Source: Lingula anatina (Eukaryota > Animalia > Brachiopoda). From it: DNA of 64,000 nt. Location of the stretch: assembly GCA_051362555.1 (NCBI GenBank), contig CM120640.1, positions 64,272,788 through 64,336,787 of the forward strand, in the 5' to 3' direction. The notes under the pieces were generated by a model. That model was given only the letters and a program-made list of their open reading frames with translations. It was not told the origin of the DNA and did not search any database. This document shows, in pieces, positions 1 through 64,000 of the stretch. Position numbers and translations under genes: made by a program. Positions within the stretch are counted from its first letter, which is position 1. Each line of letters begins with the position of its first letter.

Positions 1-263
1 TGTCAATGACTTGAATAGGGTTTGCCAAAATTCCTAATTCACTGTGTACCAATTGGTTTGTGAGACTTATCTGATGCAAGTATACATAACCGATGGCTTA
101 AATGTACCTTGCTATAAGCTACCAGTGTATAGAAAGGTAAATTAAGGTCCTTTAGAAAAAAAATCCTAGAAAAAAGGCTGTATTTACGGGATGCCGATCA
201 TATCCAGCTTATTTGAGAACACGCCCATGAATGCTAACAACAAATTCTCTTATTCAACTTAAG

Positions 264-3200
264 GACCTATGGTATGGTACCAGAAGTTCGAGTACGCCAT
301 CGCTCATTGGTTACAGAAGAGTGCGGAACATGTTCTTGGATGCGTTCTGTGCAGTCCTGGCTGCTTTAGTTTGTTTCGTGGGTCTGCGTTGTATGAGGTG
401 AAGGATATTTACATGCAAAAATCTGAAGAAGCTCTACATTGTCTTCAGCACGATCAAGGTATGATTCGTGAAGTTTTTTATATAAAAAAGTTAGTCGTTC
501 TACCTGACTCAAGTTAAGATTTCAAATTTATTGATTGTATTTGGGGAAGTCATAGTAGTAACATCCGTACTATACGTAACAAAAGAATTTCATTTTTTTC
601 TATTGTTATGTTACGTCATTTGAACAATGGAAAACCTATAGCGAACAATGGGGAATGTTTACAAAATAAACAAACAATTTTTTAAGTAAACAAACAAGAC
701 TCCCTATTTTTGTTTACGTTTTACAATGGTAACGGATGACGTCACAGAACGGGCCTGGGCATGTCGGGGTAATGTTTACGTTTTGTCATAGCGACGGATG
801 ACGTCAAGCGCAATTCTTTTGTTAGGCGTGTTGCATGTTTAGGCGTGCAATTTGAAGGCTATATATGTTGGAATGGTCAAATCAAACTCCAATTCACTGA
901 CCTAAGTTGTACGTTCGAACATCAAAATGTCGCAGTTCTTCAAACTTGGTGAAGATAGTCTGTTGTCGATATGCAGAAGCAAACAGGGGGTCCAGTTGGT
1001 CGTCTTCAGCGATTTGAAAACGTTGAACAAGATCCGGATGCCTCGAGAAGCATGGGAAGATTTTAAAAACACCCTGCCTTCCGTCCAAACTGCTATGTCT
1101 ACCGATACTGAAATAGATGATCAGCTGGGGGAAAACTATAATGTCCGTGTGCTGTACGACATTGGTAAGGAGGAATCTGTGATGAAGCTAGCCTACGCAC
1201 CAGTAAGTGCGTCATATCATAGAAGTAGAGAAAATGGAATGCCAACTTCAAATCTCGCAGGCCGAGCTTGTGACCCCGAGAGTTGGGCGAGAGTTGGGGA
1301 GTTTCACTTCCGGTTTCCATGCCGCTGCATTCAACTCACGCTCTACATGTTTCAATAACTACTATTCATAGCGACTAGAGCTAGTTTTTACGATAATGTG
1401 ATTTGCTATGGCGTAAACGGGAGTCTGGACATTCTAACTGCAGTTTTTATGGTGTGAAAACGGAATCATTAAAACCCAAACCGCTTTATTTGGTGCGTGT
1501 GACAGAGTGTATTACCGAAGTCGAAGATACACGGAATATAATTTAGCAATGTAAGTAATAACTTTTGTATTTTAATACAATATTGTGTTTTTTAAGCGTA
1601 AATTTAAGGAGTGAGAGGCTCATTCATGATATGATCTGTCCTTGAATACAATGGTCGTCTGACGCCGATTGTTTTCCGTTTATCCCTCAAGTGTCCATGT
1701 ACGGTCTTCGAGAAATCTGTGAACTAAATGTCGTTATCCAAGCTGTTAATAAAAGCACAGAATATTTATACATATAAATATTACATATTTAGTTGTCCCC
1801 TTTTCATTTTATGCATTTGTACAAGCAAAATACGAACATGTTTAATAAGAAAAAATGGAAATATCAAAGTCATACTTGGAGTTGTGCCATACCACCAGAG
1901 GATCATTGCAACACTAAACTAGATCAGTTATAGCTGGTTATTACTCCTGGAGATATAGCTTCAACATATAATTAAGATATACCTGACTATGTAGGACTAA
2001 TAATAATAAAAATTTATTAGAAATGTAAATTTTTATTCTGTTCTTTTCAAGGGTGTCAAGAAGGAGTTTCTGTTGTGTTATTCTATGCAGTGCCTCTTCA
2101 CAGAAGTGCAAGGGTCTTTCTTTCCACAGCTTGCCTAAGGTAAAATTGAAGCAACACAAAATAATAATCAAGCAAACCATTTTATTATTATCTCTTTTGC
2201 ACCTTTTCACAGTTGAATAACTTACTTCTTTCACAATAATTATATATAAAACGACAATTTATTAAATCTCATAATGTTCAATATTTTACACCTTCATATG
2301 CCAGCTTTTGATTCCACAAAGAAACTCCCATTTCTAAGGCGAGTACAAGAATTAAGGGGGTACATGTATCTTTTCATATCCACAGGAGTGTCTGAGGTTT
2401 CAGACAAATGGAGAAGTCAGCTGATCCACTGCATCAACAGATGTGACAGCTACTTCAATCCTGAGAAAGTCAAGATCTGTTCAAGTTATTTTGAAGCACT
2501 GTTTCATTAAATGTATGTGTACATTCAGGCTGTATAATTGGGGGATGAATATTATCTCATGAAAGTTTATTGAACTCGATTGAAATGAATTAACATCCCT
2601 TTCACCTCCTTATTACAACTTAAATTCAACATTGCTGTTTGCTTACCAAATGAGGACTTATGTCTCGGTTTCAAAGCTTTATTTTTTACATCAGACATTT
2701 AGCAGTGCACACATGTATGGTGAAACTGATTGTAGTTACATACAAATTGAGACTATCCTTACTTTAAAATAGAAATCTATAAATTAAGAAATGTGCATAA
2801 TAAGGGCAGAATTTGTACATTTAGCATGTTATGTAGAACTAAAATGGCAGTCTGGAATAACAGAATTAGAGCATTGGAAAAATGTATCTGTATAGGAAAT
2901 TTTTTCCTAAATTTTTTTCATTTCCATCAACATAGGCTGCATTTGTAGTGATAGATGCAAGTCTGCCTTGTGACTTAGCAGCCTGCAATGTCTGCTTCTG
3001 GCTGTGTACTTTTATCTCCGAGTTGACTCAGTTTTTCCTTGTTATCACTTCCCCTTCATCTATGTTTCAGTTTGCTGACTACAAAAACCACCAATCATTA
3101 TAGTGTGTGATGTCTACCTCTGTCCGTTTGATGGAATCGACAACATTTTCTGCACTAGTAGGGCTGATGAAATGTGCATCCAGGACTTAACTGAAGATCT

Positions 3201-6200
3201 CAACTGCCAACCAGACTGCTATAATGTCTTGTATGCTGGTTGTAGCAGTGAAGATAGCTGACTGGGATGCCTCTCTGTTCAGCCTGGAGACCTTGGACTT
3301 CTTTACCAAACAGGGAGATATATATTGTCCCAAAAGGTAGCAGAAACCTGAAACTAAATTAGAACTGTATGCTAGTGATGCACGTTTTTTAAAAGTACTA
3401 ATGGCAGAGTACAACTAATTATGTCTGACTCCAGATTTTGACATATCCAAGAATATTGCTGTTTGAGAAATCCATTTCAATACGACATCTTTATTTTTAA
3501 CTATGGCTATGTAAAACATTGGCTTTTAAATGTATACTGACAGTCAATAAAATCATAGCATTTATTTATCAAATAATATTTTAAGTTCCTTTGGTACATT
3601 AAGAAAATGACAGTTTTCATGTGAAATATGACACATTATTCAGTCACACATTTCACTCTTTTATGACCAAAAGAGAGTTGGAATCGATTCTCATTAAAAA
3701 AAGGACAAGAAAGTTTTCTGATGCACTTTCACTGTCTGTCACCATATATTAAAGAATAATCCATAGTATAACATGAACAAGAGCTGAGAAAAAAATCGAG
3801 TATGCAGGCAAGAAAAAGTTACCATTATAATAAACTATGCAGGCAAGGAAAAGTTACCATTATTAAAAACAGGTTGAAATACTATTGTGATTAAGTTCAA
3901 CCCAATATTGCATTTACACTTTAAAATAAATTAATTGCACCAATAGTATTCTATGGGTCAGATGTATGAGGCTTCAAACTGTGTGAACAGGTGCTGATAT
4001 TATTTAAGGAAAATTTAAGGTGTAAAATCAAGCACTTCCAAATTAGCTATCTTAGGTGATGGCATCAGATAACCCATGGTTTGCAGCTAAGAGTAGAAAA
4101 AAAATTAATAATAATAATAATAAATAAATAAAATTTAAAAAATAATAAAATAAAAAAAATGAAATAAACAGAGGAGAAAATAACAAACTATAAAATGCTT
4201 TTAAAGATAGACGAGGCATGATGTATTACATGGAAAACAAGTAAAAACATTTTTATATAGTTTTGAAAGTTCGTGGTATAATTAAGGCACAGGAAATAAT
4301 TTATTTTTTGGATTTCTTGAACATTAGACTGAAATATTACCATGTTCAAGAGTGTATTAAACAATTGCAAAATATCTCTAAACTGAAATCATTGTATTTT
4401 CTAAATGTTTCAGCTGAAGATGCTTTATGTATTTATATCTGATTTCTCTAAATTAAACTGTTCTTATCATATACTGATGATTGATCAAAGTAGACAAGAA
4501 AACATTCCATAGAAATATAAAAATTTTATATGCAGGTCAAGAGTAAAATTCATTTGCTATTATTGTTATTATGTATGCAGTAACAGCTGTTATTGCTACT
4601 ATAACTGATACATATTTGGAACTTTGTAATTTTGATAAAAGCCTTGAAATACTGAAATAAATATATTCTTTAACAATGTACCTTTTGAAGTTTCCTTTTG
4701 CATATTTATAGCTGCTGTATGTCAACAAAATGCTGGATGCAGCTTTTCCAGGGATTGCTCCACTAATTGTGAGATTTCAGTCACCTGAAGTAGTAAATTT
4801 ACAAAAGCACTGTCAACAAATTATTTTTGTATTTGTATCATGTTTCATTATTAATGTAAATGCATAATATCTAACGAAAAGGAATGTACTGTACCAATTT
4901 CCATGTAACTATAAAATGTTTCATCATATAAAAATGTTCTCAAACAAAAAAAAAAAAAAAAATATTCAGAAAGATGGTTATTTTTATTTATTGCAACATA
5001 CTAGGGTGGTGCTACTGGTTGCGTGGTGCTCTGTACGGCGAGTTGCAGCATACTGAATCTCTCTTCAAAATCATCCTATAAACAGAAAATTTACTTAAAA
5101 TTTTGGAAAAAATAACTTACAACAAATACAAAATTTTAATGATAATGAATGTGAGTAGGATTTAACTTAATGAGGTGATTTAATATCGGTAGAAAAAATT
5201 ATTGGGTCGCCTTTTCCTTGGCAGGAAAATTGCTAGCAGCCTTGTATTTAGTTGTAAACAAAAGCATTAAATAGCAAATTCCCTAGTTAAGGGACAGAAT
5301 TTTATTCCGACTTTTTTCAAGTATGATGTGCAGTCAAACTACAGTTCACGGCTAGTACGGACTAATATTCCGTTGCTGTACAGATATATCATTACTTGAT
5401 CACGACAGGGAAAGTAAAACTCTGCCGGCTGTCCACGTGCTTTGTGTGAGATCGCTCGATTATCGTCGATTTTATCCACATGCTGCAATCCAGCTTCGTT
5501 TAATCAAGCTAAGAGACAGACTTACCTCCAATAATGTCAACTTCGAGGCCATTATTAATCAAATTGAACCAAAAATCTGTCAAAATGACGCTCAATTGTC
5601 TTAGCACGCCTGCTCCCCATTCACATGTAGTGCAACAAAAGTTGACCGGAAGTAAAACTACCCAACTCTCGCCCAACTCTCGTGGTCACAAGCTCATAAC
5701 ACAGAGGGCAATACAAATCTCGCGGGAGTTGGCATTCCATTTTCTCTACTTCTATGGTCATATGAAGCAATGTACGATGTACAATTTGACAAACGCACAT
5801 TGGAGACGTTGCTGACCAAAATGCCTGAAATCAATGCAGCGTTGGGTGAAATCCCACCGACAACAGTCAGCGAGGAGCCGGAAGAAAGTGATGAAAGAAT
5901 GTTTGGGGCCGAAAACGATGTAGAAGCAGACGTAGTATTAATACGTCTCATTTACGTGAAGTTGATCGTGCAGGAAATAGAGGCCATGCGTTGCAGGTAC
6001 TGTACTGGGTGTATAGCCGCGCACGGTTCCCAAAAGCATCACATGGATGGGTGTATGGCCGACTGGTCAGTTTCGGTACATGTGTACTTCACCAGGGCAA
6101 AAGCTGCTGTAAGTCATGAGGTAATACTGAAGGCCTACAAGTTAATGAAGAAAAAACTGAGACAACAAGAAAATCCATACATACTTTCCGTCATCATGAC

Positions 6201-9200
6201 TGCATCGTTGCTGGAAGATTTTCGGAAAGACGTGGAGGAACCGAGCCCCTGATACCGTCCTCGCTCGTATGGTCTACGATGTGTGCAAGATTGTATATGG
6301 CGAACATTTGTATAAGACGATAAAAAATCAGAATAAACTTTGAATTGAACAGAAAAAGACGCCGTATAATCTGTGTAGAATTAACCAAGTTTGTATGTAC
6401 ACTAGTAAGAAGTGTGCGATGAAAGAAGACATTTGATTGGTTGATTATGACATCATATCTAAAAATAGATTTATATGTGGAACGTTACTTTGATGTGATG
6501 AAGACAATTTGATAGTAAATAGTTGATAACAAACATTTCATTGATTAAAATAATATGTGATTCGATTGGTTGAAAAAATGTTATTTGTTGTTAGCTGTAA
6601 CGTGATTGGTTAGAAAAAATGTAATACCTTTTAAGAAGCAACATGATTGGTTGAAATAAACACACAGCTTACCTGAAAAATTACAAAAATGTGTTTGCGA
6701 TCATTTTTCTTTATACTGAGTAGACAGAATGGATGATGATCATCCGGAAACCGATTCCGAGTTGGGGGGTGTGCTATATGGACCGGTCATGCCATACGCA
6801 AAAGAAGAAGACCGAATTTTGAGTTTTCTGAATTGGCCGGGCAAACTACTTATCAACCCAATCCCTTTAGCCATTAGTGGATTTTACCGAGACCCACGAG
6901 CGTCTAGACACGATGCTGTGGTTCGTTGTTTTTACTGCGATTTGTATCTAAAGAATTGGGACCCGCTGAGAGATGCCCCAGATGTCGAACACGAACGACA
7001 CTCTCCTCAGTGCACGATGAGTACGGTTGGAAAAAGAATAAATCAACGATTTAATGTACCACTTACACCTAAAAAGCGATTTCAAATGGTTAGGCTTTTT
7101 GTGGTAGATGACACACTGCCCGTTGTACATACCGCCAGTACAGTGATGTCGCTACTAAATACCCATTACGATGAAACTGATGGGAACTATAAATAGAGAT
7201 AGGATAAAGAAAGAAATCATTTTGCTTGTTGGAATTGATCCATAATTGTATGAGAAAATGCCGCGTAAGAAAAAAACCAAGAAAGGGCAGAACAAAACAG
7301 ATGCATATCTGCATAGTTTGTATACCAACCCGTCAAACCCTGTAAGCTTTGGTGGCATGTTAAAACTGTATAATGCCGCACGAAAAGATGGTAAGAAAAT
7401 CAGTCGTCAGCAAATCAAAGATTTTCTAGCCGCCCAAGATGTGTATACATTATATGCACCGGTTAGGAAACAATTCAGTACAAATCGCGTCATGGTGAAT
7501 TATATTGATGATCAATGGCAGGGTGATCTGGCAGACCTCAGTAAAATAGCAAAATACAATAAAGGAATGAAATTCTTGTTAACCGTGATTGATATATTTT
7601 CAAAATACGCATGGGCAGTTCCAATCAAATCAAAATCAGCGGACAATGTATTAGATGCGTTGAAAGGCATTGTTTCCGAAGGCAGAAAGCCACTGGTACT
7701 TCAAACTGATGCAGGGACAGAATTTACAAATAGAAAATTTCAAGCGTACCTCAAGAGTCAAGGCATAGCTTTTTTCACAACAAAATCGGAAAGAAAAAGC
7801 TCTGTGGTTGAGCGTTTTAACAGAAGCATAAAGACCCGTTTGTACAGATATTTCACAGCAAACAGTACGTTAACGTATGTGACAGTCCTAAACGACTTGA
7901 TGACAGGATACAACCATGCAAAACATCGAAGCATAAAGATGGCCCCAATCGATGTGAATCCACGAAATGCAAACATTGTGTGGAAAAACTTGTATGGAAA
8001 AGTAAAAATAGGGAAGTCGGGGTTTAAATTTCAAGTAGGAGATACTGTAAGATTAAGCAAAACACGCACCCCTTTTGCGAAAGGATACGAACAGGGATGG
8101 ACACAGGAAATATTTACAATATCAGAAAGATTAAACAGAACACCTCCTGTGTATAAGGTTAAAGATTACAATGGAGAGCAAATCGAAGGTGTCTTGTACG
8201 AACCAGAAATGATTAAAGTTATTAAAACTGACGACGTGTATCGTATCGAGAAAATTTTAAAGACCCGTGGAAAGGGGAAAACTAGGCAGCTTTTTGTAAA
8301 ATGGGTAGGTTATGATGATCGTTTCAATACTTGGGTAGATTCGAAGGATGTACAAAAAACATAAATGTAACCGGTACCAGACAAAACACCTCATTTGAAA
8401 GGATGGCGTCGTCTTTTCATGTTATCTTACCGTCAAACAGCAGCTTTAAGTATTTCCCTAACAACAGATCTGAGACATTCCAAACAAAACTGTCATCGTC
8501 ACTTAATCTAGAAGGGGATTTTGAAGTCGCATTGGTCGAACTACAGTACCCATATTCGTGGAATAATATTCAGAACGGTGTCTTGACATATTACGACGGG
8601 GTAAAAACAAATACGTTAAACATTACTGCAGGGTATTATCCGACAGTTGGCGATCTAATAACTGCAATTCACGATCAGTTAACAGCTATTGGAAAAACAA
8701 ACATAACGTTGGGTTATAACATTATCAGTAGACGAGTTACAGTTCACTTGAAATCGGGGGCCTACATCGATGTTGCGGGAGACATGGCGACAATGCTAGG
8801 GTTTAAACCGAATGTCAGAGTTAATGCGGATACCATAGCCCCTTACCCTCCAAACATGACGTTAGGGTTCAATTCCCTCTACGTGTATACAGATATTATA
8901 CAAAATCAGATGGTAGGGGACGCTTCGGCAAATTTACTGAGGATTGTCATATTAATGGCGTTTACGGACAAGTGGTCACAAAAACATTTGACAATCCCAT
9001 TTACATCCCTCTAAATCGTCGTCATATTGACACAATTCGAATAGATATAAGTCGTGACACGGGTGAACTTGTGCAGTTTGATAGCGGGAAGGCTATAGCG
9101 ACACTTCATTTTCGCAGAAAGAGTTTATTATAAAAAATGGATCCTGTATACGTAGCGTTAGTAAAAAGATACGAAGCACAGGTGGGCGGAGGGTCCATTC

Positions 9201-12200
9201 ATAAATTTAGAGGTACAAGGGTACAATCACGAATGCAAAGAGGCAATGGTAGGTTATTTCAACCTAGACACGCTGAAATATTGCATGTACATAGACAGAA
9301 CAACCCGAAACGCACAGAACAACCCGCGGTAAAGAAGAAACGTAAAAGAAGTCGTACCCCGAAGTCAAAACTTTATGTTAATGGTGACGTCATAAGGAAA
9401 ACGTTAAACGCCATGACTATAAAAAAGAACAACACACCTAAAGCATCCAGAAGAGTAAAAGGTAGACGACCAAAACAGTCACGTTCATTCAAGGCACGAG
9501 AAACGAATTTTTAGACATGAATAACACTGAAAATGATCCCATCGTCAGAACTGAACTGGATATATTTTCGAATATACGCGATCATATGCAGACCGATCTG
9601 TTATCGAGCTATTTTGAAGAAGTGAGACCTCTCACTGCGGTTGCAGATGTGAGCCCCGTGATAGAATTTGTCATTAAAGGAACACCCGACGAATATATCG
9701 ATACGACGCAAATCAACCTATACGTTGAAGGTCAAATTGTTAAAGCAGATGGAACTGACATCGATGCAGGACAAAACACGTCAGTTGTGAATAACACGCT
9801 ACACTCCCTATTTACAGCGGTTGACGTAGAGTTGAATGACCATTTAATAACTGTGGGACAGAATACATATGCCTACCGCGCATACTTGGAAAATTTATTG
9901 TATTATGGGAAAAATGCTAAAGAATCGCTTTTAACGTCGGAAATGTATTACCGAGATACCGATGGAATGATGGATGACGTTGATGTAGACGGAGACCCAG
10001 GGAATGAAGGATTTAAGGCCCGTAATTCTTGGTTTCAAAGGAGCAGGAGGGTTGAAATGTATGGACCGTTAAAAATTGACTTAGCCACTCAAAACAAGCT
10101 TCTTCTGAATCAAGTGGACGTACGAATCAAGTTGCGAAGGACGTCGCATGCATTTTGCCTTATGTCGGACACGGGTGAACAAGAGCAATTTCTGATCAAA
10201 AACATATCCCTTTTTGTAAGGAGAGTCAAAGTATCTGATCGGTTGAAACTGGCTCATGAGAACATATTAGCCAAGCACGTAGCATGTTATCCCATGACTA
10301 GAAGGGAAGTCAAAGTTATCAATTTACCCAATGGTGTAAGAACGGCTCATATTTTGGACGCATGCCTAAACGTATTCTTTTGGCTTTGTTGGAAGATGAT
10401 GCTTTTTCGGGAGATTATACTAAGAATCCGTTTAATTTCAAACACAACGATTTAAGGCAACTTCGATTAATGGTGGCGGGGGAACAAATACCATTCAAAC
10501 CTTACAATTTTGATTTTAGTGTTCAAGGGGGGTTAAACTACTTAAGGGCGTATTATGATCTTTTGTCAGCAGTTGGAGCGTCAGACGGAGAGCACAGCAT
10601 CGATATTGATAGAACTCAATACCTAAATGGATATGTTTTATTCGCTCACGATCTTACCCCTGATCAAACCTTTGACAATTATATAACTCCAACAAAGCAG
10701 GGTTCGCTTAACATTGATCTGGAGTTTGGACAACAGATTAACAATATCGTGTTGCTTGTCAGGGCTGAATTTGATTCAGTTATCAAAATTGACCAACGTA
10801 GAAGCGTTTTTGTAGAATATTAAATATGAATACGAAGCAAATAGAATGCATTCTTCAGACTGATCCGGTTACGAGAACATGTTTCCAAGGGGTGTTTGCA
10901 TCAGACGCGTTGCCCAAAAAGATATGTACTTATCCAGCATGCCTCGTGGCTAATACGGATCCTCACGATAAACCGGGCGTGCACTGGGTTGCTTTTTACT
11001 TTGATGAACAGGGACACTGAGAGTTCTTTGACTCTTTTGCGAAATCACCTTATTATTACAACGCAGCTTTTAAACGTTTTTTAGACGAAAACTCTTTATC
11101 TGGGTGGAATTGTAACACTAGGACATTACAGAGCCTGTATACCAAAGTGTGTGGACAATACTGTATATATTACTTGATGAATAGATCTCGTGGAAAAAAA
11201 TTAGAACAGATACTTAGTAAATTCACCAGCGACAAACAATTTAATGATATATTTGTGTATGATTATGTTAATGCACATTGCAACATACCCTACTGTGTAA
11301 ACGCGTGTTTTCAAGTTTGTAGATCAAAGAAGTCACTAGGAATATTGTATTAAACACATTTATTCGAGTAATAATAAAAATACAGCTGTGCAAATATGTT
11401 TTATGTTATTATTTTATTTCAATATATGTTGAATAAAGATAGTTTAGATTTTACTACATTTCCCGAATCCTTCTGACTTGGCCTGGGAGCTGGTTTAGTT
11501 TTTGCTACATGTCCCGAGCCCATCTGAGTTGAACTGGAAGAAGTGTCCAACGACATAATCTGGTTGCGCCGCTTTACGTTTGAGATGTTATTCAGCGGTA
11601 CATTAAGACGTTTCAAACCCTTTAAAAATACAGTAAGCCCTGGCGGTTCGTAATTCCTACGGGGTACGTACAGATCGTTAAACAAATCTACTACATTGCT
11701 TCCTTCGTACACTCTACCATTGTATTTCAACTCCCCCTGATCATTTTACGACAGCACATTAGGTTGGTTAGACATGTATCTCAAAATTACGTTAGCTTTG
11801 CGACGCACACGCTGTGGTATTGCATCTAATATCTCGGCTTTAAGATGTAATACAGATCCAGCCTTTGACTTGACGGTGGGGGTTGCGGTTGCGTCAGCGG
11901 TGTCAACTCCAAGTTGTGCTTCTAATGGTTGTGACGAATTGTGCACAACAACTGCAACCGGTTCGCGTTTCCTCGCTTTACTCAGATATTGACTATGAAG
12001 ATCGTTGTAGATACTCATTTTTTCATCGAATGGTACATCGGTCCTTTGCAAAGTTTTCTTCATTTCATTTTCTAAACGTAGTGTTTCTTCGACAAAGGGT
12101 GAATAATTAGCGCTTACTCTCTGTTTCAAAGCATTCAGTTCGTTCTCGTTGATTAAGACCATTTTATTGAAGCCTGCCATTTCTTGTTATCGGTTTTAGA

Positions 12201-15200
12201 ATTGCCTTAACTGCACTAGGATTCCGTATCAAAATTATTTTTTTCCGCTGAATGGACACTTGTTTGGAAGCCAGCTGAACGATGACGCGTTTAACCCTCC
12301 GTAATGCCGATTTTTCTGTCGCAGTCAGGGTAATATTTGTATTGTATAATAGATTAGATGCGTAGTTACAGATAATTCTAGCGAGATCGTAGTGTGAATT
12401 CTTAACAACGGCAGTTATCAATTTCTTGTCGGCTATGGAAAGCAAATTGACATGAGCTTTGAATAACTTTTCTGTCTCAACTTTCATGATACACCGAAGC
12501 GATGAAAATATGTTCAGTCATTTACATGTGTATGCGTAATGCGTTTCTCCGGGAAAGATATTGGTGCGCAGACGAATGTTTTCCGCAGTGGCTTGTTTGA
12601 GATCTATTAGTAAATAACCATGGGCACTGGCTGTGGCGTCTTTATAAACATTTATAAACGTTTTAAGATCGTTTGGATACATTTGCATTCCTAGCGTTTT
12701 GACTTGCAGGGAGTCACGGGGGTTTTTAAAAAGAACCAAATAATGACAGTTCAACGATATGGTTCGCACGTGCTTTTCTTTGGGAAATAAATTTTGTACA
12801 ATCAATACTACACTAATGTTACGATGGTGAGAGCCTTTTGTGAATAGGTCACGGATCCGGGCATCGTCGCTACATTCGGCAAAAAGATCATCGAGTACTA
12901 TTAGATTATTTAATTGAGAATCAAAAAAGGTGGCGTCGGTTAAGTCGGTCGGAATACCTTTAAAGAATGTTACTGTGTCAGGGTGTTCCCTCTGAATTTC
13001 ATCAAACAACTGCTGCCAAATATCGTAACAATAAATTATCTTTTGTGGCGACGGTGAAATCATTGTATCGGCATTTGATAATAGCCTTTTAATCCACACT
13101 GTTTTTCCTGATCCAGTGGGCCCTGCTAAAAGAGCAGTGAAAGGGTGTTTTAGATGTGTATCGTACATGTCCAAAAATGTAATTGGCATTTATCGGCTTG
13201 ACGGGTTTACTTTATAACTTTTATCACATGAGAGTGGTGATGAGTTATGGGATGATTCAAATGTAACAGACGATCAGCTAGTAAATCATGTAGATCAGTT
13301 CGAAGGTGAACTCGGGATGGGGGTAGATTATAGAAGGTTTTATAATCTGCGACGAGTCAATGAACGGCGCATGAAAAAATTTTCTACTGTAAACACGGAC
13401 TATCAGCTCACATTCTCCCATTTAGAAAATAGAAGTTTAAATTCTATGATGCCCTTCCTTCGTGAGCTTTTCCAAAACATATTTGACGACTTAGTGCAGA
13501 ACATGCTTCCTCATGATTTGGTCAGAATTGTCTTGCAATCTGACACGTTAGAGTATCCCATATCAATAGCGTTCACGAGGGTATCTGAATTTACAGTGGA
13601 TCTCTTTTTGGACGAATTGATAAGAGTATTACAGTCTCACGAGGAGTTAAGACTTGACGCATCTATTATTTTAACTGTGTGTCATGTCAGTATGCCACGC
13701 CCTGGTGGAACAAGATTAAAACGTGGGTCTATGGGTATGCAGAGCTTTCTCCACGCAAAGCGTTCAGTCATCCAAATACATAACGGGGGGGGGGGGGGGG
13801 GGGGGGGAGATCAGTTGTGCTTAGCGCGTGCATTGGTTGTAGCTATGGCCAAAGCAGATTATGACCCCGAATATGCAACAATCGTTAATAAGCGCTGTCG
13901 TGAACAATTAGAAAGAGCCCAAGACTTGCATACAAGTGCTGGAGTACCGTTAGGTCCTTGTGGTGTCCCTGAAATTAAACAGTTTCAGTCATATTTGAGT
14001 AATTATCAAATATCTGTGTTTTCTGGAGATCACTTTATGAGTTTAATTCATAAAGGGCCTTCAGCTTTGAAGGAACTGTTTTTATTTTACCATAAGGGGC
14101 ATTATGATGTCATAACTTCGATAACAGGTTTCATGGGTAGGGCCTACTATTGTACGGAATGCAATATAGGTTTTGATCACATGGGTGACCATTCGTGCGA
14201 AAAATATTGCGAGAGGTGTAAAAGGGATTCGTCATGCAAGTTTGAAACATGGCGTCATTGCGATCAGTGTAGCAGAAATTTCCTCTCTGACAGCTGTTTT
14301 AGAAATCATACACTTGTACCCGAACAAGGTAGATGGTCAACCTGCCGACGATTTACTCTTTGTAAAAAGTGCACTAAATTTGTCGATCATAAAAGGGAGA
14401 AAAAACATGTGTGTTACACTTACAAGTGCAAGTCATGTAATAAGTACGTCAAAGACGGTCACTTATGTTACATGCAAATTGATAGAGATGACCGTGATGT
14501 GGATGATGACGATTTACTTATGTATATCGATGAGAATCCTGCTGCCAATTTCATTGGTAAGTTCAAACCTGGTTCAAAACGCCCTTTCATATTTTTTGAT
14601 TTTGAAGCGCAGCCATCGCATATGTTCATACCCCTTATCTAGTGGTTGCTCACAGGGTATGTCATCACTGTCTAAATTTAGACGTAACCCCCACTAGTAC
14701 ATGTGAGCTATGTGGCAAAAATGAACATGTGTTTAAGGGGCCCTCGTGTGTTGATGAATTTTGCAAATGGGTATTTGAAGATCAGAGTTTTGAACGTGCA
14801 CAAGGTAAAAGGAAAAGGAAAGGAAAAAACAAAGGAGGTCGCAGTAAACGAATGAATCCTGGAGCATCGTCATGTTTTGATGGTGATGAGTATGAATGTG
14901 AGAATAACGAGGAGGATATGATCATACATAATGGGGCTATATTGTTGGCATACAACATGTCTGGTTATGATGGTTTTTTCCTCTTAAAATGGCTCAAAGA
15001 CCAATGTATCGTTCCCGAGGTGATATTACGAGGCGCCAAGGTGCTTTCTATTAAGGTGGGCGATATAACCGTTCTTGATTCTTACAGCTTCCTCCCCATG
15101 GCACTCAACAAACTTCCCGCTGCATTTGGTCTAGATGAATCCCTGTCAAAGGGCTACTTCCCCCACTTCTTTAATACCCCTGAAAACCAAGACTATAGGG

Positions 15201-18200
15201 GTAAAATGCCCGCCACAAATTTTTATGGCTCTGACTCAATGTCTGTCGGTGCGAGAGAAAAATTTTTGGCATGGTACAATGATCAGGTTAGTCAAAACTA
15301 TATATTTGATTTCCAAAAGGAAATACTCATATACTGCCGCATGGACGTCACCATTCTTCGGCAAGCATGTCTCCGTTTCAGGAAATTAATGCTTGATATA
15401 ACAGTTGCGAATGGTGTGGAAATTGATGTGGTTTACAGATCTATCACTATAGCCAGCGCATGCAATGTTGTGTTTAGATCTTTATTTCTTATGCAAAACA
15501 CGATCGGCATTATTCCAGCACAGGGGTATAAGCCGAAAAACAAAACGTCCGTGAAAGCAGCTAAATGGTTGCAGTATAGGGCGGAGCGTGACAATGTCTT
15601 TATACAGCATGCTCATAATCAGGGAGAAAAGAAAATAGGAAAGTTTGTCGTTGATGGTTGGGCGTCAACAACTAACACTGCCTACGAGTATCAGGGGTGT
15701 TTTTGGCATGGGTGTCCAAAATGTTACAACAGTTACAATATCAACAATGTCAGTTTGATAACAATGGGTGAGTTGCTAGAAAGGACGGTGGATAAGAAGC
15801 ATGCGCTTCAATCTTTAGGTTTCAACTACATAGAGGTATGGGAGTGTGAGTTTGACAGGGTCATACGGGAGGATGCTGGCGTGAAGGAAATAGTGGATAG
15901 CGTGAACGTTGTCGATTGTATTGATCCTCGTGAAGCCTTTTACGGGGGCAGGACGAACGCAGTCAAGCTTTTTTTGTCAGGCAGATCAGGGACAGAAAAT
16001 ACGTTACATTGACGTGTGTAGTCTATATCCCTATGTCAACAAATACAAACCATACCCCCTCTGTCACCCCACCATCATAACCGAAAACTTTGGTCCTCTT
16101 AGCAAGTATGAAGGTTTAGTCAAATGTACTATTCTTCCTCCTCGCGGCCTTTATCATCCTGTCCTTCCCTATAGATCACAAGGGAAACTAACATTTCCTC
16201 TTTGTCGCACATGCGCTGACACACTGCAGCAGACGCGGTGTGAGCATAGTGACGAAGAGCGTTGTATGACAGGTACATGGGTTACGGTCGAGTTAAAAAA
16301 GGCCGTTTCCAAGGGCTATGTGATTAAACAAATGCACGAGGTCTGGCATTATGATCATGTTAGCGAATACAACCCAATCACAAAAACGGGGGGCCTTTTC
16401 TCTGACTATATCAATACATTTCTCAAGCTCAAACAAGAGGCCAGCGGCTACCCACCAGAGTGCACGACACCACAGCTAAAAAGAGACTACATTGCTTCCT
16501 ACTTCACCAAAGAGGGCATTCGACTAGACCCTAGACAAATTAAGAAGAACCCAGGTCTTAGAGCTTTGTCTAAACTGATGCTTAACAGTTTTTGGGGTAC
16601 GTATAAACAGAGTTAGCATTCATTTATTACATACACTATGTCGGCGGTTCACGCAAGATTCCAATATTTGTATTTACCACTCACTGTAAATATCAGTAAT
16701 AACAAAGTACGTACATTTGCATATTACATCTGTCCTTGATGCGTTATTATGTTTACACATTGTTTATTCACATCATACAATATTACAGTACTTCTCATTC
16801 GTGCATTTTCACTATCCTTACTATCATAGTTATGTTATTATTTTTTATTTTTGTTATTTCAGGCAAGTTCGGTCAACGAATGAACATGACACAGTCCGAA
16901 TACGTCACCGAGGTGGACGAGTACTTTGCGCTGCTGTTGAACAAATCCATCGATGTCACCAACGTGATGTTTTTAACCGATGATATGGTGGAGGTACACT
17001 ACAAACACCAATCTGAGTTTAATGAATGCTCCGATAAGACCAACGTCGTCATAGCCGCGTACACCACCGCCCACGCTCGTATGGTTCTTTACAGCGCCAT
17101 AGAGGTCCTGGATCGAAACGTTCTTTACTTTGACACGGACTCAATAATCTTCCTGGACGATGGCAGTGCACAAACCAACGCCTACCTGAATACCATCATG
17201 GGCAGCTACCTTGGCGACTTCACCGGCGAGTTGGATGAGGGGGACCACATCACCACCTTTGTGTCGGGCGGCCCTAAAAACTACGCATACGTTACCGCAA
17301 AGGGAAAGACAATTTGTAAAGTGAGGGGTATTTCACTGAATTATGAAACCTCCCAAATAGTGAACTATGAGACTTTGCGTAACATGGTACACGGTATAGG
17401 TCCGAAAGAGGTGTCAACCACTACACACCATAAAATTGTGAGAGACACTCTGAATAAAGAACTGCTCTCTAAAAGGGAGGATAAAGTTTACCGGGTTGTG
17501 TACACTAAACGTGTCATTCAGCAAGACTCATTTGATACACTACCATACGGCTATTAAATTTCATAAACTGCTGAGTAGTGTTGTTTATATAATTATCATC
17601 TTTCATTTTGTTGTACATACATTGTTTTGGTGTTTTAATCTGTATATACAACTGTTAATTCACTATAATCAATTTGTAATGCAATTATGTATCATAATTA
17701 TTATCTTTCAGTAAAATAGACATTTATGTCCATTGTTTTAATGTGTACATACAACTGTTAAATCCCTATAATCAACTTCTTACAATGCTGGAAGATTTTA
17801 ATAAAATCATGGTTTTATTTACAACTATACTTGTTTGTCACTATATTATGCTCTTTATCCTTAGTAATTCTTAAAAATCTCCTACTGTTTTAATATCAAG
17901 CCCAGGCCCGTTCTGTGACGTCATCCGTTACCATAGTGAAACGTAAACATTACCCCGACATGCCCAGGCCCATTCTGTGACGTCATCCGTTACCATAGTA
18001 AAACGTAAACAAAAATAGGGAGTCTTGTTTGTTTACTTAAAAAATTGTTTGTTTATTTTGTAAACATCCTCCATTGTTCGCTATAGGTTTTCCATTGTTC
18101 AAATGACGTAACATAACAATAGAAAAAAATGAAATTCTTTTGTTACGTATAGTACGGATGTTACTACTAGTCATGTATTACAAGACGTACGTATTAAGTT

Positions 18201-21200
18201 TCATCATTGTGAATGATAAAAAAGATCATCTAAACCTGACGTAAATATCTGTTGCAATCTGGAAAAACATTTCTCTTGATTATATGTAAAATTACTAATG
18301 TGAATAAGTGCTGTTTTAATGCACGTTTCTTACTTTTAAATTTCTTCTAGGGGAAGACCGTTGGTTATGTACCTTGTTACTTCAGTATGGATGGAAAACT
18401 AAATACTGTGCGGCCTCTGAGGCGTGGACCTATGCGCCAGAAACATTCACCGAATTCTACAACCAACGGCGCCGATGGGGTGTGTCAACCATCGCCAACT
18501 TGTACGACTTGATATCTAGCGGCTGGGAAACGTCAAATGTGAACGACAACATCTCGTTTGGATACATCCTGTACCAAGCTCTTTTACTTGCGTCAACATT
18601 GCTTGCTCCTGCCACAGTCATCTTGGCAATATCGACTTCCATCACAACATTATTGATTCCAAGTCTTGTCAATGACATTGGAGGTGCCATCGTAACTAAC
18701 GGAATTCTCATTCTTCCCATTGCAGTTTTTGTTTGGGTTTGCTGTACTCAGAGACAGAGCATTCAGATACATGTTGCTGCTATTCTTAGTGGGATTTATG
18801 CACTTTTCATGTTGGCAGCTCTGGTGGGGTTACTTGTAGAAACAATCACAAATATTGGTAGTTTGTCGTCGCTCGTATTTTTGTCTCTTGTATCCATCAT
18901 TGTTGTAACAGCCGTTTTGCACCCAAAGGAGGTCTACGTTTTGGCATTTGGGTTTATTTATTTTATTGCTGTCCCATCCATGTTTGTATTTTTGACTATT
19001 TACTCTACTTGTAATCTGCATGACATATCTTGGGGGACAAGAGAAGCAGCTAAGAAAAATGACAACATTTTAAATTCAAGCACGGATGACAAGAAAACAT
19101 TTGACTGCCAGTCAATTGTCAAATGTTTGACATGCTACAAGCGAGCTGACGACACCAAAACTGAAGAGGAGTGGCAACACGACAATGAGAAGACAGCAAA
19201 CGACGAAAGGAATCAGACAAGAAATGATGAAAAGCATGCAGAAACAGGGGAAGCAAATGTTCAACGGCCTACTCATAAAAATAAAAAAGGAAAAAACAAG
19301 GAAAAGGGGAAAGGGGGGAAAAATAAAAGGACTCTACAAGAAGCAAACCGAAATAACAACAGTAAACCAATGAATAATCCGGTAGGCGTGGAGCAGAGTG
19401 GAAATCATAAAGAAAATGACGGAAAGCATATGCAGTCAGGGGGAACAATTGTTCAAAATGGGCAAGCCAGGAATCCCCTCATTGTCGGTTTAACGGAAAA
19501 CGAGAAAAAGAATGTTCAATGTACAAGACAGCATGATGGTGTTGATGAGTTAAGCTTAAAAAACAGAGAGAGTTGCGCTGTCGAATTGGCTAACTCTATT
19601 GATGGGATAAAAGTAGCGGGGCACGACATTGAGATGACAACAAATGACTATAGGAATCAGGCATCGGAAAGCGGAAATCAAGGAAAAAATGAAAAGCATA
19701 CAGAGACAGGAGAAGTAAATTTTAAACAGCCTACTCAACCAATAACCCTGGAGGAAGTACATAAAAATGGGGGAGGAAATAAAAAGCCTCCACCAGATAG
19801 CTTATATAACAAAAGTAAACCAAGGGTAGCATGGGAAGCCAAAAAAGCCGGATATCATACAGAAAATGAGGAAACAATTGTTCAAGACCAATGGGCTAAC
19901 TCTGTTGATGGGATAGAGTGGCACGACATTGCAAAGACAACAAATGACAAAAGGAATCAGACAGAGCAAAGCAGAAATCAAGGAAAAAATATATATCATA
20001 AAGAAAATGATGGAAAGCATTCTAGTAAACGTAAGATATTCAGATATTCTCAATTTTCACATTGATTTTTCATATTTATCATTATCAAACTGTCCTCATT
20101 TTCAAAATACCCTCCTCCTTTCCCACCAATATGCGTCGATAGTCAGCAGCAAACTGGATATTGACTATTTATGTTTGCAATAGAAATTAAGCAAATCACG
20201 TATAAGCCAGCTGCTACATGTATATTCAAGGAGAGGGGGTTTGCTACACCACTGTAATAATAAGACACTGCTCCAGCGATAATATTCTACTAAAATTCTT
20301 TGCAGTTTATACACCAAAAACGCAAAAACGAACACCTTTGGAACAAAAACTACAAAATTGTATACCGATGTAAACCATCGTGGATTAAATGAATTCTTGA
20401 ATATCTTTGATTAGAGAACGAATTGATGTCAACACAAAATGGTAGGAGTCGTTCTGAAACCGAGGTGGAAGAAGAAACAGAGAGTCAGAATCTATATAGT
20501 TTGGAAAAAACTATAAATTCGACAACTGTAGGCAAAAGCAAAACTCCCGAAATGCAAAATGATGACGAAGAGAAAACCAGACAAAAGCGGAAAATCAGAC
20601 AAAGGTGGAAGACATTTTGCACCATTAAAGGACAAAAGCGGAAGCTTATTTGTAAGTAGACTTTAGTTTTTAGATTGTAATATACAATGACCATTTTCCT
20701 GTATTTCAAAACATTTGACCCGATGAGGCACATTGAACAAGAGAAGAAGAAATGAAGGGTAATTACTTTTCAATTTACTTTATGCTATTTAATTGATAAA
20801 CGAAATCAGTCACAAGCTTTGCAACAGCACTCAGAAAGGAACAAATCTTCAACAAGTCTATAGAAGGACCTAGGTTACATTTGCAATTACATTTGGTCAA
20901 CTTACGATGAAATCGTATCCGAATTTTTCTGGTCGATCGTACACCCTGCGTACGGGTTAATTGCTGTCCGATACATTGTCGTTGCCGTGCGTTTTAGAAG
21001 CCACAGCGTCATTATTGGGACTGCACGTGCGCCACATTGCAAATGTACATACATTTCTTCTCCCTCTGAGTACATGTACGTGTGCAAACGTACACCAGCG
21101 GTTGCTTGCATACTTGAGACGACATGACTGTGAGCGAGCCTCTTTCGTTGTGTGCGTATGGGCATTTTTTTTTTTCTCATACCGTTTGCGCTATTCGCAA

Positions 21201-24200
21201 GGGGTGTCAGTGCCTTAAAGCCCAGATTAAGGTGCTGTCACACCTACCTTAAAAGTTATACGTATGAGTATTATATGTGAAATCGCTGCACAGGCGCTGC
21301 GCGATAAGGGATATAGGACCTACGGGTGGTAGCTTATACATGTATGTGTACCGTACAGACATTGCAGGGCAAATGTAACCAAGGTTCAACATAGTAGTCT
21401 ATGGGCCAATGTAGACCCCCCTCCCCCCCCTTAGTGATTTTCGTTCACTATGTTTTTCTGATAGCTTAGGTCCTAAGCTTTGATTTTCCGCTTGTTTGCC
21501 ATTAAACTGGTGGTGGGTGTGTGTGCTACAGCCGTTGCCATGGTAACGTCTGAGATAAAAAATTGAAATTTCTGAGACCAAAAAAATATTAAATTTTTCA
21601 AATGTGTTAAGTGAATGGAATTCAAAATCCTTTCAGATGTATAGTTTAAGAGCTGCACTATACTTTATGATCCTCAAAATATTCCAAGATGGCTGTAAAT
21701 TCAAGATGGCGGCCAATTTTTGCTAATTTTTGAGTAATTTCAATTATTTTTCATATTTGAGTTTTTATTTAATAATAAAGGAATAAGAATGTGGGATATG
21801 TTTTGATGCGCCGGAATAGCATACAACCTCTTCTTGCTACCTACAGTATTTATTTTAGATGAAACCTTTTGATTTTGTTGTAAAATCCTGAAATCCAAAA
21901 TGGTGGCCAAAATATAAGTCTGCTGTTCCAACTGGAAAGATGCCAGATTTATCATCAAAGTGTCATTCTTTATTACTTTTAATAAACTGAATTCGAGCTT
22001 AGGACTTTTTAAAACAATTTGCATTAATTCTGATTACATTAAGACTTTCAAAATTCAAAATGGCCGCCAATATGCTTATACACACTGGCTAAAATTGATA
22101 TAATATATTCTTCCAACAGAATATTAATTTAAATTATCTCCCACCAACTTAGTCCCATTAGTGATTTTTGTTTACTATTATTTTCTGGTAGGTTAGGCCC
22201 TTAGCTTTTATTTTTTGCTTGTTTGCCATTAACCTGGTGGTGGGTATGAGTAACAGAGCTGTTGCCATGGTAATGTCTGGGGTTGAAAATTGATATTTTT
22301 GAGACCAAAAATAAAAATTAAATATTCAAAATGCATTTAAAATCATGGCATTCACAATTATACCAGATGTGTAAATTAAGAAGTGTGCTATACTTCACAA
22401 TTATCAAAATGTCCCAAGATGGCAGCAAATTCAAGATGGCTGCCAATTATTGCTCATTTTTTAATAATTTGGGGAATTTTTTTATATTTGAGTTTTTATT
22501 TAATTATTAAGAAATTGCAATGTGGCATGTGTTTTGATGTTCCATAATGGTAAAAAGCCTCTGCTGTCTGCCTAAAGTGCTTGTTGAAGATGTAACCTTT
22601 TAATTTTGACGTAAAATCCTGAAATCCAAGGTGGCTGCCACAAAACATGTCTTTTACATACGGCTGGCCTAACTGGAAAGATGCCACATTAATCACCCCA
22701 AATTAAATTCTTTATTACTTTTAGGTGTACTGAATATGGACCTAGGACCCTTTTCTATAAATTGTGTTAATTCAGATTGCATTATGACATTCGAAATTCA
22801 AAATGGCCGCCAATTTTCTTACACATGAAATGATATAATACATTATTCCAATACAAAATAAAATTTAATAAACTCAAGCTAGCTCAGCCCTATTAGCAAT
22901 TTTTTTTACTATGATTTTCTGATAGCTTGGGCCCTAAGTTCAAATATTCTGCTTGTTTGCCATGTAATAGGTGAAAGGTGTGACAGATTCAGCTGTTGCC
23001 ATAGTAACACAGGGGTTTTAAAATTATAATTTCTGGGACCTTAAAATTGCCATGTATTTCAAATATATGATCTCGCTGTATTGTAAACTTTTTAAAAAAA
23101 TTAGACTTGGACCTAAGTTATCAACAAAATTATTTGAAAAAATTATCGTAGTTCAATTGCCAAAATGGCAGCCAATCCAAGATGACGATAGATTTATGTT
23201 AATTTTCTTCTTATTACTGAAAGTAGCTTTTTGTGAACTTTGAAAGCAGCATTGGAATTGAAAAAATGTTAGGTTTTTGGATATGCTGATATGAACAGAA
23301 TTGCATAATTACTGTTTACAGTGTTTGTTACTCCTATATCCTCTTTTTTAAGTGTAATAAAACCTAAAACCCATGGTGGCCATCACAAAACAGGGTTCAT
23401 ACATATTGCTCTGCTGACCGAATATATATTACATTTTCGTTTCAAAATGCCTCTTGTGCTCTTTCTGATAAACTGAATTAACCTATTAGGATATTATCTA
23501 AATATAAATCATTTCTATTCATTTTCAGCCAAATTATATTTACTTGGCTATTCCAAAATTCACCATGGCCACAAATGGCCATGACAGTGCAGGTATGAAT
23601 TTTGCTGCAATAATATTAAACAGTGCAACAAACAAATAATTCTAAAATTTGTGCAGTTAATTATAATCAAATATGCCCTTTCTACACTGCTTTCACGGAA
23701 ACACTTGTCCATATTTAGTTAAATATTTAGGATTAAGGCTTTTTGAAAATGGATGAAATGTCTTGGCTGTAGTCTTTTTTCATGAAGAATGTTCACTGGA
23801 AAGCCAATTAAAATTTGCTTTTACCTCTGAAACTGAGTTTTTGTTACAATCTAAGATGGTGTTCATCTATATGAATAAATGGAATAAAACTTTTACATGT
23901 ATATGCCATAACTCAGCTTCAAACTGCTAGAGAGGTACAATTATATCCACGTTGTGGAAAAATCAATATATCCACTAACTTCAACTGAATATATAATTTA
24001 ATTTTTTATAACATTTTACTTAAAATATAATTTATAGAAATGCAAAATCGCCATCTATATTTGCAAACTAGTTGCCTTTCACTCAAAATCAGACTATTTT
24101 GTGTCATTCAACTTGCCCAATAGATGGTAAGAGATGATCAAATAATTTCAGCCATCTACCGCACGATAATTTAAATACTTGTAGACCATATTGAGTTATT

Positions 24201-26585
24201 ACAAATGTTCACGATCTTGGCTTCATATTATTCAAATTCAATACATCAAAAGGTAGCAACAAATACAAAAGAATAAAAGAAGGCAATTTCGGAGAACAAT
24301 ATACAATATTAGAAGTTTAATAGGACAGTAATATATACCAAAGTAAATCACCCAGGATTGGTTGGGGTCATTTTGGATTTCAAGTTTTTTTTTTTTTGTT
24401 CTTAAAATGATAATTATAGGAATAACAAACACTATAAGCCGTAAGTAAAGACTAAATACCATATGGATATCAAAATACTTAACATTTCTCGATCCCATTA
24501 AATTTATTAAATTTTCAACGTTAGTTACTTACAGTAGAAACAGGTTTAGAAATCAGCTTAAACCGGCCGCAATTTTGATATTGCTGCCATCTTGAAAAAA
24601 ATCACATCATCTTGGATGTTCAAAGAATGTTTTGCCATCATACCACGAATACAGCTGTCTTTTTAAGTTTACATCATTGTTGAAGTTAATATATTTGAAA
24701 TGTATGAAATTTTCTTAGTCTCAGAAATGTCAATTTCGAACCCCTGTGTTAGTATGGCAATGGCTGGGTTAATTGAATAGAAAACAAGCAGAAAATGGGA
24801 TCTTAGGATGTAAGCGATATATATAATAGTAAATAAAAGTCGATAAAGGGGGATTCAGGTTAATAAAATCAATCTAAGTAACATTCTTTTGGAATATAAT
24901 TTTCAATCAATTTTTAAGCAAGAGTGTATCATATTGACCACAAATATATAGTCCCCTATACTCATTGACAGCCATTTCTTTCAAATGCGACAAAATACAT
25001 TAGTATTTCAACTCAAAAGTTTTCTTTTCCATGTCAAATGTGAGTGATTAGCATGTACATGAAACTTTGTGTGATTTCTTAGGTCAAATGTGAGTGACTT
25101 GCATTTATTGGGGGGGTATTATAGGTCTTTTATCTAGTCTAGGTTATTGTTGACCATTTGATCTTTCTTTTTTTTAATCATTTTGCATGACCACACATCT
25201 AGTAGTGATAAGCAATATTAAAACATAAGTATTCATCCAAACTTAAGATAAAATTAGGAATATTGCTGTCATATTTTAGTCTACTGGTTACAAAGATGTA
25301 AATTCACGGTCATTGGCGGCCATTTTGAATTTTGAAAGCCATACTGTAATCCAAATTAAGTCAAGTAATTGAAAAGGGTTCTGTTTTTATATTCAGTGCA
25401 CCAAAAGTAATGAAGAACTTAATTTGGGATGATAAATCTGTCATATTTCCAGACAGGACAGCTACATGTAAAAGACTTGTTTTGTGGCAGCCATGTTGGA
25501 TTTCAGGATTTTTCATCTCAATAAAAAGATTGCACCTTGAACAAACACTACAGGCAGAAAGTAGAGATTCCATGCTACACTGGTGCATCAAAATATCCCA
25601 GATATTGCAATTATTTAATAATTAAATAAGAATTAAAAAATTAAAAATTATCCAAATTTCTGAAAAAACAGCAAAAATTGGCCGCCATCTTGAATTTGCC
25701 GCCATCTTGGAAAATTTTGTTCATCGTTAGGTATAGTGCACATCTTAGACTACATGTCTAGAATGATTTTGAATTCTATTTAGTTTATGTATTTGAAATA
25801 TTTTAGATTTTGTTGGGCTCAGAAATGTCAATTTTTAACCCGTGTGTTACCATGGCAACGGCTGTAGCACCCACACCCACCACCAGTTTAATGGCAAACA
25901 AGCAGAAAATAAAAGCTAAGGACCTAAGCTATCAGAAAAACATAGTGAACGAAAATCACTAAGGGGGGGGAGGGTTTCGGTATTTGGCCCACGGACTATA
26001 GGCTCTTGTCACCGCAGTCACTGTAATAATTTTTAATATAACATTTCAGCTGATTATATGGCTTCCTGGAGAAGTACAAAAAATATGTGGTTCATAGATA
26101 GTCAGTACATTGAAACGGAAAAAACATACGAGGCGAGTTTCTGGAATTGTCTAGTTTTACATATATTGGACCCTTTGAAAAAGACTTACGGGGAAGCGAA
26201 ATTGAAAAAGGAGCTGCTCGGCCTCCGAAAAAGGGCTATTATACTTTTGGGCTTCCTCAATGTTCTCTGGATTGTCATTACTTTATTGATACAGAATCAG
26301 TCGGATATATTCATACGTTGGACAGACCAAAACGGCTTGGAACAGAAAACTGATCCTCTGAGTCTTTTGTTTCTCAGTCTTTTCATTCTTGTTACGTCTA
26401 TTCAGTTTGTAGTTATGTTCTTTCATCGGTTTTGGACGTTGATATATTACATGTCTAAAGCCGTAGAAAGGGTTTCTGAATGCAAACGTAAGGGAGATCC
26501 AGAAAAACCTGAGAATGGTAGAGGAGATACAGAAGGATCGACAAGGGAGGATAGAAAGGATAAAGTTTTGGGTGAAACAGTTTAA
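264..26585 (+). CDS. CHS: Chitin synthase (GT2), 5'-partial; exons 264-458, 18351-20030, 20415-20651, 26050-26585
   Basis: Motifs WYQKFEYA..HWLQK, CSPGCFSLFR, QHDQG|EDRWLCTLLLQ, QRRRW, SWGTRE and a C-terminal FW..L / QF..M..HRF.TL transmembrane region. All three introns are GT-AG and join in phase 1. AATAAA near 26705. Confidence 0.95.
554..783 (+). repeat. Polinton left TIR
   Basis: Reverse complement of 17939-18168 with about 4 mismatches by eye; TGACGTCA at 737-744. Confidence 0.95.
1218..5756. mobile_element. Non-autonomous or decayed P-superfamily-like DNA transposon nested in the Polinton
   Basis: Perfect 30-bp TIR CATAGAAGTAGAGAAAATGGAATGCCAACT (1218-1247, 5727-5756), ~50-bp subterminal inverted repeat and 7-bp TSD GTCATAT (1211-1217, 5757-5763). 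CAT termini and a 7-8 bp TSD fit the P superfamily. Confidence 0.85.
2298..2510 (+). pseudogene. Degenerate THAP-domain remnant (P transposase N-terminus)
   Basis: SDKWRSQLIHCINRCDSYFNPEKVKICSSYFE resembles the THAP pattern W...I.R.D..F.P....ICS.HF, with the His lost; HVSFH lies upstream in another frame. Confidence 0.5.
6436..6650 (+). promoter_or_regulatory. Cluster of inverted CCAAT boxes (GATTGGTT) upstream of the BIR gene
   Basis: ATTGG at 6436, 6565, 6605 and 6646; the last three are 40-41 bp apart. Confidence 0.5.
6729..7196 (+). CDS. Single-BIR-domain IAP-like protein (Polinton accessory gene), 155 aa
   Basis: R..SF.NWP, LA..GFY, V.CFYC...L.NW....D.P..EH..HSP.C form a complete BIR signature with C2HC Zn ligands; no RING domain. 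Confidence 0.92.
   Translation: MDDDHPETDSELGGVLYGPVMPYAKEEDRILSFLNWPGKLLINPIPLAISGFYRDPRASRHDAVVRCFYCDLYLKNWDPLRDAPDVEHERHSPQCTMSTVGKRINQRFNVPLTPKKRFQMVRLFVVDDTLPVVHTASTVMSLLNTHYDETDGNYK
7258..8364 (+). CDS. Retroviral-like (c-int) integrase with C-terminal chromodomain
   Basis: DDE triad in WQGDLAD, LQTDAGTEF and VVERFNR; chromodomain YRIEKILK...LFVKWVGYDDRFNTWV; ORF intact. Confidence 0.96.
   Translation: MPRKKKTKKGQNKTDAYLHSLYTNPSNPVSFGGMLKLYNAARKDGKKISRQQIKDFLAAQDVYTLYAPVRKQFSTNRVMVNYIDDQWQGDLADLSKIAKYNKGMKFLLTVIDIFSKYAWAVPIKSKSADNVLDALKGIVSEGRKPLVLQTDAGTEFTNRKFQAYLKSQGIAFFTTKSERKSSVVERFNRSIKTRLYRYFTANSTLTYVTVLNDLMTGYNHAKHRSIKMAPIDVNPRNANIVWKNLYGKVKIGKSGFKFQVGDTVRLSKTRTPFAKGYEQGWTQEIFTISERLNRTPPVYKVKDYNGEQIEGVLYEPEMIKVIKTDDVYRIEKILKTRGKGKTRQLFVKWVGYDDRFNTWVDSKDVQKT
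8403..9133 (+). pseudogene. Minor capsid (penton-like) protein, frameshifted near 8948
   Basis: N-terminus FHVILPSNSS..YFPNN....F.TKL...L.LEG.FEVAL.E; the C-terminus (YGQVVTKTFDNPIYIPL...TLHFRR) continues in another frame to a stop at 9133. Confidence 0.88.
9137..9514 (+). CDS. Small basic Polinton core-like protein with Gly-rich putative protease-cleavage motifs
   Basis: Y..QVGGG...F.G...QRGNG motif and K/R-rich tail; lies between the penton and MCP genes. Confidence 0.7.
   Translation: MDPVYVALVKRYEAQVGGGSIHKFRGTRVQSRMQRGNGRLFQPRHAEILHVHRQNNPKRTEQPAVKKKRKRSRTPKSKLYVNGDVIRKTLNAMTIKKNNTPKASRRVKGRRPKQSRSFKARETNF
9517..10823 (+). pseudogene. Major capsid protein (double jelly-roll), frameshifted near 10352
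   Basis: ELDIF, VNNTLHSLF..VDV.LN, YAYRAY.E.LL, then G.MPKR...AFSG....NPFNF.H in the next frame; a small deletion at the junction is likely. Confidence 0.92.
10826..11353 (+). pseudogene. Adenain-like cysteine maturation protease with in-frame TGA at 11018-11020
   Basis: NTD....PGVHWVA (His), *EFFDSF (Asp) and LQ.....VCGQYC (Cys) all lie in one frame across the stop. Confidence 0.92.
11419..12180 (-). pseudogene. Conserved Polinton ORF of unknown function with premature TAA at 11746-11748
   Basis: Reads ...VLS*NDQGELKYNG....GSNVVDL..D....PPG...FL..L..LNVP in one frame; the stop falls where Maverick homologues usually have Trp. Confidence 0.75.
12164..12487 (-). CDS. Small basic conserved Polinton ORF (107 aa)
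   Basis: L..IIC...NLL..N+.L...K..L...K pattern; lies immediately downstream of the ATPase as in other Mavericks. Confidence 0.65.
   Translation of the reverse strand: MKVETEKLFKAHVNLLSIADKKLITAVVKNSHYDLARIICNYASNLLYNTNITLTATEKSALRRVKRVIVQLASKQVSIQRKKIILIRNPSAVKAILKPITRNGRLQ
12518..13189 (-). CDS. A32/FtsK-like DNA packaging ATPase
   Basis: Walker A GPTGSGKT, Walker B LIVLDD, SHHRNISV...QN and YLLIDL; ORF intact. Confidence 0.95.
   Translation of the reverse strand: MPITFLDMYDTHLKHPFTALLAGPTGSGKTVWIKRLLSNADTMISPSPQKIIYCYDIWQQLFDEIQREHPDTVTFFKGIPTDLTDATFFDSQLNNLIVLDDLFAECSDDARIRDLFTKGSHHRNISVVLIVQNLFPKEKHVRTISLNCHYLVLFKNPRDSLQVKTLGMQMYPNDLKTFINVYKDATASAHGYLLIDLKQATAENIRLRTNIFPGETHYAYTCK
13785..13807 (+). 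repeat. G23 homopolymer inside pPolB, in frame (Gly8)
   Basis: cat aac G23 a gat cag ttg tgc. Confidence 0.95.
16597..16862 (+). other. Predicted spliceosomal intron (266 bp, phase 1) in pPolB motif B
   Basis: TGG G|GTACGT ... T-rich tract TTTCAG|GC AAG TTC GGT CAA; splicing restores NSFWGKFGQR exactly. Confidence 0.88.
17939..18168 (-). repeat. Polinton right TIR, plus an extra subrepeat copy at ~17900-17938
   Basis: Inverted copy of 554-783; TGACGTCA at 17916 and 17978 (62-bp period). Confidence 0.95.
21395..25998. mobile_element. Non-autonomous Academ-like DNA transposon in the last chitin synthase intron
   Basis: TAG...CTA termini, long imperfect TIRs of several hundred bp, 3-bp TSD TAG (21392-21394, 25999-26001), and internal ~730-bp tandem blocks rich in CAAGATGGC. 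Confidence 0.75.
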
Positions 26586-27200
26586 TGTGTTGAAACCCGA
26601 ACCCAAAGAACTGCACTGAACTGAACCTCGTTACTTAGACTATTTTCGGTTGTGTTTATGTACACACCTAATTACTTATCCGTGTAAAGTGAAAGGAGCT
26701 TCGAAATAAAAAATGAAATTATATAGCTGAACTGAACATTGAAGTTGAAAACTGGAGAGAACATGACTTTTTAATTTCATTTTACAGTAGGCCATCGACT
26801 GTCATGAACCATACAAACACCTGGTAAATATTTTTAAAAAGAAAATAGGAAGAGATGAATGCCTGCCGTTTGAATTATAAAATAAAAAGGGGTTGGTGTA
26901 AATTTGTCGACTTGCAAATGCAGAACGATTTTCGGACGCGATGTTTGATTCCTTTGTGTGTGTGTGTATGTGTGTGTGTTTGTACATAAAAACAGAACTT
27001 TTGGAAAAATAATCCGACCAGGCTGATTTTCGAACTTGATCTGTATTTCATAAATATTCATCAGTATCTCTGTCTGTACATAAAACGAAGTTAAAACAGT
27101 CGGATGAAAGTTGATCTACGTAGTAGTGTTACTCATAATGATGAAATTTTAATCTGTTCAATTTGTACACAGCATACCTGGGAAGCACTTGGGACTTTAT

Positions 27201-27338
27201 CAGTCACACTGAAGTTTCATGACGGGGGTAGGGGGAAGGGGGAGAGACACAACCTGTCTCACATCTGGGACAGTGTTATAGTGAACAACTATCACTAAAC
27301 TGTTCACTATACACCGTCATGTAACCTCAGTGAGACTG
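27201..27338. repeat. Small hairpin or MITE-like inverted repeat
   Basis: cagtcacactgaagtttcatgacgg ... ccgtcatgtaacctcagtgagactg; ~25-bp arms with 3 mismatches. Confidence 0.5.
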
Positions 27339-28833
27339 TTGTATTGCTTTTCAGCTACATTTGTGTATAAACTGCACTTTTAAATTTCATCAATATGAGT
27401 AACCCTACTACATAGATCAACTTTCATCATGAGTTAAAGACATATCAGTTTAGGGAATTTTATCATTATCTTTACTGAAATTGGTTCTACGTGAGAATTG
27501 GGCTGTTTTATTGATAATTTTAATTGTAATTTCATTTTATGATAGAATTGGGCCATTTTTAAATCTAGAACCTTAACCTTTAAACATTTGTATATCTTGA
27601 TAACTGTGTTCTCAAGTGCTTCTTTTTTATGAAAAGTCTACTGAACATTTTTAATGAATTTTAGACTGCAACATTCAAGTCATTCTGTTAGTGTGTCCCA
27701 GCCCCTTTTCATGTAACAGGCACTGGGCTTCAGGTGTTCAAAACCAAAACCAGAAATACCAGTGAAATACTACAAAAACTACCATGAGAAAAAAACATAA
27801 AAATGCATAACTGTGTCTGTGAATAAAAATAATAGCAAACAGTTTACGAACTATTAAGGGCATGCCTGTATATTCTATTTATGGCAGGTTGCCATTTAAC
27901 TTTTCTTCAACTTGTCTTTCTCAAATAAGGCTCCCATTTTTCTTTTCTTTTTTTTTGGAATATTTTTCCATTTTTAATTCTGTTAATTCTTGTCTCATAA
28001 AGCAGAAAATGTATACCACAACACAAATCCACATTTCTTTGGAATAATGCTCGTTCTATGCTGCAGAATGGATAGGGATTCCAGGTAAGTTTAGGGCCCA
28101 TTTATTCAGTTAATCTATGCATCTTAATTTCCTCAATTCTCTTAATCTTCAATTCAAATTATGCAAGGTCACCTCTGGTAACTATCTAGAGTAGAAAGCA
28201 GCAGGTTCTTTTGGTCTGGTTTTTTAAACATACCAAAGCACTTTTTATCGGATCGTGCACTTGGACATCAATTCACTCATGAGTCATGAGGTACAAAAAA
28301 CATATTCAGGATGTAGAAATCATACTATTGTAATTGATGTGTAATTTAAAGCCAAATGAATTGGTAAGTGTCAAGAAATTCCATTTCTTCAAAATTTCCC
28401 AGGAATTTCCAATGAATTAAAGAAAACATAATGCAATTTTCAGTATCCCAATACTTGTAGCAGTTTTTAAAAATCTGACAAATGAAGATGTTGGGATCCA
28501 TTAAGCAATGACTTGCTGTTTTACCTCGTAAAGTGACCTCACCTGTCATACAGGTAACACTGAAAGATCCCATTATAAGCGAAAAAGCACTTTGATTTCA
28601 AGTTAATGAACTCTCCCTCATAAGTCCACCAATACAGACACAGGTGACTATGAAATATATTTGTGACTGCACAAAAAAATTTGCGAAAGTTTGACAATAT
28701 TGTTGATACCATCATAATCCAATAAAGTATCCTTCTAGTTCCGATAAATAAAACCTGCTGTGCCACTCTTAAAGATTTAATAGTGGTTTGCAAGCATTTC
28801 TATATTCTGCCATTGCCTAAAATGTATTGTCCA

Positions 28834-31800
28834 TCAAGAGGCTTTAGTTGTACATGTTCCAACATCAGACTCCTTATTGGTTTTCTTTGGTAATGTTGCA
28901 CCCAGGTTAATAGCTACTGAAGATCTGAAAAGACAAGAATAAAAGTTATTTGTAATGTATAAAAATGTTAAAGCATATTCAAAGTAAAACAATGCTGAAT
29001 ACTTGTATATCATAAAATACTGCCCTAGTTGTTAAAACTTTTTTCAAAAATCTCAAAGGCACTTCCTTGCAGAGATGGTGAAAATCAATAAAGCAAGTTC
29101 TTATCTATCTGCCCCTGGCATCTAGTCTTCCAAAAACAATCACAAAATAATAACAATAATAATAACAATGATATATGAAAATATGGCTCTGCAATCTTCA
29201 AATAAAATGATATCAGTTAAATACACAACATAAAAGCTACCAACCTATTATGTGTTAAATGACTCCTGACTAAATGTCCTGCAGCAAGTGCAGACATCAG
29301 AGACAGCTCTCCTGCCAGAACAGTAGCACACACCACTCTGGCCAACAGGGATGCATTGCAGCCTGCCACACCATTACTACCATGTACACCAAGCATCTGA
29401 AATACAGAAGCGTACTTAAGAGTAAATCCAACTGTAAGGATTGGGACACAATGTATGAAAAAGAGCAAAGAGGTTAATGAAACACATAAAGCTGTCTATG
29501 CAAAGAAAATAGGAATACCTACTGTTTCTAACCCCTCCCCCTTTTTTTCTACGTGTATAAAAGGCCATACCTGTAAGCAAGCAGCCTGTGGTGGTAACAC
29601 AGTCCCACCTCCCACAGTGCCCACCTCTATGGAAGGCATACTACAGCTGATATAGAGATCTTCACTGTGAGGTCCCACGCCCTCCATCAGAGTTATACAA
29701 TTAGCACTGGTCACCACCTGGGCTGGATCTTGACCAGTGGCTATAAAAATAGCAGTCACTATGTTGGCTGCATGAGCGTTGAAACCACCAATACTGCCTG
29801 CCATGGCTGAACCAATTAGATTCTTACTCAAGTTCACCTCTACCAGTGCCTGTGTGGTAGTTTTGAGAACATTGCGCACTGTGCTGGCAGGAATTGTGGC
29901 CTCACATACAACTGATTTGCCTCGACCTTCAATCCTGAAATAAATTTTTGGGAAGTTCATTCCATGGATGTAACTAGAGGATCAGAGAGGCGATACCGCC
30001 TCCAAATATTGTACCACCAGCTGGAGCAAACGCATTCGTATAGACCCCCACATACACAAAATAAGGGACACAGCCACCAGTTTTGTGCTTGACAAGCTGT
30101 AAAAATGCAATCAACAAGAATTTTTAAACTATTGCAAAAAATATATATGGTACAATCAAATTTAAGTTCTTCGTAAGGTAGGTCAAGGGTCAATTTCAAG
30201 GTCACAGTAAATTGCCAGTATATGACTTCCTATTCAAGTTCAAGAGTAACTATGGACCTATCTCTGTCAAGTTTGAAGTTAAAAGAGAAAGAAATTAGCA
30301 GAGTTCAGTTCATGGTAAAAAGTAGGTCAAAGGTCAATTTCAAGGTCACACTTAGATTGCCAGTATAGGACTTCCTATTCAACTTCAATAGTAACTATTG
30401 ACCTATCTCAGCCAGTTTTGGAGATAAAAGGGAAGCAAAATTTGTAAAATTCAGTTCATGGTGAAAAGTAGGTCAAAGGTCAATTTCAAGGTCACACTTA
30501 GATTGCCAGTATAGGACTTCCTATTCAACTTCAATAGTAACTATGGACCTATCTCAGCCAGTTTTGGAGATAAAAGGGAAGCAAAATTTGCAAAATTCAG
30601 TTCATGGTGAAAAGTAGGTCAAAGGTCAATTTCAAGGTCACATTTAGATTGCCAGTATATGACTTTCTATTCAAGTTCAATAGTAACTACGGACCTATCT
30701 CAGCCAGTTTTGGAGATAAAAGGGAAGCAAATTTTGCAAAGTTCAGTTTATGGTGAAAAGTAGGTCAAAGGTCAATTTTAAGGTCACATTTAGATTGCCA
30801 GTAAATGACTTCCTATTCAAGTTCAATAGTAACTACGGACCTATCTCAGCCAGTTTTGGAGATAAAAGGAAAGCAAAATTTGCAAAATTCAGTTCATGGT
30901 GAAAAGTAGGTCAAAGGTCAATTTTAATGTCACACATAGATTGCCAGTATATGACTTCCTATTCAAGTTCAATAGTAACTACGGACCTATCTCTGCCAGT
31001 TTTGGAGATAAAAGGAAAGCAAAATTTGCAAAATTCAGTTCATGGTGTAAAGTAGGTCAAAGGTCAATTTTAAGGTCACATTTAGATTGCCAGTATATAA
31101 CTTCCTATTCAAGTTCAATAGTAACTATGGACCTATCTCTGCCAGTTTTGGAGATAAAAGGGAAGAAAAATTTGCAAAGTTCAGTTCATGGTGAAAAGTA
31201 GGTCAAAGGTCAATTTCAAGGTCATAGTAAGATTGCCAGTACATGACTTCCTATTCAACTTCAATAGTAACTATGGACCTATCTCTGCCAGTTTTGGAGA
31301 TATAAGGGACTAGATGTTATAATTTTGGAGTTACCATAATGTGCCTTAAATTTCGTACAGAAAAAATTAATTAAAATAAAGAAAATGTCATTTTGGTCAA
31401 AATTCTTGAAATAGGAGGTACTCTGAAGTTTCAGAAGTTCAAATTTGATGAAATAATGTCATTTTTGAACACAAGTTGTCTGCTTTGCCAAGCCTTATGT
31501 TTTATTTTTCCAGAGTTCAAAATTTATTATCCATTACCGTACTGCACATTTTGCTTTTACCACCAATATGTACTTTTTGATACAGCGTAACTCGAAAACC
31601 GTATGGAATACAAAAAAACCGAGACGACCTCCAGTGTTGGGCTTTACATGCTCTACAAAATGCAAAAAAGAATGGGTCTCTAGCATTAACGATTCCCGAA
31701 TTAGAGACAGTTTTCAGTTTCGGTATCTTATGGCCGCTACTCCCGTGAAAATGCACCGATTGACCCCAAATTCATGGAGATGAAAGATGACCTGAAGGGT

Positions 31801-34800
31801 AATATTTTCCAATAATATTATTGGTTAAGTCTGTGTGGTGTCTGAATAACAGGGCAAAAAAAATTTTTTTCGTAAAAAATTTCATTTTTTTGAAAATTTT
31901 GGCCCATTTGACCTTGAAGTAGAGGTCACAGGTCAAATCCAAGGGTATATTTGAAATCTACACATATGACTTTTGGAAAGCCGTCTATAGAAATTTTTCC
32001 CATAACTCCTTCTGTAGGGTAGATAATTAGCATTTAATTTTGCCATTTTTAGACAAGGGTGAATTGCAATGAGTGCCACACCCAGACCCCAATACCGACA
32101 AAGCCCAAATTTTACGTGGAACGAGTTGAGATTATAGGTGACCTAAATCCATGAGATGGGTACGGGGGCCCTTACCGTCTAGGAGGAGAAGCGGTAACGG
32201 TAGCCGTCCGGCGGAGCCGGCGGAGCCGGCGGAATGATCCGGACGGGACCGAAACCATGTGTACCGCCAGCGCTAACGCTGGTGGTACAATGATGCCAGG
32301 ATGCATTAATAATTTTTCTGTATATAAGGACTTGTATTATGAAGACTTTGTAATGAAAATATGAATGATTGCACAAGAAGAATCCCCCCCCCCCCATATA
32401 TAATAGTACTTTTTTACCAGCAGATAAATTGGGGATAAGGGGATAAAGTGTCTACAACACTTCATTTGGGCACACAAAAAATTACAGATGCATCCAAACT
32501 TCACAGCAGTCAGAGGTATTTAACCTCTGATTCTTTAGAATTACCTTATCACTTTTCCAGAACAAAAGTCTGCTGAACAATGATCTCAATGCGATTGACT
32601 GAAAACTGTAACAGATGACTGGGCAAAATGGCAAAAACCTTCAATTTTACACAAAAAAATGCTCATCTTATTCCACGAAAAGCAATGCACACTGTAAGTT
32701 TGCTTTGTCATCTTCTTACTTACCAATTGATTGCAGAGGCCTTTTTGTCCACACAATAATTCCCACTGAGACTTATAACTTCCATTTCTTCAAATTTATC
32801 TTGGAGAAAACTAAGGGCTTTTTCTGTTCCCTAAAACATATGACAAAATGTGCTTAAATTACCAGACACACAAAAATTTCATTTCCCAAATTTGCATTTC
32901 ATAATTGGTCAGTTTTGATAAAATATGTATACAAAATCTTTTTTTAAATATATGTAGGCAATTTATCAATTATAATATATTTTTCTTTCATATGAAGGAA
33001 ATTTATAAATTGCAATGATTTTTGTCTAATTTGCATTGTTAAAGAATAAAATTCTGTGTAATTACTTTGTTTAAAAAATGCATCAAAATAGACAAAATGG
33101 ATTATATATAAATCATGATCACCTTAGATAGCATATTCATCCCCATGGCATCTCCAGTTACTGCCACAAAACGTATATATAAGTGTCTCCCTGCTTGGGC
33201 TGACTGAACCCTGTCTAGTCTACAAAACCTGTCATCAAATTTGAAAAAAAAATAATAATAATAATAAGTACACATTTTTAAAATTACAACTTAAGGGTCT
33301 TAATTCCAGTTTTGTAGTTGTTAAAATAAAGGTGAGTTTGAATTGACAAGACAGTAACATGTTTGACTTCAAATCCAGAAAATTTACTACACTACAAATT
33401 GTAGCCAGACGGGTCTTAGTATCTGCATCTAAAATGTATTTAGAAGCAGAAAAAAAAGATAAATCCATCAAATCCCATTCAATAATAAAAATAAATAACA
33501 TAATTCACTCTATTACCTGCTAGTAGAATCAAATGCTTCCTTTAGTATATCAAAGTTGTCCCTATTGTTAAGCCATAGCTTAAGTTCGCTGGCCTTTTGA
33601 GCACTGGGAAACCTGACTACTGGCCCCCTGGACATACCATCTCCTATTACCATGCTCTTCACACCACAACCCTATAAAAAAAGGGCATACATGAAGCAAA
33701 ATATACACACTAATTTCACATTACTTTATATGTAGTCTTAAACTCATTTTGTTAACTTGCTTCTTTTTTTCAGGGATTTTTATCTAGTCCATGCAACATT
33801 TTACTAATAGTACAAATATAAATGCATTTTAATCAATTTAAAAAACTAATTTTCTACCATTGCTACTGAAACTACTGAAGTAAATATTCTAATTCAAACT
33901 ATTCAATTGATTCAACTGATTCAAACTCTGATTGCTTCAATGATAAGCCAAACTAAGTCCTGGAATATGCATTGCATTTCAAACTACATCTTTCTTAAAT
34001 ACATTCTACATCATTTCACATTTAAATGTAGAATGTACTTACAGCTAAAGCCCTACAACCTCTGTTTGCACTGGCTACTAGGCAACCCTCTGTAGTTGCC
34101 ATGGGAACCTGGTACTGCTGACCATCTAAAACTAGTGGACCAGCTACACCCACTGGCATGGGCAAATAGCCTATTACATTCTCACAACATGCACCTTCAA
34201 CCTGGAAATGCAACCAAAATATGGTTAATATGAAACCTTCAAGATAAAATTATTTTTATTGCTGGAAGATATTATCCTGTTTAAAGATGGCCTGCTATAA
34301 CTATATTCAGAAAAATAAACATGGCTTATGTGCTTATTTTTGATTAAAAATAAATATTTCCATTACAAGATGTTAATCTTAACCAATTTTCAAATTATTT
34401 TATCTTTCACAAATAAGATTTTGAAATATTACTCTTTCTCAACTTACATAAGTATAGTCGTAATTTGTATAGGGTAGCATTTCCATTGCTTTGGTGTTTG
34501 GAAGAACTTTTGAGACAAGATTTCTCCTGAAAAAAAAAAAGCAATCCTTGAAACACATCACTATGTTATATGCTATTCCTGACAGATTAATCTTCACCAA
34601 AATGTAACATGCAGATTAAAGAAATAAAGGAATGTTATGAATTGTACCTTATGGCAACTCCCCTTTCATGATTCCCAAGAGTACTTTCCAACTTGTAGGC
34701 AGGAATATGGCGGGATTTCACTAACAGTAATATTTCTTCATCTGTTAGTTGACTAGGTCCTTCCTATGTATTGAAAAATATCAGCAAAAATTATACAATT

Positions 34801-37800
34801 TCTATGATCCTAAATGAACACAAATCCTTGATGCACTTTATATCTTAATTCTTAAATGAACAAAAATCCTTGATGCACTATATATCTTAATGGACTTCCC
34901 AAGATTATAATAAAAGAATTTGACAAAACTTGCAGTTTTGCATCTTAAAAGTATATCAACCTACATCTGATTTCATAATCTTTAAGCAGTCCTCCAGTGG
35001 CCGAGGTGGCTCTTTTATCTTTATTTCTGGCAAAGGTTCAAAGTTACTTGTAAAATCTGTCTGTGTTTCTTTTTCTTCTGTTTCATCTTCAGAGCTACTT
35101 TCTCCAAGAGTAAAATCTATATGATCACCTGTTCCTTCAGACATTGTGATCTCTGTAAATAATAAATTATGTTTGTTTCAAACTTGATCTTAAGCAAATA
35201 TATATTTAAGACTTACAATATCTTAAAGATTCTGAACACTTGGTTACTTATAAGTGGCACTTATTTTCTAATATGAAGACCTATTTTTTCTCTATACTTG
35301 CTCACAAATTACAGTAACATCTAATCATTATTGATCACTGTACACACCTTTTTTAATTTTGTCATCCTTCACTGGAGTTAACACCTGTATGGGTTCTTGC
35401 AATATCTCATTCTTTCTATTTTCATTACATCTGCTTTCTTCCTGTTCTTTTTTCACACAGTTTTTTGGATCAATGTCAGTGTCGAAAAAGATATACTTGA
35501 ATGCGAGAATGATAGCTAGGCCAAGTGTTACAGCATAATCAACATTTGCCGTAAACATTCTGCAAAAGAAATAAATATAATATTTATGTGGAAACAAAAT
35601 GTTCAAGAGCATTTTAAGATAAATATCAAACCCTAAATGGTGTGTGCATTCTATCAAAATATGACATTTAAGCAGCAGGTACAAAAATGTCATGAAACTC
35701 ACTTAAGATATTAAGCAAAGCTTATTTAACACTAGGTCACCATTTAAATGTCGTCTTTATAACCTTGTTATCTTTTATTATTGTCTTTCCAGTCTCTTAA
35801 AACATTCTTTAAAAGCACTGTCTTCAATTCTACTTACTTCATAATGTAAAACTGCAACAACGAAGCTTCTGGCTGTATTCTCCTTGGCAGGTCAGTCAGA
35901 GTTGGGTCAAAACTGACCACTTCCCTAGTAGCGACATTGGGGTCAGCTGTAATACGGCTGTGGGTGTGGACAATAACGAGACCTGCAGACATGATCAACT
36001 TTACTCTCTGAGCCACTGGGTTGGGTTTCTTTTCTTCCTCCTCCCTCAGAACTTTAACAAACTGCTGGTGAAGGTGCCACATTGGAGTGTGCCCACTACG
36101 TCCTCTAGACAACTGAAATAACATGTTACAAATATTATCACAAGGACATGGTTTAGAAAACAATCACAATCTTGATAATTTTTTCCACTGCTCATTTTTT
36201 AAATCAAGCTGTTTTAAAACAACGAATTTTTGATATATTTATGTCAAATAAAAGGATCCAAGCATTATTCAACTTATTTACCTCCACATGTGTCAGATAT
36301 TTTGACAACACATAAGTTCACTATTTAACCAATACAATAAGGAAACATGTCACAAATAAGAAAATCACCTTCAAACAAATTACAATATTTCCACCAATCC
36401 CTAAATATCTTCCCCAAATAGAATCAATTACCTCTAAAACAAGTGCCAGGCATGCAGGGTAGAAGCTCATGAAAGCCAGGTAATTGGCTATTACTGACAG
36501 GCAGCCAAAGCAACACATGGTCTCCAGCCTCTTGACTCCTGACAGTGTGCCCACTCCTATCACCAAGGTCTCCACCATAGCATCCAAGGTAAGTGTTGGT
36601 CCCAGTAAAGCCATGCCCTCGGCTATGTTCTTGCATACTTCATCCTGAAAATAAAAATTCAGAAATAATTGTAATTATGGGAATGGAATCTATTACCGCT
36701 GGAAATCCGAGCAATTCAGTCTATCAAACATTTTAAAAAAGAACTCAAAACATGCCTTTTTAGGAAATATTTTGATTAACTCTTAATTGGTTTTATAAAT
36801 CTTGTATTAATTGCATTTAATTGTATGGAATAACGGTTGTTTTACCTAGATTTTATTTATGATATTTTATGTAGTATTATTTATGATATTTTATGTAAAG
36901 TCTACTGAACATTTTAAATGGATTTTAGACTTAAAATAAATTTATAATTATTATTATTATTATTATTAAATATGCTGGCTTGTGTGGTCATGCTGGGGTG
37001 TTGTACATCATGATCTCTCTAACTTGGAAAATAACCTTAAGCTTGCTTCTATTCTGATCCAAGTTGTACAAGTTCTATTTCACCCAACTGTTTTGTATAG
37101 CCCTAACCTGTCTAAATTTTAGTCTTGTCAAGACTATCTATAATCATGCACCATAAAATTCATCTATCAAAGGCAGGCAGTGGTTAAGGAGCTGTTTAAA
37201 AAGAAATAGCTTATGCTTATATATCTCTCAACCTTTAAAATTTTTAAATGAACATTTTCATTTTGTTGGCTTTTATGAACTTGGATAATTCAATACTCTT
37301 ATACTTTCATATGCAAATAAATTTGACCCAACACTGTAACCTGATCAAACAACCCAAAAAAAGCAGTATACCTAGGATACATTTCAATGAGACTGCGTCA
37401 ACAGAAAGGCCTGAACCAAAGATCTAGAAGCATCATCCATACAAATGTGTAAAAAAAAATTAACAAAAGTGCATTAATGAAAGGCATTAATCAAATGCAA
37501 TTCTTATTAAAGAATGCCTGCAGGTAGTCACAACAACACAAATGCCTCAGCAACGACCTCGTAAGGTAATATCACCTGATCATGCTGTGCCCTTTCCACT
37601 ATCATCCCACACTTACTGCACTTGATAACTTCAGCATTATGCCAAAATGTTCAAGGTTATGCCAGCAAAGTTTCAAGTGTTCAACAAGCACAAGTCTTGA
37701 TCATCAATAAGACCCAATAAAGTCGCATCTACCCCTCAGTAAGTGTCTCCAAATTTGTGTAAAAAACTACCAACCTCCAGGCCTAGTATTTCAAAGATCA

Positions 37801-39705
37801 TAATGTGTTTCATACAATTTTGAGACTAATGCTGCAGTTCCATTTTAAGATGTTTGCAAGCCCATGCAAATTCAAGAATCTTGCAAGGGGTTTGCAAAAC
37901 AAATATAATTTTCCCCCAGAAAAAAAAGAATTTTATCATTGCTCAACCCCTCCTTGCAACCTTATCAAATGGTTTGTACTATTTTTATAAATTAATGATG
38001 TACTGCAGAATTTTGTATTACAGTAACAAATATACAATTTTATTCTTTTTAAGGTTTTTAAGCTTTAAATTGGAAAAGAAAAGAAACTTTGCAGGAAAAA
38101 ATACTTTGTGATGCCTTAAATCAATCATGTACATGATACCTTTAAAATCACATGAAAATCTTAGAAAGTGACACGTGATTTAAAAATGTCAAAATATGCA
38201 TGGCGATTTTAATTAGAAAAACAATTCATTAAAATACTTCTGTGACAATACTCTGAACATTAAAATAAATACAAATGTCAAAAACCTTGAAAAGTGTTGA
38301 TACTCCTCAAAGTCACTCTTCAGTTATTTGTCTTTACCTCTCTGAATAAGGCCATATAGTTTCATGAAAAATATCTTACCTGGTTCTTTGAGCTAAGTGC
38401 AAACCTTGCCAGGGCACTGGCCTTTGACAGATCCACCAAAAGAAGAAAAAATGGGAGTGCCTCACTGAAATACAATTGTACAGAACAACTTATCCACACC
38501 GAAGTTTCCACCAAACAAATGCAGTCCAGATTAATTTTGAAATTAATCCCCCCCCCCCCCCAAAAAAAAAGAAGCTATTTACACACACATCTTACATGAA
38601 ACAATTAGACTCGATTTCTCAAATACCAGTATATGCTATATGCTTAAAAATGCACTGATTACAAATGTGCCAAAACTCTTACTTGAGACCAGTCAAATCA
38701 TTCTCCAACAAGTTCACAACAGCACTGCTGAACACAAAGCTTGAAAATATAGTAAAAACCCCAGCTATGCCTGAAATGGCAAATAAAGATAATTCATCTA
38801 TACTAGCACTTTCCTTATAATAGATATCTGTTCTGCTTGGACACAAATCCCCAATAAAGATACATAAAAATATTAAAGCCTGTGAATCAGACCATAATTT
38901 TAAAAAAAAACGTATGTTTGCAGATGTTACATCATCATGGTCTGCAGCCAGAAAGTGACCTTTATTTAGACCACAAATCAATAATGCTTCAATAAGATAA
39001 ACAACTTCCCTATTGTACTTGGATTTTCAATAGATAGTTTGAAAGTAAGTTGTTTCATAACAAGGCCAAGATCTATGGCAAGAAGGAGCTGCATTTCAAT
39101 ATTATGGTATTATAAAAATACTGCAATTCAAATAATTACTAGTAATGCAATTTAAGAAGTTATATTAGAAACATTTACAAAAACTTTTCTTGATCAATGA
39201 ATATTACAGTATAAGATTAAGAAATTTAAGGTATACCCATTTTATGTCCTATAACATACCTAAAAGATATTTTGAACCTAATTTTCGGAGATTTCGAAAT
39301 TGCAAATAAATATACATCACAGCAAGGCAGCGTGTTATGGCTAGGATCAAAATGTCTGAGCTGTAAAATTCCTCCTGGAAAAAAATAAATAAATTTTGAT
39401 AAACCTATCCCCTTTGTAAGTAGAATATCTGAAGCTTTCAGACACCTGCATAAAAGAATGTCTATGCTTAAATAGTCAAAGATAGCAATAAGCACTGTGC
39501 ATTACCTAGATCACTGAAATCAGGATCAAACCATCTTACAAACCTCTTCCTTTGGACAAATATAATTCCATCCACATATTTTATCATTTCCGGTTAATAA
39601 ACTCATAGAGAACAGGCAAACTGTCACTGTAATTGTGCCTATGATCACTTCCCATGGATGCGAGGCACACATGTAACCATAGCGGCGAAATACTGAAGTT
39701 AACAT
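28834..39705 (-). CDS. HMGCR: HMG-CoA reductase, 17 coding exons (39705-39544, 39374-39260, 38770-38683, 38464-38380, 36644-36432, 36112-35838, 35559-35348, 35152-34965, 34763-34648, 34526-34448, 34201-34043, 33671-33517, 33228-33123, 32830-32724, 29934-29571, 29396-29245, 28924-28834)
   Basis: ASHPWEV, sterol-sensing [43 protein letters not shown] and HLTHNRS; GT-AG junctions. Probable non-coding exon ends at 40158. Confidence 0.96.
29974..32291 (-). mobile_element. Non-autonomous Helentron (HINE/DINE-1-like), family 1, with ~8 x 146-bp tandem repeats
   Basis: Sub-TIR ATTGTACCACCAGC at both ends, 5' hairpin, (CCGCCGGCT)n microsatellite, 3' stem-loop GAGGCG..CGCCTC and CTAG end; lies in an HMGCR intron. 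Confidence 0.85.
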
Positions 39706-40414
39706 CTTTGGGCCGCTCACTAGTTGGGATTTCAGCAGCTGAAAAATAAAACATACACCTATTTAAAAAAAAAAAGACATCCTCAGATATAACCAATCAC
39801 CCATCAATTGTAGTTAAAACAAGAAACGTATTCCAATTTTGACCAAATTCAACAGTTCAAAAAAGTGGGAACAAATCAAGGCAAGCATTAATTTTTCTTA
39901 ATAAATATTTTCACAAATTGATGAAAAAATATTTAATCTAATTTCACCAATGTTGCTTCTTTTTGTTGTTGTTGAAAGTATTTTACACTGATCTCCTTGA
40001 ATTCTCTTGTTGTTGTTCCATTTTCAACACTTCTTGGGAATTAAAATTTAAAAAATGTTTAAGCTACAATTAACTTTTACTTTAAAATAACAGATGCTTT
40101 ACTATAATTTGACAAAAACAATGTAAATAGCGACTATACAACTTTTCTGTAAATTACCTTTGGATCTGTATAACAATCCGTCTGAGAGAAAAACATTTTG
40201 AAATTCAAAACGCGCAAAATTTCTTGCAAACCTCAAAATATGTGCTTGACAAATAAAATCCCTTATAAAATATCGATATGTGGTCTAACACCTAGGAATC
40301 GCAAAACGAAGTCTGCTTTTGTGTTGCATTCGGTAAGCGACTGAAACTACTTGGGATAATTCAGGAATCACTGAAAACACCCATGGTTGTTCCCAATGTT
40401 TGCTTTTCTAATAT

Positions 40415-40514
40415 ATTGGCTGAGAACAGGTCGGAGACTTGGTGGTGTGATTGTCAGACCACCTTTTCATTCATGCCTCGCAACCAATCAAAACCTCCAC
40501 TCAATGTGCACGTG
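40415..40514 (-). promoter_or_regulatory. HMGCR proximal promoter: SRE flanked by CCAAT boxes, plus an E-box
   Basis: ATCACACCAC (minus strand, 40442-40451) matches the SRE consensus ATCACNCCAC; CCAAT at 40415 (minus) and 40484 (plus); CACGTG at 40509. Confidence 0.65.
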
Positions 40515-41244
40515 AACACTAGAAAGCCGAATTTGTACACACCGAGCCTGTGAGGAGAATTTATTCCATTGCAAGCGAAGGCCTTCTCACAGTACGGTGA
40601 CGAAGGAAAACTTGAAAAGGGCACTTAAAGGCTATGAGCAGTTACTCTGGTATCGAATAATGATGAACCGTCTCGTCGAATACACCAAAATATTTCATCA
40701 CCAAGAAGCCACTTACGTGACAGAAATACAAACAAGACACCAAGACAGGCCGAATGTAGCGCGTGTGAAAACGAGTTTTACACAACTGATTTACATAATA
40801 GTTGTTAGCCGTTCAATATTCCTTATTTTATTCAATATTACTTATTTTATTCAATATTCCTTATTCCATCAGGACTTTATTAATTTATATATACTTTCAC
40901 TTTAAGATATGCTTTACTTACGCTAAGATTCCCATTTTCGTAATCAATTTTTCAGCTGATCAAGTCAGCGACGTTAGTTCATATAAGATCTGACTGTTTT
41001 TTATAAATTATTGGCGTGTAGTTGATAAAGAACTTACCGTTTATCTTGTCAATATCAGTATACGTCACAAAACATATATAAATGTTATAATCATATTTGG
41101 AATATCCCCTGTATGACCTTCCTATGTAACCATCACGTCGGTATTTTTATGTTTATGACGTCATCTTCCCCTTTACCACATAGCATCGGTGTTGTGCAGC
41201 TACCTTTTCTACATCACATGACTTTGAGTGTTCCTGCTACAGAA

Positions 41245-44200
41245 ATGGGTCGAACGTTGATTTTAGTTTCTTTTATTTGTGTGCTCGCTTGTAATATATA
41301 TGGCGACAGTACAGAAGCAACACGAAAGGTAATATATTTTTATGGACCTTTGCCTTTCAAGCTCGTTTTATTCGAACTGATTATTTAAATGATTGTTTTT
41401 CTTTTTATCAAGAGCTTATAAAATACATGTACTGTATGTAGGTTTTACCTCCAATATTTCTGTGACTGTCAGTCACCATCATCAGGAGTAAATGACTACG
41501 GTCATTTCACCTGGAATGAAAATCCAGGTCAATTGTCCCTAATCACTGGCCTTGTGTTATAACTGTTACATCTTCCCCCCGGGGCTCCTCTGCATCCCTC
41601 TGAAGCACCGTGAGGTAGATAGCTGGTAAATCATACCTCCCCTGTCTGTTCAGGTCTGGTTGTTTGGTCCTGATGTGTACAGCTTCTGCTATTTTTCTTT
41701 GGAATGTCCAGTTTTCCCTGTCTATTACTTTCAGGCTGTCAAAATCAATGTGGTGACCTGGATGTTTGCAGGTATGTTCTCCAAGGGCTGATTTCCAGTT
41801 GTTTTTGGCCACTGAGTCTTTGTGTTCTTTCATTCTTGTGGCTAATGGTCTTCCTGTCTTGCCAATGTATTCTCCTTGGCAGGTTCCACATTTGACCGAA
41901 TAAATCACCCCACATTGCTCTCCTTGGGTTAGAGGATCCTTGGGTTTTACTAGTGCTTGTCTCAGCGTCCAACCTGGCTTATGGTAGAGTTTGATGTTAT
42001 ATTTCTTGTAAATTTCTTTATAAGCTCTTGATAAAAAGAAAAACAATCATTTAAATTTATACATACAGAGCTAATGAAACTCTTCTCTCACAAACTGATT
42101 ATGTTTAAACAGCCAGAAATACCGACTCTCCTAACAGCAATGTTAACAGTAATACTAGTATGCTGTAGCGCTGGGGATTATGATGTTTAAGCTAAAACTT
42201 TCAAAAGTTAGAACACAGAGCAGTTAAGCCCATTCTTGGATAGTGTGAATTAGTCATGTTTGATATATAAACAGTAATTAAATCTCTGACCAATTCAACT
42301 GGTTGAGGAATGCATGGGAAGGTGTGTGAGAGGCGGAGAGGTGGTCCGCCATATTTGGGCCTAGCTAGCACTCAGCTGTTATCATTCTGAATGGCCTCGT
42401 GGATATATCAGAATGCTCTAGAGGCGCCACAGTCAAGCATGTCCTGTAGCAACACTGGCCTACCTATGACCAGCGACCTCTGAGGCGCCTCGTTTAACAA
42501 CCTTTACAAATATTTTGAAAGTATAGTACATAGTGAAAGTACAGTACATTGTGAAAGTATACTAGTAGTACATTTGTGAACTTATGTAACAAACTCCCAT
42601 GAAAATTGATCTAGGCAAAGTATGTTTTAAGTTGGCACAAAAGCGCTCAGTGGTCACAGCTTTCTGGCTAAAATGGGAGGATACATTTGCCCTAATATCT
42701 CTATTTAAAAAAAAAAACTGTGATATTTTCTTTAATTTAACAGGTAATATCAAAATTCCAAAAGTGTAACATTCTGGAAAAAAACCTTTCAGAAGATATA
42801 ACTTGTGTTTATATCTGGCACAATTTTTTTCTGATATACCTAGCACAGTAGATATGTATTTGTATTTGCTAATATCTCCTGTGGCGTGTGTACTGTGATT
42901 TTATTGAATTAATTCAGAAACACATGTTAGTACTATACCAGTTTGATAGTTTTTTCTTGTGGTAAACTAGTGTGCTATGACTGAATTACACAATACAGCA
43001 CAACACAGCACAATACACTTGAAAAAAAAAAGTCCAGTTGCAATTACACAAAAGAAACAGTCTTTCCCAACAAAGTAAGGTGATATAAAAGCAAACAATG
43101 TTACAAGAATGTATTGTTGATATAACTTAACAAATCAGCGAGACTTTTATATTGTCAGGACGGCAGCCATATTGGCAAGTGGCCCTTATTGGAAATATTA
43201 CTGGCCAAGAAGAGCCACTTGCAAACGCGGCAGCCAATCCATGTTTGCAAGTGACTCTTTTTTTTTTTTTTATTCATTAACCCATCGAAATGGCAGGTGA
43301 GTATCTTCCCTGATGTGGACACTTTTGGCCTGTTTATATCAAGTTTTAGCTTAAACATCATAATCCCCAGCGCGTAAACTTCTACATAGTAGAAGTGTAA
43401 GATGGAAACAGTTTTGTGCAAATAATTTTCATTAACATTTTTAGCACATAGATAAGCAGTTGTGTAATGCTCTAATGTTTGCTTTAATTTTGGTATTTTT
43501 ATGTTTCAGCTTTCATCAATACAGTACAATCCAGGCTGTGAGAATGATCCCATTTGTAAAAGAGTTAGTGACAGTGGCAGTGCCCCAAACTTGCTGTATG
43601 CTTATTCAGTTGGAAATGACACCTTGCACTATTTCTTCAGTACAGTTGGTGCACCAACATTTCTAGTTGCAAAGACTCCTGGTAAAAAACAAGAGTCACT
43701 GAATGTAAGCTGGACTGATTTCCTGTCGGTTAATGACACAAACGTGAAGAATTCAGTAAAGCTTCCAAATGTCAACTATGCATTTGCTGTTGTTTTTACA
43801 AAGGTAAAGATATATTAGTTACAGTAATTTATATTTTCTTTGTATGAATGGTATGTAGACTAGTGGAGCTGTATCATTTTTTTAAGATTGTTTATTTCAA
43901 ATAGTATTAGAACATTAGAGTGTATAAATTATGTAAGTGGCAATGTATTTATTGTAAAGTCTACTATTATTTACATAAGCATTAGTATGAGAATTATTTT
44001 GCTATGATGTTCCAGCATGACTGGATTTTACTCTATTCATCTTTGAAAAAATAAAACTGATTTGTACCATGTTTTTTCCCCAGCTTTATGAGTATAATGA
44101 TACAAATGATCATGCAGATTTTACTTCAATACCAAATGATGAGTGGAACTGGAATATACGAGATTTTGCCAAACAGTTTGTATGGAAAGGTCTTAACACC

Positions 44201-46040
44201 ACTGAGTTAAACAATCCTGTGACTGTGAGGACTAACTTATCAATGACAAATATTGATGAATCATACATATCTTTTGATGTAAGTAGAATAAGAAATAATA
44301 GAAAAATGGAGTTTGAAGAATGTGATATTATTGTTGTTTGTCATTTAATTAAAAAAAGCAAATAATTATAATTCAAATTGTGATTTAGATACGTGTTAAA
44401 GTGAGCTACTAGTATTAGATTTTTAAAATTATACACCCTTTGGGATATTCAGATATATTTGAATTTTGATTATCATCTGGTTTGGAAAAGCATAATCAAT
44501 AATAAGCACTGTTAAAGTCCAATTTGTGGTGGATGAACAGAATATATGTTCATGTATTTCCATTTTAGTGGAAACTTTTTGGCAATCATGACAGGAACAC
44601 AGAGGTACCTCATCTGGAGCACACCATCAATGATACTCAATTCAATTTCTTAATAAACAACTGGCCAACTTTCTGTGAAAAATCCCGCTTTGGTTTAGAA
44701 CTTGTTATGATGGGAACAGACGGAGTGAAACATATGACAAACATTGAGGAGTCAAAATCACTGGATGATGAGTACACACCAGGAGTGTTCACAGTGAGTG
44801 CATTAGGCCACCATAATAGGTAGCATTTTTAAAAAATGCATTGCTTCTGAGCAAAATTTCATCTAGCTTGGAATTTTTTAGAATTGCAGGTTTATCTTTT
44901 AAAAATTGATCAGTGGTTTCATTTTTGAATGATTTGGGCAAGGCAATTTTTTCCTAATGGAGTTTTAAAAGTAAACAATCTGCAAGTGGGTAGGATTTGT
45001 AAGTTTCTCCAATTCTTTGTCAAGTTAAGGTTTGATGAAAAAACTACATGCATGAACACAGGATAGAACCAACAAGTTAATGTATAATGCCTTCACATTT
45101 ATGTAGTTCTAAAAAGTCACCAAAATTTGCAACTGATGTGATGCTGTAAACAATGATATTTTAATGTACTTATGTAGCATTCTTATGACAGATGATTTTA
45201 ATCGCCATATTAATTAAATTTAACAAAATAACTGTTTCAGAATTTGGATACAGAATAATAAAGTGTGGTATTGAATATCTTAATTTCAGAAATTCATTTT
45301 GAAATTAACTATGTATGTTGCAGATGATCGATTGGTCCACACAGAGTAAAGTACTAGCCAGTGATACAGATGAATCAAAGCAGCTGGGAGGATATCTCCA
45401 GTGGAAACCTGTGGTGTATTTGACTGAAGAACGCAGCAGTCAGAAGCAGACACAAGCCAAGCATTATGACACAATGAAAGCAGATCATTCAGTTATCAAA
45501 AGTATGGTACCCATGAGGTCTTTGGCCATGGCCTTCTTTGGGGACCAGCTTAACACAATGACACTCAATGCTACAAATATATCTTTTGGCCTTCCAGAAG
45601 ATGGGTTCTATGCAAAATCAAATTACACAGTTTGGTAAGTGTTTACTGGCCAACTTTCAAATTTTAAAGTCTGTGATGAGTTTGGCTAGTAAAAGATGAT
45701 ATATGTACTTTCTATTAAATACTATTAAATATGTCAAGGAAACTTTCCATAATAAGCATATTGAAAAATATACACTGAGTCTGAGTTAATTGAGGTGGTT
45801 TCAGATGCCCTTAATTGCAAAAATGTTATTTATTGCAGGAGTGGCAGTATAGGATACGGCACCCCTCCTCAGGATGAAATTTCAATATTGGTTATCATAG
45901 TTATTGCTGTTGGCTTAGGAATCCCTGTTGTACTCATCATTTTCGGTGGCCTGATTGTCTGTATAAAACGTAGAAGAAGCGGAAAGGGTGAAAATATTCT
46001 AGTTAACGTTGCAGGTACACGTTATGATGCTATCAATTGA
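41245..46040 (+). CDS. GLMP: Glycosylated lysosomal membrane protein (NCU-G1 family); exons 41245-41328, 43510-43803, 44084-44278, 44569-44793, 45324-45634, 45839-46040
   Basis: Signal peptide, many NxS/T sequons, SRFGLEL, SLDDEYTPGVF, GYLQWKPV, G.GTPP.D, a TM helix and a C-terminal YDAIN tyrosine sorting motif. Confidence 0.9.
41385..42092 (-). mobile_element. 5'-truncated Penelope-like retroelement (GIY-YIG endonuclease C-terminus) in GLMP intron 1
   Basis: GVIYSVKC..C...YIGKTGR.L..RMKEH and R.IAEA.HI....LNR; 38-bp inverted repeat 41383-41420 / 42019-42056; flanking direct repeat AACTGATTAT (41375, 42093). Confidence 0.88.
41447..41490 (-). ncRNA. Degenerate minimal hammerhead ribozyme in the Penelope pseudo-LTR
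   Basis: Minus strand reads CTC-CTGATGA-TG-GTGACT gac AGTCAC-A-GAAA-TATT-GGAG; core boxes present but closing pairs imperfect. Confidence 0.55.
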
Positions 46041-46683
46041 GCCCCTGTGGAGATCACAAATTAATGCAGCTGTGCAATATATTGATGAAATCCTTTCATT
46101 TGGTTCTTGACAAAAGCAGAGCTTGCAACTCCTTTTATTGTGCTCAAATTTAATGCAGGCAAAAAAAGGAAGAAATTACCACACAAAAATAATGAATCCA
46201 AGTTATGATAATCCTACTTGGAAGTGTGTGTCATGCTGGGAATATGATATCCTTCTCATTAACCCTTCACTTTCAACATGTGCCAATAAAAATGTATTTG
46301 GATACCTTGATCTGACATTCCATATGATATTGTTGTGAATGTGAATGTACCAAAGTTAAGGTTCAGTTGTGTATTGCTGAAAATATTTTATGTGTACATT
46401 ACAAACTAAATATCAAGGACCTGAATGTCATTATTTAAAATGCTGCATTTCTATTTGTTTAGATGGTGACTGAGAACCACAGAGACTTGTAAGAAGTTAC
46501 ATGCTCATTGTCAATAATGAAGATCCACTTGCATGATACTGCATTCCTCCCCAAATTCTGTGTATGTCTAGATGATAATTCCCTAATTTACAGTCCATGC
46601 TTAAATTATTCTAACCCAATTCAATTGTTGGCACTGAAAGCCACATCAATCAGTGTGTGCTTGTTGGGTTGTGGAAAATGATT

Positions 46684-49298
46684 ATTGTACCACCAGCGTA
46701 GGCGCTGGCGGTACTCATGGTTTTAGTCCCGACCCGTATGTTCCGCCGGCTCCGCCGGCTCCTGCGGCTCCGCCGGCTCCTGCAGCTCCGCCGGCTCCTG
46801 CGGCTCCGCCGCCAAGTCACCGTTACCGCTTCTCCTCCTAGACGGTAAGGGCCTCCATACCCATCTCTTGGATTTAGGTCACCTATAATCTCAACTCGTT
46901 CCACGTAAAATTTGGGCTTTGTCGGTATTGGGGTCTAGGTGTGGCACTCATTACAATGCACCCTTGTCCAAAAATGGCAAAATTAAATGCTAATTATCTC
47001 CCCTACGGAAGGAATTATGGGAAAAATTTCTACAGACAGCTTTCCAAAAGTCATATGTGTAGATTTCAAATATGCCCTTGGATTTGACCTTTGACCTTTA
47101 TTTCAAGGTCAAACGGGCCAAAATTTTCAAAAAAACAAAATTTTTGCCGAAAAAAATTTTTTTTGCGCTCTTATTCAGACACCACACAGACTTAACTAAT
47201 AATATTAATGGAAAGTGTTACCCTTCGGGTCATCTTTCATCTTCGTGAATTTGGGGTCAATCGGTGCATTTTCACGGGAGTAGCGGCCATAAGATATCAA
47301 AACTGAAAATTGTCTCTAATTCGGGAACCGTTAATGCTAGACACCCATTCTTTTTTGCATTTTGTAGAGCATGTAAAGCCCAACACTGGAAGTGGTCTCC
47401 GTTTTTTTGTATTCCATACGGTTTTCGAGTTACGCTTTATCAAAAAGTCATATACTGGTGGTGAAAGCAAAATGTGCGGGCTTGGCAAAGCAGACAACTT
47501 GTGGTCAAAAATGACATTATTTCATCAAATTTGAACATCTGGAACTTCAAAGCACCTCCCATTTCAAGAATTTTGACCAAAATGACCTTTTCTTTATCTT
47601 AATTAATTTTTTTCTGTAGGAAATTTATGGCACACTATGGTAACTCCAAAATTATACCATTTAGTCCCTTATATCTCCAAAACTGGCAGAGATAGGTCCA
47701 TAGTTACTATTGAAGTTGAAAAGGAAGTCATATACTGGCAATCTAAATGTGACCTTAAAATTGACCTTTGACCTACTTTTCACCATGAACTGAACTTTGT
47801 AAATTTTGCGTCCCTTTTATCTCCAAAACTGGCAGAGATAGGTCCATAGTTACTATTGAAGTTGAATAGGAAGTCATATACTGGCAATCTAAATGTGACC
47901 TTAAAATTGACCTTTGACCTACTTTTCACCATGAACTGAACTTTGCAAATTTTGTTTCCCTTTTATCTCCAAAACTGGCAGAGATAGGTCCATAGCTACT
48001 GTTGAACTTGAATAGGAAGTCATATACTGGCAATCTACATGTGACCTTAAAATTGACCTTTGACCTACTTTTCACCATGAACTGAACTTTGTAAATTTTG
48101 CGTCCCTTTTATCTCCAAAACTGGCAGAGATAGGTCCATAGTTACTATTGAAGTTGAATGGGAAGTCATATACTGGCAATCTAAATGTGACCTTGAAATT
48201 GACCTTTGACCTACTTTTCACCATGAACTAACCTTTGCAAATTTTGTTTCCCTTTTATCCCCAAAACTGGCAGAGATAGGTCCATAGTTACTATTGAACT
48301 TGAATGGGAAGTCATATACTGGCAATCTAAATGTGACCTTGAAATTGACCTTTGACCTACTTTTCACCATGAACTAACCTTTGCAAATTTTGCTGCCCTT
48401 TTATCTCCAAAACTGGCAGAGATAGGTCCATAGTTACTATTGAACTTGAATAGGAAGTCATATACTGGCAATCCAAATGTGACCTTGAAATTGACCTTTG
48501 ACCTACTTTTCACCATGAACTGAACTTTGCAAATTTTGCTGCCCTTTTATCTCCAAATCTGGCAGAGATAGGTCCATAGTTACTATTGAACGTTGATAGG
48601 AAGTCATACACTGGCAATCTAAATGTGACCTTGAAATTGACCTTTGACCTACTTTTCACCATGAACTGATCTTTGCAAATTTTGCTTCCCTTTTATCTCC
48701 AAAACTGGCAGAGATAGGTCCATAGTTACTATTGAAGTTGAATAGGAAGTCATATACTGGCAATCTTAACGTGACCTTGAAATTGTCCTTTGACCTTCTT
48801 TTCACCATGAACTGAACTTTGCAAATTTTGCTTCCCTTTTATCTCCCAAACTGGCAGAGATAGGTCCAAAGTTACTATTGAAGTTGAATAGGAAGTCATA
48901 TACTAGCAATCTAAATGTGACCTTAAAATTGACCTTTGACCTACTTTTCACCATGAACTGAACTCTGCTAATTTCTTTCTCTTTTAACTCCTAACCTGGC
49001 AGAGATAGGTCCATTGTTACTATTGAACTTGAATAGGAAGTCATATACTGGCAATCTTACTGTGAAATTGACCTTTGACCTACCTTTTGATGAACTTAAC
49101 TTTGATTGTACCATTTTAAGTTATATATATATTTTTTGCATATTTTGAAAATTCTTGTTGATTGCATTTTTACAGCTTGTCAAGCAAAAGACTGGTGGCT
49201 GTGTCCCTTATTTTGTGTATGTGGGGGTCTATACAAATGCGCTTGCTCCAGCTGGTGGTACAATATTCGGAGGCGGTATCGCCTCTCTGATCCTCTAG
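46684..49298 (+). mobile_element. Non-autonomous Helentron (HINE), family 1, with ~10 x 146-bp repeats
   Basis: Inverted close copy of 29974-32291 with the same sub-TIRs, hairpins and CTAG|TT end. Confidence 0.85.
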
Positions 49299-50489
49299 TT
49301 AGACCTTCCTGTTATCAAACCCAGCTTATTAAAACTGGCAGCTGGTAGGAATGGTCTTTATTGACACATCAAGTTATGTAGTTTGAACCTATAGAAAGGC
49401 CAAATCATGAGGGGTGTGTAAAACTATATTCTGCAATTTATATAGTAGAATGTAGAAAGTCTCCCACCTGCAGATCCAATCAGAAAAAATTGCATGACTT
49501 TTTCTATAAAGTATATCACATCCTCCATAAAAAAATCATTCACTTTTTCAGAAGTCGTTATGTCATATATCCCACATATTTGTTTTTCATTTTTAAGTGC
49601 TCACTCAACTTGCTTCATCTGCACAAAAATTGTCACAATTTTCTCCAGTTTGCATACACCTCAATTAATTTTGCCTTGATTCAGTATGTAATTGGCATGA
49701 GCCTCTTTTTGGAATTGAGATTTACAGAGATCAAATAAGCATATTTCTATAACCAAATAACTTATGCTTCAATTTTATGTTATTATTTTTTTTCTTTTGT
49801 AAATTTATGATTTTGGACAAACATTTATGATGGTTAAATAAATTAGTAATTCAATGCAAAAATATTTTAGTTATTCTTTGTACAACTTCTCTTATCTGTG
49901 CAACTAATATCTTTAAGTTATGAGGTCATACATCAATGTTATTTTGATTTTTACATGTTTTTTTCCTTGTAAAGCCCAAGTGCAGTCAGGTGGGCAGTCC
50001 AATTATCCAGTTGTCCCCGAAGCTAGCTCTGACAAAATAACAGTCATCTTTGCACATGAGTAATTATTTTTGTTTGCATTCACATATGTAACAGAAAGCA
50101 CCCTTGCTCCCCCAAACATTGCACAATCGGAGTTTTTCAACAGCAGAGTCTGCAGAAAGTCTCTCTTGACCCCATTTACCACTGTTTGTCATTGTCAAAA
50201 CTGAAAACTGTAGCAATTTCGATTTTTGTTTCACCTTGTGTGTGTGTGTGTATGTTATTATCCTTTACATGTGCCCAGCCCTTGCCAGTGGTACAAAACT
50301 GTATTTGCAATGGAAAAAGTAAAACTCTTTGCAAGTATATCTAATCTAGATATAGGTTTTATTGGCATACACTGTAATATTACAACAATGTACGTCCATC
50401 TACCCCTTTTCTTGGCTTCAAGTGCCACTTCCCCTCACCCCAAAGTAAAATAACCAGTGGAAAATGAAAATGAACAAAATCAAATGTAA

Positions 50490-52148
50490 AACAAGGCAGC
50501 AAAGCTGTCAAATGTACAGACAAAAAGCAGGAAATAACTATGCACAAAATAGGCTACTGTCAATTCTGATGCAAAAGTACATTATGTTAAACTGCAAATT
50601 CAACATCAAATTTTAATTATGCTCAACAGGTAATACCAATGTAAGTAAAACGTGTAACAAGCATAAGGCTTCAGGCCCATGGGAGTTCAAGTTCACACTT
50701 TGAAAATGTATAACTTAAAGAAAAAGAAGCCAATTAGACTACTTTTCCAACCCAGGCTGCATTTTAGTCCTGCATTTCTTTTTTGAACATTTGGCAATCA
50801 TAAGTAACATGGTTTTCCAATAATGGTCATCATGGCAGCAGCACCCATAATTGTTTTCTTCTATTCTGATGCAATATTACGTATTGGTTAACAGCATAAT
50901 GACCGTCAATTTTTAATAATAAAATATACGTATCATGGATTTTCAGAAAATGTGACTAGCATGGGTCTTCAAGCATGTAGAACTTCAAAGTCACACCTTG
51001 AAAATGCCAATATGTGAAATATGCTGAAAAGTGAAAAAAAAGCATAACTTCTACAATAATGGCCGGATCATGCTGATTTTCGAACTTGACCTGCGTTTTA
51101 TGAATATTCATCAGCTCTGTAAATATAAAGCCCAAAAGTAAAACTGCCTTCCACTTATCGTGTTTACAATGAAAGTGCACGGCGCCGGCGATGACGGCGA
51201 CGACAGACGCAGGTGATGGCAATATGTACAGACACATCTACATATATATATTTACTGTACTGATTGAGAACAGTAAGTGACATGGTTTTTCTTAAATGGT
51301 CATCATGGGAGCAGTGCCCAAAATAGGTTTTTTTCAAATTTTGATGCAATATTACATAATGTTTAACAGCATAATGACCATCAATTTTTAATAATAAAAT
51401 ATTAGTATCATGGATATTCAGAAAATGTGACTAGCAAAGGTCTTCAGGCCCATGGAACTTCAAAGTCACAACTTGAAAATGCCAAAATGTAAATAAGTCG
51501 GCACTGTTCTGAAATGTTTTTTTTCCCCCATTTTTGACAATTTTTAACATAAAACAAAATTAACAGTTTACTGCCATTTTTATATGATCAACTAAGAAAA
51601 TTGATGAGATGGGAAAAATATCAATAGAACAGTGTTAAATGTCCAATTTCCTCCATTCTGAACATAGTTGATGATTGAATCTAACAAACTGCAATATGAT
51701 ATGATATGAGTTTATTTCCATTTTTGACACTTTATTACACAATACACGATAACAAGTTTACCATCATTTTTACAAAATCAACTAACAATGTTGTAAAGAT
51801 GCAGGAAATGTCAAACAAAAACTTTTATGTATCTTATTAGTTTAATAATGAGACTGTTAACATGCCTAAGAATTGAATCTGAGGAAATGTGAAAAATATG
51901 CTGAAAAGTGAAAAAACAGCATAACTTCTACAATAATGGCTCGATCATGCTGATTTGCGAACTTGACCTGCGTTTTATGAATATTCACCAGCTCTGTAAA
52001 TATAAAGCCAAAAAGTAAAACTGCCCTCCACTTATTGTGTTTACAAGGAAAGTGCACGGCATCAGCATCGCCATCGGCATCGGCATCGGCGACGACAGAC
52101 GCAGGTGATGGCAATATGTACAGACACATCTGTGTCTGTACATAAAAA
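50490..52148 (-). mobile_element. HINE family 2 fragments (two termini, ~51240 and ~52148); left boundary approximate
   Basis: Terminal hairpin TATGTACAGACACA-TC-TGTGTCTGTACATA plus A5, (GGCATC/GACGGC)n microsatellite and 161-bp satellite monomer. Confidence 0.7.
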
Positions 52149-52298
52149 GGTAGTTTGTCAAAAGCTCTAAATCAAAAACTTCTCTAAAGAATCAGGAACG
52201 GCTAATGAGTGCAGCAGTCCTTATCCTGCTTTGTAGAGATATAACAGTCTTCTAGCAATGACTATTTGGTTACAACTTGTAGTTCTTTAAAATCTTGC

Positions 52299-53525
52299 TT
52301 AAACTTTTAACTCTATCTTGGAGTGCTGTTCAGATTTTTCTTCGGAAACTGGAGATAAAGAACCCTTTGTGATATCCAAGATCTGATAGATATCCAAAGA
52401 TTCACCTGAAAATGGAATAATGTAACAATATGAAATGCCGAGAACTTTGTATTTCAATCAAGACTTGCTTCTCATAGGATCACACGAGTTTTGATCTGCA
52501 CCTCTTGTAATTACAGTAACATGTTGTCAGTAGTCTTTTTCTTCACCAGATACTCAATCTACATTACATAATTTCTATATTACAAAAAACATTATATGGC
52601 TGTAATGTAAATTACTTTATATGGGTGTAATACTACTTAATGGCAAAATACTCGAGCTAAGCTTTCTGAAGCACTTAGTGTACCTTCAGGCATGTCATAT
52701 CCTTTCTTCAGGCCTCTTGGATTAGATGGTGTCTTACAGTCCATGTCCACCTCTTTCCTCAAGCACACATCAAAGTCCACTGCACTGAAGAAGGCGACAG
52801 ACTGAAAGGATCCAAGATTTTTGAAATAGCAACATCACTGCTAATACCAATTTCATAACAACCACCAATTCTTAGTATCAAGTTACAGTACTGTTTGATT
52901 TAATACCTAATATAAATAACTACTATATTTCTCAAACATTTTACAATTGAACAGTACAGAAGCATCAAGTGTTAATATGAAACTAATAGTAACAGTGCTT
53001 GTGACAAACCTGAGGTAAATCATTCATTCCAAGTTTGTAAGCAAACATACACCTGGTTAGGAGATTGGATATCTGGAGAGCAAGTGCTGCCCTGTATTTG
53101 TCCTCACTTTTCACCAAGTATCTGACTTCATCATGAATACTAATGGAGAACCTCCCATCTATGCCATACTTATCAAAAAGCCACTGGTTACACACTAATA
53201 ACAGATGGAGGTAGTCCACCCCAGAACTCTGAACTACCCAATTTAGCCTGCTTGTCATGAACTGGAAATATCCATCAATACAAATAACAACTCATCAATT
53301 AAGACAACTTTAGCATTATCATGATAATGTCTAAACAGTTACTGGGACCTAAATCTGCCAGGTTAATAATATGAATGTTTTAGAATCACTTGAGTACAAA
53401 ATACTCAAGATACCAAATCAAAAGTAATGTTTACAGATGAATCTAAGCTGTAGACAGACCTTTCCTGAACTTTTCTTAATAATAATTTTATTGAGCACAG
53501 AAATGTTTTTAAATTTAAGTCTCAG

Positions 53526-53556
<31 letters not shown>

Positions 53557-55128
53557 TAAAAGAATAGAATGTAGTTAATTAGAAATATTGATGAACACAT
53601 ACATGATCGCTGACTTTGTCTGGCTCCAGGGCCCTGCTGATCTTACATCCTAGGGCTGGGGTTTTTGGCTCTGGGACTGAAATGATGCTCTCCAGGCTGT
53701 TAAACATTTCAGATTCACTGCAAAGAATCAAATCAATCTCTGAAATCGTTTTTAAGGATGATAAGGCATTACATGAAACATCTCAATCTGCCCATGTTTT
53801 GGAGAAGGGTAGCAAACATGGGCAGAAATAATTCACAATGGTGAAGTGTGCATTAAGTTACCTAAAACATGGATCATCTATTTTCATAAGCTATTTCATT
53901 TAGAAATAAAAGTACATACCTGCCACCAACCCATTTCGTTTTTTTCACTCTAAAATGACAGAGGCAACTTTACATTTTCAAAATGATCAAATAATCCAAT
54001 ACATGCAACATCCAAACCCAATACAGTGGTGCAAATAATATCACATGCACACTCTTAATTATTTAGTGCACTGATTAAAGCCATGTTTAATAATTTCATG
54101 GTCCCACATGAAGTTAGTTTCAAAATTTCAATTGCCTGGAACCATGGAGTTTAAAAAATAATTCATTGTCCAACCCCCAAATGGAACAGATTACTGTGAC
54201 AAATGTAAAACTTTCAGCTGCAGAAACGTTTTACTAAAACAAAAAATTCAGTGTCAGTATAGGTGAAGCAAATTGTGTCCTAATGATGTTTTCAAAAGTA
54301 ATTGTCAAACAAGACTATGGGGGGGGGTGCATTGTTACCAGACATGGTGGAACATTATGTGTAACATTTGATAATGTAAGTTCGCGATTAGGATTCTTGT
54401 AATGAGAGGTCATTATGGAAATTACATGTACATTTAAAATTGAGACAGACGGATTTTTGTTCTATACATGTTTTAAAAACTGAACACTTCTTTGAATTAA
54501 TTCATTTTAATTTTTTGAGAATTAAGCTCATGAAATGCACCTCCATATTGGGTTTGGGTGACAAGTACTGTGCATAAAATAATACAATTTACAACAGATC
54601 AAATGCTTTTAAAGAGAAAGTTCTGATGTCCAAAGACTTGCTAAAAGCCGCATCACAAGAAGAGATAAAAATTCAAAACAACCCATACTCATCTTATTAA
54701 CGATGTGATAATTACTGTGGATTTCATTTCCATATAGAACACCATTTTATTAAAGTACATTTGATTATTGTCAACTGTAGCATAAAACTAACTTACTGCT
54801 TTCCTTTTTCATCAATATAATTTTTGGTTGTCTTTTTCCCTTTTGTTGCGTTGTACATAACATACGCCTTTTTTAATGCTTCCTCTTTAGTGAGCTTCGG
54901 ATTAAATTCACAGAGGAGTTCAACAGCATATTTGTAGCCAGCACCATAAATGCGCCCATAATTGAACACCTGCAAAATAATTTGAGGTAAAACTGTTCTG
55001 TAATGCATAGTTATGCATTTAGGATGCATATGATGTCAATTTCTGTCCACAAAAGCTATCCAAATGCCAGCATATAGTTTCAAATAGTAAAGCTAAGAAA
55101 AATACCAAAAGATATTGTTTAATATTAC

Positions 55129-55169
<41 letters not shown>

Positions 55170-57308
55170 AAACAGGTTTTTCTGCTAGCTTTCTATGCTG
55201 TATAAAAACAGGGCAGATAAATAAGACAGGTAATGTCAAATTTATGACCAAATATTTTAAGCAAGGAGACATTAAAAGCTCTTTTATGGCTGATTGAGTG
55301 ATTTATTCAGTTTATTCTGCATGTCAACTGCAATATTGAGTTGTATAAGAAACTAGTAGTCATGGTATATCTGGTAATCCACACTCCACCAAAGCTCGGT
55401 TCACATGTACCTTTAATACATCAAAGAAACATGGCTGCAATTTACAAAGAGTTGTACCATGGACTAGCAAGTCAATAGTAAAACACTTGAAACTAAGGGA
55501 TCAGAGAGGCGATTCCGCCTCAGGATATTGTACCACCAGCTGCAGTAAGCGGATTCGTATGTAAAAGCAAAAAAAAAGGACATCACCTCCAGTGTTGTGC
55601 TTGACAAGATCTACAAAATGCAGTCTAGAGTTCTAAACATTTTTATTGAAAATTACAATTTAAAACAAAATCATGGGGAAGAGGAAAAGTTTAAATCCAA
55701 ATTTGTGAAGTGCGATTCATGTCAAAAAGAAGGTCAATGTCAATTTAAAGATCACAGATTGACAGTAAATGACTTCTTATTCTAGTTCAATAGTAACTAT
55801 GGGCATATCTCTGCCACCCTGAGCTTCAGAGCTAACTTGACACTAACCTATTCACTGTAGCCTATCTTCATCGTGTCAAGTAACCTCTGACGAAAATAGT
55901 TTGACCTAGTTTATATAAGCCAATCAAATCCATGTTTCAAAATTTTTCACCAAAGTTTGGTGAAAACGCTGATTGGTTGACCGTCAATCGGCAATCCTCG
56001 GCTGATTCCGCAAGCTCCATACTAACAACAAAGTTATTGTCGAGTGCGGAGACATCCGAGTAGTTCCGAGTGTATTACCGTACACAAAGAAAGCAAGGCG
56101 AGTGACTACGAAAAAGAATGTGTTAAGTTATCTCTTGATTCTTTGCAAAATATGAGTAAATCGGAATTGAAACCATAGGGTCTAGCAGTTTGAGGCCCTG
56201 CATCATTATCTACTGAGAGACGATGTTATTTGCGTGCTGCCCACAGGTTACGGCAAGACACTGATATTCAGCCTTATCTTTGATTGGTCCGGATTTGAAC
56301 AAAGCGCGCTTTGACTCGTTCGCGTTCATTGGCTAGATCGTTTAATGAGTCATTGAGTGCGGGCTTTTAAATTTGATTGGCGGGCGGCGGAGGCAATCGA
56401 ATCTGGTCAGAGGTTACTTGACACGATGAAGATAGGCTACAGTGAAGAGGTTAGTGTCAAGTTAGCTCTGAAGCTCAGGGTGATCTCTGCTAGTTTTGGA
56501 GATAAAACAGATAGAAAGGTTGCCAACTTCAGCTCATGATGAAAAGTAGGTCAAAGGTCAATTTTAAGGCCACAGTATGCCAGTATATATCCTCCCATTC
56601 AACTTCAATAGCCATATCTCTGTCAGTTTTGGAGATATAACAGATACAAAGTTCCAAAGTTCAGTTCAAAAGTAGGTCAACTTTAAGGTCACAGTTAGAT
56701 TGCCAGTATATTACTTCCTATTCAAGTTCAATAGTAACTATGGGCGTATCTTTGCCAGTTTTGGAGATACAAGGGACGGAAAAGTTGCACAGTTCAGTTC
56801 ACAGTGAAAAGAAAGTCAAAGGTCAATTTGAAGGTCACAGTTAGATTGCCAGCATATGACGTCCTATTCAACTTCAATAAGAACTATGGGCCTATCTCTG
56901 CCAGTTTTGGAGATATAAGGGACTAAAATGTTCCAAACTTCAGTTCATGATGAAAAGTAGGTCAAAAGGTCAATTTTAAGGTCACAGTTTGCCAGTATAC
57001 ACCTTCAGGAGCTGGCGGAACAGACCAGAAGGGACTAAAACCATGTCATATATAGTATATACTGGCAAACTGACTTAAAATTGACCTTTTCATCAGTAAG
57101 ATATATTATTTATCAAGCATTATTTGCTTTATTATTATTATTACTAATTATCATTTTATTATTATTCTTAATTGTATTACTTTTTCATAATTTTGGTCTA
57201 CCTTAGCCTGTTCTCTGGTGATCCCTATTGTCTCTGCAGTCTTGCTGTGTAAGTCAGTACCTTCACTCTTCTTGCCTTGTAGGTTCATCCAGCCAAATGC
57301 AGTGCTGC
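52299..57308 (-). CDS. POLG: Mitochondrial DNA polymerase gamma catalytic subunit, 3' exons (57308-57202, 54969-54797, 53949-53920, 53717-53603, 53261-53010, 52801-52684, 52405-52299); upstream exons not found in the window
   Basis: AFGWMNLQG...TDLHS, AK|[11 protein letters not shown] (motif B), [35 protein letters not shown] (motif C) and GESLDIYQI. Confidence 0.95.
55493..57045 (-). mobile_element. Diverged HINE family 1 copy carrying a nested MITE; right boundary approximate
   Basis: Same 3' stem-loop and sub-TIR, with degenerate 146-bp repeats; lies in a POLG intron. Confidence 0.75.
55815..56482. mobile_element. 668-bp MITE with 77-bp TIRs and an internal RecQ-like helicase fragment
   Basis: TIR CACCCTGAGCTTCAGAG... 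(1 mismatch), 8-bp TSD ATCTCTGC (55807-55814, 56483-56490); 56186-56277 translates to [30 protein letters not shown]. Confidence 0.85.
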
Positions 57309-57885
57309 CTGGAATTTGATAAATAAACATGCAACAATTTCATTTCTGTAGCTTTCAAAACAACGTGTATTACATTAGACTGTACACTGTAGCATTGATG
57401 ATTTTCCTAGGGTTTGGCTACCCAAGCATGAGAAGACTGGATCCGGCAGACTCTGCAGAAGAAACCTGCATGGTTCAACGGAGAGGAAGGCAATTGCAGC
57501 TGAGCATTGTGGAATGCTGACGGCAGTATGAGGCACAGAGCACATCCTGCAGGTCATCCACTGCATCTGCATTCCATCTCCAGTCTTCTTGACCTTGTCA
57601 TTTCACTAGACACAGATGGTCTACGACAAGAGAGTGAGGCTGACAGTGTGCTACTTTTCTTCACTTTAAACAAAGTCTCCGCACAAGTTATCCTTTGTCA
57701 AATCATTCCATCATCAACTTTCTTCAAGTCCTCACAGATTGGCCTTACAAGCCATCTGCGCAAACACAACACAAATCACTAACTTATAGGATGACAAGAT
57801 GGTCTTTGTTGATCCCGACAAATGAACCACACACTGTATCATAAAATCTCAGTGTATTATAACTGTACTGTAAGACAGTTGAAAA

Positions 57886-58520
57886 CTAGAGGATCAGAGC
57901 GGCAATACCACCTCCAGGTATTGTACCACCAGCTGGAGTAAGCGCATTCCTATGTAAAAGCAAGAAAAGGATACCACCTCTAGTGTTGTGCTTGACAAGA
58001 TCTACAAAATGCAGTCTAGAGTTTTAAATATTCTTATGGAAAATAAAAAAAAAAAAAGTCAATTTTAAGATCACAGATTGCCAGTATATGACCTCCTATT
58101 CAAGTTCAATAGTAACAATGGGCATATTTCTGCTAGTTTTGGAGATATAACAGATAGAAAAGTTACAAAGTTCAGCTAATGGTGAATAGTAGGTCCAAGG
58201 TCAATTTTAGGTCACAGTTAAATTGTCAGTATATGACTTCCTATTCAAGTTGAACAGTAACAATGGGCATATCTCTGCCTGTTTTGGAGATGCAATGAAC
58301 AGAAACGTTGCAAAAATCAGTTCACGGTGAAAAGTAGGTCAAAGGTCAATTTAAAGGTCACAGTTAGATTGCCAGCATATGACTTCCTATTCAAGTTCAA
58401 TAGTTCAATAGTAACTACTATTTTTGCCAGTTTGGAGATATAAGGGACTAAATGTTACAATTTTGGAGTTACAGTCATGTGCCATAAATTTCCTACAGAA
58501 AAATTAATGTAAATAAAACA
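57886..58520 (-). mobile_element. Truncated HINE family 1 copy
   Basis: CTAGAGGATCAGAG...ATTGTACCACCAGC end plus about three 146-bp units. Confidence 0.75.
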
Positions 58521-59272
58521 AGGCAGCAAAGCTGTCAAATGTACAGACAAAAAACAGAAAATAAAGATGCAAAAAAAGGTCATTTTGTCAATTTTGATGC
58601 AAAAATAAATAATGCTTATAATAGCACTATCAGTCAACATTGAATTTTAATCATGCACAACAGGTAACATGGTCAATAACAGGAGCGGACCCTGAGATAT
58701 TTTCTGACAGTATTCCAAAGTATCTATGTTGATCCATCCTCCATTTTGATGGTCTTCCAACAGAAAAAAAAGATACCAGTCCATATAAACTTAATAACCT
58801 GACTGTCTTCCGGAAGACTGAGAAGATGGTCTCAATCCACCCCTTAAATAAGATTACAGTTTCAGGACCATGAGAGACCAAAGTCACATGATGAAAGTCT
58901 CAATATTTGAAAAATGATGATAGTGCATAAAATAATATTACATTTTATTACATTATTATGTTTATTTAAAGACATAAAAAACAACTGCTTATGTGGAAAT
59001 ACAGAAAATGTGCAGAGCCTCAGGTGGATGAGAGTTAAAAGTCACAAATGCAGTGTTTGAGAAAAAATTATAAAGGAAACATAACAAAACTATAAAAGCA
59101 CTCCGAGAGTGCAGACCTCTGCCAAGGCAGCAATTGTTGATTATTATTGATTGATTATTGAGCCAGACCACCACCAAAAACTAATCATTGTCCTCTTTGG
59201 CCCACTTCTGACAGTTCCTGAGGTAAATATAATTCCAATGAAGCTGCTATTCAAACTTTTAATCTTCAAGTT

Positions 59273-59274
<2 letters not shown>

Positions 59275-59317
<43 letters not shown>
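59275..59317. repeat. (AT)n microsatellite
   Basis: Perfect AT run. Confidence 0.95.
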
Positions 59318-59321
<4 letters not shown>

Positions 59322-59519
59322 CCTGCATAATTTACCTGTATAATTATCACTGCTTCCTTATTATTTATCTAGCAGAGAGCTTAACCTTTGGCAGTTTACA
59401 GGGAAATATCAAAAAAGTGTGCTTTATGCAATCTCATTTAATGGCCTATTAATTAGGCAAATGATTTTATAACTTAGCTAAGTGATACCCAAGGGAAATT
59501 TATAGACTGACCCTCTCAA

Positions 59520-62500
59520 AGGTCTTTCAGGCCCATAAGTCACAACTTAAGAAGAGCACAAAACAATAATGCACAAAATAGGAGACTACCACTTCTGATG
59601 CAATAATACATTATGTTTAACTGCACAGTCAACATCAAATTTTAATTTTGCACAACAGGTAACACCGATGAGAGTAAAAGCATAAGGCTTCAGGCCCATC
59701 AGAGTTCAAGTTTATACTTAGAAAGTGCCAGAATGAGAAAAATGAAATTTCACACAAAATTGCATTAAATTCAATAATAAATGATAACCCAATTGACCTG
59801 GCTTTCTAATTTGAACTGCATGCCAATCCTAAAAATCATACTCTTAAGTTAAATATAATAATAAATAACACAGTTTTCTTTTCATAATGTTTGCAGTAGC
59901 AGTGCAAAAAGATTATTGTCAATTTTGATGTAACATTACATAATAAATTATAGAATAATTATCACCAATTTTTGATTATTGACTATAAATAGCATGAACA
60001 TGTAGAAAATTTGATTACCATCCGGCTTCATGTCCATGGGAGCTCCGAGTCCCACAATGAATATGCCAAAAAGATAATGAATATTTCACTAAAATGAATA
60101 ACTTCCAGAAAAAGAAGCCCATTAGACTGCTTTTCCAACTTGGGCTGCATTTTAGTCCTGTGTTTCTTTTTTGAAAGTTTGACAATCATAACGAACACGG
60201 TTTTCCCATCATGGTCATCATGGCAGATGTGGATGATTGAATCTGACAAACTGCAATGATATGAGTTTATTTCCGTTTTGGACACTTGATTACACAATAC
60301 ATGATAACAAGTTTACCATCATTTTTACATAATCAACTAACAATGTTGTAAAGATGCAGGAAATATCAAACACACACTTTTACGTATCTTATTAGTTCAA
60401 TAATGAGACTGTTAACATGCCTAAGAATTGAATCTGAGGAAATTTGAAAAAACAGTACAACTTCTAAAATAATGGCCCGATAACACTGATTTTCGAACTC
60501 AACCTGCATTTTTGTAAGATTGACCACTCCTGTGAGTATAATGACAATTGGCTTAGCTGTTTTTCTTATATTGTGTTATTAATGTTGCATTTATGTTGAA
60601 AAAAGTGAAAAAACAGCATAAAAAAATTAAAAGAAAATGTAAAATAAAACATAACAAAAAATACCAATAAAGCTGCTATTCAAACTTTTAATCTAGCTGT
60701 ACAATTACTAACATGATATGAATAACCCTATTGAGTTTGAGAATAATAAGGCACTGTTATTCATCTTTAGCATTAATGTAAGCGTTACACAAATTTTTTT
60801 TTGTAAACTTATTTTCCATATTAAATAACATTTACCTGCATAATAATCATCGATTCCTAATTATGTGACACAGTTAAGAAAGCTAAACCGATGGGACTTT
60901 ACAATGAAATCTCAATGTGTGTTTATGTAATCTCATTTAATACCCACTTGAAAATTAATTAAGCAAATTATTTTATAACCCTGAAATAACTTGAAAATCA
61001 ATTAAGCAAATTATTTTATAACCCTGAATTAACTGCCTACTATCCATATACATTTATTGCACCAAATAGCACTGTACTGCATTGCTTTCAAAACAGAAAA
61101 CAATTATGATGGTTTTCCAACACAAGCTGCACTTCACTCTTTTCAGTAAGGTTGATTATCATAAGTAACATGGTTTTCCCTTAATCGCTATCCTGGCAGC
61201 AGTGTCCAAAATAGGGTTTTCTTTAACTTTCATGCAATATAACATAATACTTAACAGCATAATGACCATCAAATTTTTATAAAAAAATAAAAGTATCATG
61301 GATATTCAGAAAATGTGATATGGAAAGGTCTCCAAGGACATGGAAGTTAGGGTCACACTTTCAAAATGCCAAAATGTTAACAAGAGATAACTGTACTGAA
61401 ATGATTTTCTTTCCATTTTCAACACCTTTTTTTACATAAAACCATCATCAATTAACTGTCATTTTTAAATGATCAACTAGGAAAATTGTTGACATAGGAA
61501 AAATATCAATAGAACAATTTATAATGTCCAATTAGCTCCATTTGGAGATTCTGAACATAGTGAATGATTGAATCTGACGAACTGCAATGATGAGTTCCTT
61601 TCCATTTTTGATACTTTATTACACAATGCAGGATAATAGGTTTACCGTCATTTTTATATAATCAACTAACAATATTGTTAAGAAGCAGAAAATGTTAAAA
61701 CAACACTTTAACATATCCAATTAGTACCGTTATGAGACTGTTAACATGCTTAAGAATTAAATCTGAAGAAAAACCACTTATATACAAAAAGGCTAATAAC
61801 TTCATCAAAACTTAACTGATCAAGCTTATTTTCAAACTTGATCTGTATACTGGTCAGATTGATCACTCCTGTGAGTTGCAAGACAAAAGGCTGATTGGTT
61901 TTCCTTAAAATGCGTTATCAGTGTTGCATTTATGCTGAATAAAGGGAAAAAAACAGCATTACTTTTGTAAAAATAGTCCAATCATGCCAATTTTCAAACT
62001 TGACCTGCGTATAATAAATATTCACCAGTTCTGTAAATTTCAATCCAAGGAAAGGAAAAACATTTTTACACTTATCATGTTATCGGTGTTATAAAAGTGC
62101 TGAAAAAATTGAAAAAAAACAAAAAAAAAAAACAGGATAACTTCCATAAAAATTGCCCGATCTTGCTGATTTTCAAACTTGACCTGCGTATTATGAATAT
62201 TAATCAGTTTTGTAAGTTTCAAGCCAAATGAAAAAACAGTTTTCCACTTATTGTGTTATCAGTGCTGCATATATGCTGAAAAAAGTGAAAAAACAGCATA
62301 AATTCCCTAACAATAATGGAATCATGCTGATTTTCGAACTTGACTTGCGTATTATGAATATTTATCAGTTCTACAAGTTTCAAGCCAAAAGGTAAATTGG
62401 TTTTCCACTTATGGTGTTATCGGTGCTGCATATATGCTGAAAAATAGTGAAAAAACAGCATAAATTCCCTAAAAATGACCCAATCATGCTGATTTTCGAA

Positions 62501-63115
62501 CTTGACCTGTGTATTATGAATATTAATCAGTTTTGTAAGTTTCAAGCCAAAAGGTAGGATGGTTTTCCACTTATTGTGTTATCGGGGTTGCATATATGCT
62601 GAAAAAAGTGAAAAAACAGCATAAATTCCCTAAAAATGACCCGATCATGCTGATTTTCGAACTTGACCTGCGTATTATGAATATTCATCAGTTCTGTAAC
62701 TTTCAAGCCAAAAGGTAAAATGGTTTTTCACTTATCGTGTTATCGGTACTGCATATATGCTGAAAAAAGTGAAAAAACAGCATAAATTCCCTAAAAGTGA
62801 CCCAATCATGCTGATTTTCGAACTTGACCTGCGTATTATGAATATTCATCAGTTTTGTAAGTTTCAAGTCAAAAGGTAAAATGGTTTTCCACTTATCGTG
62901 TTATCAGTGCTGCATATATGCTGAAAAAAGTGAAAAAACAGCATAAATTCCCTAAAAGTGACCCGATCATGCTGATTTTCGAACTTGACCTGCGTATTAT
63001 GAATATTCATCAGTTCTGTAAGTTTCATACCAAAAGAAAAAACAGTTTTCCATTTATCGTGTTATCAGTAAAAGTGCACGGCGACGGCGATGGCGACGAC
63101 AGACGCAGATGATGG
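59520..63115 (-). mobile_element. HINE family 2 copy with a 161-bp satellite array (~61830-63070); boundaries approximate
   Basis: GAACTTGACC recurs at 62498, 62659, 62820 and 62981 (period 161); ends with AAAGTGCACGGCGACGG...GACAGACGCAG as at 51170 and 52050, but the terminal hairpin is absent. Confidence 0.75.
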
Positions 63116-64000
63116 CTCGTCGGTTAAAATAGTCCAAAAATCAACGAATGGCTTGGAAATATTTACGACGGAGTGTAGCCTATTATGTCAACAGTGCTTG
63201 ATGCCGTAATTCTCAATGCCGATTCACCGAATGAGTAACTTGTGCCAGGAAATATACCGGTGAGATGATTAGAGACAGTGATATTTTTCGGGTCAACTGA
63301 ACCAGCCCTTTTCGGTTGGATATTTATGAACGACTGTTACTTTTTTTGTTGTTTGCTATGCTTTCTGAGCCGCAATTTTGACATCGCGATTTGCACGCAC
63401 AGCGTAGCACGGACTACAAATGCGTTCCAGACGATTTTGATACTTACTGGCAGTAGTGGTGAGCATCGTGCAGATGTCAAAATCATCAATAGGAGTGCCT
63501 GAATTTTGTGCTACGCACACACGTATCTTATCTTGCTTTTCTAGTCGATCTGTTTTTATACTTTTCAGATCGAGAGTAGGCCTATTGTTGATGAGGCAAG
63601 CAGTCAGAGCAGTCCAGAACTAGAGGGTAAAGAGCTCCCTGAGGTAAAGAGTTTTCTGTTATTTTTAAATAATACAGGCCTTTTAGTTAATCTGGCATAT
63701 TCCTTAGTTTTGATAGTAATGTGTAGGACCCACCTTACCCTCACCTATATTCACATGTAATAATCCACACATACAAAAAACTTATAGTTTAGGGATAACA
63801 ATTGATACGCTTGAGTGCAGGACAATGATTAATTGAAGTGAAACACATTTTGAACAGTTCACAACATTATTACTAGCATGCAATTAAATCAGTGCCAATT
63901 ATTATTATTATTAGTTTTATTATTATTTTACAGCATACTATCTTGTGATGTCAGCCTCATTAGAAAAAAAGCCCTGTATAAAGGTTTAGTAGAGTTGGCA

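What the first reader, a model, noticed from the sequence alone, without database searches (positions are those of the whole stretch)
6729..7196. Polinton-encoded anti-apoptotic candidate: intact single-BIR IAP-like gene
Seen: a complete BIR domain in an intact ORF directly upstream of the integrase, while neighbouring virion genes are broken. Known: BIR/IAP proteins are used by baculoviruses and other large DNA viruses to block caspase-driven death, and are not among the core Polinton genes. Inference: a counter-defence module consistent with a lytic viral phase, or a domestication candidate.
Basis: partly seen in the sequence, partly recalled or inferred. Interest (0 to 1): 0.75.

Follow-up and report, generated by a model that had tools for sequence, protein, structure and literature searches.

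The report
Polinton-borne single-BIR apoptosis-inhibitor gene
A decaying virus-like Polinton element inside an animal chitin-synthase gene carries a small intact BIR-domain gene that related elements also keep and that likely helped the active element delay host cell death; such genes are already reported from Polintons, and this copy is likely intact by chance rather than adopted by the host.

Summary
Observation confirmed: 6729-7196 is an intact 155-codon ORF with one complete BIR (Pfam E 6.5e-13), 61 bp before the integrase of a 17.6-kb Polinton (554-18168, TIRs, 6-bp TSD). It is an accessory gene of the element lineage, not a host fragment. A subfamily about 20% diverged keeps BIR before integrase; 9 of 13 listed differences are synonymous; the nearest other BIR is 48% identical; one unrelated Polinton also carries a RING-less single-BIR gene. 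The type II pocket residues that BIRC6 needs for SMAC and caspase binding are kept, and there is no RING or UBC, so a decoy or competitor role is likely but untested. 'Intact among broken genes' carries no weight: P(intact by chance) is about 0.75, and 4 of 9 other genes are intact too. RNA is near zero with a weak control. Domestication is unsupported; a lytic phase was not tested. IAP genes in Polintons are in print (Starrett 2021), and this scan noted a Maverick-type IAP carrier in another genome. The new lead is a possible BIRC6/Bruce origin, about even odds.

The parts
548..553 (.). 6-bp target-site duplication, left copy (AGTCAT)
   Evidence: identical hexamer at 18169-18174
554..806 (+). 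left terminal inverted repeat, starts AGTAGT
   Evidence: 96% complementary to the right arm over 254 nt; 4 mismatches in the first 230 nt
927..1206 (+). start of a left accessory ORF, cut off by the nested insertion
   Evidence: ORF 927-1358 runs into the inverted repeat; no significant match to the L003 counterpart
1207..5769 (.). nested insertion of about 4.6 kb with imperfect inverted ends, AT-rich interior
   Evidence: inverted match 1208-1315 with 5645-5769; GC 25-35% in 2001-5000; RNA loose ends at 5756/5758
5770..6252 (+). accessory ORF with paired-cysteine motif, shared with another Polinton
   Evidence: 34% over 83 aa to L003 ORF 4649-5635, E 4e-11
6435..6652 (+). four reverse CCAAT-box words (GATTGGTT) upstream of the BIR gene; promoter role inferred
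   Evidence: at 6435, 6564, 6604, 6645; the only 4 in the element, 9 in the window against 3.6 expected
6729..7196 (+). the finding: intact single-BIR ORF, 155 aa, BIR at about residues 23-97, no RING, UBA or UBC
7258..8364 (+). integrase with C-terminal chromodomain, intact
   Evidence: Pfam rve 5.8e-14, Chromo 4.5e-7
8403..9133 (+). minor capsid protein (penton), frameshifted near 8950
   Evidence: two frames in tblastn with the L003 counterpart; name from gene order
9137..9514 (+). small basic ORF in the PW/cupiennin position, intact
   Evidence: weak match (E 0.006) to the L003 ORF in the same place; name by position only
9517..10823 (+). major capsid protein (hexon), frameshifted near 10350
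   Evidence: two frames, 36-38% to the L003 counterpart; name from gene order
10826..11353 (+). adenain-type protease, in-frame stop at 11018-11020
   Evidence: 39% to the L003 ORF, which hits Peptidase_C5
11402..12180 (-). ORF in the PZ position, in-frame stop at 11746-11748
   Evidence: name by position
12164..12487 (-). ORF in the PM position, intact
   Evidence: name by position
12518..13189 (-). packaging ATPase, intact
   Evidence: Pfam Pox_A32 1.6e-7
13317..17557 (+). protein-primed DNA polymerase B, two frameshifts (near 14630 and 15990) and an inferred GT-AG intron at 16597-16862
   Evidence: Pfam DNA_pol_B_2; frames; intron ends; no spliced read listed
17916..18168 (-). right terminal inverted repeat, ends ACTACT
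18169..18174 (.). target-site duplication, right copy
269..458 (+). host chitin-synthase coding stretch before the element; the element lies in the intron that follows, and coding resumes at about 18351
   Evidence: Pfam Chitin_synth_2 positions 252-292 left and 419-517 right of the element; exon ends read from the sequence

Best explanation
The ORF is an intact single-BIR accessory gene of a Polinton/Maverick lineage, and its product is predicted to bind the exposed N-termini (IAP-binding motifs) of SMAC-type antagonists and processed caspases, likely acting as a ligase-free decoy that would delay host apoptosis while the element replicates. Shown: the gene, its place before the integrase, its retention in a diverged subfamily, constraint on the BIR core, the type II pocket residues, and the absence of RING, UBA and UBC. 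Inferred: zinc-bound fold, peptide binding, decoy action, expression from its own CCAAT-rich upstream region during an active phase. This particular copy is a decaying insertion in which the short gene has likely just escaped mutation.
For: Lineage gene: contigs of two DNA runs (X3 record 5, X5 record 10) match 6773-7069 at 80% with no gap, then, after 319 other letters against 312 in the window, match the integrase at 81%. X3 holds at least four sequence types over the BIR. Selection: 9 of 13 listed differences carried by the diverged types are synonymous against a neutral share of 0.23-0.29 (P 0.0005-0.003; rough dN/dS 0.13-0.18). Against XP_013419444 (P0001), identity is 60 of 75 inside the BIR and 31 of 77 outside (P 6e-7). 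No indel inside the ORF is listed for any of 4 runs, while three lie outside it. Recurrence: L003, a Polinton with the same core, has a 213-aa single-BIR, RING-less ORF 1.75 kb before its integrase. Pocket: E87-H88-x-x-H91-C95 meets the conserved type II rule of PMC8917759. D82, H91 and P93 align with BIRC6 D342, H351 and P353 (counted with the 2-residue construct offset inferred from chain length); D342 and H351 are required for SMAC and caspase-3/-7/-9 binding in bioRxiv 2022.08.30.505748. Precedent: anti-apoptotic IAP and Bcl2 homologues in adintoviruses, and viral IAPs fill the BFVD match list.
Against: No binding or cell assay. The synonymous test rests on 13 of 60 or more differences, chosen by the tool for support, scored one site at a time. 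RNA depth over the ORF is 0 in 3 of 4 runs and 0.51 (about one read pair) in one, lower than over polB. The protein has a one-residue insertion beside the pocket (CxxC-to-H spacing 17; 431 of 454 domains have 16) and Ser at the position that PMC8917759 counts as type I-like. BIRC6 needs its DOC domain and dimer for full activity, which this protein lacks. BIR domains also serve in mitosis and signalling. Only 1 of 34 Polinton loci with 1 kb or more upstream of the integrase had a BIR (1 of 90 loci in all), so the gene is dispensable for Polintons at large.
Confidence: 0.6

Rival explanations
1. The gene is a selected Polinton accessory gene, but its BIR serves a non-apoptotic end: binding an N-terminal tail such as histone H3 (survivin-like) or an immune-signalling adaptor, to help nuclear retention, integration or NF-kB control.
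For: All selection and synteny evidence fits equally. It sits 61 bp from a chromodomain integrase with no AATAAA or ATTAAA between them. The Atlas feature search ranks a BIRC5.2-family cluster first, in a tie at 0.92. No ligase domain is present.
Against: Survivin scores below BIRC6 and XIAP BIR2 with the profile (31-34 against 42 bits). The model shows only short C-terminal helices, not a long survivin helix (low confidence there). The published trees place the homologue in group B or E2, never in survivin group A.
Confidence: 0.22
2. It is a neutral passenger: a host IAP fragment picked up and copied along without function.
For: Near-zero RNA; patchy presence among Polintons; intactness expected by chance.
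Against: At most 48% identical to any of 473 other BIR domains examined. Synonymous excess and a BIR core far better conserved than its flanks across 20-40% divergence. Retained without gaps in a diverged subfamily.
Confidence: 0.07
3. It is a dominant-negative IAP: a BIR without ligase that competes with host IAPs and promotes or times cell death for virion release.
For: No RING or UBC. That RING-less fragments of some viral IAPs can interfere with full-length ones is recalled; one search did not surface a paper that I read on it.
Against: An intact IBM pocket would soak up pro-death antagonists. BIR-only proteins appear among annotated viral inhibitors in BFVD, though these names are annotations only.
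Confidence: 0.06
4. This copy has been domesticated by the host as an extra IAP.
For: Intact ORF with its own upstream CCAAT-type words. The homologue is annotated as a host gene and counted among 50 Lingula IAPs.
Against: Intactness has P about 0.75 by chance. TIRs are 98% identical with a perfect TSD, so the insertion is young. The copy differs from its own-family contigs at 4 of 468 nt, 2 of them amino-acid changing, one at position 63, which is conserved in 97 of 104 other BIR rows and where all four DNA runs differ from the window. RNA is near zero.
Confidence: 0.05

Closest known systems
Adintovirus (Polinton/Maverick) IAP and Bcl2 accessory genes, Starrett et al. 2021, PMC8502044
   Same: Anti-apoptotic homologue carried by an animal Polinton. 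Supplementary Fig S2 text has IAP labels beside the Mytilus and Pinctada rows and lists Adintoc5:Bcl2 just before Integrase in the Beta header (row assignment inferred from PDF text layout, figure not seen).
   Different: That paper gives one sentence, with no domain architecture, selection test or donor. Its IAP sequences could not be read, so homology to them is untested.
Vertebrate Maverick architecture, Barreat and Katzourakis 2021, PMC8097293
   Same: Modules int-minor capsid-pw-major capsid-protease and atp-pm-pz, (AGT)2//(ACT)2 ends, 6-bp TSD, about 17 kb, accessory region outside the core.
   Different: polB points away from the atp module and carries an inferred intron; intact vertebrate elements had no introns.
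XP_013419444.1 (Lingula anatina, 'putative inhibitor of apoptosis', P0001)
   Same: 159 aa, single exon, one BIR, 60% identical overall and 81% over the BIR; the only full-length relative found in three searches.
   Different: Annotated as a host gene; its genomic surroundings could not be read, so that it lies in a Polinton is inferred.
BIRC6/Bruce BIR domain
   Same: Long loop after GFY (13 residues; BIRC6 12; 406 of 458 other domains 9), the EHERHSPxC word (0 of 473 other domains), pocket D/H/P, top of both fold searches. The larger published tree puts the homologue in Bruce group B.
   Different: Only about 40% identical; lacks the two extra residues after WP; no WD40, DOC or UBC; sequence scores tie with short BIRs; the smaller published tree says E2.
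Baculovirus, nudivirus, malacoherpesvirus and entomopoxvirus IAPs
   Same: Viral BIR fold, 29 BFVD matches at E<=0.001.
   Different: 17-39% identity among the listed rows, no specific relative. The functional baculovirus IAPs carry two BIRs and a RING (recalled).

Membership tests
BIR-domain (IAP/BIRP) proteins | BIR profile match above the curated cut-off | tested here: met
   49.4 bits against 22.9
BIR-domain (IAP/BIRP) proteins | C-x2-C...H-x6-C zinc ligands and BIR fold | tested here: met
   C67, C70, H88, C95; VIA Z 12.8, rmsd 1.9 over 89 residues; predicted model
Type II (IBM-binding) BIR | E/Q76, H77, W/H80, C84 (PMC8917759 numbering) | tested here: met
   E87, H88, H91, C95; Ser at 81 is a type I-like trait that BIRC6 shares
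Type II (IBM-binding) BIR | actual binding of IBM peptides or caspases | not testable with these tools
   needs a binding assay
Functional inhibitor of apoptosis | blocks cell death when expressed | not testable with these tools
   no assay possible
RING-type IAP (XIAP/cIAP/DIAP, baculovirus IAP) | C-terminal RING ligase | tested here: not met
   no family other than BIR; residues 98-155 match nothing in Pfam
BIRC6/Bruce | giant protein with UBC domain | tested here: not met
   155 aa, stop at 7194-7196, integrase follows
BIRC6/Bruce | BIR of Bruce type (subgroup B) | tested here: inconclusive
   motif, loop and fold rank for; score tie and WP spacing against; published trees split B and E2; no BIRC6 sequence was available for my own tree
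Survivin/Deterin | subgroup A BIR plus long C-terminal helix | tested here: inconclusive
   lower scores, short helices in a low-confidence region, not group A in published trees; Atlas tie with a BIRC5.2 cluster
Polinton/Maverick | TIRs with (AGT)2 ends and 6-bp TSD | tested here: met
Polinton/Maverick | pPolB, rve integrase, ATPase, protease, two capsid genes | tested here: met
   capsid names rest on order and on homology to L003, not on a fold test
Beta adintovirus | Beta-class PolB and virion module with GasderminX and Cupiennin | tested here: inconclusive
   gene order resembles the Beta header; no reference sequences were compared
Domesticated element gene | single fixed locus, host expression, constraint after insertion | tested here: not met
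   multi-variant family, near-zero RNA, private changes; fixation not tested

The most novel reading that the evidence does not exclude
A Polinton lineage captured the BIR of the giant IAP BIRC6/Bruce and trimmed it to a 155-residue stand-alone SMAC/caspase trap, a donor not described for Polinton IAPs in the searches made; the annotated Lingula gene XP_013419444 is then a viral gene counted as a host IAP, and BIR capture by Polintons is recurrent.
Probability: 0.4. Interest if true: 0.55.

Novelty: new member of a known kind. Interest (0 to 1): 0.33.

Why it matters
It adds selection and synteny evidence to a one-line report that Polintons carry IAP genes, which fits, but does not prove, a replicative phase that provokes host cell death. 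If the Bruce origin holds, it is a natural minimal version of the BIRC6 pocket and a testable case of which host death regulators small DNA viruses take. It also warns that intronless single-BIR 'host' IAPs in lophotrochozoan gene counts may be element genes. The kind of thing itself is known, and nothing here shows domestication.

Tried and rejected
No whole genome is held, so copies could not be listed or aligned in full. Scans of viral contigs with the BIR alignment, the integrase and the ATPase as single queries found no relative. The first fold, from a 2-row alignment, had pLDDT 40 and was dropped. The 1.84-billion-protein search ranks by summed score, so its 150 rows are multi-BIR proteins; single-BIR relatives under about 69 bits, BIRC6 and survivin BIRs could not appear. 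No RNA holder was listed in the index, which is no evidence either way. Independent capture of the L003 and window BIRs was considered: they are 30% identical and far apart in a FastTree of 475 domains, but a tree holding them together is not rejected (AU p 0.66, 67 rows, 72 columns), so origin is unresolved. Contig depth (520-960 for the own family) was not used as a copy number, since no single-copy baseline was laid. That ORFs 927 and 5770 are halves of one gene was not shown. A shared Thr-Asp at positions 8-9 of the window protein and P0001 resembles a caspase site; two sequences are too few. Literature: ten searches. 'Lingula' with 'polinton' gave 0 papers, and none of the 15 listed of 139 Maverick/Polinton papers since 2021 held 'BIRC6'. 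No complex was predicted, since no IBM-bearing partner was available.

Full report
Observation. The ORF at 6729-7196 (+) is uninterrupted and encodes 155 residues. Pfam finds one family, BIR, at residues 29-97, covering 68 of 70 model positions with 49.4 bits against a cut-off of 22.9. The four zinc ligands, R29 and G51 are invariant in an alignment with 105 other BIR proteins. With that alignment AlphaFold gives mean pLDDT 80, and the model matches solved BIR domains. Residues 98-155 match no Pfam family. There is no RING, UBA or UBC. The integrase starts 61 bp after the stop.

The element. The gene lies in a Polinton/Maverick spanning 554-18168. It has AGTAGT...ACTACT ends, inverted repeats with 4 mismatches in the first 230 nt and a perfect AGTCAT target-site duplication. 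It sits between two chitin-synthase coding stretches. Gene order follows the vertebrate Maverick modules of PMC8097293 (section 7 and passages read), except that polB points outward. Five of nine other genes are broken: minor capsid, major capsid, protease, the PZ-position ORF and polB. Four are intact: integrase, ATPase and the PW- and PM-position ORFs. At 6 lesions in 9,801 coding nt, a 468-nt ORF is expected to survive with probability 0.75. Some frameshifts could also be assembly errors; this was not tested.

Is the gene part of the lineage? Four DNA runs from three studies were laid on 6200-7500. Each holds a near-identical family; in X3 one contig covers 6442-7500 with 16 differences. 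X3 and X5 each also hold one contig that matches 6773-7069 at 80% without gaps and then, at nearly the same spacing, the integrase at 81%. X3 shows at least four sequence types over the BIR. The tool listed 40 difference rows and withheld 53. Of the 13 listed BIR differences carried by the diverged types, 9 are synonymous, against 0.23-0.29 expected under neutrality (P 0.0005-0.003). This is a partial, support-ranked sample. The only full-length relative in three protein searches is XP_013419444 of Lingula anatina at 60%, with 60 of 75 identities inside the BIR and 31 of 77 outside. It is a single-exon gene counted among 50 Lingula IAPs in PMC13159474 (supplement rows). Its surroundings could not be read, and the window's own species is not given. 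The nearest other BIR among 473 domains is 48% identical, so the gene is no recent host fragment, although that set lacks BIRC6 and survivin and may lack the host's own IAPs.

Recurrence. Ninety loci were fetched with an integrase alignment. Fifty-nine have a Polinton core neighbour, and 34 of these hold 1 kb or more upstream of the integrase. One, L003, has a BIR gene: 213 aa, single BIR, no RING, 1.75 kb before the integrase. Many loci are too short to show a gene at that distance. The L003 BIR is 30% identical to the window's; shared origin is neither shown nor rejected.

Expression. Four RNA runs (6-25% of each read, about 6.3 billion letters) were laid with one bin set on the ORF. Depth was 0 in three runs and 0.51 in one, about one read pair. 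PolB bins reached 3. The host chitin-synthase bins were also low (0-1.3), so the control is weak. The result shows no expression above background in these samples, not silence in all tissues.

How it likely works. The BIR meets the conserved type II rule (E87, H88, H91, C95) of PMC8917759 (section 7 read). D82, H91 and P93 align with BIRC6 D342, H351 and P353. In bioRxiv 2022.08.30.505748 (passages read), loss of D342 or H351 abolished SMAC-peptide binding and reduced or abolished caspase binding and inhibition. The pocket is thus predicted to take IBM N-termini. With no ligase domain, the simplest action is stoichiometric: trapping SMAC-type antagonists, so sparing host IAPs, or weakly blocking processed caspases. 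Four GATTGGTT words lie 80-300 bp upstream, the only ones in the element; that they are CCAAT boxes of a dedicated promoter is inferred from recalled promoter biology. Binding, decoy action and any benefit to replication are inferences. A one-residue insertion beside the pocket and the lack of BIRC6's other binding surfaces are cautions. This copy looks like a decaying insertion: it differs from its own-family contigs at 4 of 468 nt, two of them amino-acid changing, one at a position conserved in 97 of 104 other BIR rows.

Donor. Several features point to BIRC6/Bruce. The loop after GFY is long (13 residues; BIRC6 12; 406 of 458 domains have 9). The word EHERHSPxC is shared with BIRC6 and absent from 473 other domains. 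BIRC6 takes the top five Foldseek rows and the top two VIA rows (Z 12.8, rmsd 1.9, 89 aligned; Z 12.2, rmsd 2.1, 88 aligned), though the next entries lie within about 1 Z. The larger tree of PMC13159474 assigns the homologue to Bruce group B beside the true Lingula Bruce. Against this, the smaller tree of the same paper says E2, identity to BIRC6 is only about 40%, the two extra residues after WP are missing, and profile scores tie with short BIRs: 41.2 bits against 26.6-44.3 for eight selected domains at equal target length. I put a Bruce origin at about even odds.

Comparison with what is known. PMC8502044 states that adintovirus homologues of Bcl2 and IAP were observed (passages and parts 1-2 of its main section read). 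The text of its Supplementary Fig S2 shows IAP labels beside two bivalve rows; Fig S1 and the sequence files could not be read and may bear on novelty. PMC11071296 (passages) says most mammal-associated adintoviruses appear to encode anti-apoptotic homologues and/or candidate oncogenes. PMC6431247 (passages) notes BIR domains in planarian Burro retroelements. PMC6360406 was seen as one passage. Other papers were seen only in search listings. Look-ups by sequence and by place returned nothing.

Verdict. A real, constrained Polinton accessory gene of a reported kind. It works most likely as an IBM-binding decoy (0.6). It is a BIR protein and not a member of the RING-IAP or BIRC6 families. Intactness and domestication arguments fail. 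Novelty: new member of a known kind. Interest 0.33; 0.55 if the Bruce-derived minimal-trap reading (probability 0.4) holds.

Noticed in passing
window 16597-16862: Inferred 266-nt GT-AG intron splitting a conserved polB motif; intact vertebrate Mavericks were reported intronless. No spliced read was listed at the low depth available.
   Followed up: partly
window 1207-5769: Nested insertion of about 4.6 kb with imperfect inverted ends inside the left accessory region; RNA reads with loose ends at its right border suggest other copies elsewhere.
   Followed up: partly
window 30211-49055: Large foldback structure: arms with 146-bp tandem arrays, 93% complementary, about 16.6 kb apart, no ORF of 150 aa except one at 41546-42046 without a Pfam hit. 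The 146-bp unit recurs at 56432-58437.
   Followed up: no
window 29499-29981 (-): HMG-CoA reductase coding stretch (Pfam E 2.3e-47), next to the foldback structure.
   Followed up: no
L003 1-13062: Polinton in a metagenome contig with apparently unbroken core ORFs from integrase to the PZ position and a single-BIR gene whose N-terminal half is rich in Phe-Gly and Ser-Thr words.
   Followed up: partly
window 13786-13808: Run of about 23 G in the polB 5' region read as a poly-Gly stretch; length may be an assembly artefact.
   Followed up: no
window 61790-63082: 161-bp tandem array with dispersed relatives at 51009-52060 and 60422.
   Followed up: no

Follow-up and report, generated by a model that had tools for sequence, protein, structure and literature searches.

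The closest described relatives of the element reported here are the Polintons or Mavericks of animals (adintoviruses, polintoviruses), which carry a DNA polymerase of the pfam03175 type (pPolB). A pPolB group that contains Vsr domains is known from molluscs and marine nematodes, according to passages of three papers (PMC8502044, PMC10748475, PMC8097293), and homing-endonuclease domains are reported within polinton pPolBs in parts of two (PMC11161782, PMC10748475). Barreat and Katzourakis found no introns in intact vertebrate Mavericks, as stated in the available portion of their paper (PMC8097293). The preliminary description of the present locus, which held that Polinton open reading frames (ORFs) are generally treated as intronless, agrees with that portrayal of the vertebrate elements (PMC8097293, same portion). 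Spliceosomal introns in Polintons are not mentioned in the accessible passages of the nematode, adintovirus and coral papers (PMC10748475, PMC8502044, PMC11131425), and those of PMC11296320 and of two 2026 preprints contain nothing on the subject. Within the literature searched, no earlier account of spliceosomal introns directed at motifs of animal Polinton polymerases came to light, and such an account may yet exist in print.

Several other systems invite comparison. Spliceosomal introns also lie within Maverick-Polinton-like elements of dinoflagellates, where, in the excerpts at hand, they are introners, repeated transposon families in protists that were inserted mostly after integration (PMC11957031 / PMC12166617). 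Group I introns, which differ in kind from the introns described below, are recorded in cryptophyte PLVs in part of another paper (PMC12220804). In the sections of Swithers et al. that were available, inteins and group I introns prefer conserved sites and spliceosomal introns show no such preference (PMC2814812). A PRP8 intron of Bathycoccus is located at an intein codon in the extract of Monier et al. (PMC3749507), and Daphnia introns gained in parallel bear break-repair footprints in that of Li et al. (PMC4202315).

The DNA analysed, here termed the window, is a stretch of 64,000 nucleotides from Lingula anatina (CM120640.1:64272788-64336787). It contains a Polinton (Table 1) that shares with animal Polintons not only its size and AGTAGT ends but also the pPolB, the integrase with chromodomain and the A32-like ATPase. 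The features by which Polintons are recognised were found, namely long terminal inverted repeats (TIRs) with AG...CT ends, a 6-bp target-site duplication (TSD), an integrase, a packaging ATPase and a pPolB of Pfam family PF03175, one match of which is named adintovirus PolB at 48%. Unlike the vertebrate Mavericks, intronless in the available text (PMC8097293), the window pPolB is split by a spliceosomal intron; intronless core ORFs describe the vertebrate elements and do not define the family, and the window element departs from them. Exon 2 of its pPolB is 40-52% identical to full-length pPolBs. The Vsr-like insert is detected weakly, with phmmer E values of 0.05-0.07 against the E. coli Vsr entries 1vsr/1odg/1cw0, and two homologues are named very-short-patch-repair endonuclease by JGI.

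Table 1. Features of the Polinton copy, its polymerase intron and its host site, in window positions
Feature	Position	Strand	Evidence
Whole Polinton/Maverick copy, 17.6 kb, ends AGTAGT...ACTACT	554..18168	.	sequence
Left terminal inverted repeat, 253 nt, 96% complementary to right	554..806	.	
Right terminal inverted repeat	17916..18168	.	
Target-site duplication AGTCAT, 6 bp	left 548..553, right 18169-18174	+ (left)	
Host chitin-synthase intron containing the entire element, sense orientation	459..18350	+	flanking exons match Pfam Chitin_synth_2
Cargo gene with BIR (inhibitor-of-apoptosis) domain, immediately before integrase	6720..7196	+	Pfam BIR 6.8e-13
Retroviral-like integrase with C-terminal chromodomain, single ORF	7246..8364	+	Pfam rve 5.9e-14, Chromo 4.6e-7
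Putative major capsid protein, two frames	9466..10823	+	gene order
Putative adenain-like protease, internal stop	10802..11353	+	Pfam Peptidase_C5 E 0.012, below cut-off
A32-like packaging ATPase, single ORF	12518..13189	-	Pfam Pox_A32 1.6e-7
pPolB exon 1, three overlapping frames in window copy	13218..16596	+	Pfam DNA_pol_B_2 E 1.2e-18, 6.1e-16
Vsr-like nuclease domain within pPolB, with motif GCFWHG; assignment weak	15539..15895	+	
Predicted U2-type GT-AG spliceosomal intron, phase 1, in Gly of NSFW-G-KFG	16597..16862	+	sequence; spliced in XP_013411740.1
5' splice site GTACGT	16597..16602	+	sequence
TAG terminating the unspliced frame, ahead of remaining motif B and motif C	16614..16616	+	ORF 15906..16616
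Polypyrimidine tract and CAG 3' splice site	16833..16862	+	sequence
pPolB exon 2: remainder of motif B, then motif C YFDTDS and the C-terminus	16863..17557	+	

Two of the genes expected of Polintons, those for an adenain-like protease and a jelly-roll capsid protein, are named with less assurance. The capsid ORFs, which we take from gene order to encode the major capsid protein, have no Pfam or PDB match; their unnamed homologues are mostly 400-490 aa long (55 of 75 matches at least 400 aa, by hand count), in a search whose length window differs from that of the polymerase search and which is an unfair control. The protease is presumed to be adenain-like mainly from gene order. In the window copy the reading frame of pol is also broken near 14620 and near 15970, which the preliminary description does not mention, and several more genes of the element are disrupted. 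The contigs of greatest depth in two read runs (X1 and X3) differ from the window at each of these pol breaks, and the breaks therefore belong to the window copy or to its assembly. Judged by its sequence, the window Polinton is a decayed copy that could not make polymerase by itself. At about 14790-14930 the pPolB also has some 47 additional aa in frame, rich in Lys/Arg and then acidic, a stretch which resembles a nuclear localisation signal and is not an intron.

The host intron begins with GT at 459 and ends with AG at 18349-18350. It would measure about 270 nt with the Polinton removed, and the host pre-mRNA runs through the Polinton, whose splice and polyA signals could compete with those of the chitin-synthase gene. 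Within the element, inverted segments at 1218-1314 and 5645-5756, which form two pairs (51 nt, 94%; 30 nt, 100%), bracket about 4.4 kb of AT-rich DNA and split an ORF near the left end, an arrangement that suggests a nested insertion or an inversion. Elsewhere the host DNA of the window contains arrays (30200-31350, 47500-49070, 56400-58450; 61800-63080) of a 146-bp repeat, present in both orientations, and of a 161-bp repeat.

The segment in motif B is the only intron found in the window element. Its 266 nt in the window sequence are not a multiple of three, its GC content is 0.30 against 0.445 and 0.463 in the adjoining coding DNA, and it contains stop codons in all three frames. The upstream frame ends in KLMLNSFW plus one G and the downstream frame resumes with GC and then KFGQR, which places the interruption in phase 1 of the Gly codon. 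When all GT/GC donors 0-21 nt past the Asn codon were combined with all AG acceptors up to 2.4 kb, 16597/16862 proved to be the sole pair in the window that restores motif B. No inverted repeat of at least 20 nt was found inside 16597-16862, a single G and nothing longer is repeated across its junction, and no tRNA or Rfam family matched it. It thus has neither the inverted repeat nor the junction duplication (TIR, TSD) of an introner or inserted transposon, and, with stops in all frames and no Rfam match, it does not resemble a group I or group II intron or an intein. Its GT...AG ends, consensus-like donor, polypyrimidine tract and restoration of the frame by removal are those of U2-type introns, and its splice sites are near-consensus. 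On these features 16597-16862 is identified as a U2-type (GT-AG) spliceosomal intron in motif B of pPolB. The preliminary description had reported an AT-rich GT-AG segment with a T-rich acceptor, free of TIR or TSD, whose removal restores motif B exactly and which, unspliced, stops the frame at 16616 before motif C; its coordinates proved exact, and each of these particulars was recovered. Its further statement, that replication depends on host splicing, also stands in that a full-length polymerase would need the intron removed. Two in-frame calls made by the spliced aligner in the window pol (63 and 120 nt) were rejected for their poor splice sites, unchanged GC and open frame.

Sister copies were found in sequencing reads. 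In run X3, two contigs span the donor, covering 64-176 nt on the exon side and 140 nt on the intron side, and one of them differs from the window at 20 positions in 316 nt (94% identical) at a depth of 726 and has the intron. Of the four DNA joints listed, none bypasses the motif-B intron; contigs reveal the presence of the intron and not its absence, and a run may derive from the window's own source. The window segment is a host-type GT-AG intron common to sister copies of the same Polinton family. The closest database protein, RefSeq XP_013411740.1 (LOC106174630, Lingula anatina), matches the exon-2 part at 99% identity and crosses motif B without a break, and automated annotation therefore already splices the intron; the entry is an uncharacterised automated model, possibly of the same locus, and is not independent proof of splicing. 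Six raw-read RNA runs, covered to 6-26% each, reached a depth of about 0-6x over the two strands, too shallow to reveal a junction, and no joint attained the threshold of 3 reads. In runs X13 and X19, neither of the intron-only bins (16640-16853) has any depth on the presumed sense strand, but exons too have zero bins, and X19 had 0.74x on the opposite strand within 16640-16853; the pyrimidine tract was skipped as a repeat in these depths over the window.

Relatives were sought in metagenome contigs by a pattern confined to the sequence upstream of the junction, so that the picks were blind to intron state. At least 118 relative loci were found, near-duplicates included. Among the 118 matches listed, motif B contains a GT-AG intron in 24, is uninterrupted in 86 and is decayed without insertion in 8. 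The 24 introns are 62-158 nt long, and 23 of them are AT-richer than their flanks, the exception being one that bears a tRNA. All 24 insertions in these matches are GT-AG and pyrimidine-tailed, and the intron-like character of the window segment is therefore not due to chance. They occupy six offsets past the Asn codon, all within 10 nt: +2 (6 loci), +7 (5), +8 (3), +9 (2), +10 (7) and +12 (1), the window intron being at +10. In addition, L137 has a GC-AG intron at +10; this locus was placed in a bacterial genome bin. A motif-B call in L057 was false, the result of a 1-nt indel, and was reclassed as "other". Aligned to the 24 introns of relatives, the window intron did no better than shuffled sequences, with the marginal exception of a single score of 32, the shuffled maximum being 30. 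Conserved position with divergent sequence, the pattern that the preliminary description had proposed to look for, was seen at the seven loci with an intron at +10 among the 118 matches listed, the sequences of which are unrelated. GTAAGT is already spelled at +10 in 23 of the 86 uninterrupted loci. At least one pol intron occurs in 31 loci among the matches listed, and in 20 of the 57 loci of at least 2.5 kb.

A protein search with a piece of exon 1, limited to 109-349 aa and thereby enriched for broken ORFs, gave a similar picture. Of 120 such homologue ORFs, 73 depart from the motif directly past NS[FL]WG, with tails such as K-Y, M-Y and T-Y that are donors read through, and about 23 more end at KLxLN-R (hand count). 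Searches of viral contigs gave no close relative; 16 of 17 loci were phage polymerases, and the other, L013, was kept.

Some relatives have features of their own. The motif-B intron of L060 contains a tRNA-Tyr(GTA) gene at 1441-1515 (ARAGORN; Rfam 63.6 bits, E 1.5e-11), and 21 of the 73 homologue ORFs that run into the intron (tails P0021-P0118) translate tRNA-like words. It is thus likely that in one clade the motif-B intron contains a tRNA gene or an element derived from a tRNA. Five loci (L023, L058, L028, L077 and L137) have intron-rich pPolB genes with 4-8 introns each.

A phylogenetic tree was built with the motif-B columns excluded from 73 rows, these being the 83 of 120 that were long enough less 10 near-duplicates; the method was a quick one and gave one long-branch warning. 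Intron presence and absence require 11 changes on this tree, 7 of them forced by starred branches, and gains are indistinguishable from losses there. Close sister lineages differ in motif-B intron state. Each of the offsets +2, +7, +8 and +10 turns up in at least two parts of the tree, and the clade of the window, which is weakly supported (89), contains +7, +8 and +10 introns together.

Introns in the remainder of the polymerase were sought with a purpose-written spliced aligner in 120 loci, with two intronless queries each. Of its 96 calls, 70 passed a strict filter and 26 failed, 7 of the latter being restored as probable. The 120 loci aligned yielded 38 distinct pPolB intron sites in 32 loci, with clusters in ExoII, the GCFWHG Vsr-like motif (6 sites), motif A (3), motif B (6) and motif C (3). 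Introns in variable regions may have escaped the aligner; after alignment, 4 insertions of at least 14 aa had no call, one of them a likely missed intron. Conservation around the 38 sites averages 0.63, and nulls with the same flanking bases and phase give 0.45-0.47 (0 of 20000 draws). The bias persists with motif B removed (0.58 against 0.44-0.47, p≤1e-4) and with the sites collapsed to 18 clusters (p≤0.002). The sites are also clustered beyond conservation, with 32 pairs within 15 nt where 14.5 are expected (p=0.0016), or 17 against 7.8 without motif B (p=0.008). The next base is G at 24 of the 38 sites, and AG precedes 17. In about 3,650 aligned aa of non-pol genes from 10 intron-bearing elements, covered within the flanks fetched around the metagenome loci, no internal intron was called where 9.6 were expected, a contrast that rests mostly on L137 (p=0.045 without it); long terminal calls in these genes were set aside as end artefacts. 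Rfam matched none of the pPolB introns except for one tRNA. The sites at +2 and -189 lie in the Ser codons just past the intein sites of family-B polymerases. Unlike the dinoflagellate introners, the pPolB introns are mutually unrelated, inherited within families and concentrated in catalytic motifs. They resemble inteins and group I introns in being located in the most conserved motifs, as described in part of PMC2814812, and differ from them in being short, in having no endonuclease or self-splicing structure and in occupying several offsets instead of one homing site.

These observations are best accounted for by recurrent intron gain directed at invariant motifs of the animal Polinton DNA polymerase, a reading to which we assign a probability of roughly 0.55; the pattern itself is observed, and an attacker is proposed for it. 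Introns recur in motifs A and C, in ExoII and in the Vsr-like motif, which argues for motif-directed gain or retention and not for one conserved switch. DNA breaks or insertions would recur at conserved stretches of pPolB, the cutter plausibly being a sequence-specific nuclease, such as the Vsr/HNH domains within pPolBs, or a host defence. Repair would insert AT-rich filler, shifted slightly in its bases each time, and in a catalytic motif only those inserts that the spliceosome removes cleanly would survive. At +10 the coding word W-G-K-F is often already a perfect donor (G|GTAAGT). Such an intron would persist through DNA-to-DNA copying, imprecise loss being lethal there and the split target resisting re-cutting, and the motif-B intron would be spliced constitutively. 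A more specific proposal, tentative at this stage, is an arms race in which nucleases (Vsr/HNH domains of pPolBs, or host factors) cut rival polymerases and introns recur as resistance alleles. Against a nuclease, the Vsr match in the window is weak (E about 0.05), the nuclease, its target site and the break are all conjectural, and six intron sites lie inside the Vsr-like motif itself, which is unexpected of a homing-nuclease target. The occurrence of +7, +8 and +10 together in the window clade counts against recurrent gain, as it is what the sliding of a single intron would predict.

The clustering of sites beyond conservation (p=0.0016; 0.008 without motif B) counts against another account, in which introns are gained anywhere in a long nuclear pol at proto-splice sites (G|G, AG|G) and persist in invariant motifs, imprecise deletion being tolerated elsewhere and lethal there. 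No attacker is then necessary, and the conservation bias is accounted for, the cluster in the Vsr-like motif included. Introns might also be favoured as helping a long transcript to escape the silencing of intronless RNA; intronless mobile elements are reportedly silenced (PMC8770142), which is taken as support. The G that follows 24 of the 38 sites, the AG before 17 and the ready-made donor in 23 of the 86 uninterrupted motifs among the 118 matches listed also fit, and the same logic of retention is proposed for inteins in a passage of PMC2814812. On the other side, the bias persists with flanking bases and phase matched, the equally conserved windows GGPKNY and KVRGITL contain no introns, and none were found in the stretches covered of the integrase and ATPase, which have invariant motifs too. 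This account is possible, and we hold it tentatively. That one old intron per motif slid along the G-run (TGG GGN), with many losses, and left the six offsets as slid versions is unlikely. Offsets +7 to +12 are all in or at the G-run, the window intron, the +7 and +8 and most of the +10 rows form one weakly supported clade, and multicopy elements could perhaps complement frameshifted intermediates. But +2, +7, +8 and +10 each recur in separate tree positions, and 86 of the 118 matches listed are uninterrupted, close sisters among them (L051/L070 beside L048; L083 and L035 beside +10 rows). An element that replicates through DNA does not itself provide the reverse transcription by which an intron would be lost precisely, which counts against sliding as well.

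The third intron of the Drosophila P element is spliced in a regulated, germline-restricted manner, and the enzyme of this DNA transposon is likewise reliant on host splicing for its reading frame. From this analogy the preliminary description had proposed that regulated intron retention turns the Polinton polymerase off in some tissues or stages. A retained intron would indeed end the product before the end of motif B and before motif C, and the window element has a single intron. The comparison with relatives lends no support: three quarters of them have no intron in motif B (86 of the 118 matches listed being uninterrupted), sister lineages differ, and several have 4-8 pol introns, beyond what a switch needs. 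The position, length and sequence of the present intron are not conserved among relatives, and its splice sites are near-consensus. A switch of this kind is accordingly regarded as highly doubtful, although it may be a secondary use of the intron. There is next to no likelihood that the segment is a private insertion or an assembly error in a dead copy with GT-AG ends by chance. The window copy is decayed, with several genes broken, and no spliced read is listed from the six shallow RNA runs, as this would have it. Contigs from other runs nevertheless cross the donor into the segment, one with the 20 differences in 316 nt, seven distant loci have an intron at the same position, and all 24 motif-B insertions among the 118 matches listed have splice ends. 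The diverged sister contig and the distant loci refute a private insertion or artefact at the DNA level, the very outcome that the preliminary description had named as fatal to its case, and support the identity of the segment as a spliceosomal intron.

The type of element is itself known; what appears to be new is the recurrence of motif-directed introns across the pPolB family. It is this recurrence, with the clade of tRNA-bearing introns, that is of interest, more than the decayed copy in the window. The origin of new spliceosomal introns is an open question, and pPolB offers a single gene in which mechanisms of gain are testable, with dozens of independent sites crowded in catalytic motifs and intronless sisters available for comparison. 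If the proposed arms race is real, it would constitute a natural, repeatable, nuclease-primed birth of introns, with one clade having a tRNA-Tyr gene in the new intron. Screens based on ORFs, in which intact means intronless, would miss a sizeable share of animal Polintons or call them dead. In intron-bearing Polintons, expression of the polymerase would pass through the host nucleus and spliceosome.
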